The position numbers were made by a program, and so were the translations under genes. Shown piece after piece: positions 1 through 64,000 of a stretch of 64,000 bases of DNA. The DNA comes from a virus, in the IMG/VR virus record IMGVR_UViG_3300005529_000030, positions 1 to 64,000 of that record; one strand, 5' to 3'. Below the pieces are notes generated by a model, which ran no database searches, was not told the DNA's origin, and worked only from the letters and a program-made list of their open reading frames with translations. Within the stretch, counting starts at the first letter, position 1. The number at the start of each line of letters is the position of its first letter.

Positions 1-9
1 TTAAACCGA

Positions 10-85
10 GGTGTGGATGATGTAACGGCAGCATGGCTCTCTGTGAAAGAGTCAGTGTAGGGTTCGATTCCCACTCTTCACCCCA
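10..85 (+). tRNA. tRNA-His(GTG)
   Basis: Cloverleaf, anticodon arm ctct-ctGTGaa-agag, GGTTCGATTCC T-arm, encoded CCA. Confidence 0.85.
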
Positions 86-96
86 AAAAAAAACTG

Positions 97-125
97 TTGA
101 CAAATTTTAAGAGTTGTTGTAGATT
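97..125 (+). promoter_or_regulatory. sigma70-like promoter
   Basis: TTGACA-17 nt-TAGATT. Confidence 0.55.
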
Positions 126-226
126 TTTTATCGAAGAGTTATGCTGGGCGTAGTCGAGGCTACAATTAAAAAAAAAACATGCCCGGTTTAAGCCCGCGCC
201 AGCGGGAAAAAACCCGAAAATAGTTC

Positions 227-256
227 TTGACAAGTTTTCGGGTTGCGTGGTAAAGT
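227..256 (+). promoter_or_regulatory. sigma70-like promoter
   Basis: TTGACA-18 nt-TAAAGT with TGn extended -10. Confidence 0.55.
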
Positions 257-569
257 AAAGCGCAGAGTGAGGGCCGTGAGGTTTTCTACTACTCCTTACC
301 TTCAACCCACGGCCCTCAAGGCTGAAAGGATAAAAAATTGAAAACGTATAAAATTACCTTGACTCAGAAGATAAAGATTGAAGCCGAGGCCGAAACCCCT
401 CAAGCCGCTTTGCAGCAAGCAAAATCTCAGGTTGAGGGCCGCAAGTTCGAGCCTGATAATTACAGCGTTAAGGAAGTTTAAGGCATGGCAGACCGTAAAC
501 AATTCGAGCACGTTCCAACGTCGGACTCGGAGTTGGTTCGCCTTTTGAAGGAAAAGAGTTAAGGGGCCA

Positions 570-800
570 ATGATGATTACGGAATCCGTAGCTGAGCTTG
601 ATTTTGAAGAACGTCAAGAAGCATCGGCGTTAGAGTCGGAAATCATGGATGACCCAGAGAGCGCGGCAGTAGCAATTGTTGCCCTTCGTAAGTACTGCCG
701 TCTTTTGGAAACGGGCCTTGGGGCACATGAGGCACGCGAAAGTGTTTGGGGAGGCCATGCGGAATTATATGGTGGAAGAAAGGCCCGAAGAAAGCTTTAA
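570..800 (+). CDS. hypothetical protein
   Basis: 76 aa ORF with upstream AAGGGG RBS. Confidence 0.55.
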   Translation: MMITESVAELDFEERQEASALESEIMDDPESAAVAIVALRKYCRLLETGLGAHEARESVWGGHAELYGGRKARRKL

Positions 801-870
801 GCAGTCGCCCGTATTCGGCTTGCTGCATGAAGCGGGCCATTCTAGATTCTCAGAAAGTCAAAGTTTCTGT

Positions 871-944
871 CCCTGTTTGGTGTAGTGGCCGCACCCCTGT
901 CTGAAGAACAGGTAGTCGTGGTTCGATTCCACGGATAGGGGCCA
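871..944 (+). tRNA. tRNA-Phe(GAA)
   Basis: cctgt-ctGAAga-acagg anticodon arm, TTCGATT loop, CCA. Confidence 0.85.
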
Positions 945-945
945 T

Positions 946-1032
946 GCTTTTGTGGTGGAACAGGCAGACGCGCCGCACTCAAAACGCGGTGGGCACAGTC
1001 CCGTGGGGGTTCGATTCCCTCCAAAGGCACCA
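946..1032 (+). tRNA. tRNA-Leu(CAA)
   Basis: ctCAAaa loop, long variable arm, CCA. Confidence 0.9.
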
Positions 1033-1038
1033 AATTTT

Positions 1039-1126
1039 GCGCTGCTGGCGGAACAGGCAGACGCAGGAGACTTAAAATCTTCGGCCTTAAAACGGCGTGG
1101 GAGTTCGATTCTCTCGCAGCGCACCA
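1039..1126 (+). tRNA. tRNA-Leu(TAA)
   Basis: ctTAAaa loop, long variable arm, CCA. Confidence 0.9.
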
Positions 1127-1147
1127 ATTCGATTATCAAGAGGCAAT

Positions 1148-1333
1148 ATGCCGCATTACAATATACCCAGGCAAATGAGGTCGGGTAAGTTGCCCGAATC
1201 GGACAGGCACACTTTAACTCCGAAGTATTTATTGGGCCATGAAAATAGATTTGACCCAAATGTTTTTACGCCGGAGCAGATGATTCAGAAAGGAATTTTG
1301 CGCGGTAAGCCCGCTCCTGTACAGCAAATTTAA
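1148..1333 (+). CDS. small hypothetical protein
   Basis: ATG at 1148 after AAGAGG RBS, fills gap between tRNAs. Confidence 0.45.
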   Translation: MPHYNIPRQMRSGKLPESDRHTLTPKYLLGHENRFDPNVFTPEQMIQKGILRGKPAPVQQI

Positions 1334-1337
1334 GTTT

Positions 1338-1426
1338 ACTCGATAGCGGCGGTCCGCAGCACGCTCTTATAAAGCGTCGGGGCAGATTACCCTTGCTGGA
1401 AGGTTCGATTCCTTCATCGAGTACCA
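1338..1426 (+). tRNA. atypical tRNA, anticodon TAT (Ile), long variable arm
   Basis: Acceptor ACTCGAT/ATCGAGT, acgct-ctTATaa-agcgt, gaagg-TTCGATT-ccttc, ACCA; 4-nt D-loop; ~20-nt variable region. Confidence 0.8.
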
Positions 1427-1477
1427 ATTTTGTGTGATAGAAGGAACAAACGGAGAGTTGTTCCCAACAAAATTTTT

Positions 1478-1552
1478 AGTCCGCAGGTGTTATGACGGCA
1501 TTACTCCCTCTTAAGGAGATAGGTGACGGTTTGAATCCGTCGCGGACTACCA
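1478..1552 (+). tRNA. tRNA-Lys(CTT)
   Basis: ctcc-ctCTTaa-ggag, AGTCCGC/GCGGACT acceptor, T-loop TTTGAAT variant, CCA. Confidence 0.8.
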
Positions 1553-1558
1553 ATTTTT

Positions 1559-1638
1559 CGCCTTGTAGCTCAATTGGTAAGAGCACACGCCTTTTAAGCG
1601 TCGGGGTTGGAAGTATCCAAATCTTCCCAGGGCGACCA
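1559..1638 (+). tRNA. tRNA-Lys(TTT), enlarged T-loop
   Basis: TAGCTCAATTGGT D-arm, ctTTTaa loop, T-arm ggaag-TATCCAAAT-cttcc, CCA. Confidence 0.75.
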
Positions 1639-1709
1639 AATTTTAAGCGCGAGCCGTTATATTCCGAATGGAACTTTGGTTTATAAAATTTACGTAAAGC
1701 AAGTTTAAT

Positions 1710-1801
1710 GGAGAGGTTGGGGCAACAGGTCGCCCTACCGGGCTGTAACCCCCGGCATCCCAATGTGGATACTGTAGGTTCGAATCCTGCCTTCTCCACC
1801 A
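1710..1801 (+). tRNA. tRNA-Tyr(GTA)
   Basis: ctGTAac loop, long variable arm, GGTTCGAATCC, CCA. Confidence 0.85.
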
Positions 1802-1856
1802 ATTTGTTTCGCAGTCATTTTTAAAAAGTCCCCTTTACAAAAGGGCTGAGGGAAAC

Positions 1857-2171
1857 ATGTTAAATGCTAAAATAGCGTGGGATTGGACCGCATCCGACCC
1901 GCAAATTGTTTTTGACCATTTTGAAGTTTGGGATGCGGATTTGTCAAATAATGTTGTAGGAACAGCGCCGAGACCTGACGGAGCGGACGTAAAAACTACT
2001 CCTACCGATGCCGCGCCGTTGGTTCTTCAATACGCGAACCCAGGCGGTAAGGCGGTCGCTATTTATGCGGTTGATAATCTGGCTCAGAAATCAAGTCCGG
2101 TGTTTTTGACTTTTACGCTGACACAGCCAGTCCCAAACCCTGTAACCAACGCCCGTTTCCTTGGCCAGTAA
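1857..2171 (+). CDS. small FN3/Ig-like beta-sandwich protein (possible virion decoration)
   Basis: W-x-W-T-A-S...F-E-V-W...A-V-D-N-x-x-Q-K-S-S-P pattern typical of fibronectin type III; GAGGG RBS. Confidence 0.6.
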   Translation: MLNAKIAWDWTASDPQIVFDHFEVWDADLSNNVVGTAPRPDGADVKTTPTDAAPLVLQYANPGGKAVAIYAVDNLAQKSSPVFLTFTLTQPVPNPVTNARFLGQ

Positions 2172-2300
2172 TATTCTGGCGTTGGGTTTGCTTGATTAAA
2201 TATTTTTTGAGAAAGTTAGTGTGCAGACCGCGCAGCGCCCGTTGAGAGGAAGTCGTTCAATTAGTCCGAGGCGTAAAAAGTATCGGCTTGAATTTTTCGT

Positions 2301-2374
2301 ACTCCGCTGATGTAGTGGTAGCATGGATGCCTGATTAGCGTCTCGTCAAGGTTCGAGTCCTTGGTGGAGTACCA
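2301..2374 (+). tRNA. tRNA-Ile(GAT)
   Basis: gatgc-ctGATta-gcgtc, GGTTCGAGTCC, CCA. Confidence 0.85.
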
Positions 2375-2483
2375 AGTTTGGGATTACACTCAGGAATACA
2401 AACGGGCGTATTCTTGTGTTAGGTGTGGAGAGTCCGAATCTTGTTGTTTGGGACTCAAGCTTATTATAGAGGAGATTCATTTT

Positions 2484-2559
2484 GGGCGAGTAGCTCATTC
2501 AGGAGAGCGCCGCACTTGCAATGCGGAGGCGGCAGGGGCAGAGCCTGTTTCGTCCACCA
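2484..2559 (+). tRNA. tRNA-Ala(TGC), non-canonical T-loop
   Basis: ccgca-ctTGCaa-tgcgg, G3:U70 pair, T-loop GGCAGAG, CCA. Confidence 0.8.
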
Positions 2560-2560
2560 T

Positions 2561-2636
2561 ACGCTGTTAGCAAACTGGTAGTATGCGCTGGTCCTACAAA
2601 CCAGAAGGAATGGTTCGATTCCATTACGGCGTACCA
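2561..2636 (+). tRNA. tRNA-Val(TAC), C33 variant
   Basis: ctggt-ccTACaa-accag, TTCGATT, CCA. Confidence 0.75.
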
Positions 2637-2638
2637 AA

Positions 2639-2713
2639 AGGCTGTTCGTTTAGAGGAAAAGACAGCGGACTACGAATCCGCAGACGCGGGTCCGACTCCC
2701 GCACGGCCTTCCA
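2639..2713 (+). tRNA. tRNA-Arg(ACG)
   Basis: gcgga-ctACGaa-tccgc, T-loop TCCGACT, CCA. Confidence 0.8.
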
Positions 2714-2720
2714 ATTTTTA

Positions 2721-2795
2721 GGACTGTTAGGCTAACGGATAAACCAATGCGCTTCGAACGCATAATTAAGGGTTCAAATCCCTTGCGGTCCTCCA
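2721..2795 (+). tRNA. tRNA-Arg(TCG)
   Basis: atgcg-ctTCGaa-cgcat, TTCAAAT, CCA. Confidence 0.85.
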
Positions 2796-2899
2796 ATAGT
2801 TATAATGCAGCAGTGCAGAGAAATAGCAAGTGCCGTAGTTATGAGATACTTCTTCTAGTGTGAAAAAAGACTTATAACGCTTGTTGCCTTGCTTTTTAT

Positions 2900-2976
2900 T
2901 CCAGTCTGGTCCAATTTGGCAGGACGCTTGGCTGTTAACCATGAAGGTCTGGGTTCGAGTCCCAGGGCTGGAGCCA
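2900..2976 (+). tRNA. tRNA-Asn(GTT)
   Basis: ctGTTaa loop, TCC/GGA-GCCA ends typical of Asn. Confidence 0.85.
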
Positions 2977-3009
2977 AATTTTGAAATTTTTAAAGTGTCG
3001 TAAAATAAT

Positions 3010-3084
3010 GCACGATTAGTTTAATTGGTAGAATGGCCGTTTTGTAAACGGCGGGAGTTGGTTCAAATCCAACATTGTGCTCCA
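3010..3084 (+). tRNA. tRNA-Thr(TGT)
   Basis: gccgt-ttTGTaa-acggc, CCA. Confidence 0.85.
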
Positions 3085-3096
3085 ATTTTTAAGTTT

Positions 3097-3170
3097 GCTT
3101 TGTTGGTCTAGTGGCATGACAGCGGTTTCGTAAACCGCGAGCCGTGGTTCGATTCCACGACGAAGCTCCA
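3097..3170 (+). tRNA. tRNA-Thr(CGT)
   Basis: gcggt-ttCGTaa-accgc, CCA. Confidence 0.85.
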
Positions 3171-3189
3171 AAAATCGCTAAGTTTTTAG

Positions 3190-3218
3190 TTGACAAAATA
3201 AAAGTTTCATGGTACGCT
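3190..3218 (+). promoter_or_regulatory. sigma70-like promoter internal to tRNA array
   Basis: TTGACA-17 nt-TACGCT with TGn; -10 overlaps start of next tRNA. Confidence 0.45.
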
Positions 3219-3289
3219 TTGTTAGTTCAATGGTAGAACGCGCCCTTGGTAAGGGTGAAGTGAAAGTTCGATTCTTTCACGAAGCTCCA
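3216..3289 (+). tRNA. tRNA-Thr(GGT)
   Basis: cgccc-ttGGTaa-gggtg, CCA. Confidence 0.85.
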
Positions 3290-3291
3290 AC

Positions 3292-3366
3292 GGTGCTAGG
3301 GTCAGTTGGTAACGACACGGCCCTGTCACGGCTGAAGTCTGGGTTCGATTCCCAGTAGCACCGCCA
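3292..3366 (+). tRNA. tRNA-Asp(GTC)
   Basis: cggcc-ctGTCac-ggctg, GCCA end. Confidence 0.85.
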
Positions 3367-3367
3367 A

Positions 3368-3441
3368 GGCCCTGTCGTCTAAAGGCAGGACATTAGATTC
3401 TCAATCTAAGAACAGCGGGTCAGTACCGCTCAGGGTCACCA
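3368..3441 (+). tRNA. tRNA-Glu(CTC), non-canonical T-loop
   Basis: ttaga-ttCTCaa-tctaa, T-arm agcgg-GTCAGTA-ccgct, CCA. Confidence 0.8.
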
Positions 3442-3451
3442 ATTGGATAAT

Positions 3452-3526
3452 GGCGAAGTCGTCTAATGGCCAGGACATCAGCCTTTCAAGCTGAGAACGA
3501 GGGTTCGACTCCCTTCTACGCCTCCA
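3452..3526 (+). tRNA. tRNA-Glu(TTC)
   Basis: tcagc-ctTTCaa-gctga, CCA. Confidence 0.85.
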
Positions 3527-3530
3527 TTTT

Positions 3531-3617
3531 GCGTCTGTGGATGGAATTGGGCAGACACGCCAGTCTTAGAAACTGGTGCCTTCGGGCGTACAGGTTCGAG
3601 TCCTGTCAGGCGCACCA
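3531..3617 (+). tRNA. tRNA-Leu(TAG)
   Basis: ccagt-ctTAGaa-actgg, variable arm gccTTCGggc, CCA. Confidence 0.9.
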
Positions 3618-3629
3618 AATTTATGATTT

Positions 3630-3704
3630 CGTTCGGAAGCTAATCGGCTAGGCGGCGTTCTCATAAAGCGTGCATGGTTGGTTCGATTCCAACCCGAACG
3701 ACCA
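3630..3704 (+). tRNA. tRNA with CAT anticodon (Met or Ile2)
   Basis: ctCATaa loop, CGTTCGG/CCGAACG acceptor, CCA. Confidence 0.8.
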
Positions 3705-3709
3705 ATTGA

Positions 3710-3792
3710 AGCGGGGATGTGCTCCGGGTGCACACAAGACTCATAACCTTGTGGCTTGTCCAAAGTGGGTTCGATTCCCTCCCCCGCAACCA
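3710..3792 (+). tRNA. tRNA-Met(CAT), initiator-like acceptor, extended variable region
   Basis: GCGGGG/CCCCGC with 1:72 mismatch as in fMet tRNAs; ctCATaa loop; variable tgg-cttgt-cca. Confidence 0.7.
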
Positions 3793-3798
3793 ATTTTA

Positions 3799-3872
3799 GC
3801 GAAGTTAGTTTAGTGGCAGAACAAAACCTTGCCAAGGTTTGAGTACGATTTCGATTATCGTACTTCGCTCCA
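3799..3872 (+). tRNA. tRNA-Gly(GCC)
   Basis: aaacc-ttGCCaa-ggttt, GCG/CGC-TCCA. Confidence 0.85.
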
Positions 3873-3919
3873 TTTTTGTAGTATATGAGTATTCATTAGA
3901 TTTAACCGTGAGGTCTCTG

Positions 3920-4273
3920 ATGAGTCGTTCATATAGAAAGCCGTATGCTAGTTTTGTTTGCGGCTCCAATAGTGCTCGTTGGGATAAAACACAAGCAGCG
4001 AGAGCCGTTCGTCGCACTCAAAACCAAGCCATTAAGAAAGTTTTATCGAGTGGCGATTGGGACGAGTTTTTGATTCCCGACAGGTATGAGTGCAGTCATA
4101 ACGATGTTTGGGATTGGAGCCGCGATGGAAAGCAAGTTTACATGGCCAAGGATTCACAGTATAATAATCCTTTTGCTTATGTGAATTATGGGGATTTTGA
4201 GTTCGCTGTAAACTGTATGTTGGAAAGACAGAAACATACCGACAATTGGATTGCTAGGCTTTCAAGAAAATAA
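3920..4273 (+). CDS. hypothetical basic phage protein (MSRSYRKP...)
   Basis: ATG 3920 after GAGGT RBS; 117 aa. Confidence 0.65.
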   Translation: MSRSYRKPYASFVCGSNSARWDKTQAARAVRRTQNQAIKKVLSSGDWDEFLIPDRYECSHNDVWDWSRDGKQVYMAKDSQYNNPFAYVNYGDFEFAVNCMLERQKHTDNWIARLSRK

Positions 4274-4385
4274 TTTTTCGAGTCGCCAATCGCTGACTTT
4301 GTTACAATGTCGTCGAACGCTGACTTTCTACGTCGCTATTTTTTGTCTGGAAAAGGAACGTGCCGACAAGAAAATAATTTTTCGA

Positions 4386-4460
4386 GCGGGCGTGGTATAA
4401 AGGTTGTGCCTCAGCCTTCCAAGCTGAAGAAGACGGGTTCGAGTCCCGCCGACCGCTCCA
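4386..4460 (+). tRNA. tRNA-Gly(TCC)
   Basis: tcagc-ctTCCaa-gctga, TCCA. Confidence 0.9.
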
Positions 4461-4470
4461 AGTTTAACGC

Positions 4471-4546
4471 GAGTCATAGGTGTTAGTGGCAGCATATCGG
4501 TCTCCAAAACCGTAGGGTGGGGGTTCAAGTCCCTCATGTCTCGCCA
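4471..4546 (+). tRNA. tRNA-Trp(CCA)
   Basis: cggt-ctCCAaa-accg, GCCA. Confidence 0.85.
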
Positions 4547-4558
4547 AAAAGTTTTTAA

Positions 4559-4633
4559 GGCTCTGTCGTTCAACGGACAGGACCGCTGACTTCTAATCAG
4601 CGTATGCGAGTTCGATTCTCGCCGGGGCCTCCA
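4559..4633 (+). tRNA. tRNA-Arg(TCT)
   Basis: gctga-ctTCTaa-tcagc, CCA. Confidence 0.85.
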
Positions 4634-4709
4634 CGATTTGTCGTTTAATCGGATAAGACAGAAGTTTCCTAAACTTCTTATGCGGGTTCGAGTCCCGCCG
4701 AGTCGTCCA
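4634..4709 (+). tRNA. tRNA-Arg(CCT)
   Basis: gaagt-ttCCTaa-acttc; abuts previous tRNA with no spacer. Confidence 0.85.
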
Positions 4710-4725
4710 AAATCGAGGCACAAAT

Positions 4726-5067
4726 ATGAGGCCGTTAAAAGTAATGCTTTGTGCTCTCGTGTCTATCGTGAGTTATATATTAGGTGGTTTATTAAACGTT
4801 GCCGCCATATCGGCAAACAACGGTATGATGCCCGTTTATGTAGGAAAATTGACGAATCAAGAAATTTTTCTTGACAATGAGCACGTTTCAATGGCAACAT
4901 ACAGTCATTTGAAGATTTTATGTGACTATATTTCAATCGGAGATACGATAGCAAGTCCCGGAGACGTTTTATTGGTTTTAGGATTCTTGGGACTGATTGT
5001 TTCTTTTCTTGTGGCTACATATCTTATTGGAAAAGCCGTAAAGAATAAATTGAATTTGGTGAACTAG
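4726..5067 (+). CDS. DUF5317-like membrane protein
   Basis: Hydrophobic helices; N-x-G-x-MPV and L-x-D...S-P-G-D motifs. Confidence 0.65.
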   Translation: MRPLKVMLCALVSIVSYILGGLLNVAAISANNGMMPVYVGKLTNQEIFLDNEHVSMATYSHLKILCDYISIGDTIASPGDVLLVLGFLGLIVSFLVATYLIGKAVKNKLNLVN

Positions 5068-5384
5068 GCTATCGCGGAACGGTGGCTCCCTCAAACCGTA
5101 AGGTGTCGTCAAGGCGTACCTTGAGCATCGTATTACAGGGGGCGAAATTCCGAGGAAGTTCAGGACACATCTCAACATCAGACCGTGGAAGTTGCGGGCC
5201 GAGTAATTGGACGGGTAAGCCTCGATATTCTAATTATTGGCGGATAGTTAGAATCATTGGAGTCGAGAAACTCCCTCTGAGTGCAATGCCAAATAGGGCG
5301 GGAGTGAGTTGAGCACGCAGAACGCCGGGTAGGCAGCTTAGATGGATGATGGCCGTTATACAGAATCCTGGCTATTGTTCACCA
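5057..5384 (+). ncRNA. rnpB: RNase P RNA (bacterial type A-like), phage-encoded
   Basis: P1 ggtgaac/gttcacc; CR-I GAGGAAGTTCAGG; GTGCAA..CCAAATAGG; CCGGGTAGGCAGCTT; AGATGGATGAT; CR-V ACAGAATCCTGGCTA. Confidence 0.85.
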
Positions 5385-5392
5385 CATTATAC

Positions 5393-5479
5393 GGAGTGCT
5401 GGCGAAATTGGTAGCCGCACTTGTTTGCTAAACAAGCGACCGAAAGGTTGTGGAGGTTCAAATCCTTCGCACTCCGCCA
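5393..5479 (+). tRNA. tRNA-Ser(GCT)
   Basis: cttgt-ttGCTaa-acaag, long variable arm, GCCA. Confidence 0.9.
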
Positions 5480-5484
5480 ATTTT

Positions 5485-5570
5485 AGAGGGTAGCGGGAGA
5501 TGGTTCCCAACTAGTCTTGAAAACTAGGCTAACCGAAAGGTTAATCGTTCGACTCGGTTATCCTCTGCCA
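5485..5570 (+). tRNA. tRNA-Ser(TGA)
   Basis: ctagt-ctTGAaa-actag, long variable arm, GCCA. Confidence 0.85.
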
Positions 5571-5576
5571 TTTTAT

Positions 5577-5625
5577 AGTGTCACATATTTTACCATAAGC
5601 GTTTTACAGTGAAATATGTGACACT
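5577..5625. repeat. 14-bp perfect inverted repeat
   Basis: AGTGTCACATATTT-21 nt-AAATATGTGACACT between tRNA-Ser and tRNA-Cys. Confidence 0.8.
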
Positions 5626-5628
5626 TAA

Positions 5629-5704
5629 GCACGAGTAGCCAAGTGGCAAGGCATTCGTCTGCAAAACGAATATACGAAGGGTTCGATTCCCTCCTTGTGC
5701 TCCA
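5629..5704 (+). tRNA. tRNA-Cys(GCA)
   Basis: ttcgt-ctGCAaa-acgaa, U73 (TCCA). Confidence 0.9.
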
Positions 5705-5706
5705 AT

Positions 5707-5781
5707 TGCTTTGTCGAATAATTGGCAATTCGCAAGTCTTTGAAACTTGTTATTCAGGTTCGAGTCCTGACGAAGCAACCA
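5707..5781 (+). tRNA. tRNA-Gln(TTG)
   Basis: caagt-ctTTGaa-acttg, CCA. Confidence 0.85.
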
Positions 5782-5797
5782 AATTTTGAAATTTTAT

Positions 5798-5872
5798 TGC
5801 GATGTCATTCAATTGGTAGGATGCTAGTCTCTGAAACTAGTCATCTTGGTTCGAGTCCAAGCGCCGCAACCA
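5798..5872 (+). tRNA. tRNA-Gln(CTG)
   Basis: ctagt-ctCTGaa-actag, CCA. Confidence 0.85.
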
Positions 5873-5890
5873 TATTTGAGTTTTAAGCAG

Positions 5891-6097
5891 ATGAACATAT
5901 CAAAACAAGCATCAATGGGAAAGTATCTTTCTCATGGCGAGGATTTTCTTCATTTGATAAATAGGAATGGAGAAATACTTTTCTCAATTGATGGAAAAGG
6001 CACAGTACACACTCCAAGAATTACGTTTTTTGACGGAACTACTCAAATATCGGCGGCTGCCATAACCGAAACTTCAATTGATGCGGGTACTTTTTAA
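5891..6097 (+). CDS. small virion/fibre-associated protein
   Basis: ITFFDGTTQISAA and IDAGTF fibre-type motifs; stop overlaps next start. Confidence 0.5.
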   Translation: MNISKQASMGKYLSHGEDFLHLINRNGEILFSIDGKGTVHTPRITFFDGTTQISAAAITETSIDAGTF

Positions 6098-6618
6098 TGA
6101 GTCTTAATGTATCTATTCAGCTTTATCGAGGAACGAAATCTAGTTTGTCAACTTTGCCGTCCACGGGTTTTGCGGGTGTACTTGCGTGGACAACAGACAC
6201 TAATGAAATTTATGTTGATACTGGAAGCGGAACTGGAATACCTGCCGCTTGGTCTAGATTAGCCAATGATGTAAAAGTTTTTACGGCAGCCGACCAAACA
6301 TCTAGGTTGGCGCTAACTGGTGTTCTTATCGGAGATTTGTGTTTACAAGCCGATAACAATCGTACATACATTTTAACTGACGAGCCAGCGTCGAATAATG
6401 TAAATTGGACAGCCATAGGAGTTACATCGGGAACGACTATTCAGGGTTTATCGGCACCTGTAACTCATCAGTTTGTGACATATATTGATAATAACGGTGT
6501 TCAGCATTTAGCACAACCTTCATTTGCTGATATTTCAGGCTTACTCGCTCAAACTCAATTACCGACTTCGATTGGAGCAGGCTCAAGCCTAACGAATATA
6601 GATTGCGGTAGCTTCTAA
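6097..6618 (+). CDS. tail fibre-like protein with Mtd/hyaluronidase N-terminal-type domain
   Basis: IQLYRGT...G-x-LAWTTDTNEIYV; C-terminal IDCGSF. Confidence 0.65.
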   Translation: MSLNVSIQLYRGTKSSLSTLPSTGFAGVLAWTTDTNEIYVDTGSGTGIPAAWSRLANDVKVFTAADQTSRLALTGVLIGDLCLQADNNRTYILTDEPASNNVNWTAIGVTSGTTIQGLSAPVTHQFVTYIDNNGVQHLAQPSFADISGLLAQTQLPTSIGAGSSLTNIDCGSF

Positions 6619-6908
6619 TGGCTAGAAATGTAGGTATTCAAGTTTTGCGCGGCATTAAAGCAAATATGCCCATATTGCAAACGGGAGAGTTGTATTTTGC
6701 AACAGATGAAGCTCAGCTTTATGTCGGAACTTCGTCTGGAAATCAGTTAGTTTTGTTGCATCAGTTGGGTGTAGGTAATGGGGGTATTCAGACAGTACGT
6801 GCTCCTCAGAAAGGAACTGGCGACGGGCCGTCTAATCCACGCGATATAGTTGGTTTTTTGAAAATAGTTTTGTCGGGAACTACATATTGGGTTCCTTTAA
6901 TGCAATAA
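6618..6908 (+). CDS. small fibre-like protein with Mtd N-terminal-type domain
   Basis: IQVLRG...GELYFATDEAQLYVG; coupled TAATG junction. Confidence 0.65.
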   Translation: MARNVGIQVLRGIKANMPILQTGELYFATDEAQLYVGTSSGNQLVLLHQLGVGNGGIQTVRAPQKGTGDGPSNPRDIVGFLKIVLSGTTYWVPLMQ

Positions 6909-6911
6909 TTT

Positions 6912-6999
6912 CGAGTCATAGGCGGGTAAATGGAAGCCCTCTGGTTTTGGAAACCAGTGCCTAACGGCCTTGCAGGTTCGAGTCCTGCTGATTCGACCA
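6912..6999 (+). tRNA. tRNA-Pro(TGG) with extended variable arm
   Basis: ctggt-ttTGGaa-accag; variable gcc-taac-ggc; C1:G72, A73. Confidence 0.8.
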
Positions 7000-7008
7000 A
7001 TTTTTAAT

Positions 7009-7087
7009 CGAGAATTAGAGAAGCCTGGTTGTTCTCGCCTGCTTCGGAAGCAGGAGGTCCAAGGTTCAAATCCTTGATTCTCGACCA
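7009..7087 (+). tRNA. tRNA-Pro(CGG)
   Basis: cctgc-ttCGGaa-gcagg, CCA. Confidence 0.85.
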
Positions 7088-7094
7088 ATTTCTG

Positions 7095-7128
7095 ACCCCG
7101 CTGTTTCAAACGGCGGGGTTTTGTATTT
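7095..7128 (+). terminator. rho-independent terminator closing the tRNA array
   Basis: ACCCCGCTGTT-TCA-AACGGCGGGGT followed by TTTGTATTT. Confidence 0.75.
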
Positions 7129-7142
7129 ATAGCGGAGAAAAC

Positions 7143-7520
7143 ATGACAGCAACACAACAGGCTTTGTATTCACAAAATAGTTCTCAGAACGGCTCGACGG
7201 TGGCTACTGCGTGGCCTCAAGTCACTCCCAATGCTGTTGGCGGGCAGAATTTGGATTTGCTTCAGATTGTGGATAATAATGGCGGTAAAGTTCTCTTAAA
7301 TGTTGATTATACAGGAACGGTTCATAACCCTGCATCTAACTTTACAAATGGCACCCGCATCGGACAGTTTTTAACCCACCTAAGTTCGACGGCCACTACC
7401 GCTCAGTTGTTCGCAGATGCTTTTTCTAATCCGTCAAAACTTGATATTTTGCAGGTCATAAACTCTGGCGGAAATATTCACTATTATTTGGATTATTTGG
7501 GTGTAGCTCACGGCAGTTAA
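7143..7520 (+). CDS. putative virion structural protein
   Basis: ATG 7143 after GGAGA; internal repeat LDLLQIV..GG / LDILQVI..GG. Confidence 0.65.
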   Translation: MTATQQALYSQNSSQNGSTVATAWPQVTPNAVGGQNLDLLQIVDNNGGKVLLNVDYTGTVHNPASNFTNGTRIGQFLTHLSSTATTAQLFADAFSNPSKLDILQVINSGGNIHYYLDYLGVAHGS

Positions 7521-7534
7521 TCTGTGAGGCTTTT

Positions 7535-7648
7535 ATGAGCCTTTTACGTTTTATAGCAACAAGGCTTTGCCCTCGTTGCGGACGTGTTTTAGAACAGCGC
7601 GAACACGGTCAAGAAGTTAAATGTGTATGCGGATGGATTTGGAAGTAA
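7535..7648 (+). CDS. 37-aa zinc-ribbon peptide
   Basis: GAGG RBS; CPRCG...CVCGW; directly abuts next ORF (below ORF-track cutoff). Confidence 0.5.
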   Translation: MSLLRFIATRLCPRCGRVLEQREHGQEVKCVCGWIWK

Positions 7649-8941
7649 ATGTCAACCGATAATAAATTGAGAGCTATCGCATTTTTGGGGCAGTATCAGG
7701 CCGCAGGCGTTAATTTACAAGACGGAGAAGTTTGTCCGTTGCAGGTGACGCAAGACGGCAAATTGATTACAAACGCTAGCAGTGCGGCTGTTACAAATGT
7801 AAATATATCTGAAATTGCGGGGTCGCCTGTTACAATATCAAATGCTCTGCCCGTAGAACTTTCGGATGGAACAAATTTATTTGGTAATCCTTCAAATCCC
7901 ATTAGTGAAAACATGGCCCAATGGGGCGGAGCCGCAGTAGGTGCGGCGTCGAATATTTCAGGAGATGGCTCACAGGTTGCCCCATTTTACAGGCCCATTC
8001 CGAGAAGATATGCCTCTATCTCTACTTCTACTCCTTTAGGAGCGGGAGCAAGTTTTGTGTCGGCTTGGGTGGATACTCAGGCAACTGGAGGTAATTGGGT
8101 TGTTTTGCAGCACCGTGCTGATGTTGCCAGCGGGACGGTTTCGATTCAGGGAACAAATGATACATCTGTTCCAAATTTTACAGCAACTCTTAATACTTTA
8201 GGACCTGGCGGAAGTGCGGTTCCAAACACTACTTATACTTGGGGAACCTATATTCCAACTAGGTATTGGCGTGTTAACTATATTAATGGCGGCAGTCCGC
8301 AAACCACATTTAATTTGACGGCCTTTGAGGCAACAGTTCCTCCAAATTTAGTAATTGGCGGAAATGGAAGCCAACCTCAAATTAGTCCAAATCAAGGCAC
8401 TTTATCAATTTCGACAACCGGCGCCATTGTCGTGGCAGCCGGAACGAATGTTTCTGGGGCCACGCCTGATAATATTAGAGAAGATGTTCAAAATTCAGGG
8501 GGCGCGGCCCGCCCTATGGGTTCGGCGCAAATGCTTTTACAATCCGCAGTTGGAACTCCCACTTGGATTGAAGCCCGAACGCCTAGTACATTTAAGACCG
8601 CAATCGCCACGGCGGCAGGAAATACCGCTCTTTGGACTCCAACAGCCGGAAAGAAATTTCGTTTGATGCGATTGGTTTTTCAGCTTACTGGAAATGCGGC
8701 GCAAGCCGCAGCAGGCATATTAACAATAGATTTACGAGACAATGTAACTTCAACAAATATCACTTTTAGTGCGTTTGTTCCGAGTACTGGCGGAATAACA
8801 TTTACTGATGACCATTATACGTATCTTGACCTTGGTAATGGAATTTTATCGGCAGCGGCTAACAATGTTTTGAACATTAATCTTAGCGCCGCTCTTACAT
8901 CAGGGCATGTTCGTATTATTGCAATGGGAACAGAGGAATAA
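7649..8941 (+). CDS. putative virion structural / receptor-binding protein
   Basis: 430 aa, G/S/T/A/N-rich beta-type composition. Confidence 0.65.
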   Translation: MSTDNKLRAIAFLGQYQAAGVNLQDGEVCPLQVTQDGKLITNASSAAVTNVNISEIAGSPVTISNALPVELSDGTNLFGNPSNPISENMAQWGGAAVGAASNISGDGSQVAPFYRPIPRRYASISTSTPLGAGASFVSAWVDTQATGGNWVVLQHRADVASGTVSIQGTNDTSVPNFTATLNTLGPGGSAVPNTTYTWGTYIPTRYWRVNYINGGSPQTTFNLTAFEATVPPNLVIGGNGSQPQISPNQGTLSISTTGAIVVAAGTNVSGATPDNIREDVQNSGGAARPMGSAQMLLQSAVGTPTWIEARTPSTFKTAIATAAGNTALWTPTAGKKFRLMRLVFQLTGNAAQAAAGILTIDLRDNVTSTNITFSAFVPSTGGITFTDDHYTYLDLGNGILSAAANNVLNINLSAALTSGHVRIIAMGTEE

Positions 8942-8943
8942 TA

Positions 8944-9216
8944 ATGGCTACACATACATATGTAGTTAGTTCGGCTTCTTATGTTCCTTTGAACGACCCT
9001 AATGCGGACCCTCTAGTAACTATCGTGGGTACTGTAGACGGTGTGGATGTTACAGTTCAAATTTGGTTGAGTGCCATAAAACAGGCGGCGCAATCGGGCG
9101 GTATGGCAGCCGTAAAAAATTTAATTGCGCCAATTATGTTAAATCAGGCACTTATTAATAATCCGCCTCCGCCGCAGCAGCCAGTTCAATTACCAACCGG
9201 AACTTTTGTTCAATAA
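8944..9216 (+). CDS. hypothetical structural protein
   Basis: Operon spacing, RBS. Confidence 0.6.
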   Translation: MATHTYVVSSASYVPLNDPNADPLVTIVGTVDGVDVTVQIWLSAIKQAAQSGGMAAVKNLIAPIMLNQALINNPPPPQQPVQLPTGTFVQ

Positions 9217-9228
9217 AGAGGATTTATT

Positions 9229-9609
9229 ATGGCTATATCACAAGTGAATATGTCAACTCCAACGAATCAGTTTGTATTCACTGATTCCGTGATGGGAAAT
9301 TCTCCCGATGGAGTTAAAGCATCTAGTGCGGTTTTGTATGGGGTTCGCGCCGATAATTCGGCTAACGGAACTCCCGTTTATGTGAAATTGTATAATGCGA
9401 CTTCAGGAAGCGTTGTTGTGGGCACTACTGCGCCCGATGAAATTATTTATGTCCCAGCCAACTCAGTTGTAACTCGTACATATTTTACTGGCGCTTCGGT
9501 TGGAGTGACTTTTGCAACGGCCCTTACGGCGGCTTGTGTAACTTCGGGAGGAACGGCTGGAACTACATCGCCAGCCCTTTCCGTGTCCGTTTCTATTACA
9601 TACGCATAA
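9229..9609 (+). CDS. putative virion structural protein
   Basis: AGAGGA RBS; YVKLYN...VGTTAPD small jelly-roll-like pattern. Confidence 0.6.
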   Translation: MAISQVNMSTPTNQFVFTDSVMGNSPDGVKASSAVLYGVRADNSANGTPVYVKLYNATSGSVVVGTTAPDEIIYVPANSVVTRTYFTGASVGVTFATALTAACVTSGGTAGTTSPALSVSVSITYA

Positions 9610-9777
9610 TTATTCTTTCGGTTTAACCGAAGAAAATCAACTGTCTTTAAACATTGAGCACTTAGACAGTGTGCTTTAGATTATGCCCATTTAGGGCATT
9701 TTCTATTAAAGCGGCAGGGAGCGAACATCGTAACTCGAATATCGTAGCCTTGTTCGTATATAAAGGAGAAAAACAAA

Positions 9778-10413
9778 ATGGGTGTAATTAAATCGTATCT
9801 TATTAACGGCGGCAACCCCGTAACTGTTGGCGGAGTAGGAACGGCGATTAAGTATTTCGCTAACGTTCCCGGCGCGGCCAATTGGAACAGCGGAGTCAGC
9901 GGAGTTAATGCTGGAGTGAGCGGAGCGCAGACTCAGGGTCAAACTCCAAGTTCTACCAGCAATGCCGGAGGTTTGCAGGTTCCGGGTAATAACGAGTTGA
10001 ACGGCCAATTGTTCCGTGTTACGGCATCTGGAAATATTTTATTCGGTGCGGGCGAAGCTTCTACAACTGGTAAGGTTGGGTTGTATTTGAGCAACGTTGC
10101 AGCCGGAGTTGCTCCTAACTATCAGACAATTCTTGAAGAGACTATTACAAACCAGGCTCAGGACGGAGTTTTCTATCCTTGGACAATTGATGTCTATATG
10201 CAGGGAGACACAAGTTCGGGCTTGTTGCAGTTCTACAAGAATGCGTGGAGCATGATTAACGGCACTGCCACATCGGCGGCTGCTGGTACCCCGATTAGCG
10301 GTATTAGTTTTGCAACCGACCCCGCTTTCGTATTGGTAGTAGGCGTTACATTCGGAGCATCAAACTCTGGAAATAGCGCAAATATGTACCAATTCCAAGT
10401 AAGTTTGCCATAA
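9778..10413 (+). CDS. putative virion structural protein
   Basis: AAGGAG RBS; G/A/S/T-rich 211 aa. Confidence 0.65.
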   Translation: MGVIKSYLINGGNPVTVGGVGTAIKYFANVPGAANWNSGVSGVNAGVSGAQTQGQTPSSTSNAGGLQVPGNNELNGQLFRVTASGNILFGAGEASTTGKVGLYLSNVAAGVAPNYQTILEETITNQAQDGVFYPWTIDVYMQGDTSSGLLQFYKNAWSMINGTATSAAAGTPISGISFATDPAFVLVVGVTFGASNSGNSANMYQFQVSLP

Positions 10414-10426
10414 AAAGTTAGAGACT

Positions 10427-10460
10427 GACGGGGCGCACGGATGAAACGCGCCCCTCGTCA
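10427..10460 (+). terminator. GC-rich hairpin after structural gene
   Basis: TGACGGGGCGC...GCGCCCCTCGTCA; weak U-tail. Confidence 0.4.
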
Positions 10461-10525
10461 TCTAGTCTGTGGAATCCAGAACAGGATGCGCGTGATAGTC
10501 GCGCCAAATTAAACGGGACTTAATT

Positions 10526-10762
10526 ATGGCAGACGAACAGAAACAGTTACGCATAGACGTAACAAACGAAACGGCGTATAAGGTTGGGGTTGTTCAAATG
10601 TTGCAATTACTAGACGACCGAACAGCCTGTTTAGCCGAAATGAAAAAGAAAGTAGATAGGCACGAAACAATCGTTCAGGTTGGGAAATGGGCGTCTATTC
10701 CAATTTTGGGGCTTTTTAATTTAGCAATTAAAAGCATACTTCATAAATTGGGTTGGGGATAA
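10526..10762 (+). CDS. coiled-coil + C-terminal TM small membrane protein
   Basis: Charged N-terminus, single hydrophobic helix. Confidence 0.55.
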   Translation: MADEQKQLRIDVTNETAYKVGVVQMLQLLDDRTACLAEMKKKVDRHETIVQVGKWASIPILGLFNLAIKSILHKLGWG

Positions 10763-10771
10763 GGAGTGTTT

Positions 10772-10954
10772 ATGCCAGCGGTATCACGCGCACAGCAAGC
10801 GGCAATGGCCATTGCTGAACACGAACCAGAAAAATTATATGAACGAAATAAGGGGCTTTTAGAGATGTCTAAAAAGCAGTTGCACGATTTTGCGGCTACT
10901 TCTAGAAAGCATCTTCCTTCCTATGCTCATGCCAGAAAAAAGAGGAACGAATAA
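10772..10954 (+). CDS. DUF3008-like protein
   Basis: MPAVSRAQQ.A...MS..QL.DFAAT.RK.LP. Confidence 0.65.
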   Translation: MPAVSRAQQAAMAIAEHEPEKLYERNKGLLEMSKKQLHDFAATSRKHLPSYAHARKKRNE

Positions 10955-11274
10955 TGGCGGAAAAAAGTTGGCTGAAAAAGATTTCTGCCTTAAAAAGATT
11001 AATTTCTGAAGTAGGTCCTTTGTGGCCTAAAAGCACTCGTCTTTCTGGCTATGCCGAAAGCGGACCCTATCATTGCGAAGATTGCGTTTATTTGAAAGGA
11101 AAGAAAGAAGGCGAAATTTTTGTGGATAAAGAGGGCCAAGGGCGCTGTATGCACCCCGTTGTTATAGCCGACCGAGAAACTAAAAAGGATAAGAATTTTC
11201 TTCCTATCGTTAATATACAAAAAGGCTGTTGTGAATTTGTGGAGCCGCCCGAAGATGAGGAAGAATCGGAGTAA
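10954..11274 (+). CDS. HiPIP-like Cys-motif protein
   Basis: C-E-D-C...GRC...I-x3-GCC-E-F spacing like high-potential Fe-S proteins. Confidence 0.5.
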   Translation: MAEKSWLKKISALKRLISEVGPLWPKSTRLSGYAESGPYHCEDCVYLKGKKEGEIFVDKEGQGRCMHPVVIADRETKKDKNFLPIVNIQKGCCEFVEPPEDEEESE

Positions 11275-11279
11275 TTTAT

Positions 11280-11519
11280 ATGCATGCTAAACATGGATTT
11301 ACAAGAACTACCATAGAACATCATGCGGACGGCAGTTCGACGATAGTACATGAACGCCACGATGGTGAGAAGAAAACTCATGCGGTAGCAGATTTGGATG
11401 GAGTGCACGACTCTTTGGAAGACCATCTAAGAGTTCCCGGCGATGAGGAAGAAGCAATGGAAGAAAAAATCCATCCGGGAATTCATGAAGAGATAAAAGA
11501 AGGTTTAAAACATGGCTAA
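11280..11519 (+). CDS. His/acid-rich small protein (paralog 1)
   Basis: HG..RT.IEHH.DGS....H...HAVA.LD..HDS..DHL. Confidence 0.65.
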   Translation: MHAKHGFTRTTIEHHADGSSTIVHERHDGEKKTHAVADLDGVHDSLEDHLRVPGDEEEAMEEKIHPGIHEEIKEGLKHG

Positions 11520-11802
11520 GAAAAAACACGCTGGCCACGGCTATCATCGTACTCATATTGAGCATCACCATGATGGCTCTGCTACGGTTCATCATGTGCA
11601 TGAAGACGGCCCAGAGCACGACAGAAAGCACGCAGTGGCTAATTTAGACAAAATACACGACAGTATTCAAGACCATTTGGGGCAACCGAATCCAGGGGAA
11701 GCGGAAGCCGACATGGGAAACCACGGCATTCCTGCGGAGCAAGCAACCGCAGCCGGAGTTCCTGTTGTGCCGTCCCAAACGCCTCAAATGCCCGGAGCAT
11801 AA
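11512..11802 (+). CDS. His-rich small protein (paralog 2)
   Basis: Same motif as upstream gene; overlapping stop/start. Confidence 0.65.
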   Translation: MAKKKHAGHGYHRTHIEHHHDGSATVHHVHEDGPEHDRKHAVANLDKIHDSIQDHLGQPNPGEAEADMGNHGIPAEQATAAGVPVVPSQTPQMPGA

Positions 11803-11804
11803 TC

Positions 11805-12005
11805 ATGGCAGATAAAGTTAAAAATCCTTCGTTGTACAGAGCAATGCATCATCTTCGTAAAGGTGGATTGCACAGAGCGTTGCACGTTCCCGAAGGCGAA
11901 CCGATTCCTGAGTCTAAACTAGAGGCGGCAACGCATTCGGAAAACGAGCACGTTCGGCACATGGCCAACTTTGCTAAAACAATGAAGGGGTTTAAAAAGG
12001 GATAA
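11805..12005 (+). CDS. small basic phage protein
   Basis: KGGLHRALHVPEGE.IP.SKL..A...A.FAKT pattern common near phage terminases. Confidence 0.6.
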   Translation: MADKVKNPSLYRAMHHLRKGGLHRALHVPEGEPIPESKLEAATHSENEHVRHMANFAKTMKGFKKG

Positions 12006-12007
12006 GC

Positions 12008-12268
12008 ATGTTTGAAAAATTAAAGATTGGATTTGTTGCATTAACCAATAGAAGCCTAGTGGCTCCAATTTTTAATTTGTTTTCTGGCCGATGCACTTTT
12101 TTTGCGATTGTTTTTACTGTGGTAGGAATCAAGCTCGCTTTAATTGGTAAATTAGATGCAAACTATGCTTTATTTGTAGGCGCAATTCAGTCATTGTTGG
12201 TTTTGCATTCATGGAAAGAGGATATTGCGGAACAAAACGAAATTAAACGTATGAAAAATTCATCCTAG
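12008..12268 (+). CDS. two-TM membrane protein, holin-like
   Basis: Two hydrophobic helices, charged C-terminus. Confidence 0.45.
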   Translation: MFEKLKIGFVALTNRSLVAPIFNLFSGRCTFFAIVFTVVGIKLALIGKLDANYALFVGAIQSLLVLHSWKEDIAEQNEIKRMKNSS

Positions 12269-12276
12269 AGGCAGAG

Positions 12277-12465
12277 ATGTGTAATGAGGAAGCCCTTAAA
12301 AAAGTTATAGGTATTTTGATGTCTCAACTCGAAGAAGAGCGTCAATTAAGGGAAGACCTCGTAAAGTTCTTGATAACGGGAAAATTTTTCATATCATCAA
12401 GAAAAATCATTTCTGAAAAAGATATAGAAAATAAAATTTTGGAGTTGTCGGGAGTCGGGTCGTAA
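12277..12465 (+). CDS. hypothetical protein
   Basis: Operon spacing. Confidence 0.5.
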   Translation: MCNEEALKKVIGILMSQLEEERQLREDLVKFLITGKFFISSRKIISEKDIENKILELSGVGS

Positions 12466-13071
12466 ATGGAAAAGACTGTAGCTTTCATAGTTCGTCATGG
12501 GTCAACCCGTCTTAACGATGAAAACAAATACAGAGGCCAATTGGATGTTCCATTAGACGAACGTGGAAAAAGAGAAGCTAAGGAAGTTGCAGAGTTTCTG
12601 AAAAATCAACCAATAGGACAAGCTTGGACTAGTGATTTAAGACGGGCAAAAGATACGGCAAAAGAAATTCTAAAGGGCCGAGGTTTAAAAGCTATTCCTA
12701 CGGAAAAATTGCGACCTTTGGATTCGGGAAAATTTGCGGGAAAGAGCAAAGACGAATATAAAGAACAGATGGAATATTATCACGAACATCCAGAAGAGAA
12801 AATTCCCGGCGGCGAATCTATTAATGGGGCCAATAATAGGATGAGAAAACCTCTTCTTAAAGCATTTCGCGCGGGATTAAGAGGAAAGCCTAGTCTTGTT
12901 TCGGCACATGCTAGTGTGATACACAGCGCGGGGCACTTGTTGCATAATAACCACAAAGCGGCTTTGGTGAAACCTGGAGGAGCCGTAAAAGTTATTTATG
13001 ATGGAGAGAAATTTAAAGCTCGCCCCATATTTAAAGCTAAGATGGAAGATGAGAAACATTATGCATCTTAA
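12466..13071 (+). CDS. histidine phosphatase (phosphoglycerate mutase family)
   Basis: VRHG, SDLRRA, PGGES, SAH motifs. Confidence 0.85.
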   Translation: MEKTVAFIVRHGSTRLNDENKYRGQLDVPLDERGKREAKEVAEFLKNQPIGQAWTSDLRRAKDTAKEILKGRGLKAIPTEKLRPLDSGKFAGKSKDEYKEQMEYYHEHPEEKIPGGESINGANNRMRKPLLKAFRAGLRGKPSLVSAHASVIHSAGHLLHNNHKAALVKPGGAVKVIYDGEKFKARPIFKAKMEDEKHYAS

Positions 13072-13082
13072 AGAGGTGACAC

Positions 13083-13340
13083 ATGGCAGCTCTCGATAAT
13101 ATAGCATCAAAATTGATGGAAGCAAAAGAAACTCTAAGAAAGGCAAAAGAGTGGGCACCGCCATTGAAGATTGGCACACCGATGGCTCCTAGTGTTCATC
13201 CTAGCTATGCCAACGCGGCCTATTCGGCTGTGAAAGACGCGGCAAGAAAAGCCCTGTCTTCACCGCAAACAGAAAAAGAAGCTAAAGACATAGCATCAGG
13301 AATAAATTGGAGATTGCAACAGCAAAAATCGGTGAAGTAG
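13083..13340 (+). CDS. hypothetical protein
   Basis: GAGGT RBS; precedes terminase. Confidence 0.55.
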   Translation: MAALDNIASKLMEAKETLRKAKEWAPPLKIGTPMAPSVHPSYANAAYSAVKDAARKALSSPQTEKEAKDIASGINWRLQQQKSVK

Positions 13341-13352
13341 AGAAGGTAAACA

Positions 13353-16121
13353 ATGCCTTTGGCGGGATTAGAAAAAGGTAAAAATAATTTTATTAATAAG
13401 CGTATAAACGACCAAAAAAGTTTTTGGCCAGGATACGTTAAAAAATGGGATGAAGAAAACGGCGGAAAAAGATTTCGTTCAGAGATAATGTCTTTGTCGG
13501 AACTTTGGAAGCTTTATTTGACGGGAGTTAGTACGGAGCTTTCAGCGGAAGAAGAAGCTCGTGGTAAAAAACCCGACAAGATAGACAGAATAAGTCAAGT
13601 TGTTCCTATAAAAGCATTTGAGTTACCGGGCCGATTTCACGAGCCATACATAACCGAAGACGGGACTAGAATTCACAAGGAAGGTTGGGGATACCTTCAT
13701 TTCGACCAATGGTTATATGCGCGAGACCAAGCCAGAAAGGATTTGTTTTGGCTGTGTAAAGAAGTCTTCAGTATGGACTTGTATGAAGATGTACATAGGG
13801 TTGTATGCAATCAGTTTGTGAGTAAAAATTTCGACGGTGTTTATGAAGAAAATTACTCTCTAAGGGACTTTCATCGCGCTTTGTCTAATCAGAGTCGCGT
13901 TCCTACGATTTGGGCGGAAACGAAGCCATATGTGAATGGATATTTTCCTGAAAAAACTCTTGACGATTATGGAAATTATATAAGAGACCCAATAGAAGAA
14001 ACGAAACAAACAAATTTTGCTAAAACGATGATTCTTTTAGACCCTCGTGGGTTTTTTAAATCATCTATAGACGTTGCTGATTGTATTCAGTGGATTATTA
14101 ATTGCCCCGACATAAGAATTTTGATTGTTAGCGGAGTTAATAAACTAGCGGCTCAATTTATGGTGGGCGTTAAGCAAGGGCCGAAAGGAAAGTCATTCTA
14201 TCTTCCGAGAGGGGTTCCGCCGTCTCCGTTTCATTATTTATTTCCTGAATTTGTAGTTCGCGGAGTGGATGGAACTTCAAAAGAAGATTTCCGCGTTAAC
14301 GAAAATATAAAAAAACATCTAAGTTTGGACCCAACTCTCGGAATTATTTCAGTGGGTTCGTCTTTATCGGGTTTTCACTGCGACGTTTTGAAGTTTGACG
14401 ATATAGTTACAGACGATAACTGTCTAACAGAAGATGCGCGAGAAGCCATTCTTTTGAAAGCAGACGGCGCGGTCAATTTGTTAATGGATTGGGGTTGGCA
14501 CGATATTATCGGAACTAGATATTATCCCGATGATTATTACGGCCAAACAGAGGCAACTCACAAGAAAGACCCTGAGATGTTCAATCTTAAATTCTTTCAA
14601 AGGGCCTGTTGGACCGTCAAGGAAGAGTTTAAGGACGTAGAAGCTAGAAGTTTATATGACCTTACGGAAGATATGGTCACGTTGACTTTTCCTCAGAAGC
14701 ACCCTAAAGGTCCGCATTATTCTTGGTTGGAGCTAAGAGCCAAACTTAAGAATGAAAAAAGTTTTAGATGTTTTCCTGCTGGGTCAAAAGTTCTCATGGG
14801 TGATTGGACTGAGAAAGCAATAGAGGATATTAGGCCCGGTGACGAAATAATAGGTTTTGATAGCGGCTTAAAGAAGGCTGTTGTTACTCATGTTCACGAG
14901 AAGCGAGATTTAGTTTCCAAGTTTCTAACAGAACAGGGGCGTACTATCTTCTCGACAAGAGACCATAAATTTCTTCGACCTAATACAGGAAAAAAGAAAG
15001 TTTATGGACCTTTGAAAATAGGAACTAAAGTTGTTTCTGTTTATAGCCCGTCAGGAGAATTGCTTTCCAAACAATGCAGTCGAGATATGGATTGGCTTAG
15101 AGGCGGCTCATCTATAGATAAAATTATTTCTATAGAAGATTTGAACGAGCAGCCTGTTTACACTCTCACGACAACTACAGGAAATTATGTTTGCCAAGGT
15201 TTTGCTGTGGCTAATTGTCAGCAGCTTAATCAGCCTGTTTGGGGCGAAGAATCCACAATTAGTTTCGACAGGCCGTTATTGGAATCTAGGAAAACTAAAA
15301 CTTTATCGGAAGTTTTGTCTGTGCCCGGATATGTTTACGGCGCCATTGATTTGGCAAAAGAGAATAAACAGTTTTCCGATTATACCGCTCTAGCTATAGG
15401 AAAAGTGTACCAAGAAGGAGTCGGTATAATTCGTCCGGATGAAAACGGTAATCTTCCAGAAAGACCCGACGGAAAATGGGTCATGGTCATATTGGACGTG
15501 GAATTCGGAAAGTGGTCTCAAACTGAGATAGCTAACCGAATTGCTAAAATGAACGATAAATGGCGACCTAAAAGATGGTACGGAGAAGACCTTGGCGGAT
15601 TGCAGACCTTCAAAGAAAAAATAATAGAAGTGTCAAAAACAACTTATGGTCATTGGCCGTATATTCCGTGGGTTACACCCGATAACAACGAAAATTCAAA
15701 GAGAAATAGAATTAAGGGCGTTGAAATTCTTCTTAGAGCGTCAAGACTATATTTTCTAATTGCGCCTTGGAATGTGGATGTTTTTGAACAGCTTGAAAAT
15801 TACAAAGGTCAAAAAAGCACTCGTTATTCTAAAGACGATGTGCCCGATGTAATTTCCCTTCTAACGAAGTTTATTCCGTCTTTGGTCCCTCTATCGAAAA
15901 GAGAGATGGAGCAAGTGGCAATTCAAAGAGAGACGGAATACAAAGAATTGCTTAGAAGAGAAATAAAGAAAGTTGTTTTCGGGGACGACGGCGGGGGTTT
16001 CGGAGTGAATAATATTAATAGAATATGGACAGAAGTGGAGTCTCCCAAAGAAGACACTAATCGGGGTCCGATGGCGGACATTAGCCGAAAATTTTTCGGC
16101 GGTAATGGAATGCGAGCATGA
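13353..16121 (+). CDS. terL: terminase large subunit (intein-containing)
   Basis: Walker A PRGFFKS, Walker B DVLKFDD, GTRY coupling motif, RNase H-like GAIDLA..SDYTA and DDVPD. Confidence 0.9.
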   Translation: MPLAGLEKGKNNFINKRINDQKSFWPGYVKKWDEENGGKRFRSEIMSLSELWKLYLTGVSTELSAEEEARGKKPDKIDRISQVVPIKAFELPGRFHEPYITEDGTRIHKEGWGYLHFDQWLYARDQARKDLFWLCKEVFSMDLYEDVHRVVCNQFVSKNFDGVYEENYSLRDFHRALSNQSRVPTIWAETKPYVNGYFPEKTLDDYGNYIRDPIEETKQTNFAKTMILLDPRGFFKSSIDVADCIQWIINCPDIRILIVSGVNKLAAQFMVGVKQGPKGKSFYLPRGVPPSPFHYLFPEFVVRGVDGTSKEDFRVNENIKKHLSLDPTLGIISVGSSLSGFHCDVLKFDDIVTDDNCLTEDAREAILLKADGAVNLLMDWGWHDIIGTRYYPDDYYGQTEATHKKDPEMFNLKFFQRACWTVKEEFKDVEARSLYDLTEDMVTLTFPQKHPKGPHYSWLELRAKLKNEKSFRCFPAGSKVLMGDWTEKAIEDIRPGDEIIGFDSGLKKAVVTHVHEKRDLVSKFLTEQGRTIFSTRDHKFLRPNTGKKKVYGPLKIGTKVVSVYSPSGELLSKQCSRDMDWLRGGSSIDKIISIEDLNEQPVYTLTTTTGNYVCQGFAVANCQQLNQPVWGEESTISFDRPLLESRKTKTLSEVLSVPGYVYGAIDLAKENKQFSDYTALAIGKVYQEGVGIIRPDENGNLPERPDGKWVMVILDVEFGKWSQTEIANRIAKMNDKWRPKRWYGEDLGGLQTFKEKIIEVSKTTYGHWPYIPWVTPDNNENSKRNRIKGVEILLRASRLYFLIAPWNVDVFEQLENYKGQKSTRYSKDDVPDVISLLTKFIPSLVPLSKREMEQVAIQRETEYKELLRREIKKVVFGDDGGGFGVNNINRIWTEVESPKEDTNRGPMADISRKFFGGNGMRA
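14769..15215 (+). mobile_element. mini-intein (149 aa) in terminase
   Basis: Starts CFPAGSKV, TRDHKF block B, ends VYTLTT..GNY..GFAVAN/C; no full endonuclease. Confidence 0.85.
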
Positions 16122-18226
16122 CAGAACCGTTAAACGAGCACGCGCATAATGTATTAGAACAAAGAGTGATTACACCTGTAGCAGATATTACTTCTGCGGA
16201 AATACACAAAGATAAAGAAACAGGAACGTATCAGTTTTCAGATAGGGCCGCATTAAAATTGGTTCTAGATGATGCTTCTTTGGCTGATAATTATGCGAAT
16301 ATCAATCAGTGGGCATCGCAATGGGCGCAATCATTAATTCTCCTTCAGAGTCCGCAATCAGCGGCGGCTTTCGATGGAGTATTTATGAGTTCCGTTCCGA
16401 AGTTTACTCTATCGAATCATATAAGCAGTATTGTGCCTAAAATTATGGAGGGTTTGTTTTATGAAGACCCTCCTTTTTTACTTAGACCCAGACCAGGAAC
16501 TAAACAGGAACTAGTAAGAGCTAAAACTGCCTTATTTTCCGCCCAATTGTGGGACATGAAGTTTGAGGAAGAGGTTGAGGCGGGTTTAGAGCAAATGGCC
16601 CTATTCGGAACTTGCATATTTAAATGGGGATATTTAGAGCGAGATGACACTGTTAAAAAATACAGGAGAAAATCGGAAAAAGTTCCCCTTACTAGTGGTT
16701 TATTAAATGATTTAATTGATACTCCAGATAGTGACGATTATGAGATATTGACCGAGGTCGTTAAGATAAGTCGCCCATGGTTTAAATGTACTGACATTCG
16801 TACAGTTTTGGTTGACCCCGGCTGTCGTGTTGGAGATATACGAAAGGCGAAGTGGGTAATTTATCGTGACTACGCCACATTTGATGATTTAAATGCTCTT
16901 AGAGAAGTTCCCGGCTACGACATCCCCGATGAAGAAGCTTTGAAATCATTCTTTCTATCGAATGAAATGTCGGGGCCGGATAATATTACCATGACAATTC
17001 CAGAAGGCATGCGTGGATATTTACAGCAAGCCTTGCCTAGGAATTTCAGAACTTCTGCCGACCATTTACAGAACCCAATGGAAATTTTAGAGCGTTGGGA
17101 TGCTGATAAAGTTATTGTCGTATTGTCATTCGGCGGAAAAAATATTCTTATCCGAAACGAGCCTAATCCTTACGGAAAAATTCCGTTTTATAGTGCAAAT
17201 TGGCGTAATTTAGTTGATTCTTTTTACGGTCAGGGATTGGGACAATTAATAGGAGCCGAGCAAGTTGTAGAACAGGGTGTGACAAATCTTTCTCTTGATT
17301 TACTAGCTTATGGTTTGCAGCCAACGGCGGTTAGAAAGAAAGGGTTCAATGTTCCTACCCAAATGGTTAGATGGAAGCAGGGTGGAATTATTGACGTTGA
17401 TGACGACGTAGATAAAGCATTTAAGTTCTTGCAAATGCCGAATGTCCCTGGTGAGGCTTGGGCATTTATTCAGCAAGCTCAGGGTACCGCTCAACAAACA
17501 TCGGGCGCAAACGAACAGGTTATGATGGGCGCAGGCAGCGCAGGAATTAAAACAACAGGAATGCGTACTGCGACAGGAGCTTCGGCCATCATTCAGGCTA
17601 ATGCGTCTAGATTGGATGGTCCTAGCGGTCGTTTTGTAAGACAAGTATTTGTTCCTTGGTTGTATCAGATGGATGAACTTAATAATGACCTTCTTCCTAC
17701 GTCTGTTTTAAGAAGAGTTTTAGGCGAAGAGTTGGGCAATGAATACATGGTTGACCATGTAGAATTTAGAAACGCTAGATTTGAATATGAAGTTTTGGCT
17801 GGCGGTCATTTGGGGGCTAAAAAAGAAATGGCCCAATTTTTGCCGATTGTCGTTCAGCTTTTGAACAATCCTACATTTGTGAAAAACGTAAACGATGCGG
17901 GTTATCAATTTAATGCGGCGGCAATCTTTAAGGCTTTTGCTGATGCGGCAGGATGGAAGTTTAGTCAGGACTTCTTAGAAAAGATGACGCCGGAGCAACA
18001 GCAGAAATATGAAGCAAATTCTCCTGCTGCTTTGCAAGTAGCACAAGCGCAGATAGCGCAACAATTACAGACTCAGAAATTTGAGCAAGAAAAAGAACTA
18101 GAAGACCAACGTCAGCTTGGCAAGGCGGGAGCCGAAGTTCTTCGTCAAGCCACCGAACACAGTCTTCAAAGTGAAATAGGCAGAGAACCGCCGCCGGGGA
18201 GCTACGGTTTTGAAACAGCACTTTAA
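16118..18226 (+). CDS. portal protein
   Basis: 702 aa after terL; FGTCIFK, FYGQGL, RTATGA motifs. Confidence 0.85.
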   Translation: MTEPLNEHAHNVLEQRVITPVADITSAEIHKDKETGTYQFSDRAALKLVLDDASLADNYANINQWASQWAQSLILLQSPQSAAAFDGVFMSSVPKFTLSNHISSIVPKIMEGLFYEDPPFLLRPRPGTKQELVRAKTALFSAQLWDMKFEEEVEAGLEQMALFGTCIFKWGYLERDDTVKKYRRKSEKVPLTSGLLNDLIDTPDSDDYEILTEVVKISRPWFKCTDIRTVLVDPGCRVGDIRKAKWVIYRDYATFDDLNALREVPGYDIPDEEALKSFFLSNEMSGPDNITMTIPEGMRGYLQQALPRNFRTSADHLQNPMEILERWDADKVIVVLSFGGKNILIRNEPNPYGKIPFYSANWRNLVDSFYGQGLGQLIGAEQVVEQGVTNLSLDLLAYGLQPTAVRKKGFNVPTQMVRWKQGGIIDVDDDVDKAFKFLQMPNVPGEAWAFIQQAQGTAQQTSGANEQVMMGAGSAGIKTTGMRTATGASAIIQANASRLDGPSGRFVRQVFVPWLYQMDELNNDLLPTSVLRRVLGEELGNEYMVDHVEFRNARFEYEVLAGGHLGAKKEMAQFLPIVVQLLNNPTFVKNVNDAGYQFNAAAIFKAFADAAGWKFSQDFLEKMTPEQQQKYEANSPAALQVAQAQIAQQLQTQKFEQEKELEDQRQLGKAGAEVLRQATEHSLQSEIGREPPPGSYGFETAL

Positions 18227-18240
18227 AAAAGGATTAAACA

Positions 18241-18567
18241 ATGAATCAAACCCCGTTATTAGCCGATGAACTTACGGCTGCTCAACGTGCTGCATTAGCA
18301 TCGCTGATACAACATCCTGGATGGGCTGTTGTGGAAGAAATGCACATGGCTGCGTGTAGGAGAGCGACGGAAGATGTTTTAAAGCAAGACCCCGGATTGG
18401 AGGGCGCGGAAAAGAAAATTGTCGCCCTTCAACTACGGGCTAGAGAACGAAATGAATTTTCTCTTTTAATTCTTGGCTCTGTTAATTGGCACGCGAAAGC
18501 GTTAGCCGTATTAGAGCAAGAGAAAGAGATAAAGATGGACAATCCAATAATAAAAGGACTCAAATAA
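18241..18567 (+). CDS. hypothetical protein between portal and scaffold
   Basis: L..HPGW motif, synteny. Confidence 0.6.
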   Translation: MNQTPLLADELTAAQRAALASLIQHPGWAVVEEMHMAACRRATEDVLKQDPGLEGAEKKIVALQLRARERNEFSLLILGSVNWHAKALAVLEQEKEIKMDNPIIKGLK

Positions 18568-19758
18568 ATGACAGAACAACTTGCTCTTGTCCCAGAGAAT
18601 ATAACTTGGGATATGGTGAACGCATGGGACGGAAAAACCATGCGAAAATATATGTCTATTCCTGAGTACAGAGACGCAATTACCAAAGTAGTTGCATCTA
18701 GGTCGTATCAAGAAATTCAAGATTTGGCCGTTAAACAAGAGGAAACGGCATCAGAAGTGAATATTGAAAATTCGGATATTTCTACTAAAGATGCTTTGGC
18801 GGCTCCCGCAGCATTGGAAGATGCTGCTTCTAGTAAAACTACTACAGACTCAGCCCCAATTGCCGTGCCTGAACCTCCAAAAAAGATTATAGTGGAGTAT
18901 CAGGTCAGAGATGAAGATGGAAATCCTATTGGTAGGCCCACGCACTTAGAAGCCTACACCGAAGAAGAAATGCGAAAAAAGATAATCGAGGCGCATGTTC
19001 AGGCGACTCGCGCATTTCATCGTTTAAAGAAACAGAAAGTACAAAGCATTCAAGAAATATCTAAACAAGACGAACCGTCTTCTACTTCCCCTCGAACTAT
19101 GACTGACGAAGAGTTGATGGCCACGTTAAAAGATTTAAGGTCAGACGACCCTCAAATTCAATTGGCGGCCCATAAAAAGTTGATGCAATCTTATGAAGAA
19201 AAGGCCAAAGCAGAACGGGAAGCCAAGGAAGCCGAGCAGCGCGAATTTGAAAGGCAGAAGCAAGTAAGTATTGAGTTTTTGAAAAGACACAAACACGATT
19301 TTAATAATTGTCAAGCCAACGTGGATTTAATAGGCGAGTATTTTAAGGAAAATAAACTTCCTTGGACGCTTGATAATTTGGAAGTAGCTTTTATAGCTCT
19401 TGAAGATAGGCTGGCACCTGTAGCGACGCCAGCGGTAGAGGTATTACCAGAGCCTAATCCGCCTGTTCCTCAACCAACAGCTACGACAACAGCGGCGGCG
19501 GTTGTGCAGCCGACACCGACTGTGCCTGTCGCTCCTCCGCAGCCAATTAATTCGGTTGCGGTTCCGAGACCAGGAGTCAATGGGGGTATTGTTCCGGGAC
19601 AAACTTCAGCACCGCGCCCGTCGCAAAAACCTCAAGGACTAACGATGGAAGAAATCCTTTCTTGGGATGCTCAAACCATGCGAGCGAAAATGCGTTCGCC
19701 GCTACGTGCAGAAATAGAGCGCGTAACAATGGAAGCGCGACTAAGAAGAGGACGGTAA
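18568..19758 (+). CDS. putative capsid scaffolding protein
   Basis: Coiled-coil + Pro-rich linker, repeated W-D-x-x-TMR ends, position before capsid gene. Confidence 0.6.
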   Translation: MTEQLALVPENITWDMVNAWDGKTMRKYMSIPEYRDAITKVVASRSYQEIQDLAVKQEETASEVNIENSDISTKDALAAPAALEDAASSKTTTDSAPIAVPEPPKKIIVEYQVRDEDGNPIGRPTHLEAYTEEEMRKKIIEAHVQATRAFHRLKKQKVQSIQEISKQDEPSSTSPRTMTDEELMATLKDLRSDDPQIQLAAHKKLMQSYEEKAKAEREAKEAEQREFERQKQVSIEFLKRHKHDFNNCQANVDLIGEYFKENKLPWTLDNLEVAFIALEDRLAPVATPAVEVLPEPNPPVPQPTATTTAAAVVQPTPTVPVAPPQPINSVAVPRPGVNGGIVPGQTSAPRPSQKPQGLTMEEILSWDAQTMRAKMRSPLRAEIERVTMEARLRRGR

Positions 19759-19803
19759 TCCTAAGCGGCGCGTAACGCCGACTATAGCACGAGGGAACTT
19801 CAC

Positions 19804-22800
19804 ATGGCTGGAGGCCCAAACCCGGCAATTGCTAATGTCGGGAATATATTAACGGCTCAAAGCATCCTCAAGTAAGGGGCTGTTTCGAGGGAAACAGAAA
19901 TCTTCTCTGATTGACTTGGAACCTGAAATGGCGACAAGGCGGAAGCGCAAGCACCGTGAGAGACTAAGCGAGAAGACACCTAAAAGGTGATACGATAGTC
20001 CGTTCTAATAGGAAAGAAAACTGTTAGGGAAAAACGCTTTGATAAGGAGCTAATCCCGAACTTATTTTTATAGAGTGAAATGCCGAAATTTGATAATCTT
20101 ACTGGAGTGAAATTCGGACGCCTGACGGTTATAAGCAGAGCACCAGACGCCGTTTCTAAATCTGGTTTCGTATATACAAGATGGAATTGTTTGTGCGATT
20201 GCGGAAAAGAGAAAACGATATATGCTGGTTCTTTAAAAAGAGGAGTAACCGTTTCTTGCGGTTGCCAACTTAAACAAGTTTGGCGACGAATAGGTCTTTC
20301 CAGTATCAAACACGGCGGCAGTTCAAAAGATGCGTCGGTAGATAAAAAAATACAATTTCAAATTTTACAACATATCCGTCAGCGAGCCAGAGCCAACGGA
20401 TATGAAACTGATTTAGAATTATCGGATATACCTGAAGTTCCTGATGTTTGTCCGGTTCTCGGAATTAAACTTAAAAAAGGAAAAGGTCCTCTATCTGATT
20501 TTTCTGTATCTATTGATAAAATCAATCCTAATTTACCGTATCTTAAAAAATACAAAAATAATTTGCGATTGATTTCATATAGAGCTAATCGTATTAAAAA
20601 CGACGCTACTATTGATGAATTGGAAAAAATCATTCTATATATAAAAATGAGCCGCTCTGAAGAGAGCGAGAATCTTCTCTGATTGACTTGAAACCTGAAA
20701 TGGCAACAAGGCGGAAACCGAAAAGGTGCCGTGAGAGACTAAGCGAGAAGACGCCGAAACGGCGATGCGATAGTCCGCTCTAACAAGAATAAAATTGTTA
20801 GTTAACAACAGGAAAGGGAGAAACGGATGCATTTGTTGTTGCCGCCGAGCGTCGTGTTCAACCGAATAACACTGGTATTAACCGCCAGTTTTTTCAGTAC
20901 AATACGCTTGTAGGTGACACAACCCAAGCTGGTGATGGTGTTATCGGAGCACCAGAGTTCATTGGTCAGATTTCATCTCCGGCTCAACTGGGCGAATGGA
21001 ATAACTATACCAACTTTAGCGCGTTTGTTGTTGCGAGCGCACTAGATGATTTGGTTGGAAACAGCGCAGTTGAACTTGGGTAAAACTTGATGCCCAAGTA
21101 AAATCACGTTATATCAGATTAGGTCTTTTTCTAAAAAGATGAGTCTGAGACATTGTATATTGCCTTAAGGCAGAAGAGGAACTAGAAGTGCAAAGAAAAT
21201 CTTGGCCGTATGTGGCCGGAATATTGGATGCCGAAGGAACTATTGTTATTGGCGAAACAAACGGTGGTTTTTATTCTAAAATAAAAATTTCCAACACCAA
21301 CAAAAAGTTAATGAAGTGGTTGGTTCAAAATTTTGGAAATGTTTTTTATAAAAACCTAAATTCAAGAAGTAATAGAAGTGTTTTATATGAATGGAATTGT
21401 TTAGCCAATCAACAAGAGGCTTTTCTTTTAGGCGTTTTGCCGTTTTTATTGGTTAAGAAACCTCAAGCTTTGACTTTGCTTGAGTTCAGAAGAACCGAAT
21501 CGTTGGAAGAAAAAAAGAAGTTGTGCGACAGAATAAAACAGCAGAATCAGCGTCTTATTGAGAATAAAACTTCTTTTATTAATTCTCATAACAAAGACCG
21601 TTTTAAATATGCTGCCGGATATATGGATGGAGACGGTGGTTTTTATTTCGGAGATTCGAGCCATACAAGAATATATCTAACGAGCATAGATTTTATAATT
21701 ATAAAATGGTTTTTAGCTAATTTTGGCGGTAAATTCTATAAATACAATTCTTCTAATGAAAATCATTCTGACTACTTTAGGTGGGTTCTTAGCGGACGGA
21801 AAAATAAAAAGTTGTTTTTGCTTGGAACTATCCCGTACATGATTTTGAAGAGGGAGCAAGCAAAAAATCTTTTACAAATTATAGATTCTAGTTCTGTTCA
21901 AACGACTAATACACGTGAGATTTCCTCGTCGGAAATCAAGAAAGAGTCTTAACTTATTGGTGACAATAAGAGCTTAATTTCTGTGAAGAAAATTAACTAA
22001 AAACATTTAATCAGGCTGGCCAAAGCATCTCTCAGTTATACGCTGCCGTTGCAGACAGCGCAGCAACTGTAGATTCTCAGGTAAACCAAAGCAGCTTGTT
22101 AACCTCTCCATTTGTTTTGGATTTGGCTACGTTACGTGAATTGAAACAGCAGTTAGTTTCAAAGAACGTACTACCAAACCGAAATGGAAGGTTCGCAGGA
22201 GTTATTTCGCCTAACGTTTTGGGCGATATTTTCAACTCGACCACAGTGAACAACTCCATCAACTAAGGTGGACATTTAACGAAAGTTAAATTGAATAAAT
22301 CAGTTCTAATTGACTCGAACCCTGGGATGGGAACGAGGGCCAAGCGAGACGACGCAGGCTGAGAGAACAAACGAACTGACTCCCAATAGGGAGATGCAAT
22401 GTTCCGTTCTTGTGAGAATCATTCTTTTGATTGGAGAAAAATTCGGTCGTTTACTAGTTATCAAAAAAGCGTTTTCCAAACATGGACGCTCTCGTTGGAT
22501 TTGTCAGTGCGATTGTGGTAAAACTTATAACGTTTTAGGTCACAACCTTCGCAAGGGAAAAACTAAAAGTTGTGGATGCTTGCGAAAAGAGTCGGCACGT
22601 AATTTAATCAGTTTCGCCAAGGAAAAAAACTTTTTAAGTCCTGGCGAAGCGGCCTTTAACGTTATGTATTATACGTACAAACAGCACGCAAATGAACGAG
22701 GATTGGATTTTAGTTTGGAAAAAGATAGTTTTCGGCATTTAACACAAATGAATTGTTATTATTGCGGAGACGAGCCGAAGGATTTTTTCAAGCCTAAAGC

Positions 22801-23412
22801 TCCTAATGGCGGATACCTAAGTAACGGAATAGACCGAAAAGATAACGCGATGGGATATACAATTGAAAATTGTGTTCCATGTTGTCGAATCTGCAATCAA
22901 ATGAAAAGTAATAAATCATACGAAGATTTTATTACTCGTTGTTGGAAAATCACAAGAGGCCACAAGCCCTCTACTTTGGTAGAGTAACAACAAGCGTTGA
23001 CCTGTGGAAATATGCAAATATGGATAAGTTCGATAAAATCGCTGGCGCAGACCAGAAGATGGACATCGAACTTCCCGGCACTTCTATCGTATTACGACAG
23101 ACGCCTTTCGTAACTACGACGCCTAATTATTCTGGAACGACAAGCACCGCATATCGTACCTATATCTTCGGACAGTACGCAATGATTGGTGTTTGGCAGA
23201 ATGTACCAGGCGATACCGATTTGGGAGACGGAGATTGGCGCACTATTGACTGCAAGGTAGTTGAGAATGCACCAGCGTCTGCGTTTGACCCGGTTGGTAC
23301 AATCGGAAGCTGGTGTTCTTATAGATTCCACCAGACGGTAACTCTACCGCCTGCTCGTGGGGCAAACACTCAGCGCCTTCGCTTCATAGATAGCGTACCT
23401 GCTATTCAGTAG
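19804..23412 (+). CDS. major capsid protein (N4-gp56-like), 5 exons: join(19804..19868,20037..20063,20813..21081,22010..22259,22995..23412), 342 aa
   Basis: Exons sum to 1029 nt in one frame: MAGGPNP...SIL|FDKELIPNL|KGETDAFVVAAERRVQP...ELG|YQAGQS...NNSI|VDLWKY...FDPVGTIGSWCSY; GAGGG RBS; position after scaffold. Confidence 0.85.
19869..20036 (+). ncRNA. group I intron 1 (168 nt, no ORF)
   Basis: P1 CCU|C..GGGG with U-G; P3 TCTTCTC/GAGAAGA; P7 GACTA/TAGTC; terminal G. Confidence 0.85.
20064..20812 (+). mobile_element. group I intron 2 with HNH endonuclease
   Basis: Core ~20668-20812 closely matches intron 1 core; terminal G restores L-K-G-E frame. Confidence 0.85.
20080..20682 (+). CDS. intron-encoded HNH homing endonuclease
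   Basis: KFGRLTV..WNCLCDCG..SCGC DNA-binding module; CPVLG..SIDKI.P..Y..N...IS.RAN.IK. Confidence 0.85.
   Translation: MPKFDNLTGVKFGRLTVISRAPDAVSKSGFVYTRWNCLCDCGKEKTIYAGSLKRGVTVSCGCQLKQVWRRIGLSSIKHGGSSKDASVDKKIQFQILQHIRQRARANGYETDLELSDIPEVPDVCPVLGIKLKKGKGPLSDFSVSIDKINPNLPYLKKYKNNLRLISYRANRIKNDATIDELEKIILYIKMSRSEESENLL
21082..22009 (+). mobile_element. group I intron 3 with LAGLIDADG endonuclease
   Basis: P1 ACTTGGGU/GCCCAAGT; P10 CTTGAT/ATCAGG; P3 TCACGT/ACGTGA; P7 GACT/AGTC. Confidence 0.8.
21188..21952 (+). CDS. double-motif LAGLIDADG homing endonuclease
   Basis: YVAGILDAEG and YAAGYMDGDG. Confidence 0.9.
   Translation: MQRKSWPYVAGILDAEGTIVIGETNGGFYSKIKISNTNKKLMKWLVQNFGNVFYKNLNSRSNRSVLYEWNCLANQQEAFLLGVLPFLLVKKPQALTLLEFRRTESLEEKKKLCDRIKQQNQRLIENKTSFINSHNKDRFKYAAGYMDGDGGFYFGDSSHTRIYLTSIDFIIIKWFLANFGGKFYKYNSSNENHSDYFRWVLSGRKNKKLFLLGTIPYMILKREQAKNLLQIIDSSSVQTTNTREISSSEIKKES
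22260..22994 (+). mobile_element. group I intron 4 with HNH endonuclease in P9
   Basis: P1 TCCAU|C..GGTGGA; P3 TCAGTTC/GAACTGA; P7 GAACA/TGTTC; P9 CTTGTG/CACAAG; terminal G. Confidence 0.85.
22310..22987 (+). CDS. intron-encoded HNH homing endonuclease (true start probably ~22394-22427)
   Basis: KFGRL..WICQCDCG..KSCGC; CYYCG..NGIDRKDN..GYT.ENCVPCC..CN.MK. Confidence 0.85.
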   Translation: MTRTLGWERGPSETTQAERTNELTPNREMQCSVLVRIILLIGEKFGRLLVIKKAFSKHGRSRWICQCDCGKTYNVLGHNLRKGKTKSCGCLRKESARNLISFAKEKNFLSPGEAAFNVMYYTYKQHANERGLDFSLEKDSFRHLTQMNCYYCGDEPKDFFKPKAPNGGYLSNGIDRKDNAMGYTIENCVPCCRICNQMKSNKSYEDFITRCWKITRGHKPSTLVE

Positions 23413-23462
23413 TAACTTCTTTTTTTTCAATAACTTACAGACGAGTTAGTTACTCGTCTTAG

Positions 23463-23500
23463 TCGAGGGGCGCTCTTATGACGCGCTCCTCGGCGTTTTT
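23463..23500 (+). terminator. rho-independent terminator after capsid gene
   Basis: TCGAGGGGCGC...GCGCTCCTCGG followed by TTTTT. Confidence 0.6.
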
Positions 23501-23514
23501 CATAGGGAATAATA

Positions 23515-23973
23515 ATGCAATTACCCGATTCTCTTAGTTTAGCTGGGTTAAAGCCGGGAACCAAGGAATATGCTCGAATGACGGGTCGTAGATATTACTA
23601 TCGTCACCGTGACAAGGAAAAGGCCCGCACTAAAATTTGGCGATTGTCTAATCCCGATAAATATAAAAAATGGGTTGAGAAAAACAGAATTAAATTAATA
23701 CAAGCGGCTCGGCGACATGACCATCAAGTTACCTCTGAATGGTTTGAATTAAAATTGAAACAACAAAACGGTCGGTGTGCCATTTGTAATAAAATTCCAA
23801 AAAGATTTGATATAGACCACAACCATTCCTGTTGTCAAGGAAGGAAAAGTTGTCATAAATGTAATCGTGGTTTGCTATGTCGAAGTTGTAATACTTTTAT
23901 AGGGTTGGCAAAAGAATCTACAGATTTTCTTTTGTCCGCTATTAATTATCTACAACAGTATAATAAGGATTGA
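23515..23973 (+). CDS. endonuclease VII-type free-standing nuclease
   Basis: Q.GRCAIC..DIDHNH.CC....C..C.RGLLC..CN..IG. Confidence 0.85.
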   Translation: MQLPDSLSLAGLKPGTKEYARMTGRRYYYRHRDKEKARTKIWRLSNPDKYKKWVEKNRIKLIQAARRHDHQVTSEWFELKLKQQNGRCAICNKIPKRFDIDHNHSCCQGRKSCHKCNRGLLCRSCNTFIGLAKESTDFLLSAINYLQQYNKD

Positions 23974-23974
23974 T

Positions 23975-24610
23975 ATGGCTTATATAAAGCCCCCACTGCA
24001 AAATTTGCCTAATCCTTGGGAAGGAAGGCACGATTTCAAGGTCACGCGAGAAACAATAAGAAAACTTCTCGCGGGCGGCACCCCCAATTGGGTGAAGTGG
24101 CCGAAAGACTATAGAGCAATGGCTCAGGAGGCGTACTTAGCTGATAAAGAAGTATCAGATAAGATGATGTCTCAGTTCAAGATGGAAGACCAAGAGCTTC
24201 TGTTGAATGAACAGGCGCGTAAGGTCAATCCAATACGTACTAGAGATTTCATTGATAAGTTACGCAGAAACGGAGTCAAGTGCTACACCATTGATAACGG
24301 CTTCCCACCGTCAACAGTGGCACTATGGGCTTTCAAACCAGGAACTGATTGTGTCGTACCAGTGTGCTATCTCCAAGTGCCCGCCATGTACGAATGGTCA
24401 GTCCTGCGACTCGACAAACGCGGATTGCCTAATGGAGAGGCATTTCGCGGTTGGCGAACAGTCGAATCCGAACTTATCAAGAAAGGAATCATCTCGGAAG
24501 AAAAAGCTAACGAGATTTTTGGTAGGGTGGTTGATGGAGAAGTCAGCCATAGATTCCGAAGAACTATGTACTATTTTCGTAATAGGCGAGAATTAGCATA
24601 CAGTTCTTAA
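23975..24610 (+). CDS. hypothetical protein (head module)
   Basis: 211 aa, AAGGA RBS. Confidence 0.65.
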   Translation: MAYIKPPLQNLPNPWEGRHDFKVTRETIRKLLAGGTPNWVKWPKDYRAMAQEAYLADKEVSDKMMSQFKMEDQELLLNEQARKVNPIRTRDFIDKLRRNGVKCYTIDNGFPPSTVALWAFKPGTDCVVPVCYLQVPAMYEWSVLRLDKRGLPNGEAFRGWRTVESELIKKGIISEEKANEIFGRVVDGEVSHRFRRTMYYFRNRRELAYSS

Positions 24611-24656
24611 AGGTCCGTGACCTATATTTTTGGGCCGTGCCCAAGAGGAAAAATCA

Positions 24657-25187
24657 ATGAGTGATAATCAAAATAAAGCCCCTCAATCACCCGACAAGGC
24701 AGTATCGTCGGATTTGCTTCAAAGTCTTGTTCAGCTTCTTCTAGAGGAACGACGCGAAGCATTAGAAAGAAGAGAGGAGGCCAAAAAAGCGTTTGAGGCT
24801 AGGCGAAAGCAAAGGGAAATAAACGCCGCGCAGAACTTAGCCGATTTAAATCGCATACAATCAATTTGTAGTCATAGAAAAGGCGGAAAAGGGCTAAAAG
24901 GACCTAAAGTAGATTATGCCGTCTCATTCCATACTTTTATCAATGGCGAGAGTTACATTCGTTGTCTGATTTGTGGTATGAAGTGGAAGAACCGAGACAC
25001 CCAAGAGTTTTTGTATCGTCGCGGTAAGAAGATTCCTAATCATACGGGAATGGGTTGGCGCGAGGCATATAACATGGTTCTAGATAGTTCTAACACCGCA
25101 ACATCATCTGAAGTACAATTGACAGCAACAACGGAACCTTATGAAATTCCAGATTTTGAAAAGAGTCCGCATGCGGTTGAAATCTAA
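24657..25187 (+). CDS. coiled-coil + Zn-binding hypothetical protein
   Basis: CSH...CLIC; ATG 24657 after GAGGA. Confidence 0.6.
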   Translation: MSDNQNKAPQSPDKAVSSDLLQSLVQLLLEERREALERREEAKKAFEARRKQREINAAQNLADLNRIQSICSHRKGGKGLKGPKVDYAVSFHTFINGESYIRCLICGMKWKNRDTQEFLYRRGKKIPNHTGMGWREAYNMVLDSSNTATSSEVQLTATTEPYEIPDFEKSPHAVEI

Positions 25188-25253
25188 AACATGGGGGCTG
25201 ATTTACGTCAGCCCCATATTTCACAGATAAATTTTAAGTCGAGTTGGCTAAAA

Positions 25254-25772
25254 ATGGAAATTACGGATTTGGAAAAAAGAGTGGCTCTTTTAGAGCAGAA
25301 AGTAAAGAGCTATGAAAAAGATTCTCGTCGCGGTTTGGCAGGTCCTATTGGACCTCGCGGACCTCAGGGACCTCAGGGACCTCAAGGCGAGCGAGGAATC
25401 CAAGGAGATAAAGGCGACACAGGTCCGCAAGGTCCGCAAGGTCCGAAAGGTGACACAGGTCCGCAAGGTCCGAAAGGCGACACAGGTCCGCAAGGTCCGC
25501 AAGGTCCGAAAGGCGATAAAGGCGATAGAGGCGACATAGGTCCGCAAGGTCCGAAAGGCGACATAGGTCCACAAGGTCCGAAAGGCGATAAAGGCGATAG
25601 AGGCGACATAGGTCCACAAGGTCCGAAAGGCGATAAGGGAGAACCAGGAAGGGACGGCAAAGACGGACTTTCGGGGCCGAGAGGGCCAGCGGGAAACATT
25701 GAAGCCGCAGTTCAGGCGGCGATTGATGCCGTTATGAAACTTTTGAAAGAAAAAGGGTTGATAAATGGCTAA
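25254..25772 (+). CDS. collagen-like triple-helix repeat protein
   Basis: About 40 Gly-X-Y triplets ([15 protein letters not shown]) flanked by short coiled coils. Confidence 0.85.
25350..25650 (+). repeat. tandem 9/27-bp repeats encoding collagen
   Basis: GGTCCGCAA / GGTCCGAAAGGCGAC units. Confidence 0.85.
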
Positions 25773-26844
25773 TTCTCAGAGCACGTTGACGCTACAACAG
25801 ATGTTGGATAAAATTTTGCCGCTAGGTGATATAAAACCAGTTTTGGCGGATGTTGCTGCGTATCAACTAGAACCATTTGTTACAATTTGTTCTGACGTAT
25901 ACGCAGAAATAGTAGGATTGCCGTTTCCTCATAAATGGAATGAAATAAAACTTCCTCAGTTTTATACAAACAGTTTTCAGCAAGATTATGCTCTTGTTAA
26001 TTTAGACGGTTCTAGCGTATATAATATTGAATGGCTCGCTCAAGGAATAGCCGTAGAAATTAGTTCTTCCGCTCAACCGAAACCGTGGGGATATGTGGAA
26101 TGTGGAAGAAGCCAAAGCCAAGCAACTGGAAGTTTATTACAGCCGATGAATTGGTCTTGGCCAACGTTTACTGCTAATTTACTTTATAACTATATGCAGT
26201 ATTATGGAACTTGGGGTGCGGCGAACACCGGAAATAAAACTTTTGGAAACAACCCAGGTCCAAACTCTGTTTATACGTCGCCGCTTGCTGGAACAACGCA
26301 ACAAGCCAATCCAATAACTCAAATCCAAGATACAAATGGAAATTTTCAGGTAGTTACTGTATATGGAACATGTGGAAGTACTCAACCTATTTGGCCAGCA
26401 CCTAACGCTGCGCCAGGAACGCAAACTGTTGATGGAACTACTGTTTGGACAGTTGTTGACCCGAACGGCCTCGGTGTAAGGATTTTGCCAGTTCCATCTC
26501 AGACGGGCGTAGTGTTTCAGTTTAATTTAATCGGCCAGAAGCCAGCAATTCAGTTTACAAGTCTCGACCAAACATTCGACCCATTTCCCGACAAATACCA
26601 AAGTTATTTGAGGCAGGGAATTATTGCTCAGTGTTATAGATACAGCAGCGACCCTAAGGTTCAGGCTAAGTTTGAAAAAAATTATCAACTTTGGCAAAAG
26701 AGTTTATTAGACCTTAGAGAACTTGAAGACCGAGAACTCGAAGAGTATAGATTTGTTCCCGAAAGAACTATATTTGGCGCTGGAACAACTGGTCGAGTAA
26801 GTTATGTAGGTCCGGCGTATCCGTTCAATTATCCGTGGAGATAA
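25765..26844 (+). CDS. putative head-tail adaptor protein
   Basis: Helical ends with KWN..QQDYAL pattern; T.DGTTVWT insert. Confidence 0.55.
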
Positions 26845-26847
26845 ACA

Positions 26848-27561
26848 GTGGCAAATCTTCTTAGCGATACTATTAATTATATTCGCCCGTTTTGTCGCTA
26901 TCAAGAGGCGAATATCGGTACAAATAACATGCCTATTATAGGCATTGCGAATATAGTTCGGAACGTCATATTAGCTGCGCCGATGAGATGGAATTTTAAT
27001 CGTTCGGAAAATTCATCTTATACTTTATCTACAGGTGTTCAAGATTATACTTTAGCTATATCAGATTTTGGATATTTGGAAAGAGCGTCGGTAAAAGACC
27101 CAGATGATGGGAAGTTTTATGAAATACCCGACGTTTTAAATAACGCTTCTTTGGCGCGGTCTAGTTTGCCCACTGGCCGTCCTCAGACAGTTTCTATACA
27201 TAACATATCCGGCCCAATTTTAAGGTTTTCTGCGGTTCCAAATAAAAATTATTCGTTGTATTTAGTTTATCAGAAAGTTGCATCACAATTTGTAGCAATA
27301 TCAGACCAATGGTCTCCGATTCCCGATACGCTTTCGGATGTTTATAACAATTTGTGTTTAGGTTATTACATGGACAGTTGTCAAGACCCAAGAGCGCCAC
27401 AATATATAAGCAAAGGTATTGCCAGTTTATTGGCGCGTCAGAGCGGTTTATCAGAAATGGATAAGGCCATATTTGCCCAAAGTTATATGAATTTGAATTC
27501 AGCTTTTATAACTCAGGGCTTGGAAACACAACAAGGTCGTCAAGCACAGGCGGTTAGATAA
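26848..27561 (+). CDS. putative adaptor / tail tubular A-like protein
   Basis: WNFNR..GVQDY..GRP....L.F..VP.K.Y adaptor pattern. Confidence 0.6.
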   Translation: MANLLSDTINYIRPFCRYQEANIGTNNMPIIGIANIVRNVILAAPMRWNFNRSENSSYTLSTGVQDYTLAISDFGYLERASVKDPDDGKFYEIPDVLNNASLARSSLPTGRPQTVSIHNISGPILRFSAVPNKNYSLYLVYQKVASQFVAISDQWSPIPDTLSDVYNNLCLGYYMDSCQDPRAPQYISKGIASLLARQSGLSEMDKAIFAQSYMNLNSAFITQGLETQQGRQAQAVR

Positions 27562-30500
27562 TGGTTGGATTATTTGAAAGCGCGGGAGCACAGCCACGTA
27601 ATCCATCTCGTGGAAAGCCAATTCATGTTGCGAGAATGGAAACGGGTTTATTCACAAACAGAAATGCCCTTCATGACCCTGCCCAATATGTTATTTCAAA
27701 ATTTTATGGCGGTTACATTGACGCTTTAATTGACGGAAGTAACATGGAAGTTTCAAATCAATTAAGTTTGATTCGACGCCCAGGCTTATCAAGATGGTCT
27801 AGTGTGGCAATACCAGACCAAGTGAATTGGTTCTATAATTGGAGAACCTTAACTCAAGGTTTGAAGGTTATAGTAGACACTGCAACCGCTACCTATCTTC
27901 AAACTCCTACAACACAGCTACAATTGTTTACTAAATCTGCGGGCGCGGGGCAGGGATATTATCAAGGCGTCGCAGATACTCTTTATTATGGCGACGGCAT
28001 AGACCTTCAGAAAGTTCAAGTTAACGGAAATAACAAGATAGGTCCGTATAATTGGGGAATTGCAGCCCCTACGTCTGCGCCCACAGTAACTGAAAAAACC
28101 GTAACGGCTGGAACGACGTGGGTAGCCAACACTGTTTGGTCAACGATGGGTATTATTTTTGACGCTACATCTGGAACTTTACAGCAGCTAATTTCCGTTA
28201 ATGCGTCAGGAACAAATACTACTCAATTCGGAACGTCTGGAACAGGCGAACCCGCGTGGAATTTGACTCCCGGAAATACTACGTCTGATGGAACAGTAAC
28301 TTGGACTAATTTTGGTCCCGTTAGATTGTGGAAAGCTAATCAACTTTATAATAACTTTAATGTGGGCGGAACTCTTACAAATCCTTGTATGATTTACGAC
28401 CCTACCACAAACACTTTACAAGGAAATACAAACGCCGGAAACGCTCAAGGAACTTCTGGAACATCCAAACCTGCTTTTAATGCAACTGCTGGTGGAAACA
28501 CATACGACCCAATTGGGGATGCTCCACCAGGTGTAAAATGGGTTGCCATACCGCCCAATGTGCCTCGAACTATTGATGGTGTCGGAAAATGGGCTAAGAA
28601 TACTGCATATACTAAATGGGGCGTTTCGGGTTCGACAGCATTTTCTGCGGTTCTCGTTCCTTATACGCTCCCGCCGCCGAACGGGGACGGCTCTCTAGGA
28701 AAATCCGACATATTTTTAATGGTTTGTACGACCGCTGGAACGTCTTCTAACACTCCCGTTCAACCACATTTTTCATCGGTTGCCGGAACGCCGACTCCAG
28801 ACGGTGATTTGATTTGGATGAGCTTGGGTTCGGCTACTTATCAAAGTTCTCATGCTTATACCGCATGGACAGTTCAAGGAGCCGTATTTTCTGCGATAAA
28901 AGATTCTAATAATAATATCCAAGTATGTACAACGTCGGGAACGACGGACGTTGCGGCCAATGCGCCAGGAACAACAATAAGCGGAACTATAACAGTGGCC
29001 AATGCTGTTGGAGGCAACACGGTTTATACGCTTCCTTCTTCTCAAAGTTTTACAACAGGCCGTCCTGTAGTTATTTCTGGTTTTACAAATGCTGCGAACA
29101 ACGGTACGTTCAATGTTGTAAGTTCTTCGGGAACCTCTCTTACGGTTAATAATTCGGCTGGAGTGGCCGAAACAAGCGCGGCAACCGTTGTTTATAATCC
29201 ATTTGGAACAGCATACGGACAATCAACACAAGATGGCTCTGTTGTTTGGGTTTGTGTGGGGAATTCCATGACTTGGGCTGCGAGCACAAAATGGTATTTG
29301 CCTAGCGCGGGTTTTGTTCCTCCCGTGGGTTCCGTAACTTATGGCGGAGCATCCGTAATAGATTCAAACAATAATATTCAGTCTGTTATAGCCAGCGGTT
29401 TAGGCGGAGCGTCTGCGCCATCTTGGAGCACGGGAATAGGAAATACTACCACTGATAACGCCGCAACATGGATTAATGTGGGAGCAGCTTCGGCAAATTT
29501 CTTTACTTGGACTAAAGGTTATCAATACGCATATTCATTTTCGGCTAGAACATCGAATGACCAATTCAATACTACCACTCCGCCTGGTTGGGGATTGCTT
29601 CCGAACACGGGCGGCCCGCTAGGACCGCCAACGGGTTCTAAGTCTGGAGGCGTTTCAACTGCATCGCCTTTGGCGACTATTACAGGGCCTAACGGAGGAA
29701 CTGGAGCGGCCAACTTCTTGCAAGGAGTAGGCTCTACCGACCCACAAGTGGATACAATTATTATTTGGCGAACCTTGGATGGCGGCAGTACATTGTTTTT
29801 CTTAACGGAAATTCCGAATCCCGCGCCAAACGGAAACAATCCAGGAAATTGGTCTTTTACTGATTTTCTTTCGGATTCTGTGGTTAATGAATTGATTCCT
29901 GCGCCAATTAATCATCAGAATGACCCGCCGCCCGCTGGATTTTTACCGATGGCGTATCATTTTGAAAGGATTTGGGGAGCGGTTGGAAATTTTGTTTTCT
30001 GTTCGGGCGGACCTGATGTTCAAACAGGAAATCCTAACGAGTCATTTGACCCCGCAAATTTTTTCGAGTTTCCTAGCCCTGTTACGCGCATAGTTCCCAC
30101 GGCAACAGGAATTTTGATTTTCTTGACTTCGGATATATACGCCATTCAGGGCGGGCCTGTGTTTGACACATTTTTTCCGACTCCGATGATTCCGGGAGTG
30201 GGTTTATTGCATTTCAATGCTTTGGATGTTTATGGCGGGGTTATTTTTATGTACACCGCCGACAACCAACTTATGAGCATTGACCCAAGTAGCGGAGTGA
30301 ATCGAATTGGCGGACCGATTGCGGATAAATTGCAGTTGTTCGACGCTTCTAAAGTATATGTGACGGTACATCAAAGCGGAAATGATAATGCCGTTTTTGT
30401 TTCGGACGGGCAAACGGGATGGTACAGATTAAATCCGAATCAATTTCCGAACGGAAATGCAGTTTGGAGTCCGTTTGCCATGATTACAAATGGAGCGGGA

Positions 30501-30980
30501 GCGGTTCAATCCATAGAAGTATCTCCAGGAATACATAGATTGTTGGTTGGAGGTATTGGAAATAATACTCACATTTTACAAAGAGACTTTAGCACTTATC
30601 AGGATGACGGAACAAATTATACTTGTTTCTTCACTATGGGAAGCATTAATTTAGTTCATCCAGGTCAAATTGCAGGTCTTACTTTTATAAATGTTAGAGC
30701 TACTAGAGTCGGAAGTTCTCCGACCGTCTCTTTTTTGCTGAACGAGATAAACGGAACGTTTACAACTTTTCCTGAGTCTCAGCCATATCCTTGGCAGATT
30801 TATGGAAGTACCTTACAGCCGACAAGTCTTTATTCAAACGCTTATTATTTCAGGCCGACAGGAGTTCCCGCTTTGGCGGAACATTTGCAGGTTAAAGTAA
30901 GTTTTCCAGCCGAAAATTTTGCTAATGAAGTTTTGACGTTAACTATTTTCGGAGTTATCGAACAGCCTCCAGAGGAATAA
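27561..30980 (+). CDS. tail tubular B / stabilization-like protein with large repeat insertion
   Basis: 1139 aa; L.RRPGL near N-terminus, repeated T.DG.V.W units, beta-propeller-like C-terminus. Confidence 0.6.
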   Translation: MVGLFESAGAQPRNPSRGKPIHVARMETGLFTNRNALHDPAQYVISKFYGGYIDALIDGSNMEVSNQLSLIRRPGLSRWSSVAIPDQVNWFYNWRTLTQGLKVIVDTATATYLQTPTTQLQLFTKSAGAGQGYYQGVADTLYYGDGIDLQKVQVNGNNKIGPYNWGIAAPTSAPTVTEKTVTAGTTWVANTVWSTMGIIFDATSGTLQQLISVNASGTNTTQFGTSGTGEPAWNLTPGNTTSDGTVTWTNFGPVRLWKANQLYNNFNVGGTLTNPCMIYDPTTNTLQGNTNAGNAQGTSGTSKPAFNATAGGNTYDPIGDAPPGVKWVAIPPNVPRTIDGVGKWAKNTAYTKWGVSGSTAFSAVLVPYTLPPPNGDGSLGKSDIFLMVCTTAGTSSNTPVQPHFSSVAGTPTPDGDLIWMSLGSATYQSSHAYTAWTVQGAVFSAIKDSNNNIQVCTTSGTTDVAANAPGTTISGTITVANAVGGNTVYTLPSSQSFTTGRPVVISGFTNAANNGTFNVVSSSGTSLTVNNSAGVAETSAATVVYNPFGTAYGQSTQDGSVVWVCVGNSMTWAASTKWYLPSAGFVPPVGSVTYGGASVIDSNNNIQSVIASGLGGASAPSWSTGIGNTTTDNAATWINVGAASANFFTWTKGYQYAYSFSARTSNDQFNTTTPPGWGLLPNTGGPLGPPTGSKSGGVSTASPLATITGPNGGTGAANFLQGVGSTDPQVDTIIIWRTLDGGSTLFFLTEIPNPAPNGNNPGNWSFTDFLSDSVVNELIPAPINHQNDPPPAGFLPMAYHFERIWGAVGNFVFCSGGPDVQTGNPNESFDPANFFEFPSPVTRIVPTATGILIFLTSDIYAIQGGPVFDTFFPTPMIPGVGLLHFNALDVYGGVIFMYTADNQLMSIDPSSGVNRIGGPIADKLQLFDASKVYVTVHQSGNDNAVFVSDGQTGWYRLNPNQFPNGNAVWSPFAMITNGAGAVQSIEVSPGIHRLLVGGIGNNTHILQRDFSTYQDDGTNYTCFFTMGSINLVHPGQIAGLTFINVRATRVGSSPTVSFLLNEINGTFTTFPESQPYPWQIYGSTLQPTSLYSNAYYFRPTGVPALAEHLQVKVSFPAENFANEVLTLTIFGVIEQPPEE

Positions 30981-32815
30981 TGAAACTATCTGATTTTTAT
31001 CCTAATTTCGATAATTGGGTTTCGGCCTCTTCTGATTCTGCGGGACCAAAGCCTCAAATTCCTGACTCAACAACTCAAGTAAATCCGTTTTTAGCCGCGA
31101 CGGTGCCGCTGCCTTTGCAATATTCTCCCGACTCCTTACGTCAGTATAATAGGCCGGGATTATCAAGTTTTAGGGTTTCGCCTTTATCGCCTAGTTCTTT
31201 TCCGTCTATTAACAGTGCGTCTGCAAGCGTAACCAAGACCATTGTTCAAAATAGCGGCAGCGGTCTGCTTTTAAAAACAAACGGAATAGTTAATCCAAAT
31301 CAAAGTGTGGCAAATTTTCAAGGCACGGGATTATCTATCACATCAGATAGCAGCGGTAATATATCGTTCGTAAGTACTGCGACTGGCGACGGTATAACTC
31401 ATGGGACTCTTCCGTGGGAATATGACTCGGCCTATGTCATTTTAAGGGATGATTTCTCCAATCTATATAATGGTAGCTTAGACCCCGCAAACGTTAGTGC
31501 CCAAATTGGCGAATTGGGGTGGATAAGTACATTTGCATCGGGCATCACTACGCCTCAAACTACCAGCTATGTCTTTCCTTATTTTGGAACTTTTAGTTGG
31601 GAAAACAGTACGTCCGCCAATAGTGTTGGCGGATATATTATAAATAGCGTTACTATAAATTCAGCAGGTGTGCCTCAAGTAGCGTGGCCTTTATTGGACT
31701 ATCCAGGTTGGAAATTGACTTTTGTTTGGAAAGTAGATAGCAGCACGCAGTTTGCGTTTTCAAAAGCAAAAAAGAGTTTGTATGTAGGTCTTTGTGGTAA
31801 TTTTATTAATAATCTAGCAAATGGGGTTGGTCGGCCTGATGTATTTATGGGCGTCCGTTATGATACGAGCGCCACACCGGGAACACTTACTCTTTCATCT
31901 GTTGCGACATCATCGGGCGGAAATGCGACTTATACAGGAACCATTACTGGAGGAGCTAACGGAGCCTATAACGGTATTACTTTTACAGTATCGGGCTTCA
32001 CTAACGGTGTTAATAACGGAACATTTGTGTGTGTGGGCAGTTCTACCACAACATTAACCTTAGCTAATGCATCTGCCGTTGCTGAAAGCCATGCCGCTAC
32101 TGCATCGGGAACGGGGTTGAATGACACCAATTATACATTTGAAGTCGTTTCAAATAGGAGCTATACGACAGGCAGCCCTAGACATAATCTTCAAGGTCAA
32201 ACTTTTATAACTCCGTTTACTCCTACTCAAGGAACTTGGTACAGATTAGAAATTACTAGCACTGCCGTGGGCCAAGTAACTATTTCTATGACCGATGGTA
32301 ACCAAATAATTTCACAAAATTTTACTGTGCCTTTATTTACTATACTTACAAATGGGGCTATTACGGCTGGCGCATCTATAACTTCGGTAGGTACTTCAAC
32401 TAATATCGGCTTGGTTAGTAACAGTCCATTATCCGCAACTAGTAATGTACTGACTAATGCAAGTGCGGCTCCTTTCGGACCCGGAAGTAAAGTTACTTTT
32501 GCGAATCTTCCGGGGGCGGCTTCTGTTCTTAATGGGCAAACTGTAACTTTAATTCCAAACGCAGAGTCTTCTAATAGGAATTTAACTTTTAATACAACTA
32601 TTGCTTCATTTGCAAGCACTAACTTAGCGAGTAACTCTTCTGTAATTGGATACCCGGCTTATCAGCCATATTTTGCTTTTGGTAACGATGATACGACAAG
32701 TCCGGCAGGAAGTTCTATGCGATTTTTTATGGATTACTTTTCTTTTGTTTGGAATCCAAATTTCGGACCTAACGCGCCGGGCGTTCCAAATTCAGTTAAA
32801 CCGAGGTATTGGTAA
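30980..32815 (+). CDS. tail fibre/spike-like protein
   Basis: 611 aa S/T/G/N-rich. Confidence 0.6.
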   Translation: MKLSDFYPNFDNWVSASSDSAGPKPQIPDSTTQVNPFLAATVPLPLQYSPDSLRQYNRPGLSSFRVSPLSPSSFPSINSASASVTKTIVQNSGSGLLLKTNGIVNPNQSVANFQGTGLSITSDSSGNISFVSTATGDGITHGTLPWEYDSAYVILRDDFSNLYNGSLDPANVSAQIGELGWISTFASGITTPQTTSYVFPYFGTFSWENSTSANSVGGYIINSVTINSAGVPQVAWPLLDYPGWKLTFVWKVDSSTQFAFSKAKKSLYVGLCGNFINNLANGVGRPDVFMGVRYDTSATPGTLTLSSVATSSGGNATYTGTITGGANGAYNGITFTVSGFTNGVNNGTFVCVGSSTTTLTLANASAVAESHAATASGTGLNDTNYTFEVVSNRSYTTGSPRHNLQGQTFITPFTPTQGTWYRLEITSTAVGQVTISMTDGNQIISQNFTVPLFTILTNGAITAGASITSVGTSTNIGLVSNSPLSATSNVLTNASAAPFGPGSKVTFANLPGAASVLNGQTVTLIPNAESSNRNLTFNTTIASFASTNLASNSSVIGYPAYQPYFAFGNDDTTSPAGSSMRFFMDYFSFVWNPNFGPNAPGVPNSVKPRYW

Positions 32816-33229
32816 ATGAGATTGGAGGCGTCCACAGTTAAGGACATCACTAAGTTAGTAGAATGGATTTCTAACGACTCTTATCATAAGGATTGTTTAA
32901 ACCCTGAATGGTGGCTGACAGGCAACGGATTATTGAGTTTTTGTATTTACGACGACAACGGACCAACAATGTTTGCGAGAGTTGAAAAAGAGGGAGATTT
33001 ATTGCGTTTACACTGTCAATTTGGGCCTGAAACGGAAGTTAGTAAATCTCGGACTATCAAATCCCTGTTGTGGGCAATTCCTATAATGGAAAGTCTGGCA
33101 AGACAAAACAATTTGGATGGATTGATATATAAATCAACCCACTCATCACTAATCAAATTTATGCATAAGAAATTCGGTTTTACCGAAATTGATTCAAACG
33201 ACCACGTACTATTTTTCGAGGAAAGTTAA
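32816..33229 (+). CDS. possible GNAT-fold virion assembly protein
   Basis: Position before ejection genes; C-terminal K.FGF.. Confidence 0.4.
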   Translation: MRLEASTVKDITKLVEWISNDSYHKDCLNPEWWLTGNGLLSFCIYDDNGPTMFARVEKEGDLLRLHCQFGPETEVSKSRTIKSLLWAIPIMESLARQNNLDGLIYKSTHSSLIKFMHKKFGFTEIDSNDHVLFFEES

Positions 33230-33927
33230 TGTGCGGACCTAGTAGCGAAGAAACAATGGCTCAAGCGCAGCAAGCATCGCTCGCTTCTAGCTTGGCGGCA
33301 AATTTTAATGAGAATTTTAAAAATCAGAGCGATATTTTGGGAAAGCTCAATGCAATGTGGACGCCCATTGCTGCGGCAGGACCCGTCCAAACAGGAATGG
33401 GCGCGGCAGAATTGGCTGCACTAACAACAGGGGCCACCGAAGGCGTTGCTCAAGAATATGCCAAAGCTGGACAGGCTTTACGAACCACCTTGGCGGCTCG
33501 CGGCGGCGGTCAAGAGTTTTTGCCTAGCGGAGCTAGAGAATCTCTAGAATCAAGTTTGGCTAGTGCTGCCGCTTCTGAAGCGGCCCGTCAAAAACAGGCC
33601 ATAACTTTACAGAACTATAATTTGGGTAGACAGAATTGGTTGGCTGCAACGGCTGGATTGCATCAGTTAGCGTCTCAATATAACCCTCTAGGATTTGCTG
33701 GCGCGGCGCAGCAAGGGTTTTCAAGTTCGTTCGATATGGCTAATAAAATAGCTCAACAAAGAAGCCAAAAGCAAGCCATGCTTGGAGGCTTGATTGGTTC
33801 GGGCCTGATGGATTTGGCCACTTTTGGCGCTGGCGGCCTTGCCAATTTAGGCGCAGGTGAAACTTTCGGAGAAGGAGTGGGAGATTTCTTTAAAGGCGGG
33901 TTAAATGCCTTAACGGGACAGGGATAA
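33229..33927 (+). CDS. putative DNA ejection/pilot protein
   Basis: MCG start, Ala/Gly/Gln-rich, C-terminal Gly-rich hydrophobic segment. Confidence 0.6.
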   Translation: MCGPSSEETMAQAQQASLASSLAANFNENFKNQSDILGKLNAMWTPIAAAGPVQTGMGAAELAALTTGATEGVAQEYAKAGQALRTTLAARGGGQEFLPSGARESLESSLASAAASEAARQKQAITLQNYNLGRQNWLAATAGLHQLASQYNPLGFAGAAQQGFSSSFDMANKIAQQRSQKQAMLGGLIGSGLMDLATFGAGGLANLGAGETFGEGVGDFFKGGLNALTGQG

Positions 33928-33931
33928 AAAT

Positions 33932-36271
33932 ATGCTAGACCCAAAAGTTAATCCGGCAGGAACGTTATCACAATTGCCCGGAGATAATCCATTAATACAA
34001 AATATATTGAGACCGCAAGATGCTGTTTCAACGTTGGCGTCTCCTACATTAGTTGATACAGGCTCAGAACCTTTCACTCCTTTAGCTCCTGCGGTAAAAT
34101 CTTCTATTCCTTTGGCTCCTCAAGAAACTCAAATTCCACAACGTTTGCCCGTTTCAGGCGGAGCATCACTCGGACAAATTATTGCAACCAAAGGCCAAAT
34201 TCTGCCTCACGTTCAAGCGATAGGCGACAGCATAAACAGAACAATCAGGTCCAACCCAGAAGTTGCGGCCAAGCCGGGCGGAATTATGAGAGCCGTAGTT
34301 GGCGGAGCTTTGGACGCGCTTAAAGGTGTCGGACAATCCATAGGCGATGTTGCGGCAGTCGGTACTGTTCCGGCAGGAGCAGGTGCGCTTACGGGATTTG
34401 CTCGAACGATGGCTGCTAGAAATCAGAGACTGTCCCAAGAGAAGCTTTTAAAGACCGAAGAAGATAAAAACAGAGCTTTGATGGCTGAATCTGCGGTCAG
34501 GAGAATGCACGAACAGCGATTGGTAAGTAAATTAGATATGGAAGCAAAGCAGGCTTCGGTGGATTCCGGTCTTCGACAAATTCAACTTTACAGGAGTTTG
34601 CCGAATCCTGTGCCCGTTCTAGGCGACCATCTCGACAGCGATGAAATTAATCAATATTTAAAAGAAGGAAAACTCGACCCTACAAAAGAGACGGCAATTC
34701 CTGATGGATTAAAAACGGTGGGGGAGGATGAGAACGGAAACCCCATTGTTCGCACGACCTATACTTTAATGGGCATTCCGAAGGAAGTTACACTCAATGA
34801 AAGTTTACCAGGATATAAAGATGTGTTGGATGAATTAAATAAATATAATCCTCCCGCCCCCGGACAAAAATGGAAGGAAGGACAAACATTTTCAGGGGAG
34901 CAATTTAATTTGATGATGCAACACGCTGCGGATGTTCGCGCCGCAACGAAAGCCCGTAACCAAGAATTGATTGACTCTAAGATGGCGGATGAAAAAATGG
35001 TTCTAGATTTGGAAGCCGTCAATTTTCGAGGAGTCGAAGATTGGGTTAACGCCTTATCCCACAATAATGGAGACGTTATGGCAGCTAGAAATGCCATGCT
35101 TGCAAACCCTCAAATGAGGGCGAAATATCCTAATTTAGATAACGATTTACGCAAGTATTATGGTCAAGATGATAAAGGAAACTATTTTTTTGATAAACTT
35201 CTTGAAAAATATCAAGAAAAATTAGGCAAAAATGATACCGATTTAACCGATTTACAGAAAAAGTTAGATGGCGCTCACGGGGCCGAGGCTGCTGCGATAG
35301 CTTCGGGAATCCAATCTAGAATAGACGACCCCAACACTCCTAAAGAAATCGTTCCTAAATTACAACAAATGCTTAAACAGGCAACGGCACAATCAGCGGC
35401 ATCTCTCGCTTTTCAAGAGAAATCGGCAGAAGTTACTAGACAAGCCGAAAGAACAGAAATGCAAAAAGATATAGAGCCTGCCGCGCAATCTATCGCCAAT
35501 GGAGATTTGACTGATTTGAAGGATATTACTACGGCATTTAAAGGTAATCAGAGACTACTTCTTTATAACAGAGTTAAAGAACTGAATCCTAAATTTAATA
35601 TATCCGCGTTAAAGCGTCAAATAAAAATAATGGATGATTATACGACGGGTTCGGAAGGCAAACAATTACAATCATTTGGAACTTTTTTGAGGCACGCCGG
35701 TGAAGCTGCCGATGTAATTGGGAACCTTCAGTTAACGGATGTTAAATTAGCTAATAAACCGTTGGTGTGGTGGAAAAAGAATATTTCTAGCGACCCTAGG
35801 TTTACTTCATATATGACGGCTCTAGAACCTGTGCGAAAAGAGTTTGAAGGATTTTTATTGGGGGGAAGGGCGCTTTATGCGGAAGACCGAAAAGCGGCGG
35901 AAACGATACTTTCAGATGATAGTACTCCGTCCCAAGTTGGGGCCGCATTGAAACAGATGGGAAGAACTGTTCAAGCAAGATACGGAGAAATGAACCAAAG
36001 GTTTAAAAATCAAATGGGTAAAAACATTTCACAACTTGTTGGACCTTTATCCGAGGACGCACTTGAAGGCGCTAAAAAAATTGGTTTGCCTGTCCAGGAT
36101 AATGACTTATTGTCAATGAGTTCTGCTTCTCCTGATGCTCAAGCAAAATCTAGTTTGCCCGCTCCTCCTCCGGGGAGAATTTATATTAAAACTCCAAGCG
36201 GAACCATTATGACCATTCCTCAGAATCAAAAAGATGCGGCGGTTGCCAATGGAGCTACGGTAATTCAATAA
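33932..36271 (+). CDS. putative internal virion (ejection) protein
   Basis: 779 aa helical, synteny. Confidence 0.6.
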   Translation: MLDPKVNPAGTLSQLPGDNPLIQNILRPQDAVSTLASPTLVDTGSEPFTPLAPAVKSSIPLAPQETQIPQRLPVSGGASLGQIIATKGQILPHVQAIGDSINRTIRSNPEVAAKPGGIMRAVVGGALDALKGVGQSIGDVAAVGTVPAGAGALTGFARTMAARNQRLSQEKLLKTEEDKNRALMAESAVRRMHEQRLVSKLDMEAKQASVDSGLRQIQLYRSLPNPVPVLGDHLDSDEINQYLKEGKLDPTKETAIPDGLKTVGEDENGNPIVRTTYTLMGIPKEVTLNESLPGYKDVLDELNKYNPPAPGQKWKEGQTFSGEQFNLMMQHAADVRAATKARNQELIDSKMADEKMVLDLEAVNFRGVEDWVNALSHNNGDVMAARNAMLANPQMRAKYPNLDNDLRKYYGQDDKGNYFFDKLLEKYQEKLGKNDTDLTDLQKKLDGAHGAEAAAIASGIQSRIDDPNTPKEIVPKLQQMLKQATAQSAASLAFQEKSAEVTRQAERTEMQKDIEPAAQSIANGDLTDLKDITTAFKGNQRLLLYNRVKELNPKFNISALKRQIKIMDDYTTGSEGKQLQSFGTFLRHAGEAADVIGNLQLTDVKLANKPLVWWKKNISSDPRFTSYMTALEPVRKEFEGFLLGGRALYAEDRKAAETILSDDSTPSQVGAALKQMGRTVQARYGEMNQRFKNQMGKNISQLVGPLSEDALEGAKKIGLPVQDNDLLSMSSASPDAQAKSSLPAPPPGRIYIKTPSGTIMTIPQNQKDAAVANGATVIQ

Positions 36272-39200
36272 TGGAAGACCAAATACAGAATCAAAATTTG
36301 GTGATGCAAGACCAAACGCAGAATCAAAATGAGCCTGAGCAGTTGGATATTTCAAAACAATATCCAAGCGCCACGAGAGTAGAGAATGGTGTTGCGTACG
36401 ACGCGACAGGTAAAGCATTAGGTCCTGTCGCAGTTTCTGCTGTTTCAGCGCCTTCTACTGCGGCATCGGTGCATAAAGACGATAATTTTTTCCTCAAATT
36501 AGGGGCGGAACCAACACAAATACTGCAATCACAGCCTTCAAAACCCGATGATTTTTTTATGAAACTCGGCGGCAGTGTTGTTCAGACTGAGCAGCCACGG
36601 TCTATTAGTCTTTGGGAAGCCCTTAATAAGCCTGTTGGCGGCGATTTTGATGCGAATAAAAGAGTATATCAAAAATTTAACCAAATGATAACAGATTGGT
36701 TAGCTCTTCACGAACCCGAAAAATTGCCGGAATGGGCGAGACAAGCTTCTATTATCGCTGCGAGAGCACCGGCGGATATTATAGGGGCGGGCGTTGAGTC
36801 GGCAAGAAGAACTTTATCTCCTCTTGGAATTATGACTTTGGGTTTGGGACCCTTAGCGAAGGGACTCATTTCCGAGGCTCCCGTTTTAATTAAAGGAGGC
36901 GTGGGAGCATTAGAAGCGGCAACTGCGGGAGGATTTACTGTGGCGGGAGTGCAACAGGCTTTATCTAAAGGCCCTGAAGGAGAAACCCCGCTAGAGTCTT
37001 TTGAGCGTCGAGTATCAGGAGCGGGTCAAGCTTTATTGGGAGTGTTGGGAACTGCTGTTGGCTTACATGAGACAGTAAAACCTTCTACAGATTCCGTTTT
37101 AAATAAAGTAGAAAAACACTTCAGTAATAATGATTATAAAGAGGGTTTGAATTTATTAGGAAAAACCGAAATTCCTAATACCATGAAATCTCACGCAGCA
37201 ACTATTATTTCAAAAGGAACCGTAGCAGACGCTGCGAATTCGTCGTGGAAAACACGAGTAAATGATGCTATGGCCGCGTCTAAACAAGCCGATGAAGCCC
37301 GTGAGGCGGCGCATGCGGCAGAACAGGCGGAGCTAAACGGAACGGGAACACGAGAACAAACCATAGAAGCGTATAATAAAGCATCCGAAGCAGCCAAAAA
37401 TGCAGACAAAGCCATTGATGCGATGAACAAAGCTTCGGAAAATCGCGCCAAAGCGGCGGTAGATGCTTTGAACGCAGTTAAAGCAGCTAAAAGAGCATTT
37501 ATGGCTCCTAAGATAGTCAAAAACATAGCAACAGTTAAAGAAAACTTTAAAAAGGCTTTTCCTCCGACTTCGCGGGCACCTTACACCGACCAAGATTTAG
37601 ATGTGGCTCTTTCTCACATCTCCGATTATCATGCTCAGGAAAATATAAGTGATGCCGAGCAACTTCACGACGCATTAAATCGTGCGGAAAATAGAATTGA
37701 TAATGAGATTGCCAAAGCATCTGCGCCGCATTTGAATCAGCCTATTGCCACAAATCCTACTTTAGATGTTGCTGCGGCTTTGAAGCCTGCCGATTTATTG
37801 GAATCGGGGTGGTTAGAACGCGGATTAAATTCCATCGAAGATTTTAATTTGAAGGATATGACAATTGGCGAAGCTCAAGAATTAATTACTAGACTTAACG
37901 ACCAATTGCGCGGAATTCGTAGAAAAAATCTTTGGGATTGGAGAACAGCTATTTCTAACAGTCCTGAATATGCAGCTAAGGCGGCTTTGGTTGATAGTTT
38001 GAGAAAGGGTGTAGCTGAATCGTTGGAAAATTTAGGGGTTTCTGACGTGGCTAAGGCTAGGCTTGAACAAAAGGCTGTAATTAACGTTCGTGACGCGATA
38101 GAATCAAAACTTTCTAGAGCAAAGCAGCAAGTTCGAGGAACAGCCAAAACAACTCCGTTTAGGGAATTTTTGTCGAATCAGGCTCGACGCGCGGGCGCAG
38201 GCGTAGGAGCGATATTAGGTCGAGGAGCGGGCCACGCGATTCTTGGATGGGAATTCGGAGGAGCGGCAGGAGAAAAATTGGGAAATCTTATTTCTCCGTC
38301 CGATTTAACAAGAGATAGAATTGCTGCGGAGGCGGCAAATATTTCGGGAGATATAAATACAAGATTGGCTCAAATTACGACGTCTCCTGCGAGACCGTTA
38401 CCTTGGGAAAGTCTTCCTCCTCCTGTTTTGAGCGTGTTATCCGCCGACGATATAAGACAATTATTGCGGGAATCCTCTCAATTACACGCGGATTTAGCAT
38501 CTCATTATGGCGAATATGTCGGAGATACTAGTTACGCAGATTTAGAACAGAGATTTTTAGAGGATGTAGCCAACAAAAAATTACACGGCGTCGAGTTAGA
38601 TTCTGCCGAGAAAAAATTGCTGTCAAATTTCAATAATCAAAATTTGGCGGATGACGAACTGATTAGAAAGGCCACACAAAAAGCACAAGAAAATGCCGCT
38701 GAACAGACCGTTCCTACTGCTACGCTGCCTAAGAACGCCGAACCGTTATTGCATCCTGATATTGAATTTCATAACAATCTTGATACTCAATCTGCGTTAG
38801 CGCATGATATAGTGCATAATATCATTGCGAAAATGCGCGGTATTCCTATGCTCGATGAAGTTTGGTCGCACGAGCATCCCGAAATTGGGGACAATGTAAT
38901 GCTTGCGCCCGTTGATTGGGACGCGGAATTCGGGGACAGGCAAGGCGGCTTCGACTTAGAAAAAGCCGCTAAGAGAATAGACGACATCGCAGATGTGTAT
39001 GTGGCGGGCGCTGTAGCCAATGATTTGTGGCATGACGTTCCGTTTACAGAGAACGAACATGCTGGCGCAGATATAGCGGCTTTGAGAAAATTTCTTCAAG
39101 ACGCGGGATTGTCAGATGCGGAAGCTTCTAGAGTTATAGCGGCTGCTGCGGAAAGGGTTCGTGCTGACTTGTCTAGACCGGGAATGAAAGAATTCGTTGA

Positions 39201-40704
39201 AAGCCACGCATCAGTAAGAGAACCCGGCCTTGACAGAAGTTTACATATCAGCAAAGATAGAATGAATCAAATTTACAAAGATTTGGGATTAGGAGAGAAA
39301 AATGAACCAAGTAACAAGCAGCTTGCAGGGCAGCCTGAGCGACATGCTGAAAAAGTTGAGCCAACAACTAAAACAGGCGGAGCCGAAGCAGAAACAGGTG
39401 TTCAAGGACGCCCTACTGAAGAGTCAGACCAATCTCCCGAAACCTCTAGGACAGGAGAAGGGACTGCTGAAACAACAGGAGGCCCCAGCGCCAGCATTGC
39501 CAAGCCCGAACAACCCGCCTTTTCTAGAGTAGCGGAACTTCCGTTGAAGCACGAGTATCGAGCGCAGATAAAAAGGCAGGGAGAAGAAAAACCCATAATT
39601 GAAATTATTCCTGCCCATTCTAGCCATGAAGTATTTGATATTGCTAGAGAAAAATATCCCGATGCCGTAGCTATTGATGTGGGAGAGCCGAAGCCACCAG
39701 CATTTGAAGATAAATACGCGGTACCTAAGAAAAAAATTCTTTCGTTGCCTATGCATCGTATTCCCTCAAGAATCCCAATAGAAATTATAAAACACGAACT
39801 AGGTCATGCTCTTGTGGGAACTAAAGAAGGCGTGGGTTTAAATGGCATGCTAAGGCATACGTATCCAAAAATGGGCAAGAATTTTATCGCCGCCGTTGAT
39901 TGGAAAACCGAAGGTCTTTTTGAACCCGGCCCGCACGGCCCTATATTAAAACCTGACAAGGTTATGCCTGTAATAAGGGCCGTTATGGGCGGCATAGCTG
40001 CGGATGAAGTTTTTAACAACATTCCACGAAATGAAAATCATAATTTTAATTCAATGCTTACGAGACAGGATTCTGATGGAGGCATGGCTCTAAGATTTCT
40101 AAAAGAGGTAGGATACGATAATACCTCAGCCCTAGATGTAATAAATAAAGCCATAGATGAAAATAAACAGTTCTTGACAAACAAGCACGTATCGGACATA
40201 ATTAATGAGAATGCAGGAGTAAGAGAAGAGGGCTTATCCGAGCAATATCATTACAGCCCGCAACGCATACAACAGATGTATAATGAAATTGTGAGGAGGC
40301 AGAATGCAGAACAAGCAGCAGGACCAGCAGAACAAAACGCTGACTACGGAAGAACTAATGGAGAAGGCGATAGAGAGCGCAAAACGGATGTCGCCCGAAC
40401 AGAAGCGGCAAGTGAGGCAGCAAATAGACAAAGAACTGAATCGGTAAGACCTGAGTCTCCTGCTTTTTCAATTCCAAAAGAAAGAACCACGGGAAACCCC
40501 GAACACGACGCTGCAATTAAGGAAGGCGGAGGCGTGCCTGCTGGAGTTATGCGCGGCGACCCTCAGATAGGACTTCCTGAATTAACCTTATTCCACGACC
40601 CGCAAACAGGAACTACCTTAGCCCTGAAAACGGCGGATGGAATAGACTCTGAAAAAGTACGTCGAAAACTAGAAGACAGCCGTGCCCAATATGCGAAAAA
40701 ATAG
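36271..40704 (+). CDS. large internal virion / polyvalent protein with M41-like metallopeptidase domains
   Basis: HELGH..MGGIAADE..SD and degenerate HDIVH..VAGAVA..GAD; N-terminal glycine-zipper segments. Confidence 0.65.
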   Translation: MEDQIQNQNLVMQDQTQNQNEPEQLDISKQYPSATRVENGVAYDATGKALGPVAVSAVSAPSTAASVHKDDNFFLKLGAEPTQILQSQPSKPDDFFMKLGGSVVQTEQPRSISLWEALNKPVGGDFDANKRVYQKFNQMITDWLALHEPEKLPEWARQASIIAARAPADIIGAGVESARRTLSPLGIMTLGLGPLAKGLISEAPVLIKGGVGALEAATAGGFTVAGVQQALSKGPEGETPLESFERRVSGAGQALLGVLGTAVGLHETVKPSTDSVLNKVEKHFSNNDYKEGLNLLGKTEIPNTMKSHAATIISKGTVADAANSSWKTRVNDAMAASKQADEAREAAHAAEQAELNGTGTREQTIEAYNKASEAAKNADKAIDAMNKASENRAKAAVDALNAVKAAKRAFMAPKIVKNIATVKENFKKAFPPTSRAPYTDQDLDVALSHISDYHAQENISDAEQLHDALNRAENRIDNEIAKASAPHLNQPIATNPTLDVAAALKPADLLESGWLERGLNSIEDFNLKDMTIGEAQELITRLNDQLRGIRRKNLWDWRTAISNSPEYAAKAALVDSLRKGVAESLENLGVSDVAKARLEQKAVINVRDAIESKLSRAKQQVRGTAKTTPFREFLSNQARRAGAGVGAILGRGAGHAILGWEFGGAAGEKLGNLISPSDLTRDRIAAEAANISGDINTRLAQITTSPARPLPWESLPPPVLSVLSADDIRQLLRESSQLHADLASHYGEYVGDTSYADLEQRFLEDVANKKLHGVELDSAEKKLLSNFNNQNLADDELIRKATQKAQENAAEQTVPTATLPKNAEPLLHPDIEFHNNLDTQSALAHDIVHNIIAKMRGIPMLDEVWSHEHPEIGDNVMLAPVDWDAEFGDRQGGFDLEKAAKRIDDIADVYVAGAVANDLWHDVPFTENEHAGADIAALRKFLQDAGLSDAEASRVIAAAAERVRADLSRPGMKEFVESHASVREPGLDRSLHISKDRMNQIYKDLGLGEKNEPSNKQLAGQPERHAEKVEPTTKTGGAEAETGVQGRPTEESDQSPETSRTGEGTAETTGGPSASIAKPEQPAFSRVAELPLKHEYRAQIKRQGEEKPIIEIIPAHSSHEVFDIAREKYPDAVAIDVGEPKPPAFEDKYAVPKKKILSLPMHRIPSRIPIEIIKHELGHALVGTKEGVGLNGMLRHTYPKMGKNFIAAVDWKTEGLFEPGPHGPILKPDKVMPVIRAVMGGIAADEVFNNIPRNENHNFNSMLTRQDSDGGMALRFLKEVGYDNTSALDVINKAIDENKQFLTNKHVSDIINENAGVREEGLSEQYHYSPQRIQQMYNEIVRRQNAEQAAGPAEQNADYGRTNGEGDRERKTDVARTEAASEAANRQRTESVRPESPAFSIPKERTTGNPEHDAAIKEGGGVPAGVMRGDPQIGLPELTLFHDPQTGTTLALKTADGIDSEKVRRKLEDSRAQYAKK

Positions 40705-40729
40705 AAGAAAAGAAAATTAGTGAATTGAG

Positions 40730-41236
40730 CAAATATGACCAAGCCGCCGCAATATAGGAAATGGTCACAAAGTAAGAAGTTTTTATAACAATATTATAGA
40801 CCCGTCTAAAATCCTGATGACGTGACCGTGGATACTCATGCGGTTGCTGCGGCCACGCTGATGCCTTTAGGTGCTGATTCCCCGGAAGTTAAAGATAACT
40901 TCGGCGCTGCGGGAGAATCTAATTACACTGGTGTTGTCGGAAATTATCCGTTATACGTTGAAGCATATCGCCGAGCCGCTAAAGAACTTGGCCTTCTGAA
41001 TTGCAATCCGTAGTATGGGAAAAAATAAGGAAATTATTTCCGACTGAGTGGAAGACAAAACAAAACTTAAAAAAGCGGTTAAAAAGGAATGGGAAAAGTA
41101 CGAAGACGGCAAACAGTCTGCGGAAACCACCCGACAAAAAATTATGGATATGGCCCGAAAAGCAAATATTGACAAACAGCCTGAAACCAAATATACTAAA
41201 ACAGGACTAGAAACTCTGTCGAAAGGATTAAAATAA
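40730..41236 (+). pseudogene. frameshifted fragments of a DUF7178-like domain (possible continuation of upstream protein)
   Basis: KVRSFY.NI, VTVDTHA, YRRAAKELG, QSVVWE motifs spread over several frames. Confidence 0.55.
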
Positions 41237-41412
41237 TGGAAAAAGACATTGTTCTTGAAAAAAAAATGAAGCAAGACAAAATTCCTCTTACTCGTAAAAA
41301 CTATTTGGAATTAGCTTATTTTGGTAATCCGCCAGATGAATTAAGTGCCGAAGAAGAGGCCGAATTGCCCGAACAATTTAGAAAAATGTCGGAGGAGAAT
41401 TCAGATGAGTGA
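41236..41412 (+). CDS. small hypothetical protein
   Basis: 58 aa IPLTRKNYLELAYFGNPP..; AAGGA RBS. Confidence 0.5.
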   Translation: MEKDIVLEKKMKQDKIPLTRKNYLELAYFGNPPDELSAEEEAELPEQFRKMSEENSDE

Positions 41413-41477
41413 CTTTGCTTATGTGGATGCGAAAATTATTCCTGGAAAAATAGCCGTTCCCATAGAGGATTTAACCA

Positions 41478-42269
41478 ATGAACAGCGACAGCAGTTGGCT
41501 ACAGAAGAATTCGAGCGTCTCTTGCGTCGTTATGCCGACTCACAAACGACCCGAAATGTTGGCCTTGGCCTTGGAGAAAATCTCTAATTCGGAAAATCAA
41601 GTTGATGACGTAAGAATATTTGCAGATACTGACTGTAATATTGAGGAAGTAGAATTTGTCAGAGATGAGTATTGTCCAAGAGCGTTAATTTTTCATGCCC
41701 GTCCGCATGTTTCCGTTCCTTCGGGAATGTGGAACATACTTCAAGCCCTAAAAGCTGGATACGAGACTAAAGCCGAATACGTGTTTCTTATTGAAGAAGA
41801 CGTATTGGTGGGCCGAAATTTTTTCAATTGGCATTTTACGGCGCAGGCCGCCAATGATTATTTTGCTACGTGCGGTCGAAGAATGCGGCATCTGCCAAGC
41901 TATAATCAGTACACTAATCCTGGAAGTTGTTTTAAGCGCGGTTCTTTGTCTTTGGTAGTGGAACACATAAATGACAGTCTATTTGAAAACAGGCAAGCCT
42001 ATATGGACCGCACCTTTGGGCCGATGCCTGAAGTATCCGATTTAGATGACGGATTGATTAGACGCATAGCTAAATTTTATGGCCTATCCGTTCTTTACCC
42101 CGACACGCCACAATGCGCGCATATCGGGTTCAGAGCATATAATCATTACATGGATTGGGTTAATACAGGGAACATAGAGCAAAGAATTTCAAAACTCAGG
42201 ACCATGCTATCTGAAATAGACCCCAATAACAGGTTTACCGGAGACTTTGAGCCGATTTTACTCTCTTGA
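41478..42269 (+). CDS. GT-A fold glycosyltransferase
   Basis: VVMPT.KRPE.L..L; IEEDV; HIG. Confidence 0.7.
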   Translation: MNSDSSWLQKNSSVSCVVMPTHKRPEMLALALEKISNSENQVDDVRIFADTDCNIEEVEFVRDEYCPRALIFHARPHVSVPSGMWNILQALKAGYETKAEYVFLIEEDVLVGRNFFNWHFTAQAANDYFATCGRRMRHLPSYNQYTNPGSCFKRGSLSLVVEHINDSLFENRQAYMDRTFGPMPEVSDLDDGLIRRIAKFYGLSVLYPDTPQCAHIGFRAYNHYMDWVNTGNIEQRISKLRTMLSEIDPNNRFTGDFEPILLS

Positions 42270-42339
42270 GTGCTCTAAAAGCGGCTCGGTTTCGATTTCG
42301 TCCCAAGCCTTATTTGGCGTTGGGTTTAAAAGCGTAGTC

Positions 42340-42670
42340 TGCTCTTCAACCGTTGCGTTTGATTCTTCTTGTTTTTTCATTTTTCTTTCTTTTACGATTC
42401 TCAAAATTTTTTACGAAGCTGCCGTGTTTGCATAAGTACGATTCCGGGCACAGTGGACGAGTCAGTTAATTTACGAACCATAAAATCTTTGCAATCGCAG
42501 AAATATCTAGCAAAAAGATGGCCTACGCGAGTCACAATGTGAACTTCCGTAGGGTCGGATTCGGACGACACGTAAAAAATTTTACAAAAACCGTCTCCAT
42601 TTTGTTTTTTAGGCACAGTTAGTTTGATACTCCCAGGGCAAACCCTGGGATTCTGTTTGCCTAGTTGCAT
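42340..42670 (-). pseudogene. SWIM zinc-finger gene, 5' end displaced by IS and internally frameshifted
   Basis: CDCKDF in one frame, LCKH in another; native ATG lies at the other IS flank. Confidence 0.55.
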
Positions 42671-43725
42671 TGCTGCACCTCGGTTCCCAGAAACGGGACT
42701 ACCAATAGGCCCGAATCGGAGCGCACTGAGTCTCCGACTACTCCACCGATAGGCATCGCGCGTCCTGCGACGTTAAATGCCGCGTTAGCGTCTCGGTGGT
42801 CATTGTGTCCGCAATGTCCACAACGATATGACTTACCGTTGGGCTTGGTTAACTGATGGCATCGGGAGCACTCCTGCGATGTATACGCAGAATCTACTTC
42901 CAGCACCATTACCCCGCGCAAAGCGGCTTTGTAGAGAATGAATTGAAGCAACTGATAGAAAGACCACTGAGACGACTCGCTATAACGGCGAATCTTCCCC
43001 TTCCTGACGTTCTCCAATTTCTCTACGTTAATGCACCGACGATGTTTCGCGGCGTAGTCCACAATCTGCTTGGACACGACATGATTTTCGTACTTCGTGC
43101 GTCTTGATTGCTTATTACGAATCTCGTGAAGAAGACGCTTCTTCCCAAGACCCTGCAAATTTGCTTTCCGCCCCCTCCAGACTTCTTTTGTCTTTGCTGG
43201 GTTGAAACCAAGATGCAAAACTTTCCCGCTTTGTGGGTCTGCCAACGTTGCGACAGCACCAACCGAGTTACGGTCAACGCCCACTGTTCCCGTGCACACG
43301 AACTGCTTATCCGCTTTTGCGTTGTAGCAAACTGCTGCGTACCACCCGCCTTTGCGCATAAAAAATTCTGCACTACGGATGAATCCTACAGGCAGTCGCA
43401 ACCATATAACGGGCAGAATTTCTTTTTTGAATAGTGCAGGGATTCTCAACCCGCCTGCTTCCAACTTAATCTGCCTGCCTTTGTCTCCGGAGATAGGCAA
43501 CACGAGGTTGGTTACCGATTTGCATTTCTTATTTCTTTGGTACTTCGCAATCAGACTCTTGCTGATTGCGCTCGGTATCTCGTGATAATATTTACTAGAG
43601 GACTGGTCGCGATGAGCGAGCATTCTATCAACGCAGGCACGAGCCTTGGGTACCAAGGAATCAAGTACGGGACGAAGAAAATCGGGGCACTTGATTTTGA
43701 TACAGCAAGTCACTGTGTCTACCAT
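42661..43725 (-). CDS. tnpB: TnpB RNA-guided endonuclease (start MVDTV likely; frame open to 43983)
   Basis: RuvC-I GVDRN, RuvC-II VEKL, YTSQECSRC, CGHCG, RuvC-III DANAAFN. Confidence 0.9.
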   Translation of the reverse strand: MVDTVTCCIKIKCPDFLRPVLDSLVPKARACVDRMLAHRDQSSSKYYHEIPSAISKSLIAKYQRNKKCKSVTNLVLPISGDKGRQIKLEAGGLRIPALFKKEILPVIWLRLPVGFIRSAEFFMRKGGWYAAVCYNAKADKQFVCTGTVGVDRNSVGAVATLADPQSGKVLHLGFNPAKTKEVWRGRKANLQGLGKKRLLHEIRNKQSRRTKYENHVVSKQIVDYAAKHRRCINVEKLENVRKGKIRRYSESSQWSFYQLLQFILYKAALRGVMVLEVDSAYTSQECSRCHQLTKPNGKSYRCGHCGHNDHRDANAAFNVAGRAMPIGGVVGDSVRSDSGLLVVPFLGTEVQQCN

Positions 43726-44082
43726 CTTTGTGTGCGCGTCGTCTTTTGCACGAAGTTCCGCAGGAAGCTTCTTGCCGACCTTCCGTTTATTCGTGAGATG
43801 CTTACTGGCGTTGTTGATAGCATCGGCTGTGCGGTTGTTGAGTTTGGTGGCGATGCCGACCACATCCACTTTCTTCTCCGCTACCCTCCCACGGCTAACT
43901 TGAGCGCAGTTGTTGGCACTCTCAAAAGTAAGAGTGCTTCCGCCTATCTCAGCCGATTTGGTTCCTTCTATTGGGGTCGTCATGCTCGTACTCTTTGGTC
44001 TAGCGGTTTCTTCCTTTGCTCCGTAGGTGGAGCGACGTTAGAAATTCTCAAAACGTATGTCAGTCAACAAGGACGCGGCTAA
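43612..44082 (+). CDS. tnpA: IS200 Y1 HUH transposase (start uncertain)
   Basis: HCVY..VFCTKFRR, DHIH, LWS.GFF..SVG, catalytic Y in KTYVSQQ. Confidence 0.9.
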   Translation: MSEHSINAGTSLGYQGIKYGTKKIGALDFDTASHCVYHLCVRVVFCTKFRRKLLADLPFIREMLTGVVDSIGCAVVEFGGDADHIHFLLRYPPTANLSAVVGTLKSKSASAYLSRFGSFYWGRHARTLWSSGFFLCSVGGATLEILKTYVSQQGRG

Positions 44083-44088
44083 CCCAGA

Positions 44089-45066
44089 CTAAAGTCCGGG
44101 ATTGCGCCCGCGTATCGGTTCATCCAAATTAAAACCTAAACCTGCTTTATTGGCCGCTTCTCTTCTTGCTTCGATTTCTGTTCCGACTTCGGTGTACCTG
44201 CCTGTTACGGTAGAATCTTCATGTCCAATCCAAAAATGAACTAGACTGTCGGGAACCCCCTGCATACGCAAATGTGTAACCCTGAATCGCCGTAGACTGT
44301 GGAATCCGCCTAAAATGCCGCATTTTGCAAATTCACGTCGGTAAAAGCTTTCGGATTCAGGAAACATTAATCCGTTTTCAATCCTAAAATGCCGCTTTAG
44401 ATAGTCATTAAGCTCGCTAGGCAAGTCTACTTCTCTAATTCCTGCCTTCGTTTTCGGCGGCATCATTCTTTGGCCATCTCGTTGTCCGAATACGACTATT
44501 TTTGATTCGGACGGCACCCAATAATTAAAATTAGGCAGTCTTTCCTCATTCGTGGCCATAGTCAATGCCAAAGCCTCTTGAATTCGCAGCCCAGAACCCG
44601 CTAGAACGACCAAAAGGGCTTGGGTATGGCTTGGGGCCTTGGAAGTGCATTTAAATGCGTCTTGAACCGTCTGTGCGCTAGCCACGGGCCTTTTCTGTTG
44701 ATTCTTATCTACAATGGGCAAGTCCATAAATTCCGTGTTCCATTTATACGGATAGACTTGCTCACCCTCTGAATTAACGATAGAACTTCGTATCTGCTTG
44801 ATAATATTGACGTTAAGCTGAATCGTGCTGGCCGATAGTCCTTTGGCGGCCAAGATTGCCACAAGTTCTTTAACTTCTTTATTTCCAACGGAATCTACGG
44901 CAAGTACGCCTATATTCGGATTCAAATTGGTTTCAATTTGCGATTTATAGGTCTTGACTGTTTCGGGACGAAGCGGATTTCTTTTACGCTTTTGTCCATT
45001 TCGTAGCCACACTTCGGCCTGTTCCCTGAATGAAGGAGTTGTCTTGTTCTTTACTTTTGTTATCAT
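44089..45066 (-). CDS. tyrosine recombinase / integrase
   Basis: GLRIQE, KT, HSLRR, IGH, Y catalytic residues. Confidence 0.9.
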   Translation of the reverse strand: MITKVKNKTTPSFREQAEVWLRNGQKRKRNPLRPETVKTYKSQIETNLNPNIGVLAVDSVGNKEVKELVAILAAKGLSASTIQLNVNIIKQIRSSIVNSEGEQVYPYKWNTEFMDLPIVDKNQQKRPVASAQTVQDAFKCTSKAPSHTQALLVVLAGSGLRIQEALALTMATNEERLPNFNYWVPSESKIVVFGQRDGQRMMPPKTKAGIREVDLPSELNDYLKRHFRIENGLMFPESESFYRREFAKCGILGGFHSLRRFRVTHLRMQGVPDSLVHFWIGHEDSTVTGRYTEVGTEIEARREAANKAGLGFNLDEPIRGRNPGL

Positions 45067-45108
45067 CGGACAAACCCTTTCAGTCTGTTTTTGATTTTAC
45101 GATACAGC

Positions 45109-45137
45109 AGCATACCGTAAAAAATCATGGCTGTCAA
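45109..45137 (-). promoter_or_regulatory. sigma70-like promoter of integrase
   Basis: TTGACA-17 nt-TATGCT on minus strand. Confidence 0.6.
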
Positions 45138-45265
45138 GACCAAAAAAAGTTTTAGTACTACTCGATGAGTTTTATACATTTTGAAAGTAATGCTATATTA
45201 CATTATCATTTTTAAGGACGGATTCGATGTTCTTTTTTACATTGTTTCTCAGGCTCGATACAATT

Positions 45266-45931
45266 TTATGCATCGGTCAGATATTCGCGGTTCTTTTCGG
45301 CAATCGAAATTAAATCCAAAGGAGGTCTGGCCGTATTACAATAATATACGGCTTTAGCGGACATATATCTAATTATTAAAGACTTGTCGAATGTAGAAGA
45401 AGAATTGCGTAGTGCAGATGCCGCTTGATATAATAATGACGCTGGCATACGTAGTCGAGAATTAGAGGAAATCGTCGTGAAATAATTTAAAAGAAGATTT
45501 AAAAGTTCGCCGTTGTTAAACCGTACTATTTCATCACTATTAAACACAGTACTGCTAGCTTGGACGAGGGCTAAAGCTCCGAAAATAATAAAATGTTTGT
45601 CTTGTACCTTAGGCAGCGGGATTTCTTTTATGGTCTTTAAAGTTTTACATCCTACTTTTAATTGTCCGTCGCGTATGTCAATTTTGCCTTCCGCTTCCCA
45701 CATTCTAGGATTTTTAAAGTATGCGTGTATCGGGTTAAGAAATACGGCAATAAATGGGTGTTCGTAAGCGTGAATCCATCCCTCGCTACAAATCGGTCCC
45801 TTTCCCGTTCCTGAATGTGATACGCCTTCGCCCCACAGGGTTTTATTGTAAGTATAGCCGTTTTCGTTTGTTAATTTATATAGTTTCATTTTTGTATTAG
45901 TCAGCGGCTCAGCCCCCAACACCTTAGTCAA
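45266..45931 (-). CDS. hypothetical phage protein (DUF7666-like N-terminus; start likely MKLYK)
   Basis: LYKLT..ICSEGWIHAY..P..A pattern. Confidence 0.55.
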   Translation of the reverse strand: MTKVLGAEPLTNTKMKLYKLTNENGYTYNKTLWGEGVSHSGTGKGPICSEGWIHAYEHPFIAVFLNPIHAYFKNPRMWEAEGKIDIRDGQLKVGCKTLKTIKEIPLPKVQDKHFIIFGALALVQASSTVFNSDEIVRFNNGELLNLLLNYFTTISSNSRLRMPASLLYQAASALRNSSSTFDKSLIIRYMSAKAVYYCNTARPPLDLISIAEKNREYLTDA

Positions 45932-45951
45932 AAAGGAGTTGCGGGCTGAGC

Positions 45952-46049
45952 AGTGTACTTGAGCGGCAATTGTCCGCCAACCCTAGCGCGTTCCTAAGCA
46001 AACTGGCAATTCTGAAAGTGTACTTGAGCGGCAATTGTTTGTCAACTCT
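45952..46049 (-). promoter_or_regulatory. tandemly duplicated sigma70-like promoter (65-bp period)
   Basis: AGTGTACTTGAGCGGCAATTGT at 45952 and 46017; minus strand TTGACA-17-TACACT and TTGGCG-17-TACACT. Confidence 0.65.
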
Positions 46050-47017
46050 TAAATTCGGTGTTCCCACAAACTGCTGTTGGCTATCCTATTTACCCTAACA
46101 AATGTCGCGCATTTAGGCAAGTCTTTTATGTTTTTAGCCCCGACATAGGCACAGGCCGACCGAATGCCGCCTGTAATTTCTTGAAGAGTGTTTTCTAGCG
46201 GACCGCGCCGAGGTAAATTAAATTCCCATCCTTCCGAAGCCCTGTAGTTTTTAAGGCCACCAGCTATCTCGGTAGCGCCTTTTTCTGATGCCATACCGTA
46301 AAATTCGGTGCCGTTTTCATCGTGACTGGCCAGCATTGCGCCAAGCATAACAAAATCCGCTCCAGCGGCAAAAGCTTTCACGACATCTCCTGGTGTACCA
46401 CATCCGCCGTCCGAGATGATGTGGCCGCCGAGACCGTGGGCCGCATCGGCACATTCAATTACTGCGCTTAATTGTGGGTACCCGACGCCAGTTTTAATAC
46501 GGGTCGAACAAGCTGCTCCGCTTCCTATTCCTACTTTCACGATGTCGGCTCCCGCTAGAATTAAGGCTTCGGTCATTTCTGGAGTGACGACATTTCCAGC
46601 CATGATTACAACATCTCTAAATTCAGACCTGATTTCACGAACTTTATCCACAACCGATTCTATGTAGCCGTTCGGTACATCCAAACATAAAAAACAACAA
46701 TCGTAATTAATATTAGAAACAAAGGAATTGAGACCTATACTTTTGATTAGAAAATCCGAATTAATCGAAGATGAGCCGTTAAAATTCTTCGGCATACAGG
46801 CTAACATGCCGCGCTCCGACATAACCCGCGCAACTTCAATAGTCGTGACCGAAGTCATATTGGACGAAATGATTGGCACTCCTGTCCACGTCCAATCAAC
46901 GTAGCGAAATTTAAAGGTTCGCAACAGATTTATTTCTTTCCGACTCTGAATTGTAGAGCGTTTCGGAACTAGAAGCACATCTTGAAAATCCAATTTTGTG
47001 TCTTGTATTAATCTCAC
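46049..47017 (-). CDS. guaC: GMP reductase
   Basis: KLDF.DVLL.PKRS, GIGSGAACSTR, ECADAAHG, SDGGC, FYGMAS, RASEG; GTG start. Confidence 0.9.
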   Translation of the reverse strand: MRLIQDTKLDFQDVLLVPKRSTIQSRKEINLLRTFKFRYVDWTWTGVPIISSNMTSVTTIEVARVMSERGMLACMPKNFNGSSSINSDFLIKSIGLNSFVSNINYDCCFLCLDVPNGYIESVVDKVREIRSEFRDVVIMAGNVVTPEMTEALILAGADIVKVGIGSGAACSTRIKTGVGYPQLSAVIECADAAHGLGGHIISDGGCGTPGDVVKAFAAGADFVMLGAMLASHDENGTEFYGMASEKGATEIAGGLKNYRASEGWEFNLPRRGPLENTLQEITGGIRSACAYVGAKNIKDLPKCATFVRVNRIANSSLWEHRI

Positions 47018-47019
47018 CT

Positions 47020-47379
47020 TTAACTCCAAAGCGGCAAATAATCGATGACACCCTGAACCTGTTTTGGCAATCCGCATATGGCCACGGCAGTTAAAAACTG
47101 TCCGTCGCCGTAGGCGGATAAATTTTCGTCATAAAATGCGACGTGACGCAGCTTTTTTGTTTTGGCTAAACGCATAATATGCTGCAATTCTGCCGAATCT
47201 CTTGCTTGTAAAATTATTATTGTTGTAGTATAAGCATTTAATAATTTACCATATTCAAAACAAAAAGCCGCAGCGGCATGCGCGGCCTGAGCCGTTTGCC
47301 GTCCTTTGGGTTGCTTTATCTTCCCGAAATCCGTTTCTATTGAATTAGCCACCACTACGTAAAGCTGTCTTTTTTCCAT
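47020..47379 (-). CDS. peptidyl-tRNA hydrolase PTH2-like
   Basis: KGR..AQAAHAA, IIL, TAVAI motifs. Confidence 0.7.
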   Translation of the reverse strand: MEKRQLYVVVANSIETDFGKIKQPKGRQTAQAAHAAAAFCFEYGKLLNAYTTTIIILQARDSAELQHIMRLAKTKKLRHVAFYDENLSAYGDGQFLTAVAICGLPKQVQGVIDYLPLWS

Positions 47380-47875
47380 GCCTATCCCTTGTTTTAAGCT
47401 TCCAAATAGAAATTCTCCTGCCCCGATTTTCGGGTCTGACGCTCTTGACCGTCACTCCCGTATTTATAAATTCGGGCGTATTAAAAACCGCTCCAGCCGC
47501 TCCCTTCGTTATAGGCCCGAATTTAGTCTCTTTCATGGCCGATTGGACTTCATCAATTGTAACAAAGCCGTTTCGTTTAGATATTTTTTTAGCAATGTCT
47601 CTGGCTTCCTGAATTGGAGAAATTTTCTTTAAAACAAAAGAGGGGAACAAATATTCAGGCATGCCATCTCCGAAATCTAGCTCGATTCCTATATCTTCAT
47701 AAATTGCTTTAACGCGCCCAATCTTACCTACGTAACAATTCATCGCGCTCGGAACCCAAACATTGTTCCAACCATTTTCATAGCTTTTGGCCTTTCGTGT
47801 CACGTAAACTTCGTCACCCACTTTTAATGTGTTTTTCATGCAAGTTTTCCTTTCTGTTCGTTCAAATTCAAACAT
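47345..47875 (-). CDS. hypothetical protein (SH3/KOW-like N-terminus + small DNA-binding-like domain)
   Basis: LKVGD.V..W...M..Y.GK.G; GAVF..TG..VKS.RP...R.I..W. Confidence 0.55.
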   Translation of the reverse strand: MFEFERTERKTCMKNTLKVGDEVYVTRKAKSYENGWNNVWVPSAMNCYVGKIGRVKAIYEDIGIELDFGDGMPEYLFPSFVLKKISPIQEARDIAKKISKRNGFVTIDEVQSAMKETKFGPITKGAAGAVFNTPEFINTGVTVKSVRPENRGRRISIWKLKTRDRHGKKTALRSGG

Positions 47876-48093
47876 CTATACCCTAATTTTTCAAATATCG
47901 TGCCTTTGACCAAATGAGCAAACCACATCGGAACATTTCTTTGTATTAGAATTTTTCCCTTGAAATTTCGGAATTTGGCCATCATAAGTGCCCTTTCTAT
48001 GGCGGCATCTTTTGTGTCGTACAAAGCTTCGCCGTTTTTATCAAACCCAATAAATCCCACGCTATCCTCCTTTCTGTTTTTTAACAATCGCAT
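47836..48093 (-). CDS. hypothetical protein
   Basis: Operon-like packing. Confidence 0.4.
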   Translation of the reverse strand: MRLLKNRKEDSVGFIGFDKNGEALYDTKDAAIERALMMAKFRNFKGKILIQRNVPMWFAHLVKGTIFEKLGYRCLNLNEQKGKLA

Positions 48094-48472
48094 CTCGGAG
48101 TTTTCTTCTCATTTCATACGTTGCAAACCAATCTATTTGACCTTCAACTTGCACTAGGACGCCTAAGAGCATATCGGTATATTCGTGATTCACGGCCCCG
48201 GCATGCTTTCCCTTTGTTATAGGAATAATCATTTCCTCGGCTTTACCACGATACTCTTTTTGGAGCATTGTGTCAAGTATTTTTTCTTCTGTCGTCCAAT
48301 TATATCTGTGTTTGGCGTAAATGGCGGGAATATCGTAGCAATCCTTCATCTTATGGCATAGCTCACACGTGGCCTTAAATATGTCAACATAGGGATAGGA
48401 CGGCGGTAATTTCAAATTGTTGTATATTCGACAATCTTCACAGTACAGCATATACTCACCGTTCCCTGACAA
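48062..48472 (-). CDS. Zn-finger hypothetical protein
   Basis: CEDC...CELC. Confidence 0.55.
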   Translation of the reverse strand: MSGNGEYMLYCEDCRIYNNLKLPPSYPYVDIFKATCELCHKMKDCYDIPAIYAKHRYNWTTEEKILDTMLQKEYRGKAEEMIIPITKGKHAGAVNHEYTDMLLGVLVQVEGQIDWFATYEMRRKLRDAIVKKQKGG

Positions 48473-49211
48473 ATCTATTGATTAAAATACTGAATGCGCT
48501 CGCAGCCACTGTTGGAATCTGTCCGTTTCCAATGGCCGAGATTCTGTCCACGTAATCGGCCACCCCATTGCTTCCTCTGCAAAGTTGGGGTGAGTATATA
48601 TCGGTTCGTTTTCGCAAATCCTCAATCCCTCGGACATCTTGGCACCACGGTACTCTGTGCTTCCACGGTATCTTTTTCGAGACGAACCTTTGAACTCGTT
48701 CTTGCCTATTGTCGGCAGCGAGAATCCAGATGCGTTTTCTTTGATGCCAAGCTCCAACATCGGAGCCTCCGAGCACACACCATTCCGCATCGTACCCCAT
48801 TTCGGCCAAGTCCCCAAGAACAACGTCGAGTCCTCGACTGGTAAGCGCGGGACTGTTTTCCAAGAACGCGAATCCAGGTCGTACTTCACCAACAATTCTG
48901 GCTGCTTCTTTCCACAAGCCGCTTTGTTTTCCTGAGATTCCCGCTCCTTTTCCTGCGACACTAATATCCTGACACGGGAAGCCCGCAGAAACCACGTCAA
49001 CAATTTCTTTCCAAGGTCGTCCGTCAAAACTTCTAACGTCGTCCCAAATAGGGAAGGATTTGAGAAATCCTTCATTCTGTCTTTTGATAAGAATACTTGC
49101 AGGGTAGGGTTCGATTTCAACAGCGCAGACAGTTTTCCATCCCAGGAGTTTTCCGCCAAGTATTCCTCCACCAGCGCCCGCGAAAAGTGCCAACTCATTA
49201 AGGGTCTCCAT
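48456..49211 (-). CDS. C5 DNA cytosine methyltransferase (alpha frame)
   Basis: LFAGAGG, GFPCQ, ENS, RKRIW, GNG motifs. Confidence 0.9.
   Translation of the reverse strand: METLNELALFAGAGGGILGGKLLGWKTVCAVEIEPYPASILIKRQNEGFLKSFPIWDDVRSFDGRPWKEIVDVVSAGFPCQDISVAGKGAGISGKQSGLWKEAARIVGEVRPGFAFLENSPALTSRGLDVVLGDLAEMGYDAEWCVLGGSDVGAWHQRKRIWILAADNRQERVQRFVSKKIPWKHRVPWCQDVRGIEDLRKRTDIYSPQLCRGSNGVADYVDRISAIGNGQIPTVAASAFSILINRFVRER
48482..49198 (-). CDS. overlapping alternative-frame ORF carrying MTase motif IX (beta-like subunit)
   Basis: 238 aa nested; HPNFAEEAMGWPITWT. Confidence 0.55.
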   Translation of the reverse strand: MSWHFSRALVEEYLAENSWDGKLSALLKSNPTLQVFLSKDRMKDFSNPSLFGTTLEVLTDDLGKKLLTWFLRASRVRILVSQEKERESQENKAACGKKQPELLVKYDLDSRSWKTVPRLPVEDSTLFLGTWPKWGTMRNGVCSEAPMLELGIKENASGFSLPTIGKNEFKGSSRKRYRGSTEYRGAKMSEGLRICENEPIYTHPNFAEEAMGWPITWTESRPLETDRFQQWLRAHSVF

Positions 49212-49233
49212 TTTTTATCTCATTTCAATTAAT

Positions 49234-49725
49234 TCACCACAAATCATGGAAAGCGTGTCGCTCTGCCAAATCAATCATGCATTGTTCGTGGGCAGGCCCA
49301 TGAGGGTCTAGGCTAGATTCGATTGCCGTATAACCCGCAGGAACGTTTATGCGTAATTCCAATTTCTCGTGGCACATTTCGTGCAATAGACTCATGTCGG
49401 CTTCTCTTAAGTCAGGATTGAGCCGAGGGTCTATGGATATAAGAACTGAGCCGTCGGGTCTTTTATCCATTCTAGCCATATCATTATAGCGCGACAAATC
49501 CGACCATATAACTTTTGTGTTGTTTGGCAACGCTCCGTAAAAGTATTGTTCGTTATAATAATCGAAATCGTTTTGAAGATTGTACTTCGGAGACGCCCCC
49601 AATAAATACGATGTTATTAAGGCCAATCCGAATATGATTATGATTTTCTTGATTAAGTTCATAAAATCCCATATAATGACAATAAATATAAAGTTATAAA
49701 CAATAATACGTCTAACAAAAACCAT
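49234..49725 (-). CDS. SprT-like zinc metalloprotease with N-terminal signal/TM
   Basis: YN..YF.G.L, LLHEMCH, HGP. Confidence 0.75.
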   Translation of the reverse strand: MVFVRRIIVYNFIFIVIIWDFMNLIKKIIIIFGLALITSYLLGASPKYNLQNDFDYYNEQYFYGALPNNTKVIWSDLSRYNDMARMDKRPDGSVLISIDPRLNPDLREADMSLLHEMCHEKLELRINVPAGYTAIESSLDPHGPAHEQCMIDLAERHAFHDLW

Positions 49726-49774
49726 ATTAAGAAGAAGGCTTTTCTTGCTTTCGACATCATGCGATAAACTCCTA

Positions 49775-50014
49775 TTATCGTATTCCAGGATTTACAGTTC
49801 CAAAATTTTTCGATGCCTCGGTTTTCATAAATTTATTATTGTCATCAAATTTTTGAGGCGCGGTATTTTCGTAAATGACATTTAGAATAACGGCCCAAGC
49901 TTGGTCAATTAAAGCTCCCGTTTTCTGTCGGGCCTTCCTTCGCAAGCGACCGCGAAGCTGTTTGGCGGGCATCGTTTGAATATTCTTTTCTGTAATTTCA
50001 GATTTATTTTTCAT
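49775..50014 (-). CDS. hypothetical protein
   Basis: GAGGA RBS. Confidence 0.55.
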   Translation of the reverse strand: MKNKSEITEKNIQTMPAKQLRGRLRRKARQKTGALIDQAWAVILNVIYENTAPQKFDDNNKFMKTEASKNFGTVNPGIR

Positions 50015-50264
50015 ATTATCCTCATTTCCTCAGGCCGCGCCAGATTAAGTCGCCATCTTCGCCCCTGCCGCGACGAACGGGGCAGGCACGGCCTGAAGCT
50101 CGTATAATCTGCCGTCATTTATGATGCGCTCGTATTTATTTGTCAATCCTGAAATCCACCACCATTTCTTTCCAATGAATACCGCTCGGTGATTACATGC
50201 ATAACATCCTCCACAACGAGAGCAGAGAAATAAATATTCTCCGCCTTTTCCTTGCGAAAAGCAA

Positions 50265-50513
50265 TTATGCTCGGAAGATGTTGTAATGTCCGACATGGCC
50301 GAATCCATATTGACCATAAATTTTTTCAGCGATTGCTTTCGCTTCTTGATTGCAACTAGCCTCAAAAGTCTCCACAATTGGAGGGAATGGAACCGGTTCA
50401 TCCGTTTTTGGATGAAAATCCGAAATTCCGGGAGCATAAATACTAATTTCAAAAATCACGCCGAAAGCCTCCTTTTGCTTCAAAATAATCTCATATTTAC
50501 TGTGGCTTGTCAA
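50265..50513 (-). CDS. hypothetical protein
   Basis: Operon packing. Confidence 0.45.
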   Translation of the reverse strand: MTSHSKYEIILKQKEAFGVIFEISIYAPGISDFHPKTDEPVPFPPIVETFEASCNQEAKAIAEKIYGQYGFGHVGHYNIFRA

Positions 50514-50833
50514 GCCCTTCCTTGTGTACCCGATAAAAAGGCCGCTGTTCTTCTATTAATTGCTCCGTTTCAGAAATTCTTTCGGCCTGCGAGCGAGCAA
50601 AATCCAAAAGTTTCGCGGCACTTGCCACGGTTTCGTTATATTGTTTCTTTAATTGGTTGTTTTCTTGTATTAGTTCGTCAAATTTATCTTTAACAGCTTG
50701 ATACCGATTTCTATAAAAAGATATGGCATCGGCCACGGTCTTCAAATGTTCCGACACTTGTTTCGGATGTCCTTTTAACCATTCTTCCAAAAAACCCAAA
50801 CTATAGGCAAAATCTTTCTCTTCGACTTCCATA
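50497..50833 (-). CDS. coiled-coil hypothetical protein
   Basis: Likely start MEVEEK after GGAGA. Confidence 0.5.
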
Positions 50834-50837
50834 TTTA

Positions 50838-51149
50838 TTATTTCTCCAATCGTCCTCTTAGGGCATAACAAAAGAACTGAAGGCTCCGCTTCCAATTTAA
50901 ATAGCCCGCAATGATGTCGGCATGACACGGTTCCGGCGAACAGTAGCACCCTATTTTGGCATTTTCCGGTATTTCCTTTAATGCCTTTTCTCGCAATTTA
51001 CGTCCGTCTTCCGAATAAAAGTATAAAGCAAAGGCTTCCACCGCGTTTTTTCTAGGGTTTCCAAAACCCATAAAATTACCAAAAATTGTGGGTCGGCACA
51101 CGGGAATATCGCAAGACTCTTTTTTAATGTTCACTACCTTTACCGACAT
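50838..51149 (-). CDS. DUF4326 family protein
   Basis: VVN...D....RP..FGN; GC.C.P.PCHAD.I. Confidence 0.8.
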   Translation of the reverse strand: MSVKVVNIKKESCDIPVCRPTIFGNFMGFGNPRKNAVEAFALYFYSEDGRKLREKALKEIPENAKIGCYCSPEPCHADIIAGYLNWKRSLQFFCYALRGRLEK

Positions 51150-51447
51150 AAATAATATCCTCGTCTATGGAAATTCCCCTCGTCTTCAGAAAAAGTATGT
51201 CCTGCCAATTACAGTATAATTTATTATAATCCTTGTTTTTAAATTTGTTCTGTTCATCATATCTTTTCATGCTTTCTTGAATTTCAAGAAAATGGTCCGC
51301 CTCATGCAGGCGAATCAAAATGTCCAAACCTTTTTCGCTATAACTCCAAAAGTAAGGATTGGGGCAACCTTTATGGCGACACATGTAACAAAATTTAATC
51401 ATAAATTTGGGGCACGGGCGACGGATACGGAAAATAAACTCTGGCAA
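51124..51447 (-). CDS. hypothetical protein
   Basis: CRHKGC; operon packing. Confidence 0.4.
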   Translation of the reverse strand: MPEFIFRIRRPCPKFMIKFCYMCRHKGCPNPYFWSYSEKGLDILIRLHEADHFLEIQESMKRYDEQNKFKNKDYNKLYCNWQDILFLKTRGISIDEDIIYVGKGSEH

Positions 51448-51934
51448 GCCAACCCGATAAAAATTTATTTTGATTATTATATGCGGCTATCTGTCTATAA
51501 AAATCCTCCCACTCCGCTCGAAACATTGAAGCCACTATTTCAGGCTGTTTGGAGTTACAAGTGTTAATGGTAATCGGTCCGCAAATTCCATCCTGTTTTA
51601 TGTCCAAAACTTTTTGTAAAACACGAACGGCACCGGATGGAGAATTATTTACAGCCAAACTAAACACGGGAGCGGCCACAATATCGGATTGAATTTCATC
51701 TCCTCGTATGGGCACCCAATAAAATTTCTTGTACACCGATTTGGCGTAAGCTACGGCTTGGGCAAACGGCATTGTAGTAAAGTATTCGGAAGGAACATCA
51801 TTAGCATGATAACGCTGAGTAATTCCAAGCCGAGTTAATCCTGCCCCGTCCCCTAAATCCACGATTTTACCTGGTTCTTTTTTATCGTCTTCTTGGAAAA
51901 GAACCCACCTAACAATAGGTTCAAAGTCGGCCAT
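51395..51934 (-). CDS. glycoside hydrolase family 108 lysozyme (endolysin)
   Basis: E..D.G.T..GIT, YK..YW, AVN, LQ..L...DG.CGP.T, FL.GWL.R. Confidence 0.85.
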   Translation of the reverse strand: MADFEPIVRWVLFQEDDKKEPGKIVDLGDGAGLTRLGITQRYHANDVPSEYFTTMPFAQAVAYAKSVYKKFYWVPIRGDEIQSDIVAAPVFSLAVNNSPSGAVRVLQKVLDIKQDGICGPITINTCNSKQPEIVASMFRAEWEDFYRQIAAYNNQNKFLSGWLARVYFPYPSPVPQIYD

Positions 51935-52513
51935 TCATCTTCTCCACGCCCATCCTTTCGCCACGAATTTATCAAATTCTACGGGCATATAATTGGTGTA
52001 CTCCACGGCAAGCAATCTTTGCCAAGGATATAAAAGTTTTCCTTTTTTGGCCGAAATAAAAAACTCATCTTTTTGTTTTTCGGGGTCGTCGGCAAGAAAT
52101 CCATCCCAAACATTGTGTAAATGTCCGTGAATATTGATATGAGTACCGCGAGGCAAAGGCGCTCGCCACGGTTTATGCGTAAGCCAAGCGCCGCGATAAA
52201 TCAGTCCGTCGCAAGCCATATCGAATCCATTTTGTACATACCATTGGCACGATTTTGTGTCGTGGTTCCCGCGAATGAGCCACTTCTTGCCCGGCCATTT
52301 TTGCACAGTCGGCATAAATACGTCAGTTTTGCCTATTCCTATATCGCCCAAATGAATCAAAATATCATTCGGACTCACCATTCGACGAATGTTGGCATCA
52401 ATACGTTCCGTATGGTCATCCGGTCGCTGACAATAGGTCTTAATATTGTTGTGGTTCAAGTGAGTATCAGTAATTAGCCAAGTTTTCATTTTTTTTCTAT
52501 GTCTCGATACCAA
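51935..52513 (-). CDS. calcineurin-like metallophosphoesterase
   Basis: DTH, HLGD, GNHD, THKP, HGHLH. Confidence 0.9.
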   Translation of the reverse strand: MVSRHRKKMKTWLITDTHLNHNNIKTYCQRPDDHTERIDANIRRMVSPNDILIHLGDIGIGKTDVFMPTVQKWPGKKWLIRGNHDTKSCQWYVQNGFDMACDGLIYRGAWLTHKPWRAPLPRGTHINIHGHLHNVWDGFLADDPEKQKDEFFISAKKGKLLYPWQRLLAVEYTNYMPVEFDKFVAKGWAWRR

Positions 52514-53267
52514 AAAAATCTATGTATTTCTTTATCTCCAAAATTTGCTTCATTTTATTGTGGCCGTCCCAACATCTACGACGAAGCATATCATATCTTG
52601 AATCTTTTTTGCTAGGATTATTTTCCTGTGTTTGTATGTTCACTCCGGGAACCCAAACAACTATTCTGCCCGCCTGCTTCATTCTTAAAAACCACAGACC
52701 ATGCTCTCCGCCTATTTTAATTGATTCGGGCCAATGAATCAACCGATGCGTTCGCGCCAAAAAATAGTTAGCTGCAATATCTACCTTATAGCAGTTGGGG
52801 TCGGTATTGTAAAGCGGATTTTTATCGCCATCAAACAAAATCTCTTTTAGGTAAGTTCCTCTAGAATACTCAAGAAACCCCTCATACGGTCTATCATTTA
52901 CTCTGCCTGCCGCTACGCTCACTTCGGGATTTCGGTCTAAAGTCATTTTGAGTAACTCAACGCCCATTCTAGATTCTTCATCGAAAACAAAATCGTCGCT
53001 CGCTAGAAGTAAATATTCAGTCTTGGTATTTTCAATTAGAGCGTTTCTTTTTGCGCCTAAGCCCGAATCGAAGCTTAAACGTACCATTTCTTCACTAGAC
53101 AAAGGCGGCGGAACGTCTGAATCGTCCGCCACAAGCCACCTGCAATCAGAGAAATTTATTCTGATACCATGCAAAGATTGTCGCAAATATCCGTGACGAA
53201 GAAATGATGTTATGCCTATAGTTATATTAGAAAGATTCATTTTAATTTCCACGACTCCCACACCCAA
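52497..53267 (-). CDS. GT2-family glycosyltransferase
   Basis: GITSF.R, VADDS, GL.AKRN, SDD, GEH..F. Confidence 0.8.
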   Translation of the reverse strand: MGVGVVEIKMNLSNITIGITSFLRHGYLRQSLHGIRINFSDCRWLVADDSDVPPPLSSEEMVRLSFDSGLGAKRNALIENTKTEYLLLASDDFVFDEESRMGVELLKMTLDRNPEVSVAAGRVNDRPYEGFLEYSRGTYLKEILFDGDKNPLYNTDPNCYKVDIAANYFLARTHRLIHWPESIKIGGEHGLWFLRMKQAGRIVVWVPGVNIQTQENNPSKKDSRYDMLRRRCWDGHNKMKQILEIKKYIDFFGIET

Positions 53268-54868
53268 GGATAATTGAAACTCTCGACATGGGTTTTTCTA
53301 AGCTCTGTTCTAATTGCTTCTCTAAGAATCTCGGCATTAGGGTAAAATTTGTGAAATTGAATTTGAACATTTCGGCACTTTTGAATGTATCCCGTTTCTA
53401 TGAGACGAGGCAATATCTCAAACTCCGCGCCTTCTGCGTTAAGACTTATCAAATCGGCTTCAATTATGTTTCGTTCAAAAAATTCGGCTGCATCTACAAC
53501 ATTAGCAATTATCGGAACGGGTTTTCCGTAAACAGGGTCCGGCGGAAGCTCCGGTTGATTTTGTCCGCCGCGAAACAAGCTGCTGTTTTGACCTTGGCTA
53601 GCAATGGTTCTATTTCCATTTTTATGCGACAATCCTATATTATGCAGCGTCACTTTAGGATTGTTTTTGAATCTAAAAACGCATGCATGATAAAAATCCT
53701 CTATTGGTTCTATTACGTGAACAAAACAATTATATCTTTTTACAATATCGTCCGTAAACGCTCCTCTATATCCACCAACATCTATCACGACACTGTTTTC
53801 ATTAAGAGGATAGTTTTTCGTATCTTCGTGGTCGGAATACTGCCCCCAATAAATCTGCCTTAATATGTCATCGAATATATAATCTAAATTCTTTGTTATG
53901 CCCCAATTCGGATAATGTTTTTTTAATTTGGAAAAATCCGTAATGTAGCATTTGTGGTCTCCCGAACGAGGAACATTTACATATTCTCGTTTTACGGGTT
54001 TTCCTATGATGCCTTCCACCTTGGCAATGGCCTCAAGTATTGATATGCTGTTTCCTCTGCCTCCGCCAATATTATAAATTTCTCCTGCTATAGGATTTTT
54101 GATTATCTCTTCCACGGCTCGCATAACGTCATAGGAATGGATATTATCTCGAACTTGCTTTCCTTCATAACCAAAAATTTTATACACGCCGTCTGTAGCG
54201 GCTGTTTTAATTAAGTGCGAAAGAAAGCCGTGCATTTCAACACCCGAATGCCCCGGACCCGTCAAACAACCGCCTCTAAGAACTACGGTTTTTAAGCCTT
54301 TCGCCGCATAAATTTGAACCGTTAAATCTGCTTCGAGTTTATGCCGTCCAAATGTATTATTGGCTCCGATTGAAGTCGTCTCATCGAATCCTCGCCACGC
54401 TCTTTTATCAAAACGAGTTTGAAATTCTTCAAATTCCATACTGTTAACGGCATTATCGTAAACTTTATTGGTGCTCATAAATATAAAGACAGCGTTCGGA
54501 CTATGCTTTAACGTACATTCCAATAAATTCTTGGTGCCCTGAACGTTGACGCCGTAATCTATTTCAGGATTCTTTTCGGCATAATCATGCGAAGGCTGAG
54601 CGGCGCAATGAATAACCGCGTCGTATGGTGCGCCTTGAAAAACATAATTTTGCAGCGCATTCATATCCTGAATATCGGCTTCGTGATGTGCATATCTGAT
54701 AACTTTATGAACCACGCGATGCAAATTCCATAAAATATCCGCCGAATCTCCGAAAAACTTCTTTCGCATGTTATTGTCCACACCTACGATTTCGTGGCCG
54801 CGAGAACCAAAATATTCTACTGCTTCGCCTCCAATTAATCCGCCGCTTCCCGTCACTAAAATTTTCAT
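53237..54868 (-). CDS. NDP-sugar epimerase (CDP-paratose 2-epimerase-like) fused to FkbM methyltransferase
   Basis: TGSGGLIG, HCAAQPSHD, STNKVY, GKQVRDN; then IDVGGY.G..IEP..NAEGAE. Confidence 0.85.
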   Translation of the reverse strand: MKILVTGSGGLIGGEAVEYFGSRGHEIVGVDNNMRKKFFGDSADILWNLHRVVHKVIRYAHHEADIQDMNALQNYVFQGAPYDAVIHCAAQPSHDYAEKNPEIDYGVNVQGTKNLLECTLKHSPNAVFIFMSTNKVYDNAVNSMEFEEFQTRFDKRAWRGFDETTSIGANNTFGRHKLEADLTVQIYAAKGLKTVVLRGGCLTGPGHSGVEMHGFLSHLIKTAATDGVYKIFGYEGKQVRDNIHSYDVMRAVEEIIKNPIAGEIYNIGGGRGNSISILEAIAKVEGIIGKPVKREYVNVPRSGDHKCYITDFSKLKKHYPNWGITKNLDYIFDDILRQIYWGQYSDHEDTKNYPLNENSVVIDVGGYRGAFTDDIVKRYNCFVHVIEPIEDFYHACVFRFKNNPKVTLHNIGLSHKNGNRTIASQGQNSSLFRGGQNQPELPPDPVYGKPVPIIANVVDAAEFFERNIIEADLISLNAEGAEFEILPRLIETGYIQKCRNVQIQFHKFYPNAEILREAIRTELRKTHVESFNYPWVWESWKLK

Positions 54869-54885
54869 TTAGAATTTCTCCGGTA

Positions 54886-55437
54886 TTAGATATTATATCT
54901 ACCATCGTGCACAATTAATACGCCGTGTAAAAATACAGCTTTATAACCTTCAGGTATTGTAATAGCCGCATCGGGTCCTTCGTATCCATTGCATCGGTCA
55001 GGTTTCACGTCGTCTATCACAATTAAAGAATCGGGCCGTTCCTCAGTAATGATTTTCAATTCCTCGTTTATTTGGTCTCCGTCGTTTTCGGTTGTTCCGC
55101 CTGTTATATGAGCATCTAGCCAAAATAGCAGAGGTCCTGAGGGAACATTTGATAATACGCCTCTTAAAATACGCCGACTAGAACCATGATACAATTTAAC
55201 ATGTCTGTCTTCCGCAAACCGTCTCACAACACTATCATATATGGATTTTTGAATCTCAATACTGTGTATCTCAGAAAAGCAATGTTTAACCGCATTAATT
55301 GTGCCGCCATAACACGTTCCAGTTTCCACTAGAATCTGAAGATTGAATCTTTCCCCCAATTCTATAAGTAGAGCGTGCTTCCACTCAGCTTGCGGGGATA
55401 AAAACGACACAAATTTAGGATTATTCAAATCAATCAT
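54886..55437 (-). CDS. class I SAM methyltransferase-like protein
   Basis: VETGT..G, SIE, FWLDAH, IDD. Confidence 0.75.
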   Translation of the reverse strand: MIDLNNPKFVSFLSPQAEWKHALLIELGERFNLQILVETGTCYGGTINAVKHCFSEIHSIEIQKSIYDSVVRRFAEDRHVKLYHGSSRRILRGVLSNVPSGPLLFWLDAHITGGTTENDGDQINEELKIITEERPDSLIVIDDVKPDRCNGYEGPDAAITIPEGYKAVFLHGVLIVHDGRYNI

Positions 55438-56282
55438 AGTTTAATCCACCTTTCAGGAATTATATCTTTTGGATTTTCTGGCGCATTTAAGAACCATTGG
55501 GACGGGGCACAAATAATTCCTTTTTGTCTGATTTCTCCGAGCCATGCGCCCCACCAAGCAAATGTAGAATTAGCTATAATGTGATGCCTACACCAAGACA
55601 TTAAATTAATGTCTAAATGTTCAGTGCCTAAATGTTCCGGCGTTGTTTGGTCAAAGCTACCCATGATTTCAAACGGAACATCGGGAATAATATTCGTAAA
55701 ATTTTGTTCGCACCATTTCGGTTCGTCAGAGAACACGAAAAACGTAGGATTTTCGGCATTTATAAATTTGGCTGCTGTCCTGTAGTATTCGGCGGGTAAG
55801 ACGCCGTGAAAATCAGATTTCAAATAATCCGTGCGGCGTATGCAAACTGCGATGCTGTTTTCAACGCTTTTTATTCGGTTTAGCCTGTGATAATAATCTC
55901 CTTGTATAGAAACATCAGTAAAAATTGAAAACAAATCTTGCTTTATGTCCCCAAAAGGAACGGACGAACCGAGCGCATCCCAAGAAAAATACTTTTCGGT
56001 TTGCCAATATCCGCTTAAAATTTCGTCGCACTTTATGGAATCAACTATGGCTTTATTATACGGCATGCCCGATTCGGAAATTGTGGCCTTCACGTATCCT
56101 ATTACCGTTTTTTCATTCACTCGTGGAAACAAATTAAGATTGAAACGCCTTAAAGAATCTCCCACAAATGATGAAATATCCAACAATAAATCAGTCTGCC
56201 ACCTTTTTGCTTGGGCCAATCCCATAGCATATTGGAACATTTGATTTCCAATGCCGCCCCGCAGTCTAGTTACTATTGTCAT
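55434..56282 (-). CDS. alpha-1,2-fucosyltransferase (GT11)
   Basis: GGIGNQMFQYA, GYWQ.EKYF, IRRTDY, VFSD, IIANSTF.WWGAWL. Confidence 0.9.
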   Translation of the reverse strand: MTIVTRLRGGIGNQMFQYAMGLAQAKRWQTDLLLDISSFVGDSLRRFNLNLFPRVNEKTVIGYVKATISESGMPYNKAIVDSIKCDEILSGYWQTEKYFSWDALGSSVPFGDIKQDLFSIFTDVSIQGDYYHRLNRIKSVENSIAVCIRRTDYLKSDFHGVLPAEYYRTAAKFINAENPTFFVFSDEPKWCEQNFTNIIPDVPFEIMGSFDQTTPEHLGTEHLDINLMSWCRHHIIANSTFAWWGAWLGEIRQKGIICAPSQWFLNAPENPKDIIPERWIKL

Positions 56283-56967
56283 TATCTTCCTTATACATTA
56301 AATCTGGATTCCCCAAGCGAAAACTTCGGTACATCATTTCAGGACAATAAAATCTGTATTTCCGCGTTCTCTTAAAATGCCAAGCGGAATAATTTTCTAA
56401 TTTGGGAAGATGAGCCGCCGTCATTCTTCCCGATTGTATCTCAGGACCTAGAACTTGGCCTACCCATAAATCTTCCGCCCAAACATCGGGAGTTTTCTTC
56501 GCTATAAATTGCGCTGCTTTTTTAGACAAAAAATATCCGACTCCACCACTAGCCCAAGGATGGCAATTTGGATAATATCCTATATGGTCTCTATAATCTT
56601 TTGTCTGCCCTATGGGGCAGTGTCTATCCATTGAACCCGAATAGTCATACCTATCATAATCCAAGGACATTAATCGTGTTGGTATTATAAAAGTGTCGTT
56701 ATCACAGAGATAAATATATTCAAATCTATCTCCCGCCCATTCTAAAATTTTCTTTGTCTTGAGCGGCAAACTAAGATAATCGTCAGGACAATCAAGCAGA
56801 ACCTCATCGGAAGAGGGAACCACCCCCGTTAAACCACCCATAAAAAATACCATTCGGGATACTTGTTTGCCCCAAGTATCCCTGATAGCTTGATGGTACG
56901 ATTGATGCTGTTGACAGCTTTTAACGGCTATCAACATGTGTTCAACGGCCATAACTAATTCCATCAA
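56266..56967 (-). CDS. GT31 / fringe-like glycosyltransferase
   Basis: IRDTW, D.Y..L..KT, CDND, SGG.GY.LS, EDLWVG. Confidence 0.8.
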   Translation of the reverse strand: MMELVMAVEHMLIAVKSCQQHQSYHQAIRDTWGKQVSRMVFFMGGLTGVVPSSDEVLLDCPDDYLSLPLKTKKILEWAGDRFEYIYLCDNDTFIIPTRLMSLDYDRYDYSGSMDRHCPIGQTKDYRDHIGYYPNCHPWASGGVGYFLSKKAAQFIAKKTPDVWAEDLWVGQVLGPEIQSGRMTAAHLPKLENYSAWHFKRTRKYRFYCPEMMYRSFRLGNPDLMYKEDNDNSN

Positions 56968-57777
56968 TTACAGCGCGGCCTTCCGAAATCGGTAGTACGA
57001 ATCCAGCGGCATTTTTATGCCCGCCGCCACCAAACTGTCTTGCAATTTCGCTAACGTCTAAATCTCCCCTGCTTCTCAATGAAAATTGAATTTTATTGTC
57101 GGCCCGTTCAAACCAAGTCAAACTTAATCCCGTCTCTTCAGTTAATTTTTCTCCTACTTCACTGCAATTTATATAAGGGACATTCAGAATCATCAAATCT
57201 AGTTCGTTTTCTCCGACCTTAATTTTTCCTCGCTTAGATTGTTTTGCTACATCATTAACATAATGTTCTATTTGTAAAGTTATGTATCTTCCTATAAAAA
57301 TTGCTTGTTCCTCGTCGTATTTTACAAGACGGTCCCAAGCTTCCAACGAGCGCGGAAATGTCATAATAAAAGCATTTACATATCGTGAATACGGAAGTTT
57401 CCATCTCCACAAATCTCTGTCTTCGACATAATTCACCCACCAAGGGCGCGGCCCATTAAAAAATAATCCCAAGTAATTCCGACTCCGCTCTTATTCATGT
57501 CAAAAACAGCATACGGTTCATTTTCGAGTTCCGCCTGTGCGGTTTTATGGTGGTCAAGAATAAGAAAGCTTTTCGACAATTCGGCTAATTTTCTATTTTG
57601 TTCTCTTTTTCTCCAAGAAAAATCCACAACTAAAACATCTCTTCCAGAGACTCGATTATACGGAGGCTCCGTACCGTAGTCTAATGGTAATAATTCCGCT
57701 TCGGGATATTTCATTTTCGCCACGTAAGCGGCAGAAAAACCGTCTGGACAGTTATTATGATATATAATTATATCCAT
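56942..57777 (-). CDS. DHH/DHHA1 phosphoesterase, split by a -1 frameshift near 57460
   Basis: YH..CPDG, VDFS, DHH in 57433..57777; EDRDLW, SLRS, GGGGH..AAG in 56942..57472. Confidence 0.8.
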
Positions 57778-57943
57778 TATTTTGCGTACCTAAATTTACA
57801 AATTTTACTGCTTCTGTGGCGCGTTCCGCAAATTTGACACTTTATCATTTTTCCCAATTCTGGGTGTCTGCCCGAAAAAGAACGAGACCTGATTTCTTTT
57901 AATGCTATATCCGCCACAATCTTCACTTTTGTCTTATCTTCAT

Positions 57944-58582
57944 TCATACGGACCTGCCATAATCGTACTTCCGTCCAACCATTGTTGTCAAATCATTTTT
58001 TGGCTCTAATCTCAATGAAAGAGGAAACGGAGTTTCATCGGGAGATTTTATCCACTCGGCCCATATTCGGTCGAATTCCTTAACATTAATATAATCAGTC
58101 AAAAGTTGGACAAAACACTTTTTGGTGAGAAGATTATACTCTTCCCATCTCTCTCTTGCCGCGTTTTGGCCGCCACCGTAAAGTCCCAACGCTCTGAGAA
58201 TGTGCTTAGCTTCTATAGTTGGAGACTTCTTGACTTTAACCGTAGTTATGTTTCTTTTTCCATCTCGTGAAATTGTGCGTATTATATCGGGGCCAAAAAT
58301 CTTAGTAAATTTTTTAACAATGACTCGCCCAGTACCCAAACAATTTTTACAAGATTTTTTGAAACTTTTTCCGTCCAAACAACAATTTAAGCAGACAACA
58401 ATTTTTTCTATTGTCTTTTTAACTTCTGTGTATTTGGCCAAGCCGAGTTTCACTTCTTCAGCGGCTTTTTCCGATGATATACGCTTGCGGCATCGGCATT
58501 TCTCAGGACTTGCAGGCGTATCTTTTTCAAAACCTTTCTTGTGCTGAAAACATGTATGCACAAGTACAGTATCTTTTTCCAT
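57944..58582 (-). CDS. Cys-rich hypothetical protein
   Basis: C..C...CKNC.GTG DnaJ-like Zn motif. Confidence 0.55.
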   Translation of the reverse strand: MEKDTVLVHTCFQHKKGFEKDTPASPEKCRCRKRISSEKAAEEVKLGLAKYTEVKKTIEKIVVCLNCCLDGKSFKKSCKNCLGTGRVIVKKFTKIFGPDIIRTISRDGKRNITTVKVKKSPTIEAKHILRALGLYGGGQNAARERWEEYNLLTKKCFVQLLTDYINVKEFDRIWAEWIKSPDETPFPLSLRLEPKNDLTTMVGRKYDYGRSV

Positions 58583-58636
58583 TTATCCCCAAATAGCTCC
58601 TTTGGACGTAAATTTCGCGCCCCAAAAATTAAATCT

Positions 58637-59020
58637 TCAATAGGCGGACCGTGTAGTTTTGTTACTTTTTATCCACCCATTTAGTCTTTCTAATATCCTC
58701 TTTACTGCTTTTCTTGACATCCCCATTACTTCGGCTGTGGCGGCAGCGGTCAGTCCTACTCGATAATATAAGTAAATGACGCAAACAGTTTTACGGGCCG
58801 CTTTATGCTCACGACGATTAGTATTTAATCTAGGAAATCGTTTCTGTATTAACTCTTTCACTTTTGTATCGCTTAATACCCAAGTCGGCACCTTCATCAT
58901 TCTTTCTGCATGTTTCGTGGCCCCTCCTACATTAATAATGCTGTGGCCGCCATTTACGAATGAGTCTGCGCCATCTAAAGACGTTCTAAGTTTAGAAAGA
59001 GCCTCTCTTTCTTTAGACAT
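58637..59020 (-). CDS. sigma-region-4-like HTH protein
   Basis: LYY..GLT...TAE.MGMS..AVK. Confidence 0.6.
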   Translation of the reverse strand: MSKEREALSKLRTSLDGADSFVNGGHSIINVGGATKHAERMMKVPTWVLSDTKVKELIQKRFPRLNTNRREHKAARKTVCVIYLYYRVGLTAAATAEVMGMSRKAVKRILERLNGWIKSNKTTRSAY

Positions 59021-59315
59021 CTCTAAAAAACTCCGTTTTTAATTTATTTTGTTCTGTCTTAGAAAGAAATTGAAAAGATTCCCAATCATACCCACAATTA
59101 ACCAAAAACTCAAGAAATTTTTTGATTATAATTTCTTCGTCAATGGATTCTATAAGCTCATCTTCGGCGCACCGCGGCCCAAAAACGGTCTCCCCCAATA
59201 CAGAACTATGTGGAGCGTTCCCTGATAATTTTTCGCCTGTAGGGAATACTACAAAAGTGTTCATTTTCATTTTATTGCTAATCCTCTTGAAACAGTTCGT
59301 CAAATGATTGTTCAT
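59013..59315 (-). CDS. hypothetical protein
   Basis: Operon packing. Confidence 0.45.
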   Translation of the reverse strand: MNNHLTNCFKRISNKMKMNTFVVFPTGEKLSGNAPHSSVLGETVFGPRCAEDELIESIDEEIIIKKFLEFLVNCGYDWESFQFLSKTEQNKLKTEFFRDV

Positions 59316-60414
59316 CTAATTTGACGAAATTATGCTGTTTGAAAACTTCGTCCCCAAGCACGAACGCTCTAAAATATGCGTCATCTCTATCGTTTCGTGG
59401 GTATCTAATTCCAAAAGTTTGTGGCCAATTTCCAGTTTTCCAACAGTTTACAATTTGAACAATCTGTCGAGCCGCGTTTCGGCCCGCATCTTCAGCGGAT
59501 TGCTCTGTAACAATTCCCGAATTAAATTGCAGCCGTTGTTTGGTCACGGAAGATTTGGGAACACGAACGGCATTTTTTTCTAGCCAAGCCTGCTGTTCGT
59601 CGGCTTTAACTTTATCCGTTTCCCTGATTAGGAAATCCGCCATAACTAGCCAAACGAAATCGTCATCAATTTTAGCTGTGATGTATTCTTTTCCGACTTC
59701 CAAATTTCCGAAAGATTCTAAAAGTGTAACATTACTTCCTCGTTTTATCCCCAATGGCGATTTCTTGAACCAAAGGAACGCCACATCCCGAATGCCTGTT
59801 AGCCAAGAATACCTTCTAAGTTGAGAGTCGAAGGCGGCGATTCCTTGCTGCTCGGGAAAATCTACTGCGCTTGTTTTAATGTCAACAATAAGCGGCCTGA
59901 CGGCGGCTTGGCACCCATTATCAATAAGAGCGGGATGTTTCGGGTCGGTATAGCATACTATATCAACTTTGCCCGCATCTTCAATTTCTCCGTAATTCGG
60001 GTCTCCTGGAAAGACTTCTTTTGCATATTCACGTTGGAAAATAGAATTTGCCCCTATCGGTATCGGAAGTTTTGGTTGAACGGCTGAGTACAACCTAATC
60101 ATATCCGTTCCAATTTTCAGGCAAGTCTCCCAATTTTTTTCAACATCAGTGTAGGCTATATTTTGGGCATCTTTATATTCAGCCCAACGTCGAGAAAAAT
60201 CTTGAACCGCGCCTTCTCCATTATGGCTATGATAAAATTCAATACTTTCTTCTAACGCTCGGCCAAATAAAAATCTAGCCTTATTATCTTTTTCCTTCCA
60301 TCCTAAAACTCGGCGTAAATAATATTTGTAGGGGCATTGGTCGAAATCGTTCCCCGCCGAATAACTGTGTTTTTTCCAAGGTACACCTTTTGAATTAATG
60401 TATAAATAAGGCAT
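59278..60414 (-). CDS. PD-(D/E)XK RecB-like exonuclease
   Basis: SYS....CP..Y, G.VD, IVDIKTS, QL..Y. Confidence 0.8.
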   Translation of the reverse strand: MPYLYINSKGVPWKKHSYSAGNDFDQCPYKYYLRRVLGWKEKDNKARFLFGRALEESIEFYHSHNGEGAVQDFSRRWAEYKDAQNIAYTDVEKNWETCLKIGTDMIRLYSAVQPKLPIPIGANSIFQREYAKEVFPGDPNYGEIEDAGKVDIVCYTDPKHPALIDNGCQAAVRPLIVDIKTSAVDFPEQQGIAAFDSQLRRYSWLTGIRDVAFLWFKKSPLGIKRGSNVTLLESFGNLEVGKEYITAKIDDDFVWLVMADFLIRETDKVKADEQQAWLEKNAVRVPKSSVTKQRLQFNSGIVTEQSAEDAGRNAARQIVQIVNCWKTGNWPQTFGIRYPRNDRDDAYFRAFVLGDEVFKQHNFVKLDEQSFDELFQED

Positions 60415-62005
60415 TACTCCTCTCTACCGAATCTTCTTCGGGCTCATAAAATTTGAACGGCACATCTTCCAAAAACATGCTTTTACTTCCGCTCCAACTT
60501 ATATGCAAATGCTTGGCGGCGCGACTACAAGCAACGAAGAAAATTCGTTTTTCTTCGGGCAATTCTCCGTTTTTATGGGGCATTATACCCTGTTCCGCTC
60601 CGATAATGAAAACATTATCCCATTCCCGTCCCTTAGCTTGATGGACGGTGGCCAAAGTTAAATCTTTTTCTTTTCGGCTCTTTCTTCCATACGTTAACTT
60701 TCGTATGTAATTAAGAAATTCGGTCACATTCATGTTTTTCTGAGCCGCTAATTTTACCACGTTATTAAGATTTTCTATGGGGTCGCTATTCATTAAATCG
60801 CCCGTATCTCTATATCGGTAATACAAATTGTTATCGGCAATAATTTGTCTCAAAGCAGAACTTGCGTCTTGTTGTTGGTTCACCGTCTTAGCCAAATTCA
60901 ATAAAACTTTAACTTCGTTCTGCTCCCAAAAATCTTTTTTGCCTAGATTCTTATATTTTATGTTTCTAGCGGCAGCTATTCTTTGAACGTCAAAAAGCTG
61001 TCTGTTAGTTCGAGCTATGATTACCGAATTTTCAGGGTCCTCTACTGCCTTATCCAATACTCTTCTTATTTCTATGTCGGTATCAGGATATTGTATAAGA
61101 ATTGGGTCTTTGCCTTCATCGTTTTCGGTTATCATATGAGACGCGATACCGTTATCAACCGGAAGAATGAACTTAAAAAACTCTACAAGTCTCTTTGTGC
61201 TTCTATAATTTTTTCCTAGGTACAACGTTTTGGCTCCAGGAAAAAGCCTTGCAAAGTTGCTTAAATTTCCTGATTGGGCCGAACGCCATTCGTAGATGCA
61301 TTGATTTTCGTCTCCTACTACAAGAATGTTGCCATTAAATAATAGTTGCAAGAGCCGAAACTGAAGCACATCCGTATCTTGACATTCATCCACGGAAATA
61401 TACTTCTTTTTATTTCGATTTCGCACCTCTTCATTCGTTTCCAAAAGGCGAACCGCTTCTCTAATCAAAGAATCGAAATCCAACCAACCGCGTTCTCGAC
61501 ACTTTTTTTCATACTCTTCGTAAGCCAACGCCAAATAATACTCACGTCCTACGGCTTCTCGCAGAGCTTGTTCAGGCTCTATTCCGTCTCTTTTCCATGA
61601 AGATATGGCTGTTTGCAGAGTTCTAAAATTAGTTACTCCTCTTGATTTATAAATATCCACTAACTCGAAAAGCAGTTGATAATCTTCTCCTCTGACGGGA
61701 ATTATTTCATCTGTCATTTGGAATGGAACGAATCTTCTTTCACGCTTCATTAAATCCAACGCATAACTATGAAATGTGCGAAAAATCTGTTCCGCGTTCA
61801 CAAGTCCTACACGGTTTACCATTTCCGTGGCTGCCGCATTAGTGAAAGAAAGATTAAGAATATCTTTATGAGATATTCCCTTTGACAACATATTTAGGTG
61901 CCGCTCAACTAAGCAATGAGTTTTTCCTGAGCCAGGGCCTGCTATGACAACCCAAACTCCGTCTATCGCTTCTACAACGGCTTGTTGTTGGACGTTTAAT
62001 TTCAT
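60395..62005 (-). CDS. UvrD/Rep-family SF1 helicase
   Basis: AGPGSGKT, VDECQD, VGD.NQ.IY, NYRS, TVHQAKGREW, EE.R.F.VA.SRA. Confidence 0.95.
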   Translation of the reverse strand: MKLNVQQQAVVEAIDGVWVVIAGPGSGKTHCLVERHLNMLSKGISHKDILNLSFTNAAATEMVNRVGLVNAEQIFRTFHSYALDLMKRERRFVPFQMTDEIIPVRGEDYQLLFELVDIYKSRGVTNFRTLQTAISSWKRDGIEPEQALREAVGREYYLALAYEEYEKKCRERGWLDFDSLIREAVRLLETNEEVRNRNKKKYISVDECQDTDVLQFRLLQLLFNGNILVVGDENQCIYEWRSAQSGNLSNFARLFPGAKTLYLGKNYRSTKRLVEFFKFILPVDNGIASHMITENDEGKDPILIQYPDTDIEIRRVLDKAVEDPENSVIIARTNRQLFDVQRIAAARNIKYKNLGKKDFWEQNEVKVLLNLAKTVNQQQDASSALRQIIADNNLYYRYRDTGDLMNSDPIENLNNVVKLAAQKNMNVTEFLNYIRKLTYGRKSRKEKDLTLATVHQAKGREWDNVFIIGAEQGIMPHKNGELPEEKRIFFVACSRAAKHLHISWSGSKSMFLEDVPFKFYEPEEDSVERSNALFIH

Positions 62006-62985
62006 AGCCCGACCACACTCTCTATGTATTTGATTGTAGATTCAGTTCCCTCACTTTTAATTTTATTTTCTAGCGCCGACAAAAAACTTTCCCATTGTTC
62101 GGCTGTTAATTCCGATAAATTTTCTACTTCAGGAAACATAGAAGATGCAAATAATCTCATTTTATCCGAATTGCCCATCCCAAGCTTAGGCAAAAATCCG
62201 TTTGGCTCCAAATAATCATTTATAATCCTAAATAAACGTTGCCGGAAAGGCTTAACTTGTTCTACAGATAATTTAAGATTAGATTTCGGAACGGACGGAG
62301 GCGGAACGGACGGAGGCGGAATTGGCGGAACAGGAGACGAAACAGAAGACGACTCCATATCCACTATCCGAGGCTTACGTCCGCGTTTTTTGCTTTCCGT
62401 TTTTCTTTCAAATTCCGAATCATCGTGTCGCGTTGCTTTTGCTGGTTCGGAATTAGGGGCTAAAGTGGGTTGAGAAAAATTTGACATTTCACCGAATTTA
62501 GTCTCGATTGATGATACTGATATACTAGGATTAATTTCGGACTCATCCAAAATTCCAGCGCCAACAAACTGCAAAGTTACTCTGCGGCATGCCCTTGTTT
62601 GTGCCGTCATAATCGCATCGTCTAGGGCTTTTCCGCTGAGGTCTTTAATCCATTTCGCCCCAGTGGATATTTCTTGGCGTCCGTTGCTGTCTTTTGCCGT
62701 GGCGGTAAACACGATAGAGCCGCCCACCACATCATGCGTAAGATTTATGATGTTAATACCTCTGCTGTTCCGTATAATTTCGGTTGCGCCTCTTTTAGCA
62801 TAAGCGACTAGACGCTTGGGGCCGTCGCCCTCATCAATATACGCCAACATAACTAAATTAAGTTCTGGCGGCACGCCGATGTAATTACAAACTGCTTTTA
62901 TATAATCTTGTCTTTGCTGTTCACTCAAAGCATCAAGGTTATATATGGGAATAAACTCAGGACTGTCTAGCATAACGCTCCTCAA
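62002..62985 (-). CDS. putative single-strand annealing/recombination protein
   Basis: A.M.AQTRA.RR.TL...G...LDESE motif; next to exonuclease/helicase. Confidence 0.55.
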   Translation of the reverse strand: MRSVMLDSPEFIPIYNLDALSEQQRQDYIKAVCNYIGVPPELNLVMLAYIDEGDGPKRLVAYAKRGATEIIRNSRGINIINLTHDVVGGSIVFTATAKDSNGRQEISTGAKWIKDLSGKALDDAIMTAQTRACRRVTLQFVGAGILDESEINPSISVSSIETKFGEMSNFSQPTLAPNSEPAKATRHDDSEFERKTESKKRGRKPRIVDMESSSVSSPVPPIPPPSVPPPSVPKSNLKLSVEQVKPFRQRLFRIINDYLEPNGFLPKLGMGNSDKMRLFASSMFPEVENLSELTAEQWESFLSALENKIKSEGTESTIKYIESVVGL

Positions 62986-62991
62986 AACATA

Positions 62992-63021
62992 ATAATATCA
63001 TAATGTTAATATTATTGTCAA
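62992..63021 (-). promoter_or_regulatory. sigma70-like promoter
   Basis: TTGACA-18 nt-TATTAT on minus strand. Confidence 0.45.
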
Positions 63022-63025
63022 GATT

Positions 63026-64000
63026 TTATTTGTGATAAAATGTATCTTCAAAACCTTCAGCGCCTAACGGCAGACTTAGTGCCCAAGATACAGGACGACT
63101 CATTATTTTTTCCATTTCGGCGGCCCCCGGAGAAAATGGGTCGGCAGAAGTTAAGCTAATGCCTTCGTCATGTACATGACCGATTATATTTAACCCCTTA
63201 GCGTCGAGTTCTAGCAGCTTCTCGGCCAAAACGTCCCTTGCGATAGCTTGTACAATATTTTCAAAAATCTTCCCTCCGTGACTGATTATTAAACCCCATT
63301 GTCCTGTTTGCTGATTTTTTCCGTAATAGGTAAACCCTAATTTATATACATCCACATCTTTAATTTCAAATTTTGTTCCTTCGCCACTTTCATCAAACTC
63401 AACCGCGATTTCTTTTTTCTTTTTCCACGGCATTTTAACTTCTTGCAAAGACGAGTCAAAATAATGTAAGTATCTACCCGAAGGAAGTTTAATTCTAAGA
63501 ATAGGATTTCGGTTTTTTATGGTTAGTTTATCAATTACAATACAGTCATCGGGTCCAAGTTTACGAACTGTCCTACTTCCTTTTAGAACGTCCCGAACCG
63601 CGTTTTCTAGCAAGTACCATATGCCGCCAGAAAAGCCAATGTTAAGGTCGGGTTGGCCGCCTATTTCCTTATAGGCTTCCCTAAACACTTTCACGACTTG
63701 TTGGGCCTGCTCTTTGGTCATATCAACGCCCATATTTTCGGCGTATCCCCAAAGTCCCATCTTAATCACGTCGCCATTTTTATCTTCTCCCCAATCCCCT
63801 CCGCTCAAACGATATACGGCACCCAATACGCCTGGCTTGGCAATTTGCCGCATTTGTTTTGCCTTAGCGGTTCTAGCCTTTCCGTCGGATGTTTGTCCTT
63901 CAGGTGTTTTTGGAAGAATCTTCAAATCATGCCAAATACTATCATATGTCACGTTAAAAATTTTACTTGCGAAATCTATATACGGGTCTCTTTTATCTTC
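63026..64000 (-). CDS. family A DNA polymerase, C-terminal part (continues beyond window)
   Basis: DPY..FA, RQ.AK...LG..Y, LPSGR.L.Y, GGK..EN.VQA.ARD, HVHDE. Confidence 0.85.
   Translation of the reverse strand, partial: EDKRDPYIDFASKIFNVTYDSIWHDLKILPKTPEGQTSDGKARTAKAKQMRQIAKPGVLGAVYRLSGGDWGEDKNGDVIKMGLWGYAENMGVDMTKEQAQQVVKVFREAYKEIGGQPDLNIGFSGGIWYLLENAVRDVLKGSRTVRKLGPDDCIVIDKLTIKNRNPILRIKLPSGRYLHYFDSSLQEVKMPWKKKKEIAVEFDESGEGTKFEIKDVDVYKLGFTYYGKNQQTGQWGLIISHGGKIFENIVQAIARDVLAEKLLELDAKGLNIIGHVHDEGISLTSADPFSPGAAEMEKIMSRPVSWALSLPLGAEGFEDTFYHK

Follow-up and report, generated by a model that had tools for sequence, protein, structure and literature searches.

The window analysed here, a stretch of 64,000 nt, is a portion of a 72.6-kb phage-like contig with a head-gene block. 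Its major capsid gene (19804 to 23412) comes in five pieces with four group I introns between them, and all exons, introns and intron elements described below lie on the plus strand. The excision registers of the gene were enumerated for colinearity with the uninterrupted capsid protein of locus L001, which was placed on the window by tblastn. The results assigned exon 1 to positions 19804–19868, intron 1 to 19869–20036 (168 nt, without an ORF), exon 2 to 20037–20063 (27 nt), intron 2 to 20064–20812, exon 3, the 5′ exon of intron 3, to 20813–21081 (3′ end GAA CTT GGG T), intron 3 to 21082–22009 (928 nt), exon 4 to 22010–22259, intron 4 to 22260–22994, and exon 5 to 22995–23412. Introns 1, 2 and 4 each have two tied registers, one of which combines a U just before the intron (position −1) with a terminal G, whereas the same script returned no register of this kind for intron 3.

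Several further features of the locus were recorded. Intron 1 and the 3′ part of intron 2 (20640–20812) are 87% identical, so that two copies of one ribozyme flank the mini-exon 20037–20063, which encodes FDKELIPNL. An HNH-type endonuclease gene lies inside intron 2 (20080–20682) and a second one inside intron 4 (22310–22987); the register of intron 4 is the canonical one with U at −1 and a terminal G, and an intron is present at the same junction in L033/L034. Comparison of L018 to L043 revealed gaps of about 200–250 nt in the last capsid exon of many contigs, at residues of about 89–121 of the exon-5 query, and more gaps in related contigs at residue 59 of exon 3. The capsid gene seems to be an intron hot-spot. 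Elsewhere in the window, 27 tRNA genes occupy positions 11–7084, and an ORF with long collagen-like G-P-Q/G-P-K-G-D repeats is located downstream of the head genes (25191–25772). Searches of GenBank phages gave no match, either by megablast with 19700–23500 or with the exon 4 protein as the query.

The ends of intron 3 are marked by two adjoining pairings of its guide sequence, for which an earlier sequence-only reading of this DNA had given the same coordinates and partners. P1 joins the exon strand ACTTGGGT (21074–21081) to GCCCAAGT (21092–21099) over 8 bp and terminates in a U21081·G21092 wobble at the 5′ splice site. The part of the guide that pairs with the 3′ exon, CTTGAT (21086–21091), forms P10 with ATCAGG, the first six bases of exon 4 (22010–22015), through six contiguous pairs out of six, one of them G·U, and abuts P1. 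Removal of 21082–22009 would create GGG TAT CAG, which reads ELG-Y-QAGQS as the sequence-only reading had proposed, and the predicted ligated junction is GGGUAUCAGG. This join was compared with 44 related capsid loci, of which L037 gave no coverage. The junction is uninterrupted in all 43 homologs that cover it; 36 of these read ELGYQAGQS and the other seven are near variants of equal length. The pattern EL[GAS]Y[QR].G runs across the junction in every one of the 43, with both the length and the Y kept, down to the most distant homolog, that of Tunturiibacter phage Tunturi_3 (32% identity), so the proposed join held up in the alignment to intronless homologs.

Two registers for intron 3 tied at the top of the comparison with L001, namely 21082–22009 and 21083–22010, and each has a terminal A. 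A G-ending register of the same length is impossible, because in-frame TAA triplets at 21081–21083 and 21994–21996, read from the sequence, bound the choices. In both colinear registers, the predicted intron 3 therefore lacks the near-universal terminal G of group I introns and ends in A instead.

Judged from its sequence and predicted fold, intron 3 is nevertheless a genuine group I intron. An unconstrained minimum free energy (MFE) fold of all 955 nt recovered P1, P3, P4, P5, P6, P8, P9 and P9.1, with z = −5.1. In this fold, P3 pairs UCACGU (21104–21109) with ACGUGA (21913–21918), P4 (21114–21120/21142–21148) encloses P5 (21123–21129/21134–21140) within 21114–21148, P6 pairs GAACUAG (21179–21185) with CUAGUUC (21888–21894), and P8 is a GAUUUCC/GGAAAUC hairpin at 21919–21937. 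P9 (21953–21970) and P9.1 (21974–21996) are hairpins with GUGA loops, on which the fold and the covariation in the family agree. P7 consists of GACU (21904–21907), which holds the G-C pair of the guanosine site next to a bulged C21903, and its partner AGUC (21945–21948). Alignment of the relatives placed J8/7, AAGAAAG, followed by the P7 3′ strand AGUCU, at 21938–21949. According to nhmmer, intron 3 aligns with introns at another capsid-gene site in L018 (E = 3.8e-36), L033/L034 and L036. Inspection by eye shows covariation of P3, P4 and P6 in four relatives, the changes in P3 being seen in L018, L034 and L036. The P7 motif GACU/AGUC is common to more than 100 relatives, and in L099 it aligns to P7 of Rfam RF00028. 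This ORF-less relative scored 55 bits with RF00028 against a threshold of 50, while L117 and L049 stayed below the threshold, and the alignment of L099 assigned P3, P4, P6, P7, P8 and P9 as in our analysis. For the window, Rfam gave no group I match at the gathering threshold, nor any at E up to 10 over 19400–23700, a silence that is expected from the presence of a 765-nt gene within loop L6.

The gene in L6 (21188–21952) encodes a two-domain LAGLIDADG homing endonuclease of 254 aa, and its 3′ end overlaps P6′, P7, P3′, P8 and P7′. Residues 7–107 and 133–234 of the protein each align to I-CreI (best PDB match E = 7e-5), and it resembles both I-CreI and I-MsoI. Its score against Pfam LAGLIDADG_3 was 21.6 bits, slightly below the cut-off of 22.5, and it matched PHROG 5046, which is labelled HNH, in two stretches with E = 8e-31. 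As a query for related loci, the endonuclease protein retrieved none from the viral contigs and none from the metagenome contigs. A loose pattern of intron tail and exon 4 hit 120 stretches on the viral contigs, which were rejected as chance matches, none having a capsid match. A stricter version gave 0 matches on the metagenome contigs, and no second intron was thus found at the exact intron 3 site.

Relatives of intron 3 at other sites were collected with a search motif that spans P7, P3′, P8, J8/7 and P7′ and fixes part of P7. The motif is present in at least 117 viral contigs, and the matches listed, together with the window, make up 131 instances, 97 of them unique. Among these unique instances from the matches listed, 34 were dropped because the tail motif, the P3 partner or enough flank was absent, and 63 were left. 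For each of the 63, uninterrupted homolog ORFs spanning the junction set the intron length, and the possible registers were scored; no terminal G was presumed, and ties were settled by P9.0 (described below) and then by U at −1. This procedure replaced a brute-force scoring by guide-sequence pairing plus any open frame, which was noisy, produced false registers and left many introns unsolved. Homolog colinearity solved 51 of the 63 introns, with at least five homolog ORFs each, and left 12 unsolved.

The solved set, from the matches listed, comprises 37 introns ending in G, 12 ending in A and two ending in U, counts that are not independent, as the family members are related and the 12 A introns are spread over about six or seven insertion sites. 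The terminal A that the sequence-only reading had seen in intron 3 is therefore not confined to the window but recurs in 12 of the 51 solved introns. All 12 have U at −1 and a P9.0, none of them has a colinear G register, and in five (the window, L056, L057, L062 and L075) every tie-break leads to A. The count of A introns is best given as 12 to 14, since L138 and L157, which are G by most homologs, fit an A register better when judged by the homologs nearest to them. The six or seven insertion sites fall in two capsid clades, one of which shows 78% identity to the Tunturi_3 capsid protein over 132 residues. The two U calls, L050 and L139, are atypical and doubtful.

The 5′ splice site also varies in the family, and nine of the 37 G introns carry A instead of U before the intron. 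At the site EWN/NY, the seven unique members L018, L033/L034, L036, L047, L061, L117 and L124 have an A at −1 whose P1 partner is U; the colinear register is unique in each case and backed by 38 uninterrupted homolog ORFs, and all of them end in G. The lack of a U·G wobble at the 5′ splice site, as in these members, is unusual in its own right. An A at −1 was also called, doubtfully, for L138 and L157.

P9.0 is formed by bases 2 and 3 after P7′ with the two bases just before the last intron nucleotide (omega). Across 19 members aligned without gaps, P9.0 is 84% paired, P9 100% and P9.1 98%, and compensatory changes occur in both pairs of P9.0 (AU to GC in two rows, AU to UA in three). When the partners were slid by one to three columns in this alignment, the pairing fell to 27%–51%. 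Omega occupies a single column of the 19 rows, with 13 G and 6 A. In the window, P9.0 pairs A21951-A21952 with U22007-U22008, which makes A22009 the omega nucleotide, an assignment based on colinearity, the contigs of the sequencing runs and the family alignment.

The tied register yields the same message and places both splice sites one base downstream, with the 5′ site after A21082 (pairing with U21091), omega at A22010, and P9.0 between UAA (21950–21952) and UUA (22007–22009). It scores equal to the main register, and P10 keeps five contiguous pairs in it. The pairing of A at −1 with U is also what is found in the nearest relatives of the window, L018, L047 and L061, each in a unique register with 38 homolog ORFs. 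Moreover, in A4 only the window has U, not G, right after P7′, and by reading of the sequence a 3-bp shifted P9.0 is possible there. This register would, however, be non-canonical at both ends although the canonical U21081·G21092 wobble exists, and it departs from the U(−1) register present in 12 of 12 omega-A relatives as well as from the family P9.0, which begins one base after P7′ and so matches 22009. We regard the shifted register as unlikely, and in either case the intron would end in A.

Even less credit can be given to the idea that a G-to-A change has disabled the site, so that either splicing uses a nearby G, after G22015 (ELG-S-GQS), or the capsid gene no longer functions. In model ribozymes, mutants in which omega-G is replaced by A are blocked or use cryptic sites, and the site after G22015 is in frame. 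The sequence-only reading had supposed that this site would break P10 and either the frame or the residues; the frame is in fact kept, but P10 is broken, P9.0 with it, and YQA is replaced by S with the loss of two residues. Nearly all uninterrupted homologs conserve the two residues that would be deleted, and 43 of 43 retain YQA or a same-length equivalent. Metagenomes of different studies contained the same DNA at depths of 32 and 71, the register enumeration showed the remaining exons and introns of the capsid gene to be intact, and 11 more members of the family have a terminal A and no possible G register, all of which speaks against a disabling change.

Nothing was found in favour of a sequencing or assembly error at 22009, and its likelihood is next to negligible, as contigs of four runs, each from a different study (two soil studies of 2017, one mine study of 2024 and one soil study of 2020; depths at 22009 of 7.8, 32, 71 and about 3 in the four runs) show 0 differences and 0 joints over 19700–23500 and read A at this position, and, while three of the runs may be the window's own source, a contig (21758–22054) of the run not flagged as a possible source spans it as well. 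Among the sequencing runs listed for this DNA, none is an RNA run. A22009 looks like a natural, tolerated variant rather than an error.

What distinguishes the A from the G introns was sought in the core and in P10. No difference between A and G members was seen in P7, J6/7 and J8/7, part of P7 being fixed by the search motif. The identity of P7 and J8/7 in both kinds of members implies that the pocket of the A introns is the canonical guanosine pocket. P10 gave a different picture: with L050, L139, L072, L138 and L157 set aside, a P10 abutting P1 with at least three pairs was found in 12 of 12 A introns (range 3–6 bp, at least 4 in 11 of the 12) versus eight of 34 G introns, a contrast that is suggestive and not a statistic, since the rows are related. 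The previous 49-row version of the comparison agreed with this result, and the best P10 helix of the A introns begins at the first exon base. A longer P10 in A introns was considered and rejected, because at any offset the values were 4.75 (A) versus 4.68 (G), with a shuffle mean near 3.5. The contrast between A and G introns lies in the register of P10 alone, not in its length.

The persistence of the A introns and the switching between A and G were assessed from exons and endonucleases. Five A introns at the site AGV/IHPF share 70–88% mutual identity over aligned columns, and the exon differences among these five loci fall for the most part on third codon positions (in one case 11, 6 and 25 at positions 1, 2 and 3), which implies that the capsid genes are under purifying selection. 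The sequence-only reading had suggested a slow intron that might be rate-limiting for capsid synthesis; this idea gains no specific support, as the occurrence of omega-A in 12 of 51 relatives, together with these third-position differences, is an argument for the tolerance of omega-A and not one for a rate-limiting role. On a tree of 45 intron endonucleases, from which the ORF-less introns, L050, L139 and L072 were omitted and in which L138 and L157 were counted as A, nine changes of the A/G label are required, and at least three of the changes are forced by well-supported branches. Matched pairs are also available, such as L141 (A) and L148 (G), which share one site, and L062 (A) and L033 (G), which have near-identical cores.

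The best explanation overall, with a probability of about 0.75, is that intron 3 is a mobile LAGLIDADG-bearing group I intron whose family is common in the capsid genes of soil phages, that it ends in A22009, and that its 3′ site is held by P9.0 and P10. Splicing at the intron 3 junction, as predicted from these pairings, would start with guanosine-initiated cleavage at U21081. This first step should be ordinary, given the normal P1 wobble, the core P3–P8 and a guanosine pocket with the usual G-C pair. Two pairings would then mainly set the 3′ splice site, P9.0 (A21951-A21952/U22007-U22008) and the 6-bp P10, the latter stacking gaplessly on P1. As P10 extends P1 without a gap, the guide amounts to one continuous complement of the ligated exons. 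In the second step, A22009 would take the place of omega-G in the guanosine pocket, with weaker but sufficient binding, and exon ligation would restore GGG-UAU-CAG (ELGYQAGQS). In the Tetrahymena G414A mutant, omega A reportedly docks poorly and slows exon ligation. Because the change from omega-G to A is said to cripple exon ligation in Tetrahymena, the tolerance seen here is a point of interest. Going beyond intron 3, we tentatively raise a broader and decidedly less secure proposal: omega in this phage intron family might accept either purine, docking of the guanine might be dispensable if P9.0 and a P10 continuing P1 hold the 3′ site, and G and A might toggle repeatedly as the introns move between capsid sites.

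Omega-A occurs in about a quarter of the solved members of an abundant phage family, with the guanosine pocket unchanged. If the introns of this family splice, their second step depends less on guanine recognition than the model ribozymes suggest, and the natural A/G pairs offer a direct route to what compensates for omega-A. There is a practical side as well, in that gene callers and intron mappers demanding a terminal G will misplace the exon junctions of these capsid genes.

Group I introns are still said to have a universally conserved terminal G, and databases and finders assume canonical ends (PMC11835236, PMC8146996). A 2025 intron database gives terminal G as the most frequent end and requires U at −1 (PMC11835236), and an IStron survey describes G at −1 in one group (PMC4227781). 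Omega-G is near-universal and not absolute. Omega-A as such is already known, and intron 3 joins a rare group. In the main texts of the full-text literature, no omega-A intron was found reported from a phage. As far as our searches of the full-text literature show, there is also no earlier description of an A/G alternation throughout a family or of its link to an abutting P10.

The sequence-only reading had named omega-A precedents from eukaryotic and organellar introns. The mitochondrial ND5-717 intron of hexacorals (corals and sea anemones) is indeed one, and its description reports omega-A and splicing in vivo, with 21 junction reads (PMC8146996). It resembles intron 3 in its terminal omega-A. 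ND5-717, however, is mitochondrial, vertically inherited and obligatory and carries host genes in P8, whereas intron 3 appears to be mobile, contains a homing endonuclease gene and resides in a phage.

Among phage introns, that of T4 nrdD (sunY) has DNA matching the J8/7-P7′-P9 core of L053 with 97% identity over 33 nt, which covers only a quarter of the query. The T4 nrdD intron and the present family are both phage introns with homing endonuclease genes. The T4 nrdD intron reportedly ends in G, and no extra helices between P7 and P3′ were seen in the window intron.

The precedents also extend beyond eukaryotes and organelles. The 23S rRNA intron of Coxiella burnetii is reported to be a group I intron without the canonical omega-G (Raghavan et al. 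2007, J Bacteriol 189:6572, cited in PMC11270868). It is said to be a natural omega-A intron. The Coxiella intron resembles intron 3 as a self-splicing group I intron of the bacterial world whose last base is not G, self-splicing being a prediction for intron 3. The Coxiella intron reportedly is a single element and belongs to the rRNA of a bacterium with an intracellular life, whereas intron 3 lies in a protein gene of a phage and belongs to a family that alternates between A and G.

Follow-up and report, generated by a model that had tools for sequence, protein, structure and literature searches.

An IS605-clade element at a phage gene start carries an in-frame ATG in its right end

Insertion sequences are generally regarded as elements that break genes. 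To our knowledge, the exception in the IS200/IS605 family is the IStron, which removes itself from the mRNA by splicing. The viral DNA analysed here, a stretch of 64,000 nucleotides hereafter called the window, raises the question of whether such an element can spare the gene it enters by other means. On the minus strand, an element lies between the end of an integrase gene and the beginning of a small downstream gene, and the initial annotation had described it as a near-silent insertion that replaces both the stop and the start codon it disrupts. Comparison with related elements makes it likely that members of this IS605 clade insert at gene starts, and that their right end restarts the interrupted gene by means of its own ribosome site and ATG.

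The element and its ends

Inspection of the window identified an intact IS200/IS605 element of 1495 bp (42624-44118, minus strand), made up of a Y1 TnpA, a TnpB and hairpin ends, with the following parts.

44119-44122, minus strand: TGAA, the TnpA target, left cleavage site and predicted TnpB TAM (from the sequence, the flanks of relatives and the IS608 rule)
44083-44118, minus strand: left end, with a 14-nt spacer, the guide CAAT (44104-44101) and the imperfect hairpin CCCGGAC-TTTA-GTCTGGG (44100-44083)
43612-44082, plus strand: tnpA, Y1 (HUH) transposase of 156 aa, divergent from tnpB, with a 5' overlap of 114 nt
42661-43725, minus strand: tnpB, RNA-guided nuclease of 354 aa (Pfam, alignment and PDB matches), with its stop at 42663-42661
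42624-42740, minus strand: predicted omegaRNA scaffold, comprising two stems in the 3' end of tnpB (42739-42694), a single-stranded linker and the right-end hairpin
42624-42653, minus strand: right end, with the guide GAAT (42653-42650), the hairpin CCCAGGG-TTTG-CCCTGGG (42649-42632) and the cleavage site TCAA (42627-42624)
42604-42623, minus strand: inferred omegaRNA guide, and its target in element-free genomes, namely the first 20 nt of the interrupted gene 3' of the element

The first base of the element (44118) lies directly 3' of the flanking TGAA. The subterminal imperfect hairpins occur without terminal inverted repeats, and the flanks TGAA and ACTAAC are not duplicated. In the parts of PMC5934647 and PMC3201880 that treat IS608, the cleavage sites and guides are given as CL=TTAC, GL=AAAG, CR=TCAA and GR=GAAT, where base 1 of GL pairs with base 2 of the target and base 2 of GL with base 1. 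The initial annotation had applied this same pairing rule, and both guide/cleavage pairs of the window element, CAAT with TGAA and GAAT with TCAA, satisfy it. The IS608-like right end that it had described (GAAT guide, hairpin and TCAA) was found in place, and the TGAA target that it had predicted from the left guide stands beside the left end in all but one of the 22 related elements that have both ends on one contig. Right-end architecture is conserved among the recovered right ends of related elements, which terminate in ATCAA except in two variants (L004/L067 and L041/L054). The left end is likewise kept in relatives, where its stem changes are compensatory, and the hairpin stems covary. 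Because the same ends and TGAA/TCAA boundaries recur in related elements at many sites, this architecture exceeds what chance would be expected to give. The clade inhabits soil Acidobacteria and their phages; it occurs in Acidobacteria chromosomes as well as in phages, with TnpB identities of up to 83%.

The tnpA product matches Pfam Y1_Tnp (2.9e-25) and the IS608 TnpA structures 2vhg/2a6m in the PDB (E 1.7e-14), and an HIH motif and a C-terminal Tyr (KTYV) are visible by eye. TnpB matches the Pfam Cas12f1-like TNB domain (1e-20) and TnpB/Cas12f structures in the PDB, including TnpB 9nzp (2.5e-16) and 8bf8 (3.3e-05). In an alignment with relatives, D237, E321 and D398, corresponding to the RuvC D-E-D triad, are invariant, as are C372/C375 and C388/C391 of the zinc ribbon. 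The protein is probably translated from MVDTV at 43725 and not over the full 440-aa ORF; the latter, open to 43983 and running antisense through tnpA, was rejected, its extension not being conserved as an open frame in relatives.

In the three predicted omegaRNA stems, both partners vary yet still pair at 19 of the 23 pairs (RNAalifold, 18 elements), and the predicted linker holds a ribosome site and an ATG. The position of the guide is deduced from that of the right end and from published TnpB biology, which would also predict guide activity and a TAM of (A)TGAA. A search of 42000-45000 returned no Rfam match at E <= 1, and the element is therefore read as lacking a group I intron.

In-frame starts and gene starts among related elements

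The comparison drew on 84 related loci (12 viral, 66 metagenomic and 6 from Acidobacteria MAGs), with 4 of the viral loci recurring among the metagenomic ones. Right ends were counted over 43 distinct right-end-plus-flank contexts. L008 was omitted from the right-end table as a spurious pattern match, the end of L004/L067 was placed 5 nt further, at a second ATCAA, and no ends could be recognised in L010-L015, which belong to another clade (33-35% identity). Some metagenomic contigs pair left and right flanks differently, which may reflect chimeric assembly across the repeat.

The open frame that the initial annotation had read through the right end of the phage copy is kept in other copies. 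An ATG stands 3-21 codons before the element end, in the frame ...ATC AA|N and with no stop between, in 41 of the 43 contexts, which are not independent events since the elements are related. The two exceptions are one copy with GTG in place of ATG and one decayed copy. The remaining two frames hold an ATG in only 2/43 and 3/43 contexts. Leaders of 3, 14, 15, 16, 17, 18 and 21 codons all preserve the frame to the element end, and the frame of the replacement ATG relative to tnpB varies among the elements. Of 31 distinct leaders, 27 have a Shine-Dalgarno-like motif, usually of the GAGG type and inside tnpB, that precedes the ATG by 4-9 nt. Beyond the element, the ORF in the leader frame reaches at least 50 codons in 24/43 flanks, compared with 9/43 and 4/43 for the other frames.

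Left flanks were scored for the 22 elements with both ends on one contig; the L017 soil subgroup, where the left end did not fit the search pattern, was omitted. The flanks read ATGAA (16), GTGAA (3), ATGAG, TTGAA and CTGAA (1 each), and 21 of the 22 read as ATG/GTG/TTG-AA. For background, ATGAA makes up 181 of the 670 NTGAA sites in the element-masked window. The interrupted ATG is the first ATG of an ORF of at least 50 codons at 9 of 14 scorable ATG sites, against 17 of the 181 ATGAA sites of the window (~9%; P = 3.5e-6, computed conservatively with n = 16). Incoming frames 0 and 2 meet a stop within at most 85 nt in 20 of 21 distinct left ends.

Orthologues and domain profiles place several of these sites at true gene starts. 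For the xerC-like gene interrupted in L082, five of seven orthologues start with ATG AAR exactly at the ...ATC AA|A of L082, and its left flank carries the orthologous Shine-Dalgarno sequence and ATGAA. The Pfam profiles of the flank-encoded proteins of L038, L082 and L005 begin at profile position 1-5, within residues 4-7, and in L005 the stop of the upstream gene is the TGA of an ATGA overlap. The interrupted genes, among them those for a xerC-like recombinase, an NTP transferase, a C39 peptidase and an amino-acid permease, are full-length with intact domains. L083 was at first included among the long in-frame ORFs but was then discarded as a start-codon case, as 11 orthologues place the kdsA start 17 codons downstream. 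L045 has an earlier in-frame ATG, and the element of L058 lies inside another tnpB. When viral contigs were searched for relatives of the L005 downstream gene, the sole match was the L005 contig itself, and among the L085 paralogues the N-termini diverge too far for the start to be placed.

A preference of TnpA for a 5-nt ATGAA site could produce much of the left-flank pattern, the link to starts then following from the sequence itself and from the removal of mid-gene hits by purifying selection, without the element being adapted to start codons as such. The A at position -5 also occurs where the downstream ORF is short or absent (L050, L053, L021, L023; the ORFs downstream of these four and of L057 have just 2-36 codons), and all six left flanks of a near-identical subgroup (L008, L048, L050, L066, L079, L045) are ATGAA. 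In the relevant part of PMC5934647, IS608 selectivity is described as weaker outside the core tetranucleotide. Nevertheless, the exceptions at -5 are themselves start codons, namely GTG in L007 (105 codons) and L035 (67+ codons), and TTG in L063 (695 codons), where a stop lies one codon upstream of the TTG. A 5-nt site also leaves the conserved ribosome site and in-frame ATG of the right end unexplained. We consider it rather unlikely that site preference is the full account, and it is compatible with a restart from the right end, not exclusive of it.

The two junctions in the phage

The genes on either side of the insertion carry the following features.

44089-45066, minus strand: tyrosine-recombinase (integrase) gene (ORF list; Pfam Phage_integrase 1.5e-07)
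44121-44123, minus strand: orphaned original ATG of the downstream gene, which now opens a 15-codon ORF stopping in the left end
42677-42681, minus strand: GAGGT, Shine-Dalgarno-like, 6 nt upstream of the replacement ATG and within the last tnpB codons
42668-42670, minus strand: replacement ATG supplied by the element, opening the leader MQLGKQNPRVCPGSI of 15 codons, which shares the frame of the host gene
42401-42670, minus strand: leader-fused downstream ORF of 89 aa, with the native part from 42625 (ORF list, homologue search)

At the upstream junction, the integrase ORF reads into the element, and its last 9 codons and TAG stop (44091-44089, in the left hairpin loop) come from the left end. 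The gene thereby exchanges its last 4 residues for 9 element-encoded ones (PIRGRNPGL); the left end supplies the stop as initially annotated, with nine new residues and not the eight then counted. The frame-0 stop that follows the orphaned ATG is 40 nt inside the element. The integrase end reconstructed without the element (LDETNCA*) is close to that of the related integrase L002 (57% identity), which terminates 4 residues past the shared GLGFNL. A promoter-like site was seen upstream of the integrase, and no terminator-like site was seen on the minus strand before 42243; the evidence in both cases is weak.

At the downstream junction, the replacement ATG, 5 nt before the tnpB stop, reads through the right end into the 89-aa ORF, as had been proposed. 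The insertion point lies after the ATG-AA of the small gene. The sole homologue found (P0002) starts with MKLTVP, in agreement with the native start (MKLTVPKK) deduced earlier, and in the alignment its Met falls opposite the Ile whose codon is the last complete one in the right end. The assignment of this gene as a SWIM gene did not hold up, as Pfam detected no SWIM domain, nor any match up to E = 10, in the window ORF or in P0002. By eye, CDC...CKH can be read in P0002; in the window, CDC and CKH fall in different frames. A tblastn search of P0002 against the window placed a frameshift between 42467 and 42435, and the LCKHG half of the CxC...CxH motif is in the other frame identically across all contigs examined. 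In this phage the downstream gene may no longer be functional, and the insertion may not be silent. A near-silent insertion without splicing is supported for the family, with its conserved ribosome site, ATG and open frame and no Rfam match, and is uncertain for this phage because its downstream gene is frameshifted relative to P0002.

The empty junction of this phage is a reconstruction. A blastn search of 42300-44500 against 50,697 phage records gave no match, nor did the exact 30-nt right-flank pattern in viral contigs, and L002, with a different downstream gene, was the only integrase relative in viral contigs. The region is contained in 11 sequencing runs. The X2 contig spans the whole stretch, and the X8, X9 and X10 contigs cover one or other element junction; no excision joint was seen in them, and as contigs drop rare variants they give no verdict on excision. 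Near-identical elements do occur at differing sites among the related loci (L021/L022/L023; L045/L048/L050; L057/L058).

It is conceivable, if unlikely, that the element is a fixed, immobile passenger in this phage beside a downstream gene decaying as a pseudogene. It is present as a single copy in the 72.6-kb record. Sequencing runs of two studies (X2 and X8-X10) yielded contigs with the identical element, and no excised form was seen there. The frameshift fits this picture, as does P0001, a 99%-identical record in which a leader Gln has become His, a change that also modifies the first base of the right guide, GAAT. Against it, the ends, guides, hairpins, TnpA HUH/Tyr motifs and TnpB D-E-D residues are all intact in the window, and the loss of rare variants from contigs leaves room for excision.

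Much less probable still is that the right-end ATG, GAGG and open frame are by-products of constraints on the TnpB C-terminus, omegaRNA and hairpin, with genes killed or truncated and none restarted: the structural constraint is heavy (covarying stems and an invariant GAAT...ATCAA), the downstream gene of the window looks frameshifted and shared ancestry inflates the counts, but the frame to the element end is held across seven leader lengths while the tnpB frame shifts, the other two frames are nearly devoid of ATG, the interrupted genes keep their length and domains, and the decayed copy L004 carries its own GGAAGGAG and ATG 20 nt 3' of the tnpB stop.

A proposed route to restart and its relation to known systems

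The in-frame starts in the right ends suggest the following model. TnpA, guided by the left CAAT, would integrate the element 3' of TGAA, with ends typical of single-strand 'peel and paste' transposition. Surviving copies lie overwhelmingly behind NTG-AA, where they split codon 2 of a gene before its third base, and share the orientation of the gene. The right end closes with ...ATC AA, one base off the displaced ATG AA, and a GAGG-type ribosome site and ATG in that frame overlap the last tnpB codons. Since the right end carries this in-frame ribosome site and ATG, the interrupted gene would be restarted as a fusion in which Met1 becomes Ile, preceded by an element-encoded leader of 15 residues in the phage of the window and 3-21 codons in relatives. 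The left end stops the incoming frames, the TGA of the target closing one and TAG codons of the hairpin region the other two. Transcription from the host promoter probably reads through into tnpB and the guide RNA. As guide, TnpB would use the first ~16-20 nt of the host gene 3' of the right end, and with a TAM of (A)TGAA it would cut element-free alleles, favouring re-copying of the element and thus homing.

More tentatively, and perhaps somewhat against the odds, the clade may be a dedicated start-codon cassette that tunes its target, restarts the gene, closes incoming frames and borrows the host promoter, amounting to intron-less RNA-guided homing in phages. (A)TGAA would in that case be tuned to those start codons that precede a codon for Lys or Asn. 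Because the replacement ribosome site and ATG are inside the predicted omegaRNA scaffold, each transcript would have two alternative fates, processing and binding by TnpB or translation into host protein. The two would be in conflict or form a regulatory switch, much as splicing and guide RNA do in IStrons. Element-free alleles could not easily escape by TAM mutation, as the TAM contains the start codon itself.

The data point to a second solution, simpler than that of the IStron: to land on a start codon and bring a new one. A start-replacing element of this kind could be accommodated cheaply within operons and in compact phage genomes, which, if true, would explain the persistence of TnpB elements in phages. 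Many wrongly annotated N-termini would then be predicted, in the form of leader-fused proteins, and the right end would be a natural case of a guide-RNA scaffold and a translation start on the same nucleotides. The TAM, (A)TGAA, and the guide position would be directly testable for a compact TnpB of 354 aa.

The window element resembles IS608 of Helicobacter pylori in its Y1 TnpA and TnpB, its subterminal imperfect hairpins and its insertion 3' of a tetranucleotide without duplication. As far as PMC5934647 and PMC3201880 describe IS608 in the parts used here, the two also have in common a 4-nt guide on the 5' side of each hairpin, which pairs with its cleavage site, and an identical right pair, GAAT/TCAA. 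They differ in the left pair (CAAT/TGAA here, AAAG/TTAC in IS608), in the distances from cleavage site to hairpin foot (18 and 8 nt here, 19 and 10 in IS608) and in the divergent, 5'-overlapping tnpA and tnpB of the window. The right end of the window element encodes a ribosome site, ATG and in-frame leader, a feature unmentioned for IS608 in those parts of the two papers. In the main texts of the openly available literature surveyed, the 2026 OMEGA review (PMC13565253) included, no start-codon replacement by an IS200/IS605 right end was found.

Similar to ISDra2 TnpB, the window TnpB has an intact RuvC triad and a 3' region, predicted to be structured, that overlaps the end of tnpB, and its guide is expected to come from right-flank DNA and its TAM to equal the transposon target; TnpB homing is treated by Meers et al. 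(10.1101/2023.03.14.532601). The two proteins are distant in sequence (8bf8, E 3.3e-05), and the predicted TAM is (A)TGAA, compared with TTGAT for ISDra2. Unlike that of ISDra2, the predicted scaffold also holds the translation start of the host gene, and guide-RNA production and use of the host mRNA may therefore compete.

IStrons are IS605/IS607 elements fused to a group I intron, according to the parts of PMC4227781 and 10.1101/2023.11.20.567912 concerned with them. They share with the system proposed here, as described there, an IS200/IS605-type element made harmless to the host gene while TnpB and the guide RNA are kept. In the phage element there is no intron; tnpA, tnpB and the ends take up all of its 1495 bp, leaving no spare sequence. 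Whereas IStrons rely on RNA splicing, rescue here would act at translation, through a new start codon, and would be confined to gene starts.

The element and its relatives

The window derives from an IMG/VR virus record of 72.6 kb, in which the element lies between a recombinase gene and a small ORF.

Features of the insertion, in minus-strand order
44089-45066, minus strand: tyrosine-recombinase (integrase) gene, first in order
44118 down to 42624, minus strand: insertion element, 1495 bp, between the recombinase gene and the small ORF
43612-44082, plus strand: Y1 transposase gene (tnpA); Pfam Y1_Tnp 2.9e-25, IS608 TnpA structures 1.7e-14
42661-43725, minus strand: tnpB; TNB domain 1e-20, solved TnpB/Cas12f structures down to 2.5e-16
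42401-42670, minus strand: small ORF, last in order

The divergent tnpA and tnpB have an antisense 5' overlap of 114 nt, counted to the likely tnpB start. A 440-aa ORF was rejected as the extent of tnpB, its open frame not being conserved in relatives; the frame stays open for 86 further codons through tnpA (43612-43983), is closed in the related locus L003 and varies in length elsewhere. An alignment of the window TnpB with three relatives shows no variation at the RuvC D-E-D residues or at either CxxC pair. The left end reads flank TGAA, 14-nt spacer, CAAT and an imperfect hairpin, and the right end GAAT, hairpin, AGTA and TCAA. The element has every testable defining feature of IS200/IS605 and is an ordinary member of that family. 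No Rfam family matched the element region at E ≤ 1; a group I intron is therefore absent, in agreement with the proposal in the initial annotation of an insertion without splicing.

TnpB-based scans recovered 12 viral loci, 66 metagenomic loci and 6 loci in Acidobacteria MAGs, with TnpB identities from 83% down to 33%; four of the viral loci reappear in the metagenomic set. GAAT, a covarying hairpin and ATCAA occur in all recognisable right ends except those of L004/L067 (decayed, ATCATATCAA) and L041/L054 (ATCAC), and CAAT lies 12-16 nt past TGAA in every left end matched by the search pattern. The L004/L067 copy (2923-4270, in a 108-152 kb viral contig) has a truncated tnpA, a left end deleted as far as ATGAA and a 4-nt duplication in the right end. 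A 44-residue tnpB fragment in a 32.8-kb viral contig (L006/L081, 3001-3132), 93% identical to that of the window and lacking recognisable ends, is probably a remnant. In a soil subgroup (L017, L026, L028, L034, L037, L041, L046, L082, L084), a module of ~190 nt lies about 100-250 nt left of tnpA and carries TTGAC(A/C)-17-TAAAGT directed at tnpB; on one side of it is an outer left end that is degenerate, and on the other a second hairpin resembling a left end, with guide CAAC. These contigs show three different left/right flank combinations, reflecting either inter-copy recombination or chimeric assembly.

A start codon carried by the right end

The open frame through the right end that the initial annotation described recurs in other copies. 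Of 43 distinct right-end-plus-flank contexts, counted without L008 and with an adjusted end for L004, 41 carry an ATG 3-21 codons ahead of the last base of the element, in the frame ...ATC AA|N and without an intervening stop; one further copy (L071) has GTG instead, and in L004 the 4-nt duplication shifts the frame. An ATG occurs in the remaining two frames in only 2/43 and 3/43 contexts. The frame is kept at leader lengths of 3, 14, 15, 16, 17, 18 and 21 codons. Measured from the tnpB stop, the ATG differs among elements in both position and frame (8 or 11 nt ahead of the stop, or overlapping it as ATGA). The replacement ATG of L004 lies 20 nt past the tnpB stop, preceded by its own GGAAGGAG. 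Of 31 distinct leaders, 27 have a GGAGG/GAGGT/AAGGA-type motif 4-9 nt ahead of the ATG (GAGGT, 6 nt upstream, in the window). The flank continues this frame as an ORF of at least 50 codons in 24/43 contexts, compared with 9/43 and 4/43 for the other frames.

For the putative guide RNA, RNAalifold on 18 elements predicted two stems within the tnpB 3' coding region in addition to the right-end hairpin, with pairing preserved through two-sided changes in 19 of 23 predicted pairs. The linker between the tnpB stems and that hairpin contains the ribosome site and the ATG. By analogy with published TnpB systems, the predicted TAM is (A)TGAA and the guide would span the 16-20 nt that follow 42624. A sigma-70-like site upstream of the integrase and the lack of any terminator-like site on the minus strand before 42243 are weakly consistent with read-through transcription. 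On the plus strand, the right-end hairpin (42631-42650) with its T-rich run scores as intrinsic-terminator-like and might terminate convergent transcripts of the plus-strand gene at 41478-42269.

The left end closes incoming frames. The TGA within the target stops one of them. In 20 of 21 distinct left ends the other two reach a stop within 85 nt, in most cases a TAG in the hairpin loop or a TAG/TAA just past the hairpin. The window integrase thereby loses TNCA and gains PIRGRNPGL, a replacement tail as had been proposed, although of nine new residues and not eight.

Start codons at the insertion site

The left flank was compared in 22 distinct elements for which a single contig covers both ends (five left ends hand-placed, the L017 subgroup left out): the five preceding bases are ATGAA in 16, GTGAA in 3, and ATGAG, TTGAA and CTGAA in one each, while ATGAA makes up 181 of the 670 NTGAA sites in the element-masked window. 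The CTGAA case (L058) is inserted within another tnpB; that insertion is in frame, so that from the ATG of the newer element an open reading frame continues into the distal part of the older tnpB. With the flanks joined in silico, the target ATG is the first ATG of an ORF of at least 50 codons at 9 of 14 scorable sites (at three others the contig ends too early), against 17/181 ATGAA sites in the window and 17/134 in other flanks (binomial P = 3.5e-6, conservative, computed with n = 16). The long GTG/TTG cases (105, 67+ and 695 codons) have no in-frame start upstream in any of the three. Counting against the start-codon reading, only short ORFs (2-36 codons) follow several copies, and the L083 element is inserted 17 codons ahead of the kdsA start as set by 11 orthologues, a result that stands without the one from an unpublished genome (L100). 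Common descent of the elements also inflates the counts, and assembly across the repeat may have made some contigs chimeric.

Independent evidence for N-termini argues for start-codon insertion. Apart from members of its own cluster, the window ORF has a single homologue, P0002 (57% identity); this protein begins MKLTVP, with its Met aligned to the right-end Ile codon, in support of the first six residues of the native start MKLTVPKK reconstructed earlier. The xerC-like gene interrupted in L082 starts ATG AAR in 5/7 orthologues from related genomes, exactly at the codon reading ...ATC AA|A in L082, whose left flank holds the orthologous promoter-like and GGGAG region, then ATGAA, then a degenerate left end. 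In three flank-encoded proteins (L038, NTP transferase; L082, integrase SAM-like domain; L005, C39 peptidase) the Pfam match starts within residues 4-7 and at profile position 1-5; in L005 the stop of the upstream gene is the TGA of the ATGA overlap. Judged by eye, the flank ORFs of L024, L085, L064 and L071 begin with signal-peptide-like sequence.

The interrupted gene and comparison with IS608

Searches of phage records and viral contigs (integrase relatives, right-flank pattern) turned up no copy of this phage lacking the element, and both junctions are unchanged, with the element present, in contigs from runs of two studies. The downstream gene had been called SWIM, a call that Pfam does not make. 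Compared with P0002 it has a frameshift between 42467 and 42435: residues 1-55 match in one frame and LCKHG(K/S)FV in another (42406-42467, minus strand). The region is identical in all contigs compared and the shift is therefore not an assembly error; the gene may be decaying. The suggestion of a near-silent insertion is supported across the family by the conserved ribosome site, ATG and open frame of the right end; in the window itself, with its frameshifted gene, the insertion may not be silent. In P0001, 99% identical to window 42404-42670, Gln6 of the element-encoded leader is His, which alters the right guide GAAT at its first base; this might cripple right-end cleavage and immobilise the element. 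The phage also encodes an IMPDH/GMP-reductase-family protein (46049-47077, minus strand; Pfam 3.8e-62), possibly an auxiliary nucleotide-metabolism gene.

A conserved in-frame translation restart in the right end, paired with a start-codon target, is a well-supported reading of these sequence comparisons. We found no published description of such a device in a literature of mostly non-subscription papers, and the combination is a variant without description found in print. For IS608 the published sites are CL TTAC, GL AAAG, CR TCAA and GR GAAT, with the pairs A+16:T-3 and A+17:T-4 (PMC3201880; PMC5934647), so that the first guide base pairs with the second target base and the second guide base with the first target base. 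For the left guide CAAT, this rule gives TGAA, the target that the initial annotation had predicted, and the right end, with its GAAT guide, hairpin and TCAA, has the same guide and cleavage pair as IS608 in those accounts.
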